Shown: positions 1 through 64,000 of the stretch, piece after piece
How positions within the stretch are numbered: position 1 is the first letter of the stretch
Layout: each line of letters starts with the position of its first letter
Origin: Bugula neritina
Lineage: Eukaryota; Animalia; Bryozoa
Length of the DNA stretch: 64,000 nt
NCBI GenBank assembly: GCA_964035545.1
Contig: OZ037772.1
Coordinates: forward strand, 1,116,001 to 1,180,000
Direction of reading: 5' to 3'
Program-made: the position numbers and the translations under genes
The notes under the pieces: generated by a model
Database searches by the model: none
Seen by the model: only the letters and a program-made list of their open reading frames with translations
What the model was told of the DNA's origin: nothing

Positions 1-151
1 GACTGACAGATAAACAGATAAGCAGATAAACAGATAGGTAAATAATGCTCCTTTAGACATTGCTCTGCAGAAGTCAGAGTGAGCATGTGACATCCATTCT
101 AATAATAGACAGGATGTTCAGGGGCAGACAACTTTCACATTATCATTGCAG

Positions 152-388
152 GGTCCTCGGGTCTGTGTCTGTACGGGAAGTGCCTGGTGATCTACGATAA
201 TAATGGTGATCTCAAGGTCATGCCCAAACCACACAGGTGTTCTGTGTCAAATGGGGCGTCGGACTGCGCCGGCAACTCCGGCATACCAGGTTCCCAGTGT
301 GTTACCATCAGTGGTGGAGAGGAAGGAGGTTGTTGGTGTACAGGGGGTACTCACTACTACAACCGAGCTTGTGTACCTGACATGACTA
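152..388 (+). CDS. Isolated Cys-rich exon (EB/EGF-like extracellular module), phase 1-1; parent gene unclear
   Basis: Acceptor cattgcag| at 151, donor |gtaag at 389; 237 nt open: SSGLCLYGKCLVIYDNNG...CSVSNGASDCAG...QCV...GCWCTGGTHYYNRACVP. Confidence 0.6.
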
Positions 389-391
389 GTA

Positions 392-872
392 AGTGTGTAT
401 CTACAGTGTGTATCTGCAGTGTGTATCTACAGTGTATATCTACAGTGTGTATCTAGTGTGTGTCTACAGTGTATGTCTACAGTGTATATCTACAGTATAT
501 ATCTACACTGTATATCTACAATGTGTATCTGCAGTGTATATCTACAGTGTATATCTACAGTGTATATCTACAGTGTGTATCTACAGTGTATATCCATAGT
601 GTGTATCTACAGTGTATATCTACAGTGTGTATATACAGTATATATCTACAGTGTATATCTACAGTGTGTATCTACAGTGCATATCTACAGGGTATATCTA
701 CAGTGTATATCTATAGTATATATCTACAGTGTGTATCTACAGTGTATATCTACAGTGTGTATCTACAGTGTGTATCTACAGTGTGTATCTACAGTGTGTA
801 TCTACAGTGTATATCTACAGTGTGTATCTATAGTGTGTATCTACAGTGTGTATCTACAGTGTATATCAGTGT
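392..872. repeat. 13-bp minisatellite (gtgtgtatctaca)n
   Basis: Direct tandem repeats; 13-aa periodicity in the spurious ORFs. Confidence 0.95.
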
Positions 873-2411
873 GTCTCCTCTGAAATATTTGGAAGTATCG
901 CTTGAGTTTCACGTTTTCTTGTATTACCGGGTAACTACTTGTATTATCGGTTGGCAATGCCTACTTGTATTATACTTTAATCTTGTTTTGCAGAGGACAG
1001 AAAGGGAGACTCGGTCCCAAAGGACATCCAGGATCTTACCGAACTTATGGAGAGGAAGGGTTCACCCGGTGTTGATGGCCTGCCTGGTATATCCGGCAAT
1101 CCCGGAGGTGCAGGAGAAAGGAGACCACCTGGTTTCCCAGGAGATACCGGACTTTTTGGACAACCAGGTAATGTTTATGCTCAATTGAGTTTAATCTGTC
1201 AAGTTATGTTTGGATATTTTTCATTTTCGTTATTTTCTATTTCATGTTTGTTACGTGGAAAGGGAGAAAACTCTGTCTCGGAGCATTTTTGTTTCTTCAG
1301 AAAACTTTGGATTATTTTATTCTGGTCTACACAGGGGTGTAGACAGAATAAAAACACAGGGGTGTAGACAGAACAAACTACACAGGGGTGTAGACAGACT
1401 AAACTACACAGGGCTGTAGACAGACTAGACTAACCAGTAGTGTAGATAAACTAAACCTACTACGAACGTATAACTACCCTGCGTCATGCTGACATGACAT
1501 CTCTATTCTCTCCTATAATTTGACTTTTATTTAGCGAGCAGATTTCAAGTGGGCTTTTCTATAGTGGCCAGCCACACTGTTTATTGTAGCAACATAGAAA
1601 TCAAGTTAAAAACTAGTTGCACGTGTTGTGATGCTATCAATGGGTGCTTACAGGTAGAGACGGAGCACTTGGACCACAGGGTTCATGAGGTGTTGAAGGA
1701 CAAGATGGCTCTGACGTTGCGCCTGGTGCCCTTGGAACTCAAGGAGAACCCGGGCCTGTTGGTAAATACTAAATGCTACTCTTTGTATAACACAGGCTGT
1801 ATTTGACATGAGTTTCCCATCTTAGCAACTCATCACTTCGCGTTTAACATTTCTACTCTCAGATACAATCTTGTTGTACAGGTAAACCTGGCGAAGATGG
1901 ATTCGACGGAGAACCCTGACCTAAAGGCGCTGCTGGAGCTGCTGGTGAACCTGGTCCAGCTGGACCTCCAGGTCCTACTGGATTCCCTGGTCCACGAGGA
2001 AACACTGGCCCAGTTGGTCAACCAGGAGATGTTGGCCCTGTCAGCTTGAAGGGTGCTCGTGGAGAGGCTGGACCTAAAGGCCCAAGAGGTCCGTTCAGCT
2101 TATGTATACAAAGTTCATATACATGACTCTTCTATTAACTGCTATTAACTCAGTAGGTTTTCATTCCAAACATTATAAACTGAGAATGTGACAAAAAGTG
2201 ACCAACTATTACAGGACCAGCTGGTACTGACGGCTTTAGCGGAGAACGTGGACCTAAAGGAGAACCGGTGCAACTGGAGTTACTGGACCACCTGGTCTGC
2301 CCGGACCTGCTGTCTTGATGGAAAGCCTGGTTCACCAATTGTTGATGGAAAACCAGGACCAATGGGTATTCTAATCATTTGTTGTTATTGATCTGTATAT
2401 TGCTGAATTAC

Positions 2412-3179
2412 CTTACCTACTGCTACCACCTTACCTTCTGCTACCATCTTATCTTCTGCTACCATCTTATCTTCTGCTACCATCTTATCTTCTGCTACCA
2501 TCTTATCCTCTGCTACCATCTTATCTTCTGCTACCATCTCATCTTCTGCTACCATCTTACCTTCTGCTACCATCTTACCTTCTGCTACCACCTTATTTTC
2601 TGCTACCATCTTATCTTCTGCTACCATCTTATCTTCTGCTACCACCTTACCTTCTGCTACCATCTTATCTTCTGCTACCATCTTATCTTCTGCTACCATC
2701 TTATCTTCTGCTACCATCTTACCTTCTGCTACCATCTTATCTTCTGCTACCATCTTATCTTCTGCTACCATCTTATCCTCTGCTACCACCTTATCTTCTG
2801 CTACCACCTTGCCTTCTGCTACCATCTTATCTTCTGCTACCACCTTACCTTCTGCTACCATCTTATCTTCTGCTACCATCTTTTCTTCTTCTACCACCTT
2901 ATCTTCTGCTACCATCTTATCTTCTGCTACCATCTTATCTTCTGCTACCATCTTACCTTCTGCTACCATCTTATCTTCTGCTACCATCTTATCTTCTGCT
3001 ACCATCTTATCCTCTGCTACCACCTTATCTTCTGCTACCACCTTACCTTCTGCTACCATCTTATCTTCTGCTACCATCTTATCTTCTGCTACCATCTTAT
3101 CCTCTGCTACCACCTTATCTTCTGCTACCACCTTATCTTCTGCTACCATCTTACCTTCTGCTACCATCTTACCTTCTGC
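2412..3179. repeat. 18-bp minisatellite (tctgctaccatcttatct)n in a collagen intron
   Basis: About 42 tandem units. Confidence 0.95.
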
Positions 3180-3999
3180 AGCGTCCTGTGTTAAATTAGT
3201 AACATCTAACATTTTTATTGCAAGTAAGTCACAAAAAATACATTCAAATTATTAATTTACATTCATCGTGTAAACGCTTTGAATAAACTTCCGTCAGTTT
3301 ATAATCACTATCCCTGTGAGAACCCCTGATTGAAAGGTGGTTAAAGTCGGCTGGGGACTATTTTGTAATGTGCCACAGGAGCAGTTATGACTGGGTGCTC
3401 TTCCCAACATCTTTGCTGGTGTTTTGACTCAACCTACTGCCCTCATGTTTCTTCCGTCAGCACTCTAGCTACTACACCATGCCTGATTCCTGGAAACTCT
3501 GAATATGACTTAAATTTTGAGTTGGAAAATATTGCTAATTTGATTTAAAATGTTTATTATTGTTATTGTAGTCTTACAATCGGCCATTTTGTAGATTCAC
3601 TCACTCCCATGTAGTCCTGTCACTCTATCCTCCATTTACAATTTCTCTATTCACTCTTTCAGATGTTTTATAAGAATATTTGTTGTACATTTAATATGTT
3701 GTGTTGCATTTGGTTACCTTTTATAAATGATCTCTGAACATAGTTAATATTGTTGAGCTACTATCCTCGCAGGTGCCATCGGTTTGGACGGACCTCAGGT
3801 AAACAGGGTGAGCGCGGGCGTTAGAGGGGAAATGGGCTTAGAAGGCAGAGTGGGACCTGAAGGCAAGCAGGTAGTGACCTCTGGGGACCTCTAGTCATGA
3901 CCTCTATAACTTTTGGCCATGGACCTTTTTTAGTGTAACTCCACTAGCAAAATATATTCTCTAGAAGAGCGTAGAACATTTGTTCACAATATAATATAA

Positions 4000-4178
4000 A
4001 TATATCTATATAGATATTATCATATATCTATTTAGATATATGATAATATCTATATAGATATTATCATATATCTATATAGATATTATCATATATCTATATA
4101 GATGTTATCATATATCTATATAGATATAGATATATGATAATATCTGTATAAATATTAACATATATCTATGTAGATATA
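4000..4178. repeat. AT-rich palindromic minisatellite (atatctatatagatattatcat-like)
   Basis: Tandem self-complementary units tatctatatagata. Confidence 0.7.
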
Positions 4179-7100
4179 TGGCGTTTCCCAATTATCTAAC
4201 TTCTCTTCTAGTCCACATTCACTTAACCATAATATGCTGTAAGCAATACCCTTCCTGATAACATAGAAAATACCCTCTGATAACATAGAAAGTACCCCCT
4301 AATAACATAGAAAGTACCCTCTGATAACATAGAAACTTTAAATTTTCTGAATTTTGTAATTATTTTTCTATTTTCTCATTTCCTATTGCGCAACATAAAG
4401 TTGTGTGCCCTCTTTATTCCATGTTAAAAGACTTCATAAAATCACCACATGCAATATTTGAGTTGAAGTTTTACTTTTACAGGGAGAGCGTGGACCAGAT
4501 GGAGACCAAGGTCCTGTTGGCCCACCTGGACCCACTAGACCAAATGGTGCTCCTAGTAAGATCGGATTTCAGGGTAAACAAGGAGAGCAAGGTCCTGCAG
4601 GTATAAGAATGAGGAGTTTCTCACCCTTGTTTGTGTATTTTGTTCCTTTCAGGTATTCTGTAATATGCTGGGGCTTCCCTCACATCTATGATATTTTCTA
4701 AGGTTTCCCTCACAGCTAAGCTATATGTTGGGGTTTCCCTCCCACAAACGCTATATGCTGGGATTTCCCTCACAGATATTCTATATGCTGGGGTTCTCCT
4801 CACAGCTAGTCTGCACTAAGGCAGTGAGTAGGCTAAGTAATCATACTGAATCCTAGCAGTGATTGTTACTTCAACTGACAGGATTACTATGTATGATAGT
4901 TGCTCTGACTGGTTTTCATGGATAATTTTTGCCATACTGTTTGCCACATGATGCATTGTCTAAGTAAAAACAAGGAAACAAAGAAATATACCAAAAATGT
5001 TGAGAAAATTTGTGTTATGAAACCATTAAATGACCACTTGTAATGCATACTGGTGTTGCTTGGTTCATAGGACCTGTCGGACAAGCTAGAGAACCCGATC
5101 GGCATGGCAGAAATAGAAAGACAGAAGAAACTGGACCAGCTGGTATGCCTGGTCCAACTGGCTCAAGGGGATTCACAGGAGAACCCGGATCTGATGGAAG
5201 GTATTTTTGTGCTTTACTTCGCCCTATTCAGCTTCTTGGAACTTTTTATTTGATTTAGTTTTTATAATTTGTTGTCAATTTTTTCAGAGACGGTTTACCT
5301 GGAGTACTGGGTGCTGATGGTAGACCTGGGGAGCAGGGTGATCAAGGACCTCCTGGCCCCATGGGTCCAGTGGGTATTCCCGGTAACCAGGGACCTGAAG
5401 GTGCTCAAGGAGACAAGGGTGATAAGGCAGGAACATTCTTTATTCAGTTTTCTATTTATTTCAGTTCTCTGGTTTTCCACTAGTCAATCCTTTAGTTGTT
5501 TATTTGTTTTAGTTTATTTATGTTAATACTAGAGTTGCTTCAGTGACATAACATCTTGTAATCTTGTATAATACACCATAATATAATATGTTCTACAATA
5601 CAATATTGTTACAGAAAATATTATCCACTAATATCTCACAGCTAAGTTGTGTCTCCTAAATATATTCATTACTATAGGGGCCAGCTAGACCACAGGGTGC
5701 TTCTGGATCAACTGGATTGTCCGGACCGGCGGGTCCACGTGGGCCAACTGGTCCTCAGGGACCCCAGGGAGCTTCCGGGAATTCCCGGTGAACAAAGACC
5801 TAAAGGTATGAATGAAGTTGAACCAATATTTGTCCCTATTTATTGGCCATGAAAAGAATCATTGCTCTAAGAGTTATCCTACTTGGTAAGAAGATAAGGC
5901 AACTCCTAACTCATAATAATATGAATATAATCTGTTGTTGTAGGACCCACTGGTTTTCAGGGACCTCAGGGATTCCCCGGAGCTCGTGGTATTGATGGTG
6001 AAAGGGGAGATGTCGGGCCAGTTGGTATTGATGGACCACCCGGCCTACGGGGTGCTGACGGTAAACAAGGAATTACTGGTTCTCTTGGTGCTATGGGTGC
6101 TATGGGACCACCTGGACCTGATGGTGCTAAGGTAAACACTTACACTGCTAACAGGTTATTGTTATTCATCTTGTTAGTTTAGTTGTAATAAACCAATAGT
6201 CTGTATTTCTAGGGTGAACAAGGAAGAGATGGAGAAATGGGTAGTCCCGGCAGACCGGGACCTCCTGGTAAAGCCCAGTATTTGGTTAGTAATTAGTAAA
6301 ACCAAGTTATTGTTCATCACTTGTCTCTTTTTCATTTTCTTTCAACTGTTTATTGGTAATATTTTAGGAGTTCCATCCATAGCCTGTGATTGAAACTTTA
6401 TTTTATTCTATCATGGGTTATGTTAGGTGCGCCCCCTATGATGATGAGTGCAATGATGTCCAACGGTAAAGGTGTACAAGCTGATGATGCAGGCGCCAAC
6501 AATGAGCTCTATAATATGTACCTCAGTGAGTAATGGCCATGACGTGCTTTGATGTTGCCCGATTTGTAGTGGAATGGCCTTTTTGAATGCTGTTTTGGGA
6601 CTCAAATGACGGACCTGTTGTATGTTTTTGCAAATGAACAATTTTATAATCAACTGCTAGAAACTATTGTAATAAAAATATAGACAGCTGTTGTAATGTG
6701 TTTCTCCTCCTAGCATTGATGATTGACATTTTTGTTTGATGAGTCACCTATTTAGTTCGTTTCTTCAGTTAAATGTTGCTACATTCTGACATATTATATA
6801 ATGTTGGTTTTATTGCTGTTAGCTTACATCGCTACTTCCACCTTATTTCTCTAGAAACAGAAGTAAGAGACGGGTCCAAAGACAGCCCTGTTAGAGACTG
6901 TAGAGAACTCTTCACTGAAAACCCAAAGTTCAAGAGTGGAACTTATTGGGTGAGAGAAGATGCTGATATGTTTCTATTTTCTCTGCTCAGAAGAAATCTG
7001 CATCTAAGTCTAATGACTGAAATTTTGTGAACATGTTTTACATTCTACAATTACTACTCCTGAGGTGTCAATATAATGTCATGTGAAGTTTCCACAGATA

Positions 7101-8897
7101 TTTAATGAATTGTTGTTTAAGAATAAGAGTTTTCCCATGAGTTGCCTGTATTATATAATTCTGTATATTCAACAGCTGAACATGTTTTAGTAGTTTTATT
7201 TGATATTGGCATTGTGTTAGTGTGAAATAGAGAAGTTGTATTCTCTATCGTTTGTTGTCAGGTGGATCCAGATGGTGGCTCCATAGCTAATGCTATCCAG
7301 GCGTACTGTCGCAAGGAAATGAAGAGCACTTGTATCAATGCTAAGACCTCCATGTTTGCTACCAAATCGTACGTCACCCAGCAGCTAGGTAATCAGCCAT
7401 TTGTTGCTAAACACATGGGAACAACAATTGTGAGTGTTTATCTTGTATCAGCCATGACTTTCTCAGTATTACTTTAGAATATCCAAAAGTTTTTTTGTTG
7501 AGCATTGTCGCTTTAGTAACATATTTGTTTACTGTATGGATGTTGACAAGTGTTGCTATAGTAACATGTTGGTTTACTGTATATGGATGTTGATAAGTGT
7601 TGCTATAGTAACATGTTGGTTTACTGTATGGATGTTGATAAGTGTTGCTATAGTAACATGTTGGTTTCCTGTATGGATTGTAGTTTGAGTATCAGGCAGA
7701 GTCTTCCCAACTCAACTTCCTTCGAATTCACTCTGAGAGAGCAAAGCAAACCCTGACTTACAGGTAATAGTCACTGCTAGCAGCTTATCAAATAGTCACT
7801 AGTCGCTAGTCACCAGATATTAGTCCTCTACTCTGTTGCAAGTCACTTGATAATCTGAACAATCACTGGCTTCTTTTAAAGCTGAGCAAGTTGTTGGTAT
7901 GACTATTCCTTTTGCCGATCGTAGATGTATAAACTCAGTGGCAGTAGAGGACGCATGCGGTAGGAAGAATAAGTCAGTCATTTTATATACAGCTGGTGAA
8001 AAAAGAATACACAGCAACAGATAGCAGGTCCCAATATTCAGTGCTGCAGGATGATTGCAAGGTATGTAAATCTGACCTGTACAGTGTAAATCTAATCTAT
8101 ATAGCGTAAATTCGACCTGCATATGAACATGATTGCGATAGTTGCATCTTTTTTTCTATTAATATACAATATAGCTTGCCTTTGAGGCTTTTTAACAACT
8201 ACTTATGAGTTCAATCCAAAAGCCACTTTGATTTCTGTGCGAGTTTAGAATTTAGAGTTTGCCGTCTGTCATTTTGTAGTATGCCAAATCATCAGAAGCT
8301 CTGACAGTGATTGAGATTTACACCAAGACCGCCACCCACTTGCCTATTATTGACATTGCTCCTGGTGACATTGGGACCATTGCTCCTGGTAACATGAGCG
8401 TAACTTTAAAACAACCGGAGTTATCCTCTCTCAAAAACACAAAGAGCTTTGCAGCACGTGCAAACATAAAAGTAAATATTTGCTTGTGCATTTGACAGAC
8501 GCTAGTTAAGACATTCCAGCGTAGCAATACACAAATAATGTAAATTTCCAAACAAAATCACTTAACTATATACACAACGACCTGATGAGCGTAGCTTGCA
8601 CTACGTGAAACATTATTGTTGTCGATAAAATGAATATATAAGTTTATTATATCCGAAGTTGTATCAGTACCAAATATATATACTCTATTTTTCAAAATAT
8701 TGAGTCCTTTTGATTCATTTTTTAATCATAGAAACTCAGTCATCATGAACTTCAATGTAAATAATTTAAATATAAAACAATACATTTTATGATATAATAT
8801 AATATTATATTTTTCTTTCGGGATAATTATTCTATTTATATTAAAACTTATTTATTTGAAGTAATTTAATTATAAAACATATCATGTTGGTGAAACA

Positions 8898-11800
8898 CTA
8901 TACAGTATAATATGTTATACAGTATATTATGTTATACAGTATATTATGTTATACAGTATACTATGTTATACAGTATACTATGGTATATTATGTCATACAG
9001 TAAATTATGTTATACAGTATACTATGTTATACAGTATATTATGTTATACAGTATATTATGTTATACAGTATACTATGGTATATTATGTCATACAGTATAT
9101 TATGTTATACAGTATACTATGTTATACAGTATATTATGTTATACAGTATACTATGTTATACAGTATACTATGTTATACAGTATACTATGTTATACAGTAT
9201 ATTATGTTATACAGTATATTATGTTATACAGTATACTATGGTATATTATGTCATACAGTATATTATGTTATACAGTATACTATGTTATACAGTATACTAG
9301 GTTATACAGTATATTATGTTATACAGTATATTATGTTATACAGTATACTATGTTATACAGTATACTAGGTTATACAGTATATTATGTTATACAGTATATT
9401 ATGTTATACAGTATACTATGTTATACAGTATATTATGTTATACAGTATATTATGTTATACAGTATACTATGTTATACAGTATATTATGTTATACAGTATA
9501 TTATGTTATACAGTATGTTATGTTATACAGTATATTATGTTATACAGTATACTATGTTATACAGTATACTATGTTATACAGTATATTATGTTATACAGTA
9601 TACTATGTTATACAGTATACTATGTTATACAGTATATTATGTTATACAGTATATTATGTTATACAGTATGTTATGTTATACAGTATATTATGTTATACAG
9701 TATACTATGTTATACAGTATACTATGTTATACAGTATATTATGTTATACAGTATACTATGTTATACAGTATATTATGTTATACAGTATATTATGTTATAC
9801 AGTATATACTAAGTTATACAGTATACTATGTTATACAGTATATTATGTTATACAGTATACTATGTTATACAGTATTCTATGTTATACAGTATACTATGGT
9901 ATATTATGTCATACAGTATATTATGTTATACAGTATACTATGTTATACAGTATATTATGTTATACAGTATATTATGTTATACAGTATACTATGTTATACA
10001 TTATACTATGTTATACAGTATACTATGCTATACAGTATACTATGTTATACAATATATTATGTGATACAGTATATTATGTCATACAGTATATTATGTTATA
10101 CAGTATATTATGTTATACAGTATACTATGTTATACAGTATACTATGGTATATTATGCCATACAGTATATTATGGTATACAGTATATTATGTTATACAGTA
10201 TATTATGTTACACAGTATACTATGCTATACAGTATATTATGTTATACAGTATACTATGTTATACAGTATATTATGTTATACAGTATACTATGTTATACAG
10301 TATATTATGTTATACAGTATACTATGGTATACAATATATTATGTTATACAGTATATTATGTTATACAGTATATTATGTGATACAGTATATTATGTTATAC
10401 AGTATACTATGTCATACAGTATACTATGTTATACAGTATATTATGTCATACAGTATATTATGTTATACGGTATATTATGTTATACAGTATACTATGTTAT
10501 ACAGTATACTATGTTATACAGTATATTATGTCATACAGTATATTATGTTATACAGTATACTATGTTATACAGTATACTATGTTATACAGTACACTATGTT
10601 ATACAGTATACTATGTTATACAGTATATTATGTTCTACAGTATATTATGTTATACAGTATACTATGTTATACAGTATACTATGTTATACAGTATATTATG
10701 TTATACAGTATATTATGTTATACAGTATACTATGCTATACAGTATACTATGTTATACAGTATACTATGTTATACAGTATATTATGTTATACAGTATATTA
10801 TGTTATACAGTATACTATGTTATACAGTATATTATGTTGTACAGTATATTATGTTATACAGTATATACTAAGTTATACAGTATACTATGTTATACAGTAT
10901 ATTATGTTATACAGTATACTATGTTATACAGTATACTATGTTATACAGTATACTATGGTATATTATGTCATACAGTATATTGTGTTATACAGTATACTAT
11001 GTTATACAGTATATTATGTTATACAGTATATTATGTTATACAGTATACTATGTTATACATTATACTATGTTATACAGTATACTATGCTATACAGTATACT
11101 ATGTTATACAATATATTATGTGATACAGTATATTATGTCATACAGTATACTATGTTATACAGTATACTATGTTATACAGTATACTATGTTATACAGTATA
11201 CTATGGTATATTATGCCATACAGTATATTATGTTATACAGTATATTATGTTATACAGTATATTATGTTATACAGTATACTATGCTATACAGTATATTATG
11301 TTATACAGTATACTATGTTATACAGTATACTATGTTATACAGTATATTATGTTATACAGTATACTATGTTATACAGTATATTATGTTATACAGTATACTA
11401 TGGTATATTATGTCATACAGTATATTATGTTATACAGTATACTATGTTATACAATATATTATGTTATACAGTATATTATGTTATACAGTATATTATGTGA
11501 TACAGTATATTATGTTATACAGTATACTATGTCACACAGTATACTATGTTATACAGTATATTATGTCATACAGTATATTATGTTATACAGTATACTATGT
11601 TATACAATATATTATGTTATACAGTATATTATGTTATACAGTATACTATGTTATACAGTATACTATGTTATACAGTATATTATGTTATACAGTATATTAT
11701 GTTATACAGTATACTATGCTATACAGTATATTATGTTATACAGTATGCTATGTTATACAATATATTATGTCATACAGTATATTATGTTATACAGTATATT

Positions 11801-13275
11801 ATGTTATACAGTATACTATGTTATACAGTATACTATGTTATACAGTATACTATGTTATACAGTATACTATGTTATACAGTATATTATGCTATACAGTATA
11901 TTATGCTATACAGTATATTATGTTATACAGTATATTATGTTATACAGTATACTATGTTATACAGTATATTATGTTATACAGTATATTATGCTATACAGTA
12001 TACTATGTTATACAGTATATTATGTTATACAGTATACTATGTTATACAGTATACTATGTTATACAGTATACTATGTTATACAGTATATTATGTTATACAG
12101 TATACTATGTTATACAGTATACTATGTTATACAGTATACTATGTTATACAGTATATTATGTTATACAGTATATTATGTTATACAGTATACTATGCTATAC
12201 AGTATATTATGTTATACAGTATGCTATGTTATACAATATATTATGTCATACAGTATATTATGTTATACAGTATATTATGTTATACAGTATACTATGTTAT
12301 ACAGTATATTATGTTATACAGTATACTATGGTATATTATGTCATACAGTATATTATGTTATACAGTATACTATGTTATACAATATATTATGTTATACAGT
12401 ATATTATGTTATACAGTATACTATGCTATACAGTATATTATGTTATACAGTATGCTATGTTATACAATATATTATGTCATACAGTATATTATGTTATACA
12501 GTATATTATGTTATACAGTATACTATGTTATACAGTATATTATGTTATACAGTATACTATGGTATTATATGTCGTACAGTATATTATGTTATACAGTATA
12601 CTATGTTATACAATATATTATGTTATACAGTATATTATGTTATACAGTATACTATGCTATACAGTATATTATGCTATACAGTATATTATGTTATACAGTA
12701 TATTATGTTATACAGTATACTATGTTATACAGTATATTATGTTATACAGTATACTATGGTATATTATGTTATACAGTATACTATGGTATATTATGTCATA
12801 CAGTATATTATGTTATACAGTATACTATGTTATACAATATATTATGTTATACAGTATATTATGTTATACAGTATACTATGCTATACAGTATATTATGTTA
12901 TACAGTATGCTATGTTATACAATTTATTATGTCATACAGTATATTATGTTATACAGTATACTATGTTATACAGTATATTATGTTATACAGTATATTATGT
13001 TATACAGAATACTATGTTATACAGTATATTATGTTATACAGTATATTATGTTATACAGTATACTATGTTATACAGTATACTATGGTATATTATGCCATAC
13101 AGTATATTATGTTATATGGTATATTATGTTATACAGTATACTATGCTATACAGTATATTATGTTATACAGTATACTATGTTATACAGTATACTATGTTAT
13201 ACAGTATATTATGTTATACAGTATACTATGTTATACAGTATACTATGTTAAACAGTATACTATGTTATACAGTGT
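8898..13275. repeat. 4.4-kb satellite of a 17-bp unit (tatgttatacagtata[t/c])n with internal higher-order duplication
   Basis: 17-bp period; the rare variant 'agtatatactaagttata' recurs at ~9801 and ~10860 (offset 1059 bp). Confidence 0.97.
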
Positions 13276-13396
13276 ATAATGCTATACATAGACTGGAGTA
13301 TGATTTAATAGTCCAATTAGATACAAGTGTCAACTGCGTGTTCGTGTAAAGTACAGCCAATCATAATCCTGTGCCAACTTCAGTGTTTCACAGTTA

Positions 13397-13739
13397 GCCT
13401 AGGGCCACACGGTGCGTATTTTCGCATGCGAAAATTGAAATTACAAGTAGCAAAGGTGTCCACTGTGCGCGTTGAGAAAACATTCGCACTTGTCGCTCTG
13501 CATTTTCAACGCAAGTGCGAATCGTCTCTGTCGTCGTCACCTAATTGGCTAGTAGTTAATCAGCGAGCCCAATTTCTTTATTTAGTGCTATATTCTAGTA
13601 AATTGCGTTTTATTGAAAGCGAGTGCGATTTAAAAATGAAAGCTTTATTTATCACGCATCACTGACGCTACAGTGGACACCTTTGCTACTTGTGATTTTA
13701 TTTTTTGCGTGCGAAAATACGCACAGTGTGGCTCTAGGC
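13397..13739. mobile_element. MITE with ~75-bp terminal inverted repeats and TTA target duplication (PIF/Harbinger/Tourist-like)
   Basis: gcctagggccacacggtgcgtattttcgca...gtagcaaaggtgtccactgt vs acagtggacacctttgctac...tgcgaaaatacgcacagtgtggctctaggc; tta on both flanks. Confidence 0.85.
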
Positions 13740-14842
13740 TTAGTGAACTGCGGAAAACCAACTCATTCACCACCATGTCAGTCAAAAAATATATAAAGTA
13801 TATTATGTAGCAACAGCTGGGCTGTGGTGAAACTCTACCAGTCTAAATTCCTACACACAGACATGCATATTTAATGAATTTAATCAATTCAAAACATGAA
13901 CCTAAAACTCATGAATTTAGAATATGAAACAAAATAATGTGTCTTATAAAAATAGCACAGCTTCTTAGAAGCAAGTGTTTTACACTTGAACATGCAGAAT
14001 TTGTACAGCTTATAATGGTGACATTGTTGAATTGATACACACCTCTGATTGGATGAGTTTTACATAATAAAACAATTGTTCATCACCTTTATTATTAGTC
14101 TAAGGTTGACAATAATTTACACTGTTAGTTATTGGTTGTAAACTGATTATATATTTGCGTAGGGGAACAATTGACTCTTTTCTACAACAGGAAAAGGAAT
14201 TGATAAGACGCTTACCAATAATATTACATAGTTTATTTTATCAATTCACTTATCCTTAATTCAATTGATTAAAAATTATTTGCATGTAGGCTATTTCATA
14301 AATTGTTCCTATAAGACTAATTTGAGTGTACCTATACAATACTAGGTTTATATGACTGTGGTATATTGCTGAGTACACATTAAATCATAGACAGTGTAAA
14401 TAATAGTAACTGTAGACTTTGCTCTTGGTAAGTTGATTGGAAGAATTTACAGTCCAGTTCTTCGTGATGGAAAATTTCTATCTGCAGAAGAGCTCTAGTT
14501 GAAAAACTGTTATATAAAGTTTATTACTTCAAATACTATACAAATATTATTAGTAGCTTGACATTTGTTATCATTAAGGAGTGTTTAATATAAATATAAT
14601 ACTTGAGATAAACATTCTCATGTGATATACTGCAACCTAAAGTTATATCATATGACTTGACTATCTCTACTAGAGTTAGGGTGGGTCACCTGACAGCCCA
14701 CACATATCCATACACTACAACACATACTGTAGGAACACTGGCACAGCTGAGGCTAGGCTGGCTAATAAGTATATGGAGTAGTTGACCCAGCAGTTAGATA
14801 CTTTGTTATAGAAACTCTAACTTTCTAGTAGTAGAAATAAAA

Positions 14843-15245
14843 GCAAGAGTGTCCAACCTTTTCAGAGCGAGGGCCACTGCATGAAAGCAATTAATACTTC
14901 ATGATGAAGGCCATATTGGACACGTTAGCTTGCTCTGATGGCCACAGCATCAGTATTTTTAAATTTACTTTATTCCAAATTCCTATAAATCACTACACAA
15001 TAAAATTCCAATAGTTACTGTTTTATAGCATGTGTATAAGTAAGACATTAGAAAGATAGCTTCTCACTCTAATCCATGTATACATGTGAAATATTGTTTT
15101 AGTTTTTTGCCTTTGAGGGCCACATATAAATGTAGGCTGGGGGCCACTTAAATGTAGGCTGGGAGCCACATAAATGTGGGCTGGGGGCCACATAAATGTA
15201 GGCTGGGGGCCACATCCGGCCTGGGCCGCCTGTTGAAAAGCCCTG
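14843..15245. mobile_element. hAT-like non-autonomous element with subterminal ggccac repeats
   Basis: Termini caagagtgtccaac...gttgaaaagccctg; internal 21-bp repeats; TSD not clear. Confidence 0.5.
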
Positions 15246-15887
15246 CTTTAAATAGTTGGTATATTAGTATGCCAGTGACCTAAAATTTAATGATCACTCT
15301 AGTGTTATTTTACACTTAACGCAATTCAAATATTGTACATAATAATATACTATACTCCATTAGCATAGTGTAGTAGTTGTCACCACCTGCAAGATGGTCA
15401 CATGACCACTGCTACTTCTCAGACAGTTCACTAAATGACAGAATGAGAAGAATGATGGCTGATCAGATGTATAATAACATAGTTTATCAGTTCACTTGAA
15501 GTCTTAAATTATTTTTGTTGAAAGTTAGTTGCTTGCATTTTAAAACTTGTTAATAAAACTATTATAACTATACAATACTAGGTTTATATGTGACTGCAAT
15601 GGAATATTTACAATGAAATTTACAGTCCAGTTCTTCGTGATGGAAATTTTTTATCTGCAGAAGAGCTCTAACTGAAAAACTGTTATCTAAAGTTTGTTAC
15701 TTCAAGTACTATACAAATATTATTAGCAGCTTGACATTTGTTATCATTAAGGGGTGTTTAACATAAATATAATACTTGAGATAAACATTCTCATGTGATA
15801 TAATGTAACCTGAAGTTATATCATATGACTTGACTATCTCTACTAGAGTTAGGGTGGGTCACCTGACAGCCCACACATATCTACACT

Positions 15888-16918
15888 GGTGTCAGGTGAT
15901 AATGGTACAATTGGCAAAATAGGTAAAACTATATAGCACATTTTCAATATTAAGGTTTGAGGCAGGTTAAGTAGTTAAAAAGGAGTTAAGGTTTGAGAAT
16001 GAGGTTCTTAGTTTGGGGTTTGGGTTTTGAGTTTGTGGTTTACCCTCCTAATTACGCTTAACGTATTGTACGCCATAACAGCAAATTTCAGCCATTCCTG
16101 GTATAAGTTGCAGCGTTAATCAAGCACTGCTTGGCTCAAAAAATCACACCAGGCAGAGTTGATATGGTACTATAAAATTTAAAAAGTCCTTTCCGCTGGT
16201 TTGTTTTAATCGCTTATTGTTGATTTAATTTAATAAATTCAAAAGTTTCAAAGGATTAAAATATCTTTTTCCCCTTGCTTGAATTAAGTTCAGCTTAAAA
16301 ATGTAGATTTCACTAATTACTAAAGTATGCAAACCAACAATGCAAAAATTAATTGGACAGCTTAAATATTTTTATTATTCAAATTAGTTTGCACAATTAT
16401 ATATTTAATGGACACATATATTTAAAGGAGAGGTTTCTTTTTTTAAATGCTTTTATCTAGTCAAGAACATTATTATCACATTTTTTGAAAATAATGTTGC
16501 AATAGTTTGTGAATAATATTCAAAGGAGTACAAGTAACCGCAGACAAGAATTAGCCTTATTATGATTGGTCATAGCTCAACGTCATGCGTTGTACTTTTC
16601 TCAGTGTGTGACGCATGTCGACCAAACGTAACAGCAGGGCAATTTTATTTTTACCGTACGGTAGGGTGAATAAGGGGTTAGAGTTGAGGGTTTGAGTTTG
16701 GAGTTTAAGAAAACTTATAAACACCAGTAAGCCATTTTTTCCTGCTAGGCTTTTTCCATTTGTGCCCTTGATACCAGAACCATTATTACCTGCGTGCCAT
16801 TCTACCTGCGTGCCATTTTATTTGTGCCATTTTATACCTGTGCCATTTTACCTGTGCCATTATTACTTGTGCCGTTATTACCTGTGCCATTTTCCCTCTG
16901 CCATTATTACCTAAAATC
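15888..16918. mobile_element. Mutator-like non-autonomous element (9-bp TSD, subterminal tgccatt repeats)
   Basis: Imperfect TIR ggtgtcaggtgataatggta / tgccattattacctaaaatc; flanks atctacact / aactacact; empty site visible in sister modules (~14710, ~17175). Confidence 0.65.
16043..16677. mobile_element. MITE with TTA TSD nested in the Mutator-like element
   Basis: Ends ccctcctaattacgcttaacgta / tacggtagggtgaataagggg, tta on both flanks; a related 5' end occurs at ~35403. Confidence 0.6.
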
Positions 16919-19447
16919 AACTACACTACATCACATGCTGTAGGAACACTATGGCACTCTAATTGAAAAATTGTTATCTATAAAGTTTGTTACTTCAAGT
17001 ACTATACAAATATTATTAGTAACTTGACATTTCTTATCCCTAAGGAGTGTTTAATATAAATATAATACTTGAGATAAACATTCTCATGTGATATAATGTA
17101 GCCTGAAGTTATATCACATGACTTGGCTATCTTTACTAGAGTTAGGGTGGGTCACCTGACAGCCCACACATACAACTACACTACATTACATACTGTAGGA
17201 ACACTGGCACAGCTGAGGCTAGGCTGACTAATAAGTACGGAATAGTTGACCCAGCAGTTAGACACTTTGTTATAGAGACTCTAACTTTCTAGTATTAGAA
17301 TATAAATAATTCTCTAAAGATTTGGTATATCAGAAAGCCAGTCACTCAACACCAATTAACTTGGTTGTCTCAATCAGAGCTGGTCTCTGTGTAGTTCAGT
17401 TTGTTTTAAAGGTTCTCTGAAGCTTCCCCAGTCATTATATGAGCTGCCTTTAGACATATACAATAGTTTTAATACAATACAAAGACAATTATTGTTAACA
17501 CATGTCAAGTAATAGAACAGGAATAAGGCCTCTCTGGTAGTTATTTGAATATCTACAAGAAGTATAACTAAATATACAATAATAACTACATATTTAGAAA
17601 CATGCAGAATATTATACTTGAAGAAATCCCTTGTAACAAGCTATTGTCACATAACTGGAAAATAGAGAAACTATATTTCACAATTCAGAACACAATCTGC
17701 AATCAGCATTCAGTGCTGAAATTAAGCAAAAGCGATGACAGTTGTTATATGAATATAATAATATCATGATGTAAATAATGATAATGATATTATATTCATA
17801 ATATACCAAATGTCATTGCAGTTCCCTAAGCCAAGCGTAACTGGTTATTGTATGTCACGTGACTCAACAGATACACGCCCCTTCCGTTGTAACATTATAA
17901 CGTCATTGAACACAGTCATTCACACGTTGACTGAAGAGGGCTACACGCTGATAACTCGGAGGTTAGTATAACATTTATAGACTTAGTTTATCAATAGTCG
18001 GCAATCAGTATAAGTATTACATTTACTACATTACTATAACTATTAGAATTAGATTCAGTGTTGCAATCAGTTTTAATACCACGCTCGCTACCATCATCAT
18101 TAAATTTATTTAAAATGATTATCTTAACAAGTTATACTTATACTTATAGTAGGTTTATTAATATTATTATTTATAACCAGTGAGTCCACTTATCTTTACT
18201 TTGTGAATTTATGATTGTAACACTGAATAGCATTATCATCATTATAATTATAATAATAATTATAATTATAATTGCAAGTTTTTAAATTAATGTTACACTT
18301 ACTCGATTTGAATATCAGAATATCTTACCACTGGCAATAGTCAGTTATTAATGACAGTGCATAGTGATCACTGCATGTGAGACATTGTCATACCCTGCAC
18401 ATTCCAATGCACTGCCCTTCTGTATTCATTGTGAATAGCATATTTAGTTGGCTTATATTATTTTACTCAGCTTTGATTATACAACTAACATGTACTGCAC
18501 TGCTCTAATTTATGTAACAACACTAGTTGCTGCTATCTTTACCTCTAAATTTATATCATTTAAAAAACTAACATAGTTACATGATAGGTATTAAAATTAA
18601 AGTTACATAATTGGAATTGACTATTCTATAGATTACTGAGAATATAAGGTTAGCCGCATTTATATGATGTTGTAGACATAAAAAATGAGGTTAGTGTTAA
18701 CAAATCATTTGCTAGGTAAGAGTGTAGAATAAATAATTGGCTAGAGATGAGTGTAGAAGCTGCCAACTCATGAAACAACTACACCTGACCTAACAGAAGC
18801 ACAAACATGTTAAATTAGTTTGTTTCACACCACCATAGTTTCTATTAGATGATTAGAATAGCAAACTAGCAATTGATGGCATGTTTCCTGACAGATGGAA
18901 GGGTGACTCTAAGTAACATATTAAATCATGCATCACTAACACTGCAGAAATGTTAAAATGAGTTTTGTCATGTAGATTATCAAGGAAACAAAGAATTTCC
19001 AACACCCAGCACAAAATATTTCATAGAACTATGTTTTCTCACACTGCTATGTTCCCCCTGTTTAGTTTCTCACTCATGCTATACACTCCTTGCTATGTAA
19101 TAGTTCATAGTACACCCTGGGAAGGAACAAAGTCTATCGTATGCTCAAGTGTAGACTCTGTCCCAGTAGTGTGTCAAAATACTCAGTTAGAAACACATTA
19201 TTATTGGGAGTTCATGAAGTCTCCAGCTTACATAAGCAGCTGAGCCCAATTCTGCTGTTTGTTCATGAAATTAATACATAACTCACTGGTATTCATGTTT
19301 CACTTCTACTCTACATATTGATGGTCTGGTTATGACTTAGAACTTAATAGGCCAGTCTTTGGTTGGGAAACCTTCACAGATGTAGTGTAAAATATTATGC
19401 TAAGAGTATGTGTATCTTTTACAGGATTTCCTTATTATATAACCAAG

Positions 19448-22400
19448 ATGGCAGAATCCAGAGTTGTGAAAAAGAGACTAAACAATTCGTATCGCTGTGG
19501 GTACTGCTCGCAGTACTTCAACAAACTTGAAGATCCCAGAACTCTGCCCTGTCTGCATGTGTACTGCATGAGATGTTTGAAGACTGACATAGGTGGTAGG
19601 AAGGATCATATTAGATGTGCTTATTGTAGGTGAGTTACAGTACATAACACAATATATCATGTCGTAGGCTTGCATATGATTTTCTCACTATCATCTAGGA
19701 GTTGTCTGATCTGTGTTTATGAAAAGCAAACAATACTGTATATTCTATGTGAACTCTGGTTACTTACTTGTGGAGTGTGTGGATATCTTCTCATTAGGTA
19801 GAGAAACTAACTGTTATGTAGATTGCACCATCAGCTGTCCTCTCTTGTTGAATTGTGGTGCTGTTGGATGTCATGGGATTGGGGTTGTCTCCTCATTATA
19901 TTATTTTGTTCTCATACAGTACAAGACTTGTTAGACCAACCTTTTTCATATCATCCCCACTTTCATAAATGTTTACTATTAATTATCCCCCCTTTAAAAA
20001 ACGATAATATAGATTACTATGCAATATTATTCCTATTACATTTGAATATAATATAGTTATTTCTGATAATTATATTATGCATGTATAAAACACAGAGCAG
20101 TTCAATTATTAATATTATGGCTGCAGCTGATGACATTGTGTCAGCTTGCTTTCAAACCTCCCACCCCAACCCTTAAACCCCAACCCCAATATTGTAATTA
20201 AAAACACATTCATGTAGAAGTAGACTGAGATGGCAGAATTACTGAGATGGCAGAATTAGTTAAATAGATAAGCTAAGATGAAGGCTTATAGATATACATG
20301 TACATGTAACTTGCAAGAGCTCAAAAGTCTTTAAGAAACTGCTTGAAATTTTTAAAATCGAAATCCAGGCTCCCCCTAAAAAGCCCAAAATTCCCTCTTA
20401 TAGGGGGATTCTCCCAAGTTGGGAACTACTGTGTTGAATTGACTTGTGTTTACTATCTTCTTTCCTGCAATTAGAAATATGTATGATGTTGTCATGACAA
20501 CAGAGTTGCTGTGGCACAAAGTATAGTTTACTAGTATGTAGTGATTGTGTAGTGAGAGTGGAGTGTCTGGTTATTGTCCATGGTTATGTGTAATCTGTAA
20601 GGAATAGAATTATATTATTTTAATATAATGTTGAGAGAGGTACTTTTATAATGGCAGTTTGCTAAATAGCTTTAGTTCTATTGCGATAGACTCATAGCTC
20701 TGGAGTCTAGCAGCTGCTACTATTACCACTAGCTGTTCAAAATTCGACCAACATCCAGGCTGCCAAAGTGTAATAGCCATTGACAAGGCCAAGCAGTCAC
20801 TGGGAAATTATTTGACTAAAGAGCAGGTGTTATGACAATTAGACAGGAATCAGTGATTCTGTGACCTATTTAGTTAAATCCAATGCTGACCTTTTGATTG
20901 ATTATTAGATAGCCATCACAATTTTATTTGGTACAATATAATATTATGGGGTGTCAATCAGTGTCTAATATAATCTGTGAATTGAGTGTCTACTTTAGTT
21001 GGTACTTCTTCTACCATCAGTCAGTTGTATTGAGTGTTACTCTGTATTGAGTCATTAATAGTGTTGAGGATTTGGGCCTATATTATGCCACCCCCCCTCT
21101 CTGACTTAGACTGAGACCCAACCTGCTGCACATACATAGTAGTACTACACTGAAGATAGTTAACATGTGTATGTGTCATCCTACTAGTAATGGATTACTA
21201 ACTACAACTTATCCTACGACTCCCTCTTTTTATGCTAGCTGCACGAGATAGGCAACTCACGCGTGACACGCACTCACAGTGCACTAGCTCTTGACACATT
21301 GCCAAGGATGATGAAATGACAGTTTCGCGTCACTCCTAGCAGTTAGAGTGGCAGGGAATAGTTGTAGTATGTTGTAGTATTGGCTCTTCAGAATTCACTC
21401 CTCAGTAATTAGTTGCATTGCACAAACTTGCAACAAAAGTGAATAAATATTGACAATATGGCCTCCACTCAGTAGTTAACTAGTAATTTGTCTTGTCATT
21501 TTACAATACAAGTTACAGTTGAGTCTATTTGTTGAGTAGCAGTTCTTTGTCATGAGTGACTATTTTACAGCATATTAGGTACATAATATAGTCAAGTGTG
21601 TTTGTGTGATAGCCTGTGGTCTATATAATGAATGTGTGTTGATGAGTGATGAGTATTTATTTGAGTATTTGTCAAGGACACAGCTGTGTGTGTGGATGGA
21701 GTATTTCATTACTTGAGATATACTAAACACAGGTAACACAGGTAACATACTGATTGCTATATATTGTAGGAAAGATCACTATGACATCACGGATCCCACA
21801 ACACTACCAGTAGCTCAGCATGGAGACCCCTTAGAATACAAGTCTCCACCCAAACCGGCACCCATTCCCTGCGATGTGTGTAAAGGTGGAACACAAGCTG
21901 CTGTGTTCTGTGTCGACAGTCAAAAAAAGTTGTGTCAGCAGCATCAAGAAGTGAGTCTTTCTTATATCATTTCTCAAGATTAGTTACTAAACCTGTTCTG
22001 GTTTGTGTGTAGAATATTATTGAAAAGAAATGTTGAGTCTGTGTGACTTTTTATACTAAACACACAGTTTCACAGTGCAGTGAGTCAACTATGACAGACT
22101 TGTTGGTGAAAATACAACCAACTAAACTGTTGACCTTTATTATACAGAATCACAGAGAGCTGATGGGAGATAGACATCAATTTATTGACATTGAGGTCTA
22201 CAGAGCTTCTCCCCAAAGATATACTATAACTGAATGTGAACATCATAAAGAGGAACAGCTGACAGAAGTGTGTTCCAAGTGTCACCAGATATTCTGTATG
22301 AGATGTGATATGAGGACTGGCTGTAAGGATAAGACAGGTATTTACTTGCTGTTTCTATTTCTGTAGAAAGAAACTGAGAAATGTTACAAGAACCTGTTAT

Positions 22401-25400
22401 TTATTATTTTATTATTAAAGTGAGTTATGTAACAGTAAAAGAGGAAGTAAGTTTGTCAGCATTAAGGTTTGTGTGAGACAGAAATGGATAGTGCAGGAGT
22501 TTATATTCTCACTGTTATGTTGAATATTTAGTATATTTCATCCTTCAAGTGTCTGTTTCCTTGATAAGATGGTATAGGCATAGCTTTAACTCAGTGGTGT
22601 CCCACCTTCTTCATACCATCCTCCTTTTTATGATAATTTTCTATTAAGTTTCCGCCCTTTTGATAAAATTGTAATTTCATTTATAAAGAAAATCTGGGAC
22701 AGGTTGTTTTCCTAATAATTCATTGAGTGTAGAAAAAGCACTTTGTGTTTGACATGAATTAGTGTCTGCCACAGCTTCAGTTCAGCTTTGAAAGCATTGA
22801 TGCTGGTATTAAAAGCAGTGAGTTGATGATTATACTCATTCATTTTAGGTTCAGAGCTTTTAGTACAGCAAATATATCTACTAGGTATTCAGTAAATAGT
22901 TTATGGCAATCAGTTCTACTGAATGCAAAAACTTCCTGTTGGTTTTTACTTTCAATAAACCTTTTAGCCTCCATTCGTAGTAGGAGGGGTAGCAGCTAGA
23001 GTAGAGTGAATATTAGACACACGGATGTAGAAGTAAACTTAGATTGCAGAGTGTAATGTGGATAAATAAATGAACTACATAAAATGAAGGAGTTATAATT
23101 ATACATATTCATGTAACCTGGAACACAAGGCAAGAGCTCAAAAAGCTGAGAAAAAAATCCCTGAAATTTTAGAAATGAAAACCCCTAAAAAACTCAAATT
23201 TCCTGTGAAGGGGAAATTCCCCAAGGTTGAGAGCAACTGCTTTAATTTTTTCAACCATTTCATTCCAAGTGCAGTGAATATAAATGACATCTTTCTAGTC
23301 CAACCAACTGTCTATAGTTATTACATAGTATGTGTGTAGTGATACATCATCAACCTGTAGTTACAGGTAGTAGGTGTAGAATAAGTACAATGTCATATTC
23401 TGAAATGTTTTTATAAATAGTGTGATTTTATGTATACAGAGGAGACAGTAGCATTCCATGACTTGGCATCTTTGAGTGATTTGTCTTGTGAGTTACGAGA
23501 AAGTCTGACTGGTGGAATAGAGACTCTGTCTGAGAAAGTTGCAGAGTTGAATGACATCTCAAAGGATGCCTGGAAAGAACTGAGTAAAATAGAAGATGAA
23601 GTGAAGAAAATGGTTGCCAGAGTAAACTCTGCAGCTGACGCTCAGGTATGCTGACATGATGATGTCATCTAATGTATTTCTGTTTGTCTGAAATTAGGTT
23701 TTGCATTTGGTTTTTGAGTTGTAAATAGAAATGAATTTCATTTGCTACTAGAATTAACTGGCCATTAAAGTATTATTATTCTGTGTACAAGTAGCAGTAG
23801 TCATTCATCACATGTTACTCAGTGCAGAGGAACCTGTCAATACAGATGACTCACTCATCCTTCTGCAACTGTCAATCACTCACACAGAGAGGTTGGCTGT
23901 GTGAGTGATTGACAGGTGTCAGGAGGAGGAGACTAGTCACGTGATGTACTAGCTCTCTGCTGTGTATAGAGTGTCACGTGACTGAGTCATTGGCCACTCA
24001 GTGGGTGATCTGTCAATTTCATTTCAAGTGTAGAGGTTGTGAGGTGCAGAAGTGGTTACACTGTGTTACTAATTATTAGATAGAAGAGATTAGAAAGAAA
24101 GCTACAAACCTGAGGCTAGAAATATATGGATATTTGAAGAGCTGCACACAGATAGTGGATAATTATAGAATAGAGCTGGCCTTGAGTAAGACAATGGGCA
24201 GACAGTCTCTGCTGGACACAGTACAACATGCAGTTGATAAGTTCAATGATGCAGGGATTGTGAGAGACTACAAAGAGATGAGTGAGAAGATGGAAAAGGC
24301 TACAGATATTGGTGTAATAGAGAAGTGTGTACTTCCAGACAGCATCTTGGTACCAACATGTAGGTGGAGTCTATAAATAGTAACACTAACTATAAATAAT
24401 TTTCTGCTTGTAATCAGTTGAATTGTTTTCACTGAATATTTTAATAGTAGAATAAGTAGATAGAGTTTATTTATTGGAGAATTGAGTTTTGTTTTACTCT
24501 CACATTATGAGACATTTCTGCAGTGTTTCAGAGTTTATGATGTATAAGTGAGCTGCTAAACTGTGTTATGCTGACTACCTGCTGTCAGTATTAACAAGAT
24601 ATTCTCACTTAGACCTGTGCATCACGTAGCAACTTGTAGTAACTACAGACTGCTTGTATTTAAACATCTTTTAGTTTTAAGTTTGAAAATCTGTTCCCAC
24701 CTCCTCAGGTGATGAGATTCTCAAGTTATAGAATTGTTATTTTGTTGTTGCAGACAGTGAAGACAGTCTGGGACTGAAGCTGCTGCAGCCACCATCTTCT
24801 CTCCAGTCTGATGGACTTCCTGTACGTGGCTGGTGTGTCACAGTAAACATCTCAGCTGATGGACATCTCATGTGTCGGACACTAGAAGGTGTAGAAGTAA
24901 TAAATAGAGAGACTCTGGATACTATCAGCTCAGTGAAGAACACCAACACTACAGAGTGGGGGGAGATAATCCAACCTGAAGGGGTGATGGTTGGCAGCTG
25001 GTATAACAGAGAGGAGAAAACAGCTGAAGTCTCACTTCTTGATCCGAACTCCTTTCAGAAGACTCGCTCTCTCTACCAGCAGTCAGTAGGTGGACTCTTC
25101 ACTTACTATAGAATAGCTCAACACGACTCACTGCTCTATATTGTAGACTGGAGAGAGAACCAGCTGGTAGTCTGCAACCTAGTAGACAATAAAATACAGA
25201 AGTTCCCACTTCCTGAGATGAAGTACCCTCGTCCTGTATGCATCCTCCCAGACTCAACTCTCCTCATAGGAGACCTCACTGAAGATGGTAAAGTGAGAAG
25301 ATATAAAGTGGAGAACACAACTCTCTCTCTAATGTGGGAGTTTCTTCACATCTCACATCCAACTGGTATTTCCTTTGATCCAACATCTGAACTGATTCAC

Positions 25401-26582
25401 ATCTGTACAGGGATAGGACCTCTCCTCATCCTCTCACTTGAAGGTAAATACTCTGTTTATTATAGTAAGTTTATTTATTTTATATATAATTATGTTGTAG
25501 TAAATAATATATTTTAATAATTAACAGTAAACAACTTCCACTCATCAGATATATTATGATATTGTTAGTATTTATCAAGTCACTGATGTTATTTTTAGCT
25601 AAAAGTTATGTAATAAAGACTGTAACATGCTGATAGTAGATGTTATATTCTTCATCACATGACTTGTAGCTAATAATAATATTAGTGAATAATACTGCCT
25701 CCCTGCAATAAGTTTATTTCTAGCTGCAGTAACATGCAGGATGTAAGCACAGGTAAAAGTGTATATTATATTGTATAGGTTTAAGGTGTACTCTGTGTAG
25801 TGTGCAGTGAGCTCTTAGTAAACTCTCTATTCAGTCTTCCTTTCCAAGCCTTCGCCTGGTAGTGTAGAGGATAAGGACTCCACACTGCTAAGTGAGTTAG
25901 TGCTGCAAGGGGTTCAAACCCACCTATCAGCGTGTCTAGTTAATATACTATGCAAGTGTTTTACAGTAATTTTAGAGGTGCTCAGTCTAACAACTGTACA
26001 GACTGCCAGCTACATATGAGTTATGAGTTGTAGTTTGACTTCAGTCTAGTGCTGCTGTTGTTTTGGTCATCAGATAATTTAAATATAAATAATTTGATAC
26101 TTTTTGACTGCCATTACTGAGACTATGTAATTTGATAATGGCTGGTAGAGCAGTGTTTGCTGGTGGGACTCAGGTGGCTGTGGTTGGTTCTTGTTAAGTA
26201 TTTTATATGTGATAATGTTGGAGTAGCTGCAGTGGTATTAGAAGTACACACGTGGGTGTGTTCTTGTTAAGAGCCACAGGCTAAGTTTGTGAGTCAAGGT
26301 CAATATTGTTGTATAATGAGACACTATTTTCTGCTCTATTTGAGTATTTACTTCATGCATGTAACCTGCTTAGTTGCATCTTTAAAGGCAGTCTGTCTGT
26401 TTCTCTCAATACACACCAACTGATACAATATGATGCTATTATTTACAGGTCAACTGGTGCTTACTGTTCCCAGAGAAAGTCTTGGTGTGAGTGACTGGGT
26501 GAGGGACATTGCGGTGTGTAACAGAGACACAGTGTTTCTAGCATGTAGAGATGGTTTGAGGAGATACACAATAAAATACTAA
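19448..26582 (+). CDS. TRIM (RING, B-box1, B-box2, coiled coil, NHL-like beta-propeller) E3 ubiquitin ligase, ~620 aa, apparently intact
   Basis: Exons 19448-19629, 21770-21950, 22148-22337, 23440-23645, 24080-24359, 24754-25443, 26449-26582; all GT-AG, phases compatible, total 1863 nt. RING CGYC..PRTLPCLHVYCMRC..CAYCR; B-boxes CDVC..FCVD..LCQQH and CEHH..CSKC..FCMRC; propeller repeats (LYIVDW, YPRPVCI, HPTGISFD); aataaa at ~26759. Confidence 0.88.
22592..23239. mobile_element. hAT-like non-autonomous element in TRIM intron 3
   Basis: Termini cagtggtgtcccacc / ggttgagagcaactg; near-identical 8-bp flanks ctttaact / ctttaatt; related 3' end at ~20300-20431. Confidence 0.65.
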
Positions 26583-29164
26583 ACTTATCAGCTACAGGTT
26601 ACTAATAATCAGCTCAGTGAGGTACTGAGAGATAAACTAGATAATATTTGTCATCAACATAATTATTTCATTACAATTCATCAATACACACACTCTGTAA
26701 TTATAGTTGGATATGAGATGTTTTACTGTATCAAATATGTGTTGCTATTTTACCATCTAATAAAGTTTATTTGCTAGCGAAAATATAGTCTGTTTTCATG
26801 CCTCATTAGCTTTAGTTCAAGTTGAGTTCACTTACTAAAAAATAATCTTTACTGGAGCAGTAACTGTAAATGACTTGTCTGCGGGAGAATTTATTCACTG
26901 AATTGACATGCAGGTGCAAGTAACTCCAACATGACTAAGTAAATTTATTCCAACCATTCACAATAATATACATTCCATTGCTGTGCAAACAATAGCATTG
27001 AGTAGCCAATCAAATTGTTTCTTGTCTTGCATTCAGGAATCTGATAAATAATATATAAGACAATCAGCTAGATATAAACACTGTATTACTCTACACATGA
27101 GCTGTCTGTGATGCAGCTGCTTTGTAAACTGTGTGTAATTTGATGAGTTTAGTTCAATTGGTTGCAGTTTAATTATGACATGTTCACCCTCATGTAATAT
27201 TAGAGGACAACTCCTCTCCAGTGTGCAGTGGTAGTATACTATTAGTCAAAGGAAGTGCTCAGTATAATATAAATAGCTGACCACTCCTACACCAACACTC
27301 CTGAACACCAGGTAGACGACAAGAACTCTTGAACACCACTCAGGTTAAGGGACTCCAGGCACCTCTGATTACCATCCAAGGCAGACGTGTTCTGGATCAC
27401 AGTCTTAACTCCTCACAGACTAAGACAGGAGCCGGAGTCATCCTCACAGCCAAGCAACCCATGCCAATATACCAACCCTAGCTGACCTGAATACTACAAC
27501 TTATATATAGTATTCGGAATAACTCCAAAGTAGCATATTTCTGTTAAAATAACATTAATAATAAACAGATAAATTATATATTTACTGATTCAATCACTAT
27601 TTGAGTTTTCAAATTAAAATTCAATAAGAGACATCAGCAAGTAATAATCATATGTTATGTAATAATACATGCCACAAAAAGGCATCACTCTAAAATTTAA
27701 CAAAATGTATTAGCAGTTATCTATACTGAGATTATAATGTAATACTAATGTTGCATAAAGTATTAAACTATCAACCCCCTCTCATATTATTATTTAACCT
27801 TTGACCTACAAACAATGATTAAATTATTTTCTTGTTGCTATACTGTCTTTTTTTTTAGTTGGCTCACAGAAACAGTTTCAATCTAACAATGTAGTGTTGA
27901 TACAAATCAGGGTATATAAGCTCAACAATAAAACATAAGAAATAATTATCCTCAATATCCTAAGGAATATTCCAGAGAACACTGCAGGCTGAGCTAAGAT
28001 ATTTTACAACTACATGCAGTTGACATATCTTCATGAATTGTGGACCATTTTGGTGTTTCTGTGTGCACAGACAAGTTGCAATGACTCCAACAGAAATTTT
28101 TTTAGTAGGTTTCAGTTCATCTTGAATATATTACAGCTTGTTGTCTTTTGGTGGAATATTATTGATGATACACTACCTTGTTTGCCTCAATAGTATTGAT
28201 GGTAGACTACCTTTTTTGACCTCAATAGTGTTGATGGTACACTACCTTGTTTGGCCTCAACAGTATTAATGGTACACTACCTTGTTTGGCCTCAACAGTA
28301 TTAATGGTACACTACCTTGTTTGGCCTCATTAGCCTTGCTAATATAAAATTAAGAGCACAACTTGCACGATTTAACTAATTTAACTTGGTTCATATTATG
28401 ATGTTAATATGTTGACATTTATAACCTCTAATATATTTCTATGTTTATAACCTATCAATATGCTCTGATCTACAGTCTTTATTGTCATTCAAGGTGTTGC
28501 TCACTGCTGGTCAACCCCATTAACCCCCAACTTACTGTCTACATAAAAAACTGTCTACTCTCCCTCCATGGTACATAGCTCATACAATGTGTATAATTAT
28601 TTGCTTTTGCACATTCATTACATAAAATACCAGCCATTGTGTTAAAAGTAGAGTTTTGTTGTATAGTCTCACATATTGGAACATGGCCTTAAGATTTGTA
28701 GTTTCTGAGGCTTTTGTGCTATTGCTGGAGAAAATTGCTAAGAATTTACTGCAGTGAATCTTTGTATAAACATTACTTATGAAATGCATATCTGTGGAAT
28801 ACTTGATCTACTCTGTATCATGTAAACTAACTTACACACAAGTTATATACAGCTACTACTTGATAAGGAAGTAATAGACTTACACTAACAGAGTTATTGA
28901 CATGAAAAAGTAAATAATATTTAAATTGTGATGACTAAGTAAGTGGATGAGTCATAAACTAGTCAAAAAATAATTTCTACAAACAAACTTTATTGAGTAA
29001 ATGTGACTACAGAGTCTTGACAACATAGCAGAGTAATTATGTTACATAATCATTACTAATCAACATCAAATACTGCATATAAACAGTGCAAGTCCTGTGG
29101 AATATATAATATTATACTGTGAGTAGAACACAATATATTATATTTGACATGTACTATTGATGAC

Positions 29165-29955
29165 CTCACTGAGCTGATTATTAGTAAACTGTAGCTGATA
29201 AGTTTAGTATTTTATTGTGTATCTCCTCAGACCACCTTCACATGCTAGAAACACTGCGTCTCTGTTATACACAGCAATGTCCCACACCAAGTCACTCACA
29301 CCAAGACTTTCTCTGGGAATTGTTACCATCAGTTGACCTTTAAAAAATATAATGTCATATTGAATCAGTTTGAAACAAACAGACAGACTACAGTGACATC
29401 ACAACAGCTGACACAACTACATGCAAGTTTTTACTTTCCAGTATAATCTAGTAACTGAAATATATTCGATAATAATACAATAAATTTCAAATATATTTCT
29501 CACTCAGAAAGACTTCCTTTAAAGATGCAACTAAGCAGATTATGTTGAAGATAATAAAGTTCTACCAGTCAGTATTGAATAATTCACTGAGCTGCTCTAC
29601 TGTTTACTTCATAATAAATGACAACATGGAGAGACTCAACATAGAAATTTACCCCCTCAGCAAATATGATTATACAGGAGAGAAGATATATAATATAAGT
29701 ATTACATACATGAAGTAAATATTCTAACAGAAAATAGTGTCTCATTATACAACTGTATTGACCTTGACCCACAAACTTAGCCTGTGGTTCTTATATAGAA
29801 CACACCCACATATCTACTTCTAATAATACTGCTACTGCAGCTACTCCAACATTATCACATATTAAATACATGACAAGAACCAACCACGGCCACCTGAGTC
29901 CCACCAGCAAACACTGCTCTACCAGCCATCATCAAATTACACTAGTCTCAGCAAT
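29165..29955 (-). pseudogene. Orphan terminal exon (29337-29204) plus upstream intron and start of 3'UTR of a TRIM paralog, inverted
   Basis: Reverse complement of ~26115-26625; 134-nt exon GQLMVTIPRESLGVSDLVWDIAVYNRDAVFLACEGGLRRYTIKY* vs GQLVLTVPRESLGVSDWVRDIAVCNRDTVFLACRDGLRRYTIKY*. Confidence 0.85.
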
Positions 29956-29957
29956 AA

Positions 29958-30308
29958 TTACATAACATAAGATATATTACATAATATAAGATATATTACA
30001 TAAAATAAAATATATCACATAATATAGGATATATTACATAATATAAGATATATTACATAATATAAGATATATTACATGATATAAGATATATTAAATAATA
30101 TAAGATATATTACATGATATAAGATATATTACATAATACAAGATATATTACATAATACAAGATATATTACATAATATAAGATATATTACATGATATAAGA
30201 TATATTACATAATATAAGATATATTACATAATATAAGATATATTACATAATATAAGATATATTACATAATATAAGATATATTACATAATATAAGATATAT
30301 TACATAAT
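29958..30308. repeat. 19-bp minisatellite (ataatataagatatattac)n
   Basis: Tandem units. Confidence 0.93.
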
Positions 30309-30542
30309 AATTATATACTCTTTCTATAATGTATAATCTTGCATACACATACAGTCATTAAAACCTCTTGCCATTTAGTTTAAGTTCATCAATTTAGACA
30401 CAGAATGCATTTGATCTTAAGTCCCATGAATGTCAAAACAACACATTTCACATTCATTGGTTATACAAGAGATTGTTTCCCCAATAATAGCAGCGTTACT
30501 CTAAATTGAAAAAAAGCTATAAAGTTATCAGCTAATTAAACA

Positions 30543-31388
30543 GAGTCATCTAAAGGGTATAGATATAGAATAAGTATATTGAATAGAATCATCTAAAGAA
30601 TATAGATATAGAATGAGTTGATTGAATAGAGTCATCTAAAGGGTATAGATATAGAATAGGTATATTGAATAGAGTCATCTAAAGGGTATAGATATAGAAT
30701 AAGTATACTGAATAGAGTCAACTAAAGGGTATAAATATAGAATAAGAATATTGAATAGAATCATCTAAAGAATATAGATATAGAATGAGTTGATTGAATA
30801 GAGTCATCTAAAGGGTATAGATATAGAATAAGTATATTGAATAGAGTCATCTAAAGGGTATAGATATAGAATAAGTATATTGAATAGAATCATCTAAAGA
30901 ATATAGATATAGAATGAGTTGATTGAATAGAGTCATCTAAAGGGTATAGATATAGAATAAGTATATTGAATAGAGTCATCTAAAGGGTATAGATATAGAA
31001 TAAGTATATTGAATCGATTCATCTAAAGAATATAGATATAGAATGAGTTGATTGAATAGAGTCATCTAAAGGGTATAGATATAGAATACGTATATTGAAT
31101 AGAGTCATCTAAAGGGTATAGATATAGAATAAGTATACTGAATAGAGTCATCTAAAGGGTATAGATATAGAATAAGTATATTGAATAGAGTCATCTAAAG
31201 GGTATAGATATAGAATAAGTATATTGAATAGAGTCATCTAAAGGGTATAGATATAGAATTAGTATATTGAATAGAGTCATCTAAAGGGTATAGATATAGA
31301 ATAAGTATATTGAATAGAGTCATCTAAAGAGTATAGATATAGAATAAGTATATTGAATAGAGTCATCTAAAGGGTATAAATATAGAAT
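30543..31388. repeat. 43-bp minisatellite (gagtcatctaaagggtatagatatagaataagtatattgaata)n with two alternating variants
   Basis: About 19-20 units; variant gaatcatctaaagaatatagatatagaatgagttgattgaata interspersed. Confidence 0.95.
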
Positions 31389-31817
31389 GGTAACCACAGA
31401 CATCAGAAGAAGCAGAAGACACTTTCTACCACCAGACGTACCTCTTTGAAGGGAAGCTCCCCGAGTAGGAATTGTCCCATCATGACCATGCGGGCCACCC
31501 AGAAGAAGAGGATATCCAGTCTCTAGCAGAGTACCCGGGTAGTAGGCTTGCAGGTCGGGGGTGTTATCTGGCCACCCCATAGTCTAGAAAGGGAATATTC
31601 CGGAACTAAACCAAGTGTCCAGCACATCCTCATCTGTATAACAGGCAGGAAATGGAACAATGTTCAGAGTTGTCTTCTCTGACAAACTGAAACTGGGGTT
31701 AATTTACTCAAAGGAAATGTCTAGTCCGTGAACAAAAGAAAGTAAATTATCAATAAGCAGTTAAAGAAATGTAGCTCGCTGCTTTACTATAAAGGAGAAG
31801 AGAGAGTTGGAGGTGTG

Positions 31818-31905
31818 TACATACTCAATACATACTCAATATATACTCAATACATACTCAATACATACTCAATACATACTCAATACATACTCAATACATA
31901 CTCAA
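31818..31905. repeat. 11-bp minisatellite (atacatactca)n
   Basis: Tandem units in a VARS intron. Confidence 0.85.
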
Positions 31906-32121
31906 CATATACTTGAGCTCTCAGATGGAATAGACTTACCCTGGCTAAAACTGATGACATTTGGATGTACATTAAACTTCATTGCTGCCTTTGACAGCGC
32001 TTCATGATAGGATCTGCCAGTCACCCAGTAGTTGTTGTCACTAGACTATGGAAAATATATAGAGGTTAAGAGGTCACTAGACTATGTAAAATATATAGAG
32101 GTCAAGAGGTCACTGGACTAT

Positions 32122-32564
32122 CACAGGCTTTCCATGTATCGATCTCAGATCGATCTGACTGAGATCGATCTAAGAAATGTGCTCAGAGCGTCATATCGAT
32201 CTCACGGAGTTACCTCCTCTTAAGTGAGAGATGCTTTAATAGTATAATTTGCTCACCAATCTGACTGATTAAAGCTACTGCTGTCAAAAACAAGATTGTT
32301 GCAGTCTAAATTTAATGCCAGCTATAAACTATACTATAATTTTATATAATCGAGTTTTCTTAATCATCGTACTGAAAGTCAAAGTTTGGCATCTGAAAAT
32401 ATGACTATCATAATTATTAAGTAATTTGCTTAGTAATCATCAATAACTTATCATTTTTATTAGCAGACAGCATTTTAGCGAACATTTATTTTTCTACTTC
32501 TCAGATCGATCTTTCGTCTTTCCATGGTCTTATTGCCTTGAGATCAATCCATGGAAAGCCGGTG
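32122..32564. mobile_element. MITE with CAC...GTG termini and 3-bp TSD (CMC/CACTA-like)
   Basis: cacaggctttccatg / catggaaagccggtg, tat on both flanks, gatcgatc subterminal repeats. Confidence 0.7.
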
Positions 32565-32689
32565 TATGTACAAGATGTAGAGGTAAAGAGGTCACCAGAC
32601 TACGTACAAAATATAAAGGTCAAGAGACTACGTAAAATATACAGATGTCAAGAGGTCACTGAGCTATGATGAACAATGTACAATATAAT

Positions 32690-32787
32690 CACAGGCTTTC
32701 CATGGACGACTGAGATCGATCTTTGATGTCTTTTCATGGAGCGATCTCACCAATATAGATCTGAGATCGATCCATGGAAAGCCAGTG
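32690..32787. mobile_element. 98-bp miniature derivative of the same CAC-terminated MITE
   Basis: cacaggctttccatgga / tccatggaaagccagtg. Confidence 0.65.
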
Positions 32788-33165
32788 AAACGGTCACACC
32801 CACTCCAGAAATGGCCACACCCACTCCGGAAAGAGCCACACCCACTCTAGAAAAGCCACACCTACTCCAGAAAGGGCCACATTAAAGGGAATTCATAGTT
32901 TATCAACATAAACATAGTCTGTGGTAAATATTAGGTCTGTGCTAAACCCGCTTGCTTTCTGTAAATAACACAAGACAAGATGAAGAATGAGTCATACCTC
33001 AGCCTTAGGTTGCCCCTGGATCTGCACAAAGTAGGCTGGTATTCTGTGCCCCCACCATAGCTGTCTGGAGATACACCAGTCCCTGGAGTTCCTCAGCCAT
33101 TTGTACCAAGTGACTGTGTGATAGTCTAGTATTATCTTTAGCTTGCCTGATTCTACTACCTGCAG

Positions 33166-33481
33166 TATACATACTATGCTATAGATATACTATGCTATAG
33201 ATATAGTATACTATAGATATAATATACTATAGATATACTATGCTATAGATATACTATGCTATAGATATACTATGCTATAGATATAGTATACTATAGATAT
33301 ACTATACTATAGATATACTATGCTATAGATATACTATACTATAGGTATACTATACTATAGATATACTATGCTATAGATATACTATGCTATAGATATAATA
33401 TACTATAGATATACTATGCTATAGATATACTATACTATAGATATACTATGCTATAGATATACTATACTATAGATATACTAT
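33166..33481. repeat. 16-bp minisatellite (atatactatgctatag)n
   Basis: Tandem units; continues after the MITE at 34263. Confidence 0.9.
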
Positions 33482-34262
33482 GGGGCCATCCATAAATTAT
33501 GTCACACTTTATTCAGCACTTTTTGACCCCCCCTCCCCCCCTTGTCACAAAGTGTCACGCTTATATGACCCCCTCCCCCCCCATGTGATGTCACACAGAT
33601 TATGTAAACGCCCTTTTAAGATTAAATACTCCATACAAAAAGTACTGATTGAATGGTTTATGTTTAGTAATGATTACAGGCACAAAGTTCAATATTTATG
33701 AATGCAACTTTTTAAGAACCTAAATTTATTCAGTGTATCATTATTATCCAATGACAAGAAAATCATAAACATTATTGAAACCATGCTTGATTTAATAAGG
33801 CAGGTCATAAGTTCTGGCCTATAACTGCTATTTTTACTGCCTCAGTGGTATTAAAGTTCCACTAGAGCATGAACTCTGTTTTTCAACATCATAATAGTTA
33901 GTTTTCTTCGATCCAATTGTGAATATAAGTCTGTAACTATACTGGTGACCTATATTCCTGGCATGACATGAACCACACTAATGGTTACATTATATAGGTC
34001 ACAGGTCAAGCAGTGGGATTTTTGCTAATTGGTCTGGGGAGGGGGGTCTGTTTTTATTGTGCTTTATATTGACAAAAAATACATGTATTTGATGTTTTAT
34101 GTTCAGTATTAATACATATCTGAAATATTTTGTTTTGGTAAAATATTTGAAAATGTGACATCACACATATCTACCCTCCCCCCCATCCCCCCTGTCACAA
34201 ACTGTCACACATGAGGGTACCCCCTCCCCCCCTTGAGCGTGACATAATTTATGGACGGCCCC
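33482..34262. mobile_element. MITE with GGGGCC termini (Zator-like TIR) inserted in the 16-bp satellite, TSD tat
   Basis: ggggccatccataaattatgtcac / gtgacataatttatggacggcccc; satellite unit resumes with duplicated tat. Confidence 0.8.
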
Positions 34263-34911
34263 TATGCTATAGGTATACTTTACAGTACTAATATATATAC
34301 TATACAGTACTAATATATATACTATACAGTACTAATATATTATATACTACACAGTACTAATATATTATATACTATACAATACTAATATATTATATACTAT
34401 ACATAATATATAATACAAGTACCTCTACAGCCTTGGCTGCCATATCGTCACACGCCACATACCACTGTGGTTTGGGTATCGGCTCAATGATATCTTTAGA
34501 TCGACTATAACACAAGAGACCACGGTGTGGAGGTCATTGTCAACAGACAGACACACATAGTAACAGCTCAACTCAACAGCATTGTAAAATATAATGGATA
34601 TTTTAATGGAGCTTATATATAATATAGCTTATTATATATTATATAATGCAAGAAAAAAACATTTCAACTTAGAAATATGTCACACAATTAGGAGTTATGC
34701 CACCTCTTTGTCAAAAACACGGAATACAAGATTCACACACCAAACAGTACTTGTTGCTATACGAATAGACTTCAATTTAGTTCTCCCTCCGTATCTCAGT
34801 AGGCTGAGGGACCTGACACCTCAGTAGAATTCTTCCCTTAGCAGAGTACCATATATTTTAACACACGGATCTGTTAAATTATTTTGTCCCTACACACAAA
34901 AGGCTTGGAAA

Positions 34912-35109
34912 ATACAGGACAACAGGCTATGAATATACAGGACAACAGGCTATGAATATACAGGACAACAGGCTATGAATATACAGGACAACAGGCTATG
35001 AATATACAGGACAACAGGCTATGAATATACAGGACAACAGGCTATGAATATACAGGACAACGGGCTACGAATATACAGGACAACAGGCTATAAATATACA
35101 GGACAACAG
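34912..35109. repeat. 23-bp minisatellite (acaggacaacaggctatgaatat)n
   Basis: About 8-9 units adjacent to a VARS exon donor. Confidence 0.92.
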
Positions 35110-38100
35110 AGCACCTGTCCCAAACTCCATCTCCACAAAGTCATCAGCCACAATAGGTATTCTCCTGTCAGCAAAAGGATGTCTCACAAATTTCCCGTGT
35201 AAGTGTTTGTATCGGCCGTCTTCAGGGTGGACAGCCACGGCAGTGTCACCTACAATAGTTACCAGACTTTATAGTCTCTCACAGTATTGAGTATTGATAT
35301 ACAATTATATATTTACTGAGTGTTTACCAGATCCAACTTCACAGTCACTATACTCAGAGTACACAACTCCCAGTAAGTTAGTATCAAGCTAATTAACCAC
35401 TAACCCCCTATTCACACTTACCGTATCGTACGCCGTAACAGCAAATATCAGCCATTTTTACAAATGTCTGAGCTTCCTGTACGGTGTTGCGGTACGGTAG
35501 GATCAAGCACTGCTTGATTCAAATAAGTTGCGGCAGACTCCTATTGGACAGAAAAACTTTTGCGTTAATTCATTGGATATAAATGTCTAATGCAGCGTCA
35601 TAGATCGTACCTAATAGCGGACTTTGAAAACTTCAACCCGCACCTTAAACCAAAATGGAATAATAAAATTAAAGAACTTAGGCTATCTCAAGTTCTCCAC
35701 TACTGCTCCTAAGTGAGAAGGTGAGAATAATTAGAGAGATCCACTAGAGTTACTTCAACTGGCAGCAAGAGTCAGCCATTATTACGTTGCTAAGCAACAA
35801 AGCTATTAGTGACATTGATGTCTACTAACTCAACATAGTTTCTAATCTAGTTGTGGCCACAATGATCTCTTCGTCAGAGTCTTCTACTTTATATGCAAAG
35901 GAAAGGAGAACTCCGAACTCCACCTTCTCCTTGTAGCCCGGTACAGAGAGCATAGTCCTTCCTGTCAACTCTACTTTTTCTACCTGCAATCAGTGATACA
36001 ACTCTCTCAGACTACACAGGTCAAAGGTTAAACTGTAGTGTGTGCCTTTGATTCACTGCGTTCCCATTCTCTTCCAATAGTTCATATAATGTATATGAAT
36101 GCTCGTACAAATGAATATGTGGCTGTGGTCTCATTGATGTATTCATTCGAAGATAGTCATAATGTAATATATCAGGCTGTGTCTGAATACTACTATTAGG
36201 TTAGTTACCACCAACACACAAGTCTCGCAGTGAATAAACAGTTGACGTACACACAGCCGGGAGTCAGACTGATACTGTACGATATACCTCAATATCAGAG
36301 ATGGCAGAGTTGAGAGTACAGGACCAGTTGACCAGTCGGTTAGCTCTGTAGATCACACCTTTCTCGTGCATTCTGATAAACGCTTCGTTCACCGCTTTCA
36401 AAGATTTCTAATAAACAAGTATATATGAGTCACGTGTCAAGTGTGAACTGATTGGAGACCAGGCCTCATGATTAACCAATCATAGAGAGGATAACACACT
36501 GAGTCAGTAAACAGCCGACACGGCAGATAGACTCCACTACTCAAACATAATATATGTATAGAGAGGATAACTCCTCACCTCATCCATAGTGAACGTAGTT
36601 CTGTCCCAGTTATAAGACCCGCCCACTTTCCTCAACTGATGGTAGATTCTGTCTCCTTTTCTATAGAAATTATATAATAACACTGACCAATCGTTGTGCT
36701 GCAAAACTTAGTTATATTAGCAACTTAAATAATGAGACCAATGATAGAGTGTGATGAAGTAAACCTATATTTAACTTTTTGTATATTCAATTATATATAA
36801 GAATTTTATCATATTATCATATATATTATATATTATCTTATATCAAACTGTAGCAACTGCACACCAATAAGATAAAATAAAAACTCAAACCCGAATACTA
36901 AGTCGCTATGAAATGCATTTTCAAGATAAAATATTCCCTTACTGGTTCTTCCAGTCCCACACTCGTCTCACAAACTCATCTCGTCCCAAATCGTGTCGAG
37001 TTTTATTCTCTTCTCTAGCGAGTTTTTTCTCGACGACCACTTGAGTGGCTATTCCTGCGTGGTGACATCCGGGTACAAACAGTGTCACCTTCCCATTCAT
37101 CCGGTGCCTGTCAATACAGCAGAACTGACACCTGCAGACACCTGACAACACAAGCATATCAGACACCTGTAGATATTCTGGAAAGGTGCTGAGAGAAATA
37201 TCTGTGGTTGAAAAAACATCAATATGATAGATGAATGACTTATGCCAACCGGTACTTAACACAAATTTTCTCAGCATTCAAAAAAGAATTAACAGGGGGA
37301 TGTTTATAGCCTGTCTGTGGAATATCTCAAAGTGAGTTGGCAAGATGCCAAAATGTCATGTAGTCACCACCAGAGGAATGGTGTCTACTGTTACATGCTA
37401 TAAGCTACGTACACCACCAGTTTAGTGACTAGGTAAGTACGGAGTTGTCTCATCTATATGAATGAACATCTTACCACCAAACTATCGCATCCTCAACCGC
37501 CCCCGCGAGGGCGTGTCCTAGGTGAAGAGTCCCGGTCACATTAGGGGGAGGGATCAGGATGATAAACTTCTCTTCAGGTGTGAGTTTCAGCACATCTCTA
37601 CCTGTTACAAAGCAACCAATCACATCTCTCTCGGTTACAAAGTAAAAAGCAACCAATCACAGTACCTGTTACAACAGAGTAACAAATCACACCTCTACGT
37701 GTTAGAAGTAACCAATCACACATTATAGACTTTACTAGGATGAGAAGTGTACCTTTGAGAGTATACTCAGGTTTGAAGAATCCTTCCTTCTCCCACCAAG
37801 AGTACCAGGCAGCTTCCACATAGGACACGTCGTGTCTAGAATAACAGAAAACTAAAAAGTATAGGGGAGCAGCTGTGGTCTAGGGGTTAGAGCGTTTGTC
37901 TAGTGAACATGAAGCCATTGTTTGACAAAGGCCATTGTGACGTTAGGAAGAGCATCCAGTCATAATTGCTCCTCTGCCACATCTAAATAAGTCCTTAGCC
38001 TGTTTTAACAAAAATGCTTTCCACCAAGAGTCTCTCACAAGGATGGTGACTATGCACTGATATCTAGATATACTAAGTTGAGACTTGTCTTCTACTGGTC

Positions 38101-39053
38101 CATACAGTTCAAATATGATAAACACATGTATAAATACAATAATCTATCCATAGCCCATAGTCTAACCACCAACAAGAACGAATAAATAAGACTGTGGCCT
38201 GACACTACTACTACTACAACTTATATAACTTATACACAGCAGGCTGTTAGGAGTATTTGAATCTGAGGCTATCCAATGTATGAGTAGGGCAGCCCTAAAT
38301 GTAGGATATTGGAATACCATGTCTTATTACTACAGTCTAAAGCAGTGTTTATACCTTCACGGTGTTCAGTCAGAAATTCAATTTTGATGAGTTGCATTTC
38401 ATTGTAAAAGCCAATCATCAAAATTTTTGCTTTGTACATGCCTAATCAAATAATTTTAGAGTAACAATCAAAGGGAATGATAACTCCTTTAGATATGGGG
38501 TATTCATGTTTATAATTACATCGGCTGTCTTTTTCAATTATCACTTTTATGCTGTCAACTTAATTTATTACGTTTTCAAAGGGCATCAAATAGTGATTAA
38601 GCGAGTTATATTTGAGTATTACAGAGTGAGCTTTCTTATTAATATGATTTAAACAATTTTAAGTAAGACTGCTTACACACATAACTGTGTGTTCACTACC
38701 GAGCAGTGTACACTGATGAATCAGCGCTTCAACTAAAACAGTAAGTAAAGGAATGAAGAGCTCAATTGAGTATAAAATGTAGAGAATAATTGAACTGAAC
38801 CTTTCTTATGGCCAACTGGTGTGTCATCGACATACGTTACTACAGCCTTCTCCTTTTTCTCTTTCACTTTTTTCTAGAAAAAAAAAAATCAAATTTGAAG
38901 AAAATAAAATTGAAATTGTTAGCTACAGATACAGACAACTTCCAGGTAAAAGTACAGCCATACAGTCGCAATACGAATATGTAATTCAAGTAACACTTTC
39001 ATGTAGAAGTACAACCATAAATATGAATAGAAAGTAACACAAATATATACATT

Positions 39054-39214
39054 TAGGAGCAGTAGTGTAGAAATCGAGATAGCCTAGGTTCTTTAATTTT
39101 ATTATCAAATTTTGGTTTGGGGCTTGGGTTGAAATTCTTACAAAAACACAACTTCTTATGCTACATTTCTAATCTAGAACACAGGCTTTCTCAATTTCTC
39201 CATTACTGCACCTA
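39054..39214. mobile_element. ~160-bp MITE with TA flanks (Tc1/mariner-type) in VARS intron 1
   Basis: taggagcagtagtgtagaaatcgaga / tctcaatttctccattactgcaccta; related half at ~35640-35711. Confidence 0.55.
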
Positions 39215-40387
39215 CCTTAGTATATATAGAACCTGTAACTAACTAAATAGACACCTCAGTAGTCGTGGCAGACTCTGCCTTCTGTTTAGCCTGCTTAGCT
39301 TGAAACTTGGCTAGTTTAGCAGCTTTAGCAGCTTCTTTCTATAACTCTTTCTCAGATTTCACCTTGACCTCGCCAGTTGGCGCATCACCAGGGTTCACTT
39401 CCGACATGTTCGTTTATTGTGAGACTTCCCTTAAAACACAATCAGCCGGCATGGAACTAATAGATATCTCAATACTAAACATACAAACTATTGACCCAGT
39501 ATAGTTATAGACAGATATCTTAATACTAATAATATAAACTAATAGCTCAGTATTGCCTTAGTTATGCGTGGGGGTTCAGTGATAAAACTCCTATAAACCA
39601 CACAGTTCAATAATGAAAGACTGTGACTTTTCACGAACAGACATCTCATCTCTGATTCTAATGAAAAATCACGAAATTTTCAGACAAACGATACTGCATT
39701 TCAACTTTGTGACTATCACATGATAATAATCATTGTCATTTGAAAGATTCTGCTAAAATCGAAATGCCAATGTTAATCACAAGGTCAACCATAAATGACT
39801 CAGTCTGATGACTGACGGTTATGCTTAATGATTAATTAGTAATATGAATAGATTGCAAGTGATCAGCATGATGATAGTGATGATTGCTTTTCACCATCAA
39901 AGGTCAAACTTTGTAATTGCAGCTTGAGATGTAAAATTAAATAATATTACTTTTATTTAATTATACAAGTATAACTTACTATCATAACAACATTCAACTT
40001 TATGTAGTCATTATGAACATGATAACGGTTTACCTTTTACTTTAGGTGATCATTATACTATTCACGATTATCATTATGTCTACCATTATGATTATCTCAA
40101 CTTTAACCTATCAATCACGATAATTAACCATTTATTTTTTAATGATAAAAACTTAAATCATTGAATGAACACTAAAAGTAATTTAAATTCACACTTTTAT
40201 TATCATAACTATGAAATTAATATTAATAGGCATATTTGATTTTTAGATTACAATAATAATTATCAAATCATGGTATAGAATTAAATATTATAGTTAATAT
40301 TATTATAAATATAATTAATATAATTGTATTTATTGAAACTAAAATAGTAAGGTAAACTAAATGAATTATCGACATGAGTATGAGTAT

Positions 40388-40790
40388 GAGTAGGCCACAA
40401 CTAGAAGGTGCAGCAGGAATTTGAGATCCCCGTTTGCAATACCTCGTCAAAGATATAGAACAGGTGCAAAATAATGCAATCAGATTCATTGCTAAATTGA
40501 AAGGCAAAGACAGTATCACTGTGACACGTGACAAACTAAACCTAGAATCTCTCCCCGACAGACGCTTCAAGCTGAGGCACAAGTTACTGTTGCGACTTCT
40601 ATCTCATGAGGGAAATCAGGCATCTCTAACCAACTCCTATGAACTGATGAACAGTAAAACCTAAAATACTAGGTTTACTAAGGCATCAAGCAGGGACGAT
40701 CCCCCAACCATTTTTGCAAAATCAGCAGCCTACTACAGCAGCTTCTTTCCAAAAACAGCCCGAGAGCTTAAGTCTATGCTAAATAATTAG
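40388..40790 (+). mobile_element. 5'-truncated non-LTR retrotransposon (LINE, CR1/L2/RTE-type) RT C-terminal fragment
   Basis: RPQLEGAAGI*DP..IEQVQNNAIRFI..LNLESLPDRR..; matches the RPxLEYxxxxWxP / LExVQxxAxR / LxxxxLxxRR motifs; contains stops. Confidence 0.75.
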
Positions 40791-41566
40791 TCAATACACC
40801 AGAGTTGTATATGTGCAACATACTGGAAATACTTGCTAGCCTGTAATCGGCAACTGTAGAGGTGTGCTTCTTGCTACATGCTCTAATGCGTGTAAGAGGT
40901 AAGAGGACTATCAATATTAGTAGGAGTACCCAAGTACCAGTAGACATAGTAGCTGTAGAAAGTCTATCCCAATCAGTAACTGTAAGCCGTGAGGGCTGAG
41001 ACTATAACTAGGAATATAAAAAACTATAACTTGAGTATAACTAATTGAAGGTGAGTTAACATAAATTAAAAAATAATAAATATAATTACTACAACATCAA
41101 AATGAAATATGCATTATAAATATTTATATTTTTATTTTATAATAATTTTTTAATTTATTTATATCATTTTATTTAGGTTCATCCCCTTTCATTATGATTA
41201 ATGAAATTGATAAATCATATTCATAACGATAATGATGATCACTTAAAAAAAATTGATAAACCCATAATCATAACCATAATGGTTATATTTATTATTATCA
41301 TTTATCGCTTATCAGTGATAATCATAATCATAATGATAATGATAATCTTGATCATAATCAATATGAATATCAATATCATGTTATACTTATTCAATAATTA
41401 TAATTGATTGATTCTTATTCATATTAATAATGAATAAAAAATTATATTAACACTACAACTTACTTAATTAGAGTATTACATTTAGTGATTTACTATTACT
41501 ATTACTATCAGTATTATCACTATTGGCGTATTAGTATTACTATAGTATTAGTATTAGTATTACTAT

Positions 41567-41870
41567 TGTTATAATTTTCTGTTTTGGGTTGATATGCTAT
41601 CCAGAGAGTCTATTTATCTAGTATAGAACTGCACCAGGCTAAGTCGAGTGAACGAGTATATTTTATACACAATTATACATTATAAAACACGATACATTAT
41701 TTCCAACAAGTTACACATCTAATCTATTTCACACTCTAGCTTCGACTGAGTTAGCAGCGGGAAACTACAATTGCTGCTAACTATCAACTACGCTAATTGG
41801 CTATCCATTGTTCCGGGTCAATTACGCGACCCTACATGTTGTGCTGCTGGTAGTTCCACGAACCACCACA
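41567..41870 (-). repeat. 3' LTR of Gypsy copy 1
   Basis: Direct repeat of 48720-49023; preceded on the element strand by purine-rich ggtgggggcgg (41871-41881). Confidence 0.97.
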
Positions 41871-42151
41871 CCGCCCCCACCAGCAGAAAGCCATCTTTCT
41901 GATATATATATAAAAAAAAACATTCAATAGTAATTGCATACATCAGTGGACAAAAATAATACATAATATACAGGAAGAGACATAATAATAGACAGAGTCG
42001 TTATAACGATCCGTTGCATGCAATTGGCCAGCTGTAGATAGACGAGGAATACTAGCTAGCTGTGGTATTAGACAAGGAATAACCTGTCTAGCAGTTAAGC
42101 ATTTACACGAGTTTGGTCCTTCACCAAAGGTGGAGTATTCTGGGTAGCATA

Positions 42152-42903
42152 CTAGAGTCCTTGTTGAGCACGCCGGTGCTTGGCTTGGCATGTACGCAGT
42201 TTCCGTTTCATACGGCATACGGATCCCTTCAGCTGGAAGAGTCCTGTGGTAGTGTTGAGTAGATCTGGCGCCAGCTGGGTGAACTCTTCTTGTAATCGTA
42301 GGAGGCGTTCTTCTACTGTAGCTAGTCGTACTGGGTCTGGGGACGGTGTCCGTCTCTTCGCCGGGGTAGGGGAGATCTCTCCTTCTTCTGGATATGTAGT
42401 TTCCTCGGGGGTGTAGGTAATTGGAGGGCGGTCAGACACCAACGGGGATTGTTGGCGGGCGTTGTCTAACACACGTTGGAACCCCGAGGATAGAACGGCT
42501 AATAGCATGGCCTTCTTTACCAAAGGTCGTATATATGTGAGGAACTCCGGGTACAGCTTAGCGTCGACCACATAGTTTTCTCCAGGGAAACAGCCCGCCG
42601 CTCTGTGTCTGGTGACGGGGTAGGGATACACATCATTGTACCCGCAGGGGCAGAAGGTCAGTAGGAGATGAGCATTGACGTGTAGTTTAAGGGAGCGGTG
42701 AGAGGCGCAATCTTCACCGCAGATCTGGCATCTCGTCCGTCCTCTGGACCCCCAGGCTGTTTCTATTTCCTCTTCGGTTTGTGGAGACACCCACCGCCAA
42801 CGGCGGCGTAGTGGCTCAGGCCGGTCACCACTAGTATAGTCCTCCGGATACGGAGCGGGAAGTGTTCTATCCCGTACCCTGGTTGTAGCGGGTCGAGTGT
42901 AAT
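42152..42903 (-). CDS. Gypsy ORF3: C2H2 zinc finger plus leucine-zipper protein (second exon of a predicted spliced mRNA)
   Basis: Open from acceptor tttttcag| (42904) to TAG at 42152; C-x2-C-x12-H-x3-H (CQIC...HVNAH), C-x-C-x12-H-x4-C, PAKRR, heptad repeat; no ATG near the 5' end, no TM segment. Confidence 0.8.
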
Positions 42904-43216
42904 CTGAAAAAGTTTCAACAGTGTTAGTACATTACACTGCTGTGTTGTCAGCTTGAACAGCTTGGCAACTCCTAATTCAGTTACCTCGTAGAGATTAATG
43001 GTAGTGAATAGTCAGATAGAACCGTATTGCAATGAGATTATAAAAATCTCTAAGTCAAACTGAGTTCTTACTACGGTATTTCACTAACCTATCTCCAGCT
43101 CGATTGACTCAGTGAGTCAGAGCTGAGCGATGCAATCTAGTTTCGTATTAAGATATAGTTAACTCACCCCACGATCTGTTGTCGTAAGACATACTGAATA
43201 TGTGAAATGGTTTGAA

Positions 43217-46200
43217 CTACTGCTTAGAAACACGTCTACTCTTGACTGCATCAGCGTATGAAAAGATCGAGCAACGTGGTTGGGGTGCGTGACTAAGACT
43301 TTGTGCACCCGGCGGATGAATTTTGTTCCTACTTCCGCCGATACAAAAGTTGATATTTCCGTGGTGTTGACAACTCCCACATTTGCTCGATTCTTTTCTC
43401 GTACGGTTTTCCCCTAGACTTTCATGTGTGCCGCTTTTAACGCAGTCACATACGAAGTCCTTCAAGTATGCGGGGGGTTGCCTCGTACGCTGTCCCCTTT
43501 CTAGGGGGGGGTGACACGCTTGCCGGTTCGTTAGTAGGGGCCTCTAATGGCGTCTCTACTTCACCGTCAGCAGTCACCTCTTCTTGTTCTCCGGATGGAG
43601 CCCCTCCCTCCGTGGGGGTTTGCACTTCCGGAACCGGCTCGGTTTCTGGAAGTGATGGAATTAGACTTGGCGGTGGCGGACACGCTTCTGTTGCCAGAAG
43701 CTGCCGCTCCTCTCTCACCAAGTTTTCTTCCCGCGGTATGACCTCTTCGTATTCAGGTCCATGCCGCCGTCGCCCGCGCGTTGTTGTCTGCCTCCTGGGC
43801 TCTAACAACGGGGGGGCTTCTCCCATTCCGCCGGGGCTAGCCCAATACGGTTTCAAGCGAGACTCATTCTGGATAGACACCTGTCCTGAGCGCTCAATCT
43901 TGTACGTATGATTGGGCATAGCCTCGACGACCACGTAGGGGCCTACGAACTTAGGCTTCAGCTTATCAGCCTGTCCGCGGCGCCTACGGTAATTGACCAT
44001 CCACACCTTATCTCCTCTTTGATAGAGGGGTGGTTCATCGGAATCTTCATGCCGCACCTTCCACTGCTGTTGACGCAGTATCTCGTGTGCGGCCTTCATC
44101 CGTTCCACTAGTTCACTGGCATACTCGTGGACTGAGTTATCTTGCTCTGGAACGTGATAGGTGAGATGGTCAGGGACACGAGTCTCTCTCCCGAGCATCA
44201 AGAGGTTTGGGGTCTCACCAGTACTGGTGTGTGGGGTGCTACGGTATGCACGCATGACTTGCGGCAACACCGTATCCCATTCCTCTTGACCTCGTCCAAG
44301 GAGGAGACTCCGGAGCGCATCACCTAACATCCGGTTGTTGCGCTCCACCACCCCGTTACCTTGAGGGTGGTAGGGTGTGGTCCTGCTCTGATTTACTCCC
44401 CAGAGGTGGCAAAGGTCGCTCATCAGTTGAGACTGGAATTGAGCGCCTTGATCAGAGTGTATCTGTTCGGGAAGCCCAAAATAACAGAATACGTGTTGGT
44501 CTAGTGCCCTGGCCACTGTTGGGGCTGATGCATCTGGGATAGCCAGAGCATCCGCCCACCTAGTAAAGTGGTCGGTTAGTACTAGGATCCAATTATTGCC
44601 TCTGGGGGTCAGGGGCATGGGTCCGACCAGGTCTACAGCGACTACCTGCCAGGGCCTACCAGCATATAGCCTCCGCCGTCCTGCTTCACCAGGGGGGCGG
44701 CTATGCTTACTGGCCTGGCAGATCTCACACTGTTTGACTCTGAGCCGGACGTCACGCTCCATCTGCGGCCAATACCACCGGAGTCGTAATTTGGACATCA
44801 CTCGCTTGACCCCTGCGTGGGCCTGCTTGTGAGTATCCCAAATCAACTCACGGCGGATGGCTGTGGGGCAGACTACCCTCTTCCTTTCCGGGTGTCTGCC
44901 GCTGGCAGCTAGAGAGATGGTTAGCAACCCATCCTGCCCGATCCGCAGCGAGTCCCAACGCTGACAGTATAGCCGGAATTCGGCGCATCCCTGTCTTATG
45001 CGTTCCTCGCTGGGTCGTCGCCCTTCCCTTTTGGCCCGGTAGATGTCTGCCACGACTCCAGGCAGCTCTTCTTGGAGCTTCTTCAGCTCTCGAACATTAC
45101 CGGCCAGTACAGGGTTGGCGCGGAGGTTTTGTATATCCTCCGGGGACTCATCAACTCTTTGCCTGAGTTGACCTTGATCCCAGTCAAACGGTGCTCCGTG
45201 ATGAGCCAGCGTCTCCAACTCGCATCGAGGGGGACCTCCATCCCTCCTCTCGATGTTGAGACACTGTTTGCAACCTCCGTCAGGTCGGCGGCTCAACCCA
45301 TCCGCATTGCTGTGTCTCTTGCCCGGTCGGTGTTCGATCCGGTACGAGAATTCAGCTAGGATTTCGAGCCACCGGGCGACCTGACTAGAGGGCTCTGCTC
45401 TCCTGCACAACCAGATCAGCGAGGCATGATCCGTACGCAGCCGGAACTTCCTGCCATATAGGTATGGTCTGAAGTGCTTCACTGACTTGATTACTGCCAG
45501 CAGCTCCTTGCGGGTAGTGCAGTAATTTCGTTCAGCGGGAGAGAGAGACTTGCTGTAGTAGGCTACTACTACTTCTCGGCCTTCCTGCACTTGTGACAGC
45601 ACAGCGCCAACATTCTGGTCACTGGCGTTCGTGTCTAGGATGTACTCCAGAGTGGGGTCTGGGTAGGCCAAGATGGGCGCCGTTAGGAGGCAGCCCTTGA
45701 GGCGGTCGAACGCTTCTTGTTCGACTGGAGTCCACTGCCACGTCACTCCCTTTGCGGTAAGCCGGTTTAACGGCTGGGCTATGCCCGCAAAGTCTGGTAT
45801 GTATTGCCTGTAATACCCTACCAGCCCCAAGAAAGCCCGGAGTCCGGTCAAGTCTTGAGGGGTGACCCAGTCTTCTACTGCCCGTACCTTTTCGGGATCC
45901 GTTGCCACGCCGTTTCGACCGACAACGTGCCCCAGGTACTTGACCTCCGGCTGCAACAGAGCGCACTTGGAAGGTTTGAGCTTAAGACCGGCACCTCGGA
46001 GTCTCTCGAAAACCTCCTGCAGACGACTGACATGTGTCTCGAAGTCTGGAGAGATTACGATGACATCATCGAGGTAGACCAGCAGTGTCTTCCAATGGAG
46101 TCCGCTAAGGACTTGTTCCATCAGCCTCTGGAAGGTGGCTGGGGCGGAGGTTAACCCGAAAGGCAGCACCTTCCACTTCCACAAACCGTCCCGTGTGATA

Positions 46201-47786
46201 AACGCCGCTTTCTCTTGGGCGTCGGGACTCAGAGGAACCTGCCAATAGCCGCTTAGCAAGTCTAACGTACTGAAGTACTTGCTGCCGGCTAGGGCGTCCA
46301 ATGACTCGTCAATACGAGGTAGAGGGTAGGCGTCCTGTATGGTTACGCTATTGAGTTTGCGGTAGTCCACACAGAACCGCCAACTGCCGTCTTTCTTCCG
46401 GACCAGTACGACTGGCGAGCTCCACGCACTATGGGCGGGCTCTATCAGTCCCCGGTCCAGAAGATCCCGTACTTGCCGGCTAACCTCCTTCTCTTTCTCC
46501 GGCCCCAGCCTGCGTGTGGGCTGCCGGACAGGGACTGTCCCTGCAGTCAGCAGTATTTCGTGTCTGACAATTCCAGTCAGTCCCACGTCATGTTCTCCGC
46601 TGCTGAACACATGACCGTAGTCGCGTAGTAACTTGGCCATAGCTTGGCGCTCTCTGTTACTCGCGCAGCCACCACTGGCCGTCTCGTATAACTCCCGGAG
46701 ATGTGTTGGGACTGCCCCTCGTCCCTGAATAGGGTGTCGAGGGGGTGCCTCTGTCGCATCACCCAGCGATGGGCCTACGTCTCCCTCTTGAACAGAGTGA
46801 AAACGGCCCAGCATCGACCCAGCCGGGAGCTTGATAGGCTCGGTAAAGGGGTTGACGCACTGCACTAAGATCTCCCCTTGCTCAGTCAGCTGATTCAGAC
46901 TGCTGGCAAGTTGGATCTTTTCGTGCGCGCCTTCAACCACCCCGAGTCCAGAGATCCGGCTACTATTCACCCTGCAGTGAATGGTAGCCCGGGAGCGGCC
47001 TGGTATGGTACGGTTGCGTACCACTTGCACACCTCCCACTAAAGGGCAGCCGAACTTGTCGACGCAGGCGAGTTCCCGCCCGGACATCATCATTGCAGAT
47101 CTGCTAAAATCTATGTGACATCCGTGCCGTTTAAGGAACGGCATCCCGAGGATAGCATCCTCCTTGAGCTGACTGACGATGAACGTCTCTTGGATCGTTT
47201 GATCGCGGACTCGTCCCGTCAGCTCAATTATACCATAGAAGGGAAGGCACGACCCGTCAGCTAGGGTGCCGTATTCCCCTTCGTATGCTTCCATCTCGCC
47301 CCTGACCCTAGCACTGAGGGTGTCGAAGAGTTGGTGGCTTAAGAGGTTCGTGGTACAGCCCGAATCAATGAGAAAAGTAACAGCCTTGCCTTCCAGTTTA
47401 CCGGGCAAGAAATAGCTGTTCCCATGGGGCTGCCTCTGAACTCTCTCTTCAGGCCTGACTCTCGCAGGGAGTACCTCCCTCGCTTTGGGTCGCGAAGGAG
47501 GTCTCTTGGGGCGGTGATAGGTAGGCCTCGGGGGTGCCGAGGCTGGTTTCTCAGCTACCTTTGTGTGCTCCCATCCAGACTCTTGGACTTGTAGCCCTGT
47601 GAATCTGTTGTGAAGGGGCATAGAAAAGGCAGCCGCGGGGCGAAGCCCCTTGCTGGTCCGTCGCGGCTGTTGCCACTGTTGGTTGCCAGTACGCGGTGCC
47701 CGTCTGGGTGACCTGCGTTTCTTCTTCCCTAGAGGTTTCGTCGGCCCGCGGAAGGTGGGAACATCTGCGGGCCGCGGTAGTTTAAC
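43217..47786 (-). CDS. pol: Gypsy pol (protease, RT, RNase H, integrase), entered by -1 frameshift; extra base in a C8 run near the 3' end
   Basis: FLIDSG, FCVDYRKLN, PFGL, YLDD, TDH, HHCC zinc motif (THKQAHAG..CEIC), DLVGP/SDQG/ERNN, KLKPKFVGPY. Annotated ORF stops at 43446, but the RTRQPPAYLKDFV tail lies in the adjacent frame, which ends at 43217. Confidence 0.93.
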
Positions 47787-48688
47787 CCCTGATTTAGGAA
47801 GGGACAATATCGGCGGAAATGTCCTTGATTTCCGCACTCCCAGCAAAAACTGACTGTTTCTCCCTGTGGCGGCGCCAATGGCCGCATGGGCTCAGGGGCG
47901 GTACTCACTGGGTTTTGTGGGGTCAGTGTTGCTATCAGCTTGGCTAGCATGTCCGTCAGTTGAGTGACTTTTGATGCCGTCGCCAACTGGGACACGGCAG
48001 CCGCGGCGGGGGTTTCCTCCCCTTGTCCCGCGGCCGTGTCTGCGCGGTCTATCTCCACTTGGCGGGAGCTTCCGCGACTTTTATGCATTTGGTTAGCTAG
48101 GAGGTAAGCTTCCCCCTCAGTCAGAGCATCTTCAACGGTGGTGACTCCCCTAGCTAGAAACTGGTGGTGGAGACCCAGATCGTCGACAGATGCTATGAAA
48201 GCGTCGAGGGTGTACCTCTCGCGGTTGACTGGGGGCAAGTCGCTGTACGCGATCTGTGCCAGCTTCATGACCGCGGTGGCATGCTCCCGCAGCGGGGTGC
48301 GGGGATCACGCCGCAGCCTCTGTAATCGGGCCCTGGCATCTGTAGTCGAGAGGCCAAAGCGGGCCCGCAGAGAAGCAAAGATGTTATCAATGTCTACGCC
48401 CAGCCCATAGGGCTTGGCTTTGTCCATCAATGCCATTCTAAGCTTCAGCAGGGCCACCCTAGGGGGCCACTGAGCGACGTCCATTACGTCGCTAAACTCT
48501 TGGATGAATTGTTCCACCTCCTCTTCACCCGTGAAGGTGGGCGCCTTTAACCTGTAGCGGTCTTCAGCTAGTTCTCGCGGAACCCTTCGCTCTTCTACTA
48601 CATGGTTAACAGGCATTGTCTCTACAGCATTGTCTCTACGCTCACCTTCGATTGCCGGTGGTTGAGTTTCAGCATTTTCAGTCTCCAT
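47729..48688 (-). CDS. gag: Gypsy gag, 319 aa, with CCHC knuckle
   Basis: ATG 12 nt after the PBS; capsid-like PTFTGEEEVEQFIQEF; CWECGNQGHFRRYC. Confidence 0.93.
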   Translation of the reverse strand: METENAETQPPAIEGERRDNAVETMPVNHVVEERRVPRELAEDRYRLKAPTFTGEEEVEQFIQEFSDVMDVAQWPPRVALLKLRMALMDKAKPYGLGVDIDNIFASLRARFGLSTTDARARLQRLRRDPRTPLREHATAVMKLAQIAYSDLPPVNRERYTLDAFIASVDDLGLHHQFLARGVTTVEDALTEGEAYLLANQMHKSRGSSRQVEIDRADTAAGQGEETPAAAAVSQLATASKVTQLTDMLAKLIATLTPQNPVSTAPEPMRPLAPPQGETVSFCWECGNQGHFRRYCPFLNQGLNYRGPQMFPPSAGRRNL

Positions 48689-48700
48689 CTTGGATGCACT

Positions 48701-48718
48701 ATCCCACCGCTGCCACCA
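48701..48718 (-). promoter_or_regulatory. Primer-binding site complementary to the tRNA-Leu 3' end
   Basis: TGGTGGCAGCGGTGGGAT, 1 nt from the 5' LTR; complementary to ...AUCCCACCGCUGCCACCA of eukaryotic tRNA-Leu. Confidence 0.85.
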
Positions 48719-48719
48719 C

Positions 48720-49023
48720 TGTTATAATTTTCTGTTTTGGGTTGATATGCTATCCAGAGAGTCTATTTATCTAGTATAGAACTGCACCAGGCTAAGTCGA
48801 GTGAACGAGTATATTTTATACACAATTATACATTATAAAACACGATACATTATTTCTAACAAGTTACACATCTAATCTATTTCACACTCTAGCTTCGACT
48901 GAGTTAGCAGCGGGAAACTACAATTGCTGCTAACTATCAACTACGCTAATTGGCTATCCATTGTTCCGGGTCAATTACGCGACCCTACATGTTGTGCTGC
49001 TGGTAGTTCCACGAACCACCACA
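48720..49023 (-). repeat. 5' LTR of Gypsy copy 1
   Basis: tgtggtggttcg...ttataaca on the element strand. Confidence 0.97.
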
Positions 49024-50911
49024 CTATTACTATTAGTATTACTTACAACTTGCTTATGCAAGGGAATTAAATCTTTAAAGCGTAGCATCCTTTTCAAGCA
49101 AAATAAGGATAATAAGTTTCGTCAAATTGAGTTAAAAACTACAACTTTTAAGTCACAAGTATAAAGCAACTTATGCTCAGTCATCACTAATCCTAGTGAG
49201 TACGGCAAGCATATAGCATAATTTATTTCACAATGCGACAAGATTATCTAGACGGTGCGCTGACGCCTCTCATTGTACTTAAGCAATATCCAATTGTACG
49301 GTTTTTATGACTTTAAAATCCGTTTTTGAGAAGCAAGGCTAGATAAAAATTAATGATCGATATTGACTCGCTAAGAGTACTCATGTAAACCCGCAAACTA
49401 CAACTTTTAACTTGACCGCAAAGCTGGAAGTACGATAAGCGTGGCCGTATTGATTTCAGGCGAATTTTAGTTGATTTCTTTCAAACTGCTGAGAAGTAAT
49501 ATTTGCTTCCATTTTATGTCTGTATCAGCCATCAGGGCTATCGCGATACAATTATAAATGTTGTTAATTCAATCAATATTATGAAATAATTAATGTAGGA
49601 AATTCAATTTTGACTATATAGAATAATCTCAATCTAAATAAGTATTATTTATTTATTGTAACACTTGCACATCGTCTTACTCTGACTCTTAGTCAGATAA
49701 CATAGTACATACTGATACTCATACTGATACTCAATCCCATACTCAATCTCATACTGAGTCTGATACTCATAGTCATAGTGATAGTCTTTGCCAGATTATT
49801 GCTAGATAATTTAAGCTAGTACTAGTACTACTACTAGTAGTACTACTACTAGTACTAATAATCACAGTACTAAATACTACTAATAAGTAATAGTAGTAGT
49901 ATTAGAGTAATACTAATACTAATAGTAATACTACCACTAGTAGTAGCAGTAGTGCTAGTAGTAGTAGGCTACATGATGATGATCATTATGATTATGATTA
50001 TGAAGATGGTTATTACTATAACTATTACGGTATGAGTATAACTATAACTGTATTAGTATTTGATTTTATTTTGCATTGCTAATTGAAGACCATGCGTTAA
50101 AATTAACTGTTTCTCTCTTTTCTAAATTACATTTCAAGTTGCACACTAATAGACATATATGCTTTCAATTTTTTTGGTCTATCTTCAAGTTGTGAAACTT
50201 GACCAGTATGACTACGACTAACTGTAACTAGAATAAAATATTGAATAATAGAGAAGTTCCATATCGTTACCCCTCCTTTGACTTGTGCTACCGTCGGTAG
50301 TGCTAAAAGAGTGGAGTTAAAGAAAAGCATAATCACAGAATTCACAGCCTGCTGATTGGAGATTTTTGTGGTCTAGAGATTGTACTGGGTTACAGAGATC
50401 TTTTTCCGTCTGTGAATTTTTGATCCCTGCGGTTGTTTCTGACTGTGGGTAGTTGGAGGTGTTGAGGGAGTGGGCTCACTGGGTAGGTTATATTATTGTA
50501 ATCATATTAACCAACTTGACAGTTTACTAATTCATTGTCTAACTCTGTCTGTCTTAGTCTAGTAACACTATTTATTTACTTATTAATTTATTTATTCGAC
50601 TAAATCTTGTCTGTCTTTGTCTAGTAACACTATTTATTTATTTATTTACTTATTAATTTAATTAAATTACTAGTTTATATTACCAAGTTATATTACTAGT
50701 TTATGTACTAGTATATTACTAGTATATTACCTACTATAATTTATACTGCGAGTCCAAGTAGCTGCTGTAACTTATGCTGTGAGTCATGACTAACTGTTAT
50801 CACTTATACTGTGAGTCAATTATCAAAAGTAGAGATATGTTGTGTATGTGAGATATGTGAGGTTATTTAGTGACTAGTTCGCTATTTATAGAGTTTTGTT
50901 TCTATTAATAG

Positions 50912-51058
50912 ACTGTACTGAAGATGAACAATGTGGATCTGAGTTTACTGAATGCATATCCAACATATGCTATCAGCTTTATCCTCTCAACGATCCAGAT
51001 CTTTCTGATGCTGAGCAGGACAGACTCTTTGATGATCGGCTGGACCTATAGAATGATG
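50912..51058 (+). pseudogene. Cys-rich exon (CTEDEQC..ECISNIC), probably the N-terminal part of collagen copy 2; in-frame TAG
   Basis: Acceptor ctattaatag|, donor |gtaag, phase 1-1, 147 nt. Confidence 0.45.
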
Positions 51059-51995
51059 GTAAGTTACTCTGTTAGTACAGTTACTCTGTTAGTATAGTTA
51101 CTATGTTAGTATAGTTACTTTGTTAGTACAGTTACTCTGTTAGTATAGTTACTCTGTTAGTATAGTTACAGTAACAGTTTGCTAGTCATAATAACTTGCA
51201 CTGTTAGTTGCTGGACAAGTTATTCTACATCTCTTGTAGCCACAACCAAAGTGGTGTCTATATATTCTGCTAGTGACTTGAGTAATGACTCATATGTAAT
51301 TGTAATTAATTACATATCTAATGTAATTGATTTTTGCAATTACTTTACAATTACATCTCAATTACTTTAAACTTTTAAATCTTAAAATCTTAAGAAATTT
51401 ATTCTTTTTTAGCATGACTACTGTTAAATAACAAGTACAGATTAAGTCAATGTAGTATAGTATCACTTTTGCGAACAAAGCATGTTCACCCCTGTCAAAA
51501 TTGCCCCTGCTAGTTGGACCCTAGAGGTGAAATTGCATAACTTCCAATTGTCCTTTGTGAGAACAAAAGTAATTGTAATTGTAATTATTTGCATTGCCAT
51601 GTAATTGTAATTAATTGCTTTACAATGTAGTTTTGTACTGTAATTAATTACATTTATTTCAACTGTAATTATAATTATAATTGTAATTGACAAATTCTCA
51701 TGTAATTGTAATTAGTTACATTCACATGTAATTGACCCCAACAACCCTGGTTTATTATGGAGCTCATACTTTTATTGTTCAAGGTCTAGATGTATTCTCC
51801 ACCATGTTTTTACTAGAAGTAAACTTTAATTTGGTAATAAGTATAAAATAAACTGTTGTTTCGCATTGTACAGTTTACTATTGCCTGAATATTGTATTGA
51901 GAATATTGGCTTAACAATTCCAGTGCAGCGATGTGATTGGCCTGACAATATTAAAGTAGTGATGTGATTGGCTACTCTGTTCTGTTTTGCAGGGC

Positions 51996-54900
51996 CATGC
52001 CTACTTGTATTATGTGTTAATCTTGTTTTGCAGTGAACAGAAAGGGATAATGGGTCCCAAAAGACACCCGGGATCTTACCATGGAGAGGAAGGGTTCACC
52101 CGATGTTGATGGCCTGCCTGGTATATCCGGCAATCCTGGAGATGCAGGAGAAAGGAGACCACCTTGTTTCCCAGGAGATACCGGACTTTTTGGAGAACCA
52201 GGTAATGTTTATGCTCAATTGAGTTTAATCTGTCAAGTTATGTTGGGATCTTTTCCGTTTTCGTTATTTTATGTTTGTTACGTGGAAAAAGGAAAAAACT
52301 CTGTCTTGGAGCATTTTGGTTTTTTCAGAGAGCTTTGGATTATTTGATTACGGTCTACACAGGGGTGTAGACAGACTAAGCTAGACAGGGGTGTAGACAG
52401 ACTAAACTACACTGGGGTGTAGACAGACCAAACTACACAGGGCTGTAGACAGACTAGACTAACCAGTGGTCTAGATGGACTAAACCTACTACGAACTTAC
52501 AATTACCTTGCGTCATGACGTCTCTATTCTCTCCTATTATTTGACTTTTATTTAGCGAGCAGATTTCTAGTGGGCTATTCTATAGTGACCAGTCACACTG
52601 TTTATTATAGCAACATAGAAATCAAGTTGAAAACTAGTTGCACCTGTTGTGATTCTATCAATGGGTGCTTACAGGTAGAGATGGAGTACCTGGAACTGTT
52701 CAGATCGGATATCGGGGTAAACAAGGAGATCAAGGTCCTACAGCTAAGAATGAGGAGTTACTCACCCTTGCTTGTGTATTTCTGTTCTTTTTAGGTATTC
52801 TATAATATGCTGGGGTTTCCCTCACAGCTATTATATATGCTGGAATTCCCCTCACACCTATGATATATGCCGGGGTTTCCCTCACAGCTATGCTATATGC
52901 TGGGGTTTCCCTCACAGCTATTATATATGCTGGAATTCCCCTCACACCTATGCTATATGCTGAGGTTTCCCTCACAGATATTCTATATGCTGGGGTTTCC
53001 CTCACAGATATGCTATATGCTGGGGTTCTCCTCACAGCTAGTCTACACTAAGGCAGGGAGTAGGCTAAGTAATCATATTGAATCCCAGCAGTGCTTGTTA
53101 CTTCAACTGGCAGGATTACTGTGTATGATAGTTACTCTGACTGGTTTTCATGGATCATTTTTACCATATTGTTTGCCACATGATGCATTGTCTTAGTAAA
53201 AACAAGAAAACAAAGAAATATACCAGAAATGTTGAGAAATGTGGTGTTCCAGAATTAATAAATGACCACTTGTAATGCATACTGGTGCTGCTTGGTTCAT
53301 AGGACCTGTCGAACAAGCTGGAGAACCTGGTCTGGATGGCAGAAATGGAAAGAAAGGAGAAACTGCACGAACTGGTATGCCTGGTCCAACCGGCTCAAGG
53401 GGGGTCACTGGAGAACCCGGATCTGATGGAAGGTATTTTTTGTGTTTCACTTCGACCTATTCAGCTTCTTTTTATCCATTTGGGTTTTTAAAATTCTCTG
53501 TCAATTTTCTCTGGGACGGTTTACCTGGAGCACCGGGTGCTGATGGTAAACATGGGGAGCAGGGTGATCAAGGACCTCATGGGTCCAGGGGGAATCCCCG
53601 GTAACCAGGGACCTGAAGGTGCTCAAGGAGACAAGGGTGATATGGCAAGACCATTCTTTATTCAGTTTTCTATTTATTTCAGTTCTCTGGTTTTCCACTA
53701 GTCAACCTTTTAGTTGTTTATTTGTTTTAGTTTATTTATGTTAATACTAGAGTTGCTTCAGTGACACCACATCATGTAATATATTACATAACAGTACAGT
53801 ATAATACACCATAATATAATATGTTATACAATACAATAATATTACAGAAAATATAATTCACTAATATCTCACAGCTAAGTTGTGTCTTCTAAATATATTC
53901 ATTACTATAGGGGCCAGCTGGGCCACAGGGTGCTTCTGGACCAACTGGATTGCCTGGGCCAACTGGTCCTCAGGGACCCCACAGAGCTTCCGGGAATTCC
54001 CGGCGAACAAGGACCTAAAGGTATGAATGAAGTTGAACCAATCTTTGTTCTTAGTTATTAACCATCAACAGAATCTTGACTCTAAGAGTTATCCTTCCTG
54101 GTAAGAAGGTAAGGCAACTCCTAACTCATGATAATATGAATATCATCTGCTGTTGTAGGACCCACTGGTTTCCAGGGACCTCAGGGATTCCCCGGAGCTC
54201 CCGGTATTGATGGTGAAAGGGGAGATGTTGGACCAGTTGGCATTGCTGGACCACCCGGGCTACGGGGTGCTGATGGCAAACAAGGAATAACTGGTTCTCC
54301 TGGTGCTATGAGTACTATGGGTTCACCTAGACCTGACGGTGCCAAGGTAAACACTTACACTCACGCTCACACACGCATGCACTTACACTGTTAGCAGGTT
54401 ATTGTTATTCATTTTGTTAGTTTAGTTGTAATAAACCAATAGTCTGTATTTCTAGGGTGAACAAGGGAGAGATGGGGAAATGGGTAGTCCTGGCAGTCCT
54501 GGACCTCCTGGTAAAACCCAGTATTTGGTTAGTTATTAGCAAAACTGAATCATTGTTCATCACTTGTTTCTTTTTTTATTTCCTTTCAACTGTTTATTGA
54601 TGATCTTTTTTTGGAATTTCATCCATAGCCTGTGATTGAAGCTTTTATTTTATTCTACCATGGGTTATGTTAGGTGCGCCCCCTATGATGATGAGTGCAA
54701 TGATGTCCAACAGTAAAGGTGTACAAGCAGATGATGCAGGCGCCAACAATGAGCTCTATAATATGTACCTCAGTGAGTAATGGCCATGATGTGCTTTGAT
54801 GTTGCCTGCTTTGTAGCAGAAAGGCTCTTTTAAATGCTGTTTTGGAACTCAAATGACGGACCTGTTTCAAATTGTTTGTATGTTTAATTTGCAGACAAAC

Positions 54901-57900
54901 AATTTTATAATTAACTGCTAGAAACTATTGTAATAAAACTATAGAGATAGCTGTTGTAATGTGTTTCTCCTCCTAGCATTGATGATTGACATTCTTTCTT
55001 GATGAGTCACCTATTTAGTTTGTTTCTCCAGTTAAATGTTGCTACATTCTGACATATTATATAATGTTGGTTTCATTGCTGTTAGCTTACATCGGTACTT
55101 CCACCTTATTTCTCTAGAAACATAGGTAAGGGATGGTTCAATTTATACTGTGTATTATATACTGTTTGTTATATTGTGAAATAGAGAAGTTGTATTCTCT
55201 ATTGTTTGTTGTCAGGTGGATCCAGATGGTGGCTCCATAGCTAATGCTATCCAGGCGTACTGTCGCAAGGAAATGAAGAGTACTTGCATCAATGCCAAAA
55301 CCTCTGAGTTTGCCACCAAATCGTACGTCACCCAGCAGCTAGATAATCAGCCATTCGTTGCTAAACACATGGGAACGGCACTTGTAAGTGTTTATCTTGT
55401 ATCAACTATGACTGTCTTAGTAACAGTCAAGAATATTCAAAAGTTTTATGTTGAGAATTGTCGCTATAGTAACATGTTGGTTTCCTGTATGGATGTTGCT
55501 AGTCACCAGATACTAGTCCTCTACTATGTTGCTAGTCACTTGATAATCTGAACAATTGCAGGCTTCTTCATAAGCTGAGCAAGTTGTTGGTATGACTTTT
55601 GCTGATTGTAGATGTATAAACTCAGTGGCAGTAGAAGACGCATACGGTAGGAAGAATAGCCAGCCATTTTTTATACGGCTGGTGATAAAGAATACACAGC
55701 AACAGATAGCAGGTTTCAATATTCAGTGCAGCAGGATGATTGCAAGGTATGTAAATCTGACCAATATACTGCAAATCTGACCTATATAGTGCAAATCTGA
55801 CCTATAAAGTATAAATCTGACCTATATAGTGCAAATCTGACCTATATAGTGCAAATCTGACCTATAAAGTGTAAATCTAATCTATACAGTGTAAATTCGA
55901 CCTGCATATGAATATGATTGCGATTGTTGCATCTTTTTTCTGTTAATATGCAATATAGCTTGCCTTTGAGTCTTTTTAATAACTACTTATGAGTTCAACC
56001 CAAAAGCCACTTTGATTTCTGTGCGAGTTTAGAATTTTGAGTTTGCCCTCTGCCATTTTGTAGTATTCCAAATACTATCAGAAGCTCTGACAGAGATTGA
56101 GATTTACACCAAGACTCCCACCCACTTGCCTATTATTGACATTGCTCCTGGTGACATCGGGACCATTGCTCCTGGTAACATGGGCGCAATTTTAAAACAC
56201 TTGGAGTTATCCTTTCTCAAAAACGCAAAGAGCTTTCCAGCACGTGCAAACATAAAAGTAAATAACTATTTGCTTGTGCATTTGACAGACGCTAGTTAAG
56301 ACATTCCAGCGTAGCAACAAATAATGTAAATTTCGAAACAAAATCACTCAACTATACACAACGACCTGATGAGCGTAGCTTGCACTACGTGAAACAATAT
56401 TGTAGTCGATAAAATGAATATATAAGTTTATTATTATATCCAAAATTGTACCAGTACCAAATATAAATACACTGTTTTTCGAAATATTGAGTCCTTTTGA
56501 TTCATTTTTTGATCATCAAGAACTTCAATGTAAATAATTTAAATATAAAATAATACATATTATGATATAATATAATAATATATTTTTCTTTCGGGATAAT
56601 TATTCTATTTGTATTAACACTTATTTATTAGAAGTAATCTAATAATATATTTTTCTTTCGGGATAATTATTCTATTTGTATTAACACTTATTTATTAGAA
56701 GTAATCTAATAAGTTTTGCTGTAAATTTATTTCTCCTACCAGCATATGTCAGTGTCAGTATAAAATATAAAAGTACAATTACACATACAACAGATAGATA
56801 TGCAGTGATATATATACATTATAAAACAATTGTTCATCACTTTTATTATTAGTCTAAGATTGACAATAATTTACACTGTTAGTTATTGGTTGTAAACTGA
56901 TTAGTTCATCATTAAGTACTTGTTTGCTGCTGCCTGGTTTATAACTGCTTATCACAATTTTAATAACAAGGAAATTATCTTCTCTTGTTGTCTCCAGGTG
57001 CTACTGTATTTGACAGGTTTCCCTGTTGATAAAGTAATCTTATACTGATACTGATGACATCCACAAATACTTGTGTAGGGGAACAATTGACCCTTCTCTA
57101 CAACAGGAAAAGAATTGGTAAGACACGTACCAATAATATTACATACTTTATTTCATCAATTCACTTATCCTTAATTTTATTGATTAAAAGTTACTTGCAT
57201 GTAGGCTATTTTATAAATTGTTCCTATAAGACTAATTTGGGTGTACCTATACAATACTAGGTTTATATGACTGTGGTATATTGCTGAGTGCACATAGGCA
57301 GTGTCAATAATAGTTACTGTAGACTTTGCTTTTAGTGAGTTGGTTGGAATAATTTACAGTCCAGTTCTTCGCGATGGAAAATTTTTATCTACAGATTAAC
57401 TCTAGTTGAGAAACTGTTATCTAAAGTTTGTTACTTGAAGTACTATACAAATATTATTAGCAGCTTGATATTTCTTATCATTAAGGAGTGTTTAATATAA
57501 ATATAATACTTGAGATAAACATTCTCATGTGATATAATGTAACCTGAAGTTATATCATATGACTTGACTATCTCTACTAGAGTTAGGGTGGGTCACCTCA
57601 CAGCCCACACATATCCATACACTACAACACATACTGTAGGAAAACAGGGCTAATGTAATAAGTATAGAATAGTTGACCCAGCAGTTAGATACTTTGGTAT
57701 AGAGACTCTAACTTTCTAGTAGTAGAAATAAAAGCAAGAGTGTCCAACCTTTTCAGAGCGAGGGCCACTACATGAAAGCAATTAATACTTCATGACGAAG
57801 GCCATATTGGACATGTTAGCTTGCTCTGAGGGCCACAGCATCATTATTTTTAAATTTATTTTATTTCAAATTCCTATAAATCGCTACACAATAAAGTTCC

Positions 57901-59722
57901 AATAGTTACTGTTTTATAGCATGTGTATAAATAAGACATTAGAAAGATAGCTTCTCACTCTAATCCATGTATACATGTGAAATATTGTTTTAGTTTTTTG
58001 CCTTTGAGGGCCACATATAAATGTAGGCTAGTAGTAGAAATAGAAGCAAGAGTGTCCAACCTTTTCAGAGCGAGGGCCACTACATGAAAGCAATTAATAC
58101 TTCATGACGAAGGCCACATTGGACACGTTAGCTTGCTCTGAGGGCCACAGCATCAGTATTTTTAAATTTACTTTATTCCAAATTCCTATAAATCACTACA
58201 CAATAAAGTCCCAATAGTTACTGCAGGCAGTATGTTTTATAGCATGTGTATAAATAGGAAATTAAAAAGATAGCTTCTCACTCTAATCCATGTATACATG
58301 TGAAAAACAACTTCAGGTTTTTGCCTTTGAGGGCCACATAAATGTAGGCTGGAGACCACATCCGGCCTGGGCCGCCTGTTGAAAAGCCCTGCTTTAAATA
58401 GTTGGTATATAAGTATGCCAGTGACCTAAAATTTAATAGTCACTCTAGTGTTACATTTACACTTAACACAATTCAAATATTGTATATAATAATCTACTAT
58501 ACTCCATTAGTATAGTATAGTAATTGTAACCACCTGCAGGATGGTCACATGACCACTGCTACTTCTCAGACAGTTTGCTAAATGACAGAATAAGAAGAAT
58601 GATGGCTGATCAGATGTATAATAACATAGTTTATCAGTTCACTTGAAGTCTTAAATTATTTTTGTTGAAAGTTAGTTGCTTGCATTTTAAAACTTGTTAA
58701 TAAAACTATTATAACTATACAATACTAGGTTTATATGTGACTGCAATGGAATATTTACAGTGAAATTTACAGTCCAGTTCTTCGTGATGGAAATTTTTTA
58801 TCTGCAGAAGAGCTCTAACTGAAAAACTGTTATCTAAAGTTTGTCACTTAAAGTACTATACAAATATTATTAGCAGCTTGACATTTGTTATCATTAAGGG
58901 GTGTTTAGCATAAATATAATACTTGAGATAAACATTCTCATGTGATATAATGTAACCTGAAGTTATATTATATGACTTGACTATCTCTACTAGAGTTAGG
59001 GTGGGTCACCTGACAGCCCACACATATCTACACAGGTGTCAGGTGATAATGGTACAATTGGCAAAGTAGGTAAAACTATATAGCACATTTTCAATATTAA
59101 GGTTTGAGGCAGGTTAAGTAGTTAAGAAGGAGTTAAGGTTTGAGAATGAGGTTCTTAGTTTGGGGTTTGGGTTTTGAGTTTGTGGTTTACCCTCCTAATT
59201 ACGCTTAACGTATTGTACGCCATAACAGCAAATTTCAGCCATTCCTGGTATAAGTTGCAGCGTTAATCAAGCACTGCTTGGCTCAAAAAATCACACCAGG
59301 CAGAGTTGATATGGTACTATAAAATTTAAAAAATACTTTCCGCTGGTTTGTTTTAATCGCTTATTGTTGATTTAATTTAATAAATTCAAAAGTTTCAAAG
59401 GATTAAAATATCTTTTTCACCTTGCTTAAATTAAATTCAGCTTAAAAATGTAGATTTCACTAATTACTAAAGTATGCAAACCAACAATGTAAAAATTAAT
59501 TGGACAGCTTAAATATTTTTATTATTCAAATTAGTTTGCACAATTATATATTTAATAGACACATATATTTAAAGGAGAGGTTTCTTTTTTTAAATGCTTT
59601 TATCTAGTCAAGAACATTATTATCACATTTTTTGAAAATAATTTTGCAATAATTTGTAAATAACATTCAAAGGAGTACAAGTAACCGCAGACAAGAATTA
59701 GCCTTATTATGATTGGTCATGG
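51996..59722 (+). repeat. Segmental duplication of ~955-8870 plus ~14060-16572
   Basis: Exons, introns, 3' flank, repeat modules and nested MITEs are all colinear; the 17-bp satellite and the 13397 MITE are absent. Confidence 0.92.
52034..56200 (+). pseudogene. Fibrillar collagen pseudogene, copy 2 (internally deleted)
   Basis: Colinear with 994-8400, including introns. About 2.9 kb is deleted at ~52690 (fusing the exons at 1654 and ~4560); further deletions at ~55140 and ~55495 remove COLFI exons. Confidence 0.88.
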
Positions 59723-60058
59723 TGTGGTGGTTCGTGGAACTACCAGCAGCACAACATGTAGGGTCGCGTAATTGACCCGGAACAATGGATAGCCAATTAG
59801 CGTAGTTGATAGTTAGCAGCAATTGTAGTTTCCCGCTGCTAACTCAGTCGAAGCTAGAGTGTGAAATAGATTAGATGTGTAACTTGTTAGAAATAATGTA
59901 TCGTGTTTTTATGATGTATAGTTGTGAATAAAATATACTCGTTCACTCGACTTAGCCTGGTGCAGTTCTATACTAGATAAATAGACTCTCTGGATAGCAT
60001 ATCAACCCTAAACTGAAAATTATAACAGTGGTGGCAGCGGTGGGATAGTGCATCCAAG

Positions 60059-61018
60059 ATGGAGACTGAAAATGCTGAAACTCAACCACCGGCAATCGAA
60101 GGTGAGCGTAGAGACAATGCTGTAGAGACAATGCCTGTTAACCATGTAGTAGAAGAGCGAAGGGTTCCGCGAGAACTAGCTGAAGACCGCTACAGGTTAA
60201 AGGCGCCCACCTTCACGGGTGAAGAGGAGGTAGAACAATTTATTCAAGAGTTTAGCGACGTAATGGACGTCGCTCAGTGGCCCCCTAGGGTGGCACTGCT
60301 GAAGCTTAGAATGGCATTGATGGACAAAGCCAAGCCCTATGGGCTGGGCGTAGACATTGATAATATCTTTGCTTCTCTGCGGGCCCGCTTTGGCCTCTCG
60401 ACTACAGATGCCAGGGCCCGATTACAGAGGTTGCGGCGTGATCCCCGCACCCCGCTGCGGGAGCATGCCACCGCGGTCATGAAGCTGGCACAGATCGCGT
60501 ACAGCGACTTGCCCCCAGTCAACCGCGAGAGGTACACCCTCGACGCTTTCATAGCATCTGTCGACAATCTGGGTCTCCACCACCAGTTTCTAGCTAGGGG
60601 AGTCACCACCGTTGAAGATGCTCTGACTGAGGGGGAAGCTTACCTCCTAGCTAACCAAATGCATAAAAGTCGCGGAAGCTCTCGCCAAGTGGAGATAGAC
60701 CGCGCAGACACGGCCGCGGGACAAGGGGAGGAAACCCCCGCCGCGGCTGCCGTGTCCCAGTTGGCGACGGCATCAAAAGTCACTCAACTGACGGACATGC
60801 TAGCCAAGCTGATAGCAACACTGACCCCACAAAACCCAGTGAGTACCGCCCCTGAGCCCATGCGGCCATTGGCGCCGCCACAGGGAGAAACAGTCAGTTT
60901 TTGCTGGGAGTGCGGAAATCAAGGACATTTCCGCCGATATTGTCCCTTCCTAAATCAGGGGTTAAACTACCGCGGCCCGCAGATGTTCCCACCTTCCGCG
61001 GGCCGACGAAACCTCTAG
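60059..61018 (+). CDS. gag: Gypsy copy 2 gag, 319 aa
   Basis: One visible aa difference from copy 1 (VDDL vs VDNL). Confidence 0.93.
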   Translation: METENAETQPPAIEGERRDNAVETMPVNHVVEERRVPRELAEDRYRLKAPTFTGEEEVEQFIQEFSDVMDVAQWPPRVALLKLRMALMDKAKPYGLGVDIDNIFASLRARFGLSTTDARARLQRLRRDPRTPLREHATAVMKLAQIAYSDLPPVNRERYTLDAFIASVDNLGLHHQFLARGVTTVEDALTEGEAYLLANQMHKSRGSSRQVEIDRADTAAGQGEETPAAAAVSQLATASKVTQLTDMLAKLIATLTPQNPVSTAPEPMRPLAPPQGETVSFCWECGNQGHFRRYCPFLNQGLNYRGPQMFPPSAGRRNL

Positions 61019-64000
61019 GGAAGAAGAAACGCAGGTCACCCAGACGGGTACCGCGTACTGGCAACCAACAGTGGCAACAGCCGCGACGGACCAGCAAGGG
61101 GCTTCGCCCCGCAGCTGCCTTTTCTATGCCCCTTCACAACAGATTCACAGGGCTACAAGTCCAAGAATCTGGATGGGAGCACACAAAGGTAGCTGAGAAA
61201 CCAGCCTCGGCACCCCCGAGGCCTACCTATCACCGCCCCAAGAGACCTCCTTCGCGACCCAAAGCGAGGGAGGTACTCCCTGCGAGAGTCAGGCCTGAAG
61301 GGAGAGTTCAGGTGCAGCCCCATGGGAACAGCTATTTCTTGCCCGGTAAACTGGAAGGCAAAGCTGTTACTTTTCTCATTGATTCGGGCTGTACCACAAA
61401 CCTCTTAAGCCGCCAACTCTTCGACACCCTCAGTGCCAGGGTCAGGGGCGAGATGGAAGCATACGAAGGGGAATACGGCACCCTAGCTGACGGGTCGTGC
61501 CTTCCCTTCTATGGTATAATTGAGCTGACGGGACGAGTCCGCGATCAAATGATCCAAGAGACGTTCATCGTCAGTCAGCTCAAGGAGGATGCTATCCTCG
61601 GGATGCCGTTCCTTAAACGGCACGGATGTCACATAGATTTTAGCAGATCTGCAATGATGATGTCCGGGCGGGAACTCGCCTGCGTCGACAAGTTCGGCTG
61701 CCCTTTAGTGGGAGGTGTGCAAGTGGTACGCAACCGTACCATACCAGGCCGCTCCCGGGCTACCATTCACTGCAGGGTGAATAGTAGCCGGATCTCTGGA
61801 CTCGGGGTGGTTGAAGGCGCGCACGAAAAGATCCAACTTGCCAGCAGTCTGAATCAGCTGACTGAGCAAGGGGAGATCTTAGTGCAGTGCGTCAACCCCT
61901 TTACCGAGCCTATCAAGCTCCCGGCTGGGTCGATGCTGGGCCGTTTTCACTCTGTTCAAGAGGGAGACGTAGGCCCGTCGCTGGGTGATGCGACAGAGGC
62001 ACTCCCTCGACACCCTATTCAGGGACGAGGGGCAGTCCCAACACATCTCCGGGAGTTATACGAGACGGCCAGTAACGGCTGCGCGAGTAACAGAGAGCGC
62101 CAGGCTATGGCCAAGTTACTACGCGACTACGGTGATGTGTTCAGCAGCGGAGAGCATGACGTGGGACTGACTGGAATTGTCAGACACGAAATACCGCTGA
62201 CTGCAGGGACAGTCCCTGTCCGGCAGCCCACACGCGGGCTGGGGCCGGAGAAAGAGAAGGAGGTTAGCCGACAAGTACGGGATCTTCTGGACCGGGGACT
62301 GATAGAGCCCGCCCATAGTGCGTGGAGCTCGCCAGTCGTACTGGTCCGGAAGAAAGACGGCAGTTGGCAGTTCTGTGTGGACTACCGCAAACTCAATAGC
62401 GTAACCATACAGGACGCCTACCCCCTACCTCGTATTGACGAGTCATTGGACGCCCTAGCCGGCAGCAAGTAATTCAGTACGTTAGACTTGCTAAGCGGCT
62501 ATTGGCAGGTTCCTCTGAGTCCCGACGCCCAGGAGAAAGCGGCGTTTATCACACGGGACGGTTTGTGGAAGTGGAAGGTGCTGCCCTTCGGGTTAACCTC
62601 CGCCCCAGCCACCTTCCAGAGGTTGATGGAACAAGTCCTTAGCGGACTCCATTGGAAGACACTGCTGGTCTACCTCGATGATGTCATCGTAATCTCTCCA
62701 GACTTCGAGACACATGTCAGTCGTCTGCAGGAGGTTTTCGAGAGACTCCGAGGTGCCGGTCTTAAGCTCAAACCTTCCAAGTGCGCTCTGTTGCAGCCGG
62801 AGGTCAAGTACCTGGGGCACGTTGTCGGTCGAAACGGCGTGGCAACGGATCCCGAAAAGGTACGGGCAGTAGAAGACTGGGTCACCCCTCAAGACTTGAC
62901 CGGACTCCGGGCTTTCTTGGGGCTGGTAGGGTATTACAGGCAATACATACCAGACTTTGCGGGCATAGCCCAGCCGTTAAACCGGCTTACCGCAAAGGGA
63001 GTGACGTGGCAGTGGACTCTAGTCGAACAAGAAGCGTTCGACCGCCTCAAGGGCTGCCTCCTAACGGCGCCCATCTTGGCCTACCCAGACCCCACTCTGG
63101 AGTACATCCTAGACACGGACGCCAGTGACCAGAATGTTGGCGCTGTGCTGTCGCAAGTGCAGGAAGGCCGAGAGGTAGTAGTAGCCTACTACAGCAAGTC
63201 TCTCTCTCCCGCTGAACGAAATTACTGCACTACCCGCAAGGAGCTGCTGGCAGTAATCAAGTCAGTGAAGCACTTCAGACCATACCTATATGGCAGGAAG
63301 TTCCGGCTGCGTACGGATCATGCCTCGCTGATCTGGTTGTGCAGGAGAGCAGAGCCCTCTAGTCAGGTCGCCCGGTGGCTCGAAATCCTAGCTGAATTCT
63401 CGTACCGGATCGAACACCGACCGGGCAAGAGACACAGCAATGCGGATGGGTTGAGTCGCCGACCTGACGGAGGTTGCAAACAGTGTCTCAACATCGAGAG
63501 GAGGGATGGAGGTCCCCCACGATGCGAGTTGGAGACGCTGGCTCATCACGGAGCACCGTTTGACTGGGATCAAGGTCAACTCAGGCAAAGAGTTGATGAG
63601 TCCCCGGAGGATGTACAAAACCTCCGCGCCAACCCTGTACTGGCCGGTAATGTTCGAGAGCTGAAGAAGCTCCAAGAAGAGCTGCCTGGAGTCGTGGCAG
63701 ACATCTACCGGGCCAAAAGGGAAGGGCGACGACCCAGCGAGGAACGCATAAGACAGGGATGCGCCGAATTCCGGCTATACTGTCAGCGTTGGGACTCGCT
63801 GCGGATCGGGCAGGATGGGTTGCTAACCATCTCTCTAGCTGCCAGCGGCAGACACCCGGAAAGGAAGAGGGTAGTCTGCCCCACAGCCATCCGCCGTGAG
63901 TTGATTTGGGATACTCACAAGCAGGCCCACGCAGGGGTCAAGCGAGTGATGTCCAAATTACGACTCCGGTGGTATTGGCCGCAGATGGAGCGTGACGTCC
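60961..64000 (+). pseudogene. pol: Gypsy copy 2 pol with a premature stop in RT
   Basis: TAC>TAA at 62470-62472 (GSKY>GSK*); the frame continues through YLDD, LDTDAS and into integrase. Confidence 0.9.

What the first reader, a model, noticed from the sequence alone, without database searches (positions are those of the whole stretch)
42152..48688. Gypsy element with a spliced, non-env third gene: Gag leader fused to a C2H2 zinc-finger/leucine-zipper protein
Seen: between pol and the 3' LTR lies an intact ORF whose frame opens just after a TAA and has no ATG near its 5' end. Immediately upstream on the element strand are a perfect TACTAAC branch point (42929-42923) and a tttttcag acceptor (exon starts 42903). 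A consensus donor GAAG|GTGAG sits 43 nt into gag (48646/48645; conserved in copy 2 at 60101/60102). Both sites are phase 1, so joining them gives 43+752=795 nt, a 264-aa protein (METENAETQPPAIE-D-YTRPATT...). It has a canonical C-x2-C-x12-H-x3-H finger, a C-x-C-x12-H-x4-C variant, an NLS-like PAKRR among SP/TP sites, and a heptad repeat (L-L-F-L-L-V-L) ending in a basic tail. Known: errantiviruses such as Drosophila gypsy make env from a spliced subgenomic RNA in this position. This ORF has no signal peptide or TM segment, so it is not env. Inference: a nuclear, dimerising accessory factor (transactivator, anti-silencing or RNA-export role, analogous to complex-retrovirus Tas/Tax/Rev). I do not recognise it as a described Gypsy gene.
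Basis: partly seen in the sequence, partly recalled or inferred. Interest (0 to 1): 0.9.

Follow-up and report, generated by a model that had tools for sequence, protein, structure and literature searches.

The report
Gypsy retrotransposon's spliced zinc-finger regulator gene
A young retrovirus-like jumping gene, likely from a marine invertebrate, carries in the place where retroviruses keep their envelope gene a conserved gene for a predicted double zinc-finger, coiled-coil protein that is likely spliced onto the first 14 residues of Gag and likely works in the nucleus to switch on the element's own expression, as accessory proteins of complex retroviruses do.

Summary
A young Gypsy element (LTRs differ at one base) has an ATG-less third ORF behind a phase-1 acceptor that matches a phase-1 donor 43 nt into gag. 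ORF3 is no one-off: 70 close homologues keep all eight zinc ligands and the heptad leucines, and a profile finds 126 clusters. One natural relative (P0026) begins with a 14-residue Gag leader joined at exactly the predicted junction, so the splice is well supported in the family, though not seen for this copy. Residues 36-161 fold as one confident domain around two fingers (pLDDT 95) with no Pfam family at cut-off. All 4 assessable sister elements carry the domain after integrase, there in frame with pol; 0 of 16 outside the clade do. Related domains occur in annotated bryozoan genes. It is not env. The PAKRR signal is not conserved; a basic tail is. Best reading: a nuclear, oligomeric regulator of its own element, more likely a transcription activator (0.40) than a Rev/CERV-type RNA exporter (0.30). 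The layout has a precedent in C. elegans Cer1 CERV; the protein family appears undescribed in the papers searched.

The parts
48720..49023 (-). 5' LTR, 304 bp, TG...CA; 4-bp target-site duplication ATAG on both sides of the element
   Evidence: one mismatch to the 3' LTR
48701..48718 (-). primer-binding site starting TGGTGGCAGC (tRNA-Leu type, recalled, not tested); the same start is in 6 of the 10 closest loci
48646..48688 (-). first 43 coding bases of gag = predicted coding part of exon 1 (14 residues plus one base)
   Evidence: natural joined relative P0026
48640..48645 (-). 5' splice site, phase 1
   Evidence: rank 1 of 423 GT sites; E-G kept at this place in 44 of 58 Gag N-termini
47729..48688 (-). 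gag, 319 aa, one CCHC knuckle
43446..47891 (-). pol (protease, RT, RNase H, integrase, SH3-like tail); frameshifted near its 3' end (about 43,500) in this copy
42904..42929 (-). branch point TACTAAC and 3' splice site
   Evidence: rank 3 of 590 AG sites; homologues' conservation starts at this point
42152..42903 (-). ORF3 exon, 752 nt, intact
42449..42826 (-). predicted compact double zinc-finger domain (residues 36-161 of the stop-to-stop ORF): C2H2 finger at 42730-42668, C-x-C-x12-H-x4-C finger at 42652-42590, wrapped by flanking helices
   Evidence: pLDDT 94.9, pTM 0.86
42158..42334 (-). predicted coiled-coil helix (about six heptads) running into a basic tail
41567..41870 (-). 3' LTR, preceded by the polypurine tract
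59722..64000 (+). second copy, opposite orientation, 98.8% identical, cut by the window end before ORF3; same donor; in-frame stop in pol at 62470

Best explanation
ORF3 is a conserved accessory gene of a clade of Ty3/Gypsy elements, likely expressed from a spliced RNA that borrows the gag start codon and 14 Gag residues, and its product is predicted to be an oligomeric zinc-finger protein that likely enters the nucleus, binds the element's own DNA and activates its transcription. Shown: the gene, its splice signals, its conservation, its restriction to one RT clade among the loci examined, and one natural record of the joined form in a relative. Predicted: the folded two-finger domain and the C-terminal coiled coil. 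Inferred: strong splice sites make the short RNA an early, default product; the basic tail carries the protein into the nucleus; the coiled coil brings two or more finger pairs together on a target in the element; an acidic, disordered N-terminal part (short in this subfamily) recruits the host machinery, giving positive feedback as with foamy-virus Tas or HTLV Tax (recalled analogies). Rough odds of the steps: real functional gene 0.97, splice 0.9, nuclear self-regulator 0.8, acting at transcription rather than RNA export 0.5.
For: Gene: 70 homologues at 48-95% identity among 521 candidates; ligands C68 41/44, C71 40/43, H84 43/49, H88 46/49, C94 48/50, C96 48/50, H109 52/54, C114 64/67 and heptad leucines 67-68 of 68-69 kept while the linker varies; 126 clusters by profile; L001 vs L002 differ by 7 silent and 1 amino-acid change in 110 domain codons. 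Splice: P0026 starts MAEEGTELPIPRNEDHTR, its first 14 residues identical to Gag P0134 and similarity to Gag ending there; in the other 17 of 18 homologues called upstream of the exon the preceding residue is Ser (15) or Leu (2), as an in-frame read of a CAG/TAG acceptor gives; L003 has its best acceptor (1 of 596, phase 1) before the same gene. Transcription-factor layout: N-terminal parts net acidic in 37 of 44, acidic-hydrophobic 39-mers in 14 of 44 against 4 of 51 C-terminal parts; domain net basic in 55 of 68; heptad signal in 24 of 36 diverse tails; best structural neighbours are DNA-binding tandem C2H2 pairs (Kaiso Z 3.6, rmsd 3.0, 57 aligned; SALL4 Z 3.4, rmsd 3.0, 51 aligned); finger 2 often has Asp at +2 (43/78) and Arg/Lys at +6 (34/78).
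Against: No activity, location or binding was tested. The structural matches are weak (Z under 4 is within noise by the tool's own note) and a shared fold shows no function. Finger 1 has a hydrophobic residue at +6 (V/L/I 61 of 78), not a base-reading one, and this subfamily's finger 2 helix carries two prolines. The window's own N-terminal part is short and P0026's has no acidic-hydrophobic tile; the rule behind the tiles is recalled and the sequences counted are related. In five other lineages the domain is in frame with pol, which a tethering role would also explain. The only functionally studied precedent, CERV, works in RNA export. P0026 is one protein record whose DNA could not be seen.
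Confidence: 0.4

Rival explanations
1. Rev/CERV-type post-transcriptional regulator: the spliced product binds the intron-containing genomic RNA, oligomerises and lets it leave the nucleus unspliced.
For: Same layout as CERV (env slot, gag-frame N-terminus by splicing, zinc-binding part, leucine zipper, basic signal, proline-directed sites). Strong splice sites create the need. The intron folds better than shuffles and better than the exons here (mean z -1.85 over 37 windows vs -0.63 over 10, p 0.004) and in L003 (p 0.005). Arg-rich finger 1 helix. An Arg/Ser/Pro repeat in the linker of the nearest homologues P0006, P0007, P0033.
Against: The intron/exon contrast is absent in L001 (p 0.36) and L006 (p 0.72). 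The stretch before the acceptor (z -6.2 as one 514-nt piece) is no more structured than gag-pol in 150-nt windows (mean -1.55 vs -1.95 and -1.86), so no discrete response element stands out. Leu-rich export patterns (recalled classes) match only inside the folded domain or the coiled coil. Errantiviruses splice env from within gag without a described exporter in the passages read, so a splice alone does not call for one.
Confidence: 0.3
2. Integration tether: the domain reads chromatin or AT-rich DNA and steers integrase, as the chromodomain of chromoviruses does; fused to integrase in some lineages, supplied in trans in this one.
For: In frame after integrase with no stop in L001/L002, L003, L006, P0324 and P0325. 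Both window copies and many LTR flanks in run X2 sit in TAG/TAT/ATG-like repeats.
Against: In this family the gene is out of pol and behind its own acceptor; L003 keeps a top-ranked acceptor and an ATG two bases into the exon, L001 a weaker phase-1 site (28 of 525). The host sequence is rich in such repeats anyway; no background test was possible.
Confidence: 0.1
3. Counter-silencing or other host-directed factor: it binds a host chromatin or small-RNA protein, or acts as a decoy, rather than binding the element directly.
For: The fingers are embedded in one globular domain, which suits a protein-binding module; bryozoan genomes annotate genes with the same domain, some twice.
Against: No enzyme or known reader domain was found; the basic surface points to nucleic acid.
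Confidence: 0.15
4. A passenger or decayed env: captured host exon or envelope relic with no role for the element.
For: Host-annotated bryozoan proteins hold the domain and the domain tree cannot give the direction of transfer; many homologue records are truncated or frameshifted.
Against: Kept across an RT clade with 76-80% RT identity while the domain itself has diverged to about 30% or less; ligands near-invariant in 78 sequences; no signal peptide or membrane segment (max 19-residue hydropathy 1.24).
Confidence: 0.03

Closest known systems
CERV of Cer1 (C. elegans Ty3/Gypsy element; PMC10309623, abstract, passages and Discussion section 15 read)
   Same: Large ORF between pol and 3' LTR that is not env; made from a spliced mRNA whose first exons are in the gag frame; zinc-binding Cys region, leucine zipper, basic signal; its last exon is in the polyprotein frame, as in sister elements L001, L003, L006.
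   Different: CERV is 517 aa from five exons, with its zipper in the Gag-shared half, a C4-type loop and a G-protein-like domain, and is reported only from nematodes. ORF3 takes 14 Gag residues, has a C2H2 plus C2HC pair and a C-terminal zipper. Sequence homology to CERV could not be tested.
Errantivirus env-F (gypsy, ZAM, idefix; PMC12992720 passages, PMC13524379 passages)
   Same: Third ORF in the same slot, main exon spliced to a short upstream exon; in the idefix subclade the donor lies within gag.
   Different: Env-F has a signal peptide, furin site, fusion peptide and transmembrane segment; ORF3 has none and is predicted to be a soluble zinc-finger protein.
Accessory regulators of complex retroviruses: foamy-virus Tas, HTLV Tax/Rex, HIV Rev (recalled; Rev also as described in PMC10309623 and PMC7264820)
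   Same: Encoded 3' of pol, made by splicing, proposed to act in the nucleus on the element's own expression.
   Different: No sequence or fold relation was shown; here the gene replaces env instead of accompanying it.
Tandem C2H2 finger pairs of Kaiso/ZBTB33, SALL4 ZFC4, ZBTB38
   Same: Best, weak, structural and profile matches to the two-finger core.
   Different: ORF3's second finger has a C-x-C spacing and a Cys as fourth ligand, there is no Kruppel linker, and the pair is wrapped in extra conserved helices and a strand.
Additional ORFs of plant Ty3/Gypsy elements (Grande gene23, Retand; PMC7264820 passages)
   Same: Conserved extra gene between pol and 3' LTR, proposed nuclear regulators of unknown function.
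   Different: Those proposed as nuclear are antisense with their own transcripts; the sense ones are env-like.

Membership tests
Ty3/Gypsy LTR retrotransposon | pol order protease-RT-RNase H-integrase | tested here: met
Ty3/Gypsy LTR retrotransposon | two LTRs, PBS, PPT, target-site duplication | tested here: met
Ty3/Gypsy LTR retrotransposon | assignment to a named clade (Mag, CsRN1, MolGy and others) | not testable with these tools
   no named reference RT set was on hand; the tree holds unnamed loci only
Errantivirus env | spliced third ORF between pol and 3' LTR | tested here: met
   (splice inferred for this copy)
Errantivirus env | signal peptide and transmembrane segment | tested here: not met
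   leader mean hydropathy -1.1, best 19-mer 1.24; 3 of 39 homologues reach 1.6; the most hydrophobic stretch lies in helices of the soluble domain model
CERV | gag-frame N-terminus joined by splicing to an env-slot ORF | tested here: met
CERV | three-domain H-M-G build with zipper in the Gag-shared half and a C4 loop | tested here: not met
   264 aa with one folded domain, His-containing fingers and a C-terminal zipper against the description
CERV | sequence or fold homology to CERV | not testable with these tools
   no CERV sequence or model was on hand
CERV / Rev-like exporters | required for export of unspliced genomic RNA | not testable with these tools
   needs an experiment
CERV / Rev-like exporters | Leu-rich export signal and a structured response element in the intron | tested here: inconclusive
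Classical C2H2 zinc finger | C-x2-C-x12-H-x3-H with Leu at +4 | tested here: met
   Pfam zf-C2H2 scores 13.3 bits, under its 25.2 cut-off
Kruppel-type tandem finger array | repeated canonical fingers joined by TGEKP-type linkers (motif recalled) | tested here: not met
   two fingers only, second atypical, five hydrophobic residues between them
bZIP factor | basic helix directly N-terminal to the zipper | tested here: not met
   the zipper is preceded by a proline-rich linker and the conserved basic run follows it
Tas/Tax-like transactivator | binds the LTR and activates transcription | not testable with these tools
   only indirect: acidic N-terminal parts and basic finger domain

The most novel reading that the evidence does not exclude
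A whole clade of animal Gypsy elements are 'complex' retroelements that encode their own zinc-finger transcription activator in the env slot, built on an undescribed double-finger domain that moves between a pol-fused and a gag-spliced form and has passed to or from bryozoan host genes. That would be a Tas/Tax-like self-activating loop outside the retroviruses.
Probability: 0.3. Interest if true: 0.82.

Novelty: new variant of a known kind. Interest (0 to 1): 0.63.

Why it matters
LTR retrotransposons are treated as simple gag-pol(-env) elements; among the papers searched, CERV is the one animal Gypsy accessory regulator with a tested function. A second, apparently unrelated spliced nuclear protein in the same slot, kept across a clade, suggests that regulatory complexity arose more than once outside retroviruses. 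It gives a small, well-folded domain and clear assays to ask how such elements control their own expression, and a new zinc-finger family shared with bryozoan genes, a candidate case of capture or domestication.

Tried and rejected
Junction in sequencing data: two runs were offered; both are assembled contigs. The RNA run gave 21 and 19 short pieces, one inside ORF3 (42537-42755); no 42903/48646 joint was among the 15 joints listed in either laying, with 70 and 30 more not shown. Contigs cannot show absence, so this is no evidence either way. No whole genome is held, so no dN/dS over ORF3 copies; the three frequent differences in ORF3 listed for run X2 (2 silent, 1 not) say nothing. ORF3-pattern scans found no locus in metagenome or viral contigs; integrase scans of viral contigs were empty; the DNA of P0026 could not be fetched. 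The search for longer fused forms covered only 971-2770 aa and found none, although P0324 shows that they exist. Fold searches of the domain model: no Foldseek match at E 0.001 in PDB (best 0.57) or BFVD (best 0.96), and nothing at Z 5 or more among 48,161 chains; this shows neither a new fold nor a different one. PDB sequence search with the close alignment: best E 0.48. ESM Atlas: top clusters unnamed (0.96 for residues 36-165), leads only. First fold with 40 close sequences left the finger domain unresolved (pLDDT 50). Rfam: no match. A discrete Rev-response-like element before the acceptor was suggested and not upheld by windowed controls. PAKRR as the conserved nuclear signal: rejected. 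Direction of transfer between elements and bryozoan genes: unresolved (101 columns, long branches). LTR repeats (10-bp inverted repeat 48902-48935, TGGATAGC twice) are possible binding sites but within what chance gives. Literature: ten searches showed no description of this gene; word searches of the mollusc and annelid LTR surveys gave no 'zinc' or 'ORF3'. No supplements were read, and Repbase, Dfam and GyDB could not be searched; consensus entries there may already hold this ORF unannotated.
Full report
1. The observation. The element lies on the minus strand, 49023-41567, with 304-bp LTRs that differ at one base, a 4-bp target-site duplication, PBS and PPT. gag is 48688-47729; pol, 47891-43446, has protease, RT, RNase H and integrase in Gypsy order and is frameshifted near 43,500. 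A second copy, 98.8% identical and inverted, runs off the window before ORF3 and has a stop in pol. The third ORF (42931-42152 stop to stop) has in-frame ATGs only at codons 142 and 241. On a simple score of my own the donor is the best of 423 GT sites and the acceptor third of 590 AG sites. Residue numbers below are those of the stop-to-stop ORF (P0001), in which residue 10 is the first after the junction.

2. ORF3 is a family gene under constraint. A search gave 70 homologues among 521 candidates, 48-95% identical, none with a name or Pfam domain (none of 10 clusters looked up was named). Among rows that cover them, the eight Cys/His ligands are kept in 88-96% and five heptad leucines in 67-68 of 68-69, while the linker between domain and coil varies freely. 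A profile of 40 of them found 126 clusters at 50% identity, most of the distant ones matching only the finger region. In 78 chosen sequences (19-83% identity to the query) seven ligands are kept in 73-78 rows and the eighth, a Cys, in 56 of 72. dN/dS could not be measured for the window's family; two near-identical sister loci differ by 7 silent and 1 amino-acid change in the domain.

3. The splice. P0026, a natural record from a 5.3-kb contig, begins MAEEGTELPIPRNEDHTR and continues as ORF3. Its first 14 residues are identical to the start of Gag P0134, similarity to Gag stops there, and 24 of 120 Gag homologues match the leader at 10 or more of 14. That is the junction predicted for the window: after residue 14, in place of the Gly of E-G. 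It is the only clear such record among the homologues examined. Whether it is an RNA contig or a retro-copied spliced RNA is unknown; either needs the splice, and a chance deletion at both exact sites is unlikely (inference). E-G is kept at this place in 44 of 58 otherwise variable Gag N-termini. In 17 of the 18 homologues called upstream of the exon the residue before it is Ser or Leu, the in-frame reading of a CAG or TAG acceptor; the 18th is P0026. For this copy itself no read evidence was obtained.

4. A clade-wide gene. An RT scan kept 78 loci. Twenty have at least 1300 nt after integrase. The four of these that fall with the window in one supported RT group (10 rows, 97/82; tree of the window plus 33 of the 78 loci) all carry the domain (E 1.6e-18, 4.4e-18, 1.3e-11, 4.3e-4), and 0 of the 16 with RT identity under 60% do; L001 and L002 are 98.8% alike, so this is three independent lineages. 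In all of them the gene is in frame with pol, followed (in L001, L002 and L006; L003 ends earlier) by a basic patch and a helical tail. L003 still has its best acceptor, phase 1, with a branch-like motif and an ATG two bases in; L001 has a middling phase-1 site (28 of 525); L006 has no convincing one (85 of 810). Two more distant homologues are also fused to integrase (P0324, 52% to the window's pol; P0325), and two are joined to pol fragments. Of 20 distant clusters looked up, the four with an organism name are bryozoan (Watersipora subatra, Bugula neritina), so the host is probably a bryozoan or related marine invertebrate (inference). The domain tree does not tell whether host genes came from elements or the reverse.

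5. The protein. With the diverse alignment, residues 36-172 fold with pLDDT 94.9 and pTM 0.86: an N-terminal helix, a C2H2 finger, a C-x-C-x12-H-x4-C finger, a strand and three helices in one unit. The best structural neighbours are DNA-binding tandem C2H2 pairs, weakly (Kaiso Z 3.6, rmsd 3.0, 57 aligned). Pfam gives zf-C2H2 only below cut-off (8 of 78 members reach E 0.01 for zf-C2H2_4). Residues 200-258 form one long helix with hydrophobic a and d positions over six heptads; 24 of 36 distant homologues with a long enough tail also end in a heptad repeat and 23 of 36 have a basic cluster. There is no signal peptide or membrane segment. The conserved basic signal is the tail (34 of 39), not PAKRR (4 of 39). 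Across the wider family the part before the domain is acidic (37 of 44) and often acidic-hydrophobic (14 of 44, against 4 of 51 after the domain), and the domain is basic (55 of 68); in the window's subfamily this part is short.

6. How it likely works. Shown: gene, signals, conservation, clade distribution, one joined record. Predicted: fold and coil. Inferred: the rest. Acidic disordered N-terminus, basic finger pair, oligomerisation helix and basic tail is the build of a transcription activator, so I put a self-activating role first (0.40). The Rev/CERV reading is close (0.30): the precedent and the strong splice sites favour it, and the intron is more structured than the exons here and in L003, but not in L001 or L006, and no discrete response element or clear export signal stands out. 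Counter-silencing (0.15), integration tethering (0.10) and passenger (0.03) follow.

7. What is known. CERV of C. elegans Cer1 is the closest: env-slot ORF, spliced to gag-frame exons, nuclear, needed for export of genomic RNA (PMC10309623: abstract, passages, section 15). ORF3 is laid out like it but fails its domain build, so it is not filed as a member. Errantivirus env-F is spliced from the same slot, from within gag in idefix (PMC12992720 passages), but ORF3 lacks its defining features. Passages of PMC13524379, PMC8220671, PMC6338049, PMC6238403, PMC8556966, PMC2774666 and PMC7264820 do not describe such a gene; other papers were seen as listings only, and no supplements were read.

8. 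Verdict. A real accessory gene, very likely spliced as proposed, of an apparently undescribed zinc-finger family; a new variant of a rare known kind. Function is untested. Interest 0.63.

Noticed in passing
L001 1694-6925, L002 980-6259, L003 2621-6724, L006 3859-6588; P0324, P0325: In sister elements the same zinc-finger gene continues in frame from integrase with no stop, so the clade holds both a pol-fused and a separate, gag-spliced arrangement.
   Followed up: partly
P0262, P0320, P0321, P0213, P0318: Annotated Watersipora subatra and Bugula neritina proteins carry the domain (twice in P0213, P0318, P0320); three share a separate 50-residue N-terminal piece at 35-37% identity across the two species, and two are neighbouring Bugula loci: a likely host gene family.
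   Followed up: partly
window 48645-42904: The gag-pol intron is pervasively more structured as RNA than shuffles, while ORF3 and the LTR are not; repeated in L003 but not in L001 or L006.
   Followed up: yes
window 49024-49100, 41500-41566, 59700-59721; loose ends of run X2 at 41567: Insertions are flanked by AT-rich trinucleotide-like repeats (TAG/TAT/ATG), a possible target preference; no background test.
   Followed up: no
window 47891-47729 and 47674-47425: pol overlaps the end of gag in the -1 frame and is followed by the most stable local structure of the element (z about -5 to -6): a likely ribosomal frameshift signal.
   Followed up: no
window about 42360-42340: The Arg/Ser/Pro repeat of the linker is 12 residues shorter here than in the 95% identical P0006; an in-frame length variant.
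   Followed up: no
window 43114-43100: Two AP-1-like sites (TGACTCA and TGAGTCA, motif recalled) back to back in the non-coding stretch before the acceptor.
   Followed up: no
window about 8800-13350: A satellite of about 257 copies of a 17-bp unit, which yields spurious long ORFs.
   Followed up: no
window 26126-26623 and 29163-29941: Long interrupted inverted arms (about 90% complementary) enclosing 2.5 kb, possibly a DNA transposon or foldback element.
   Followed up: no
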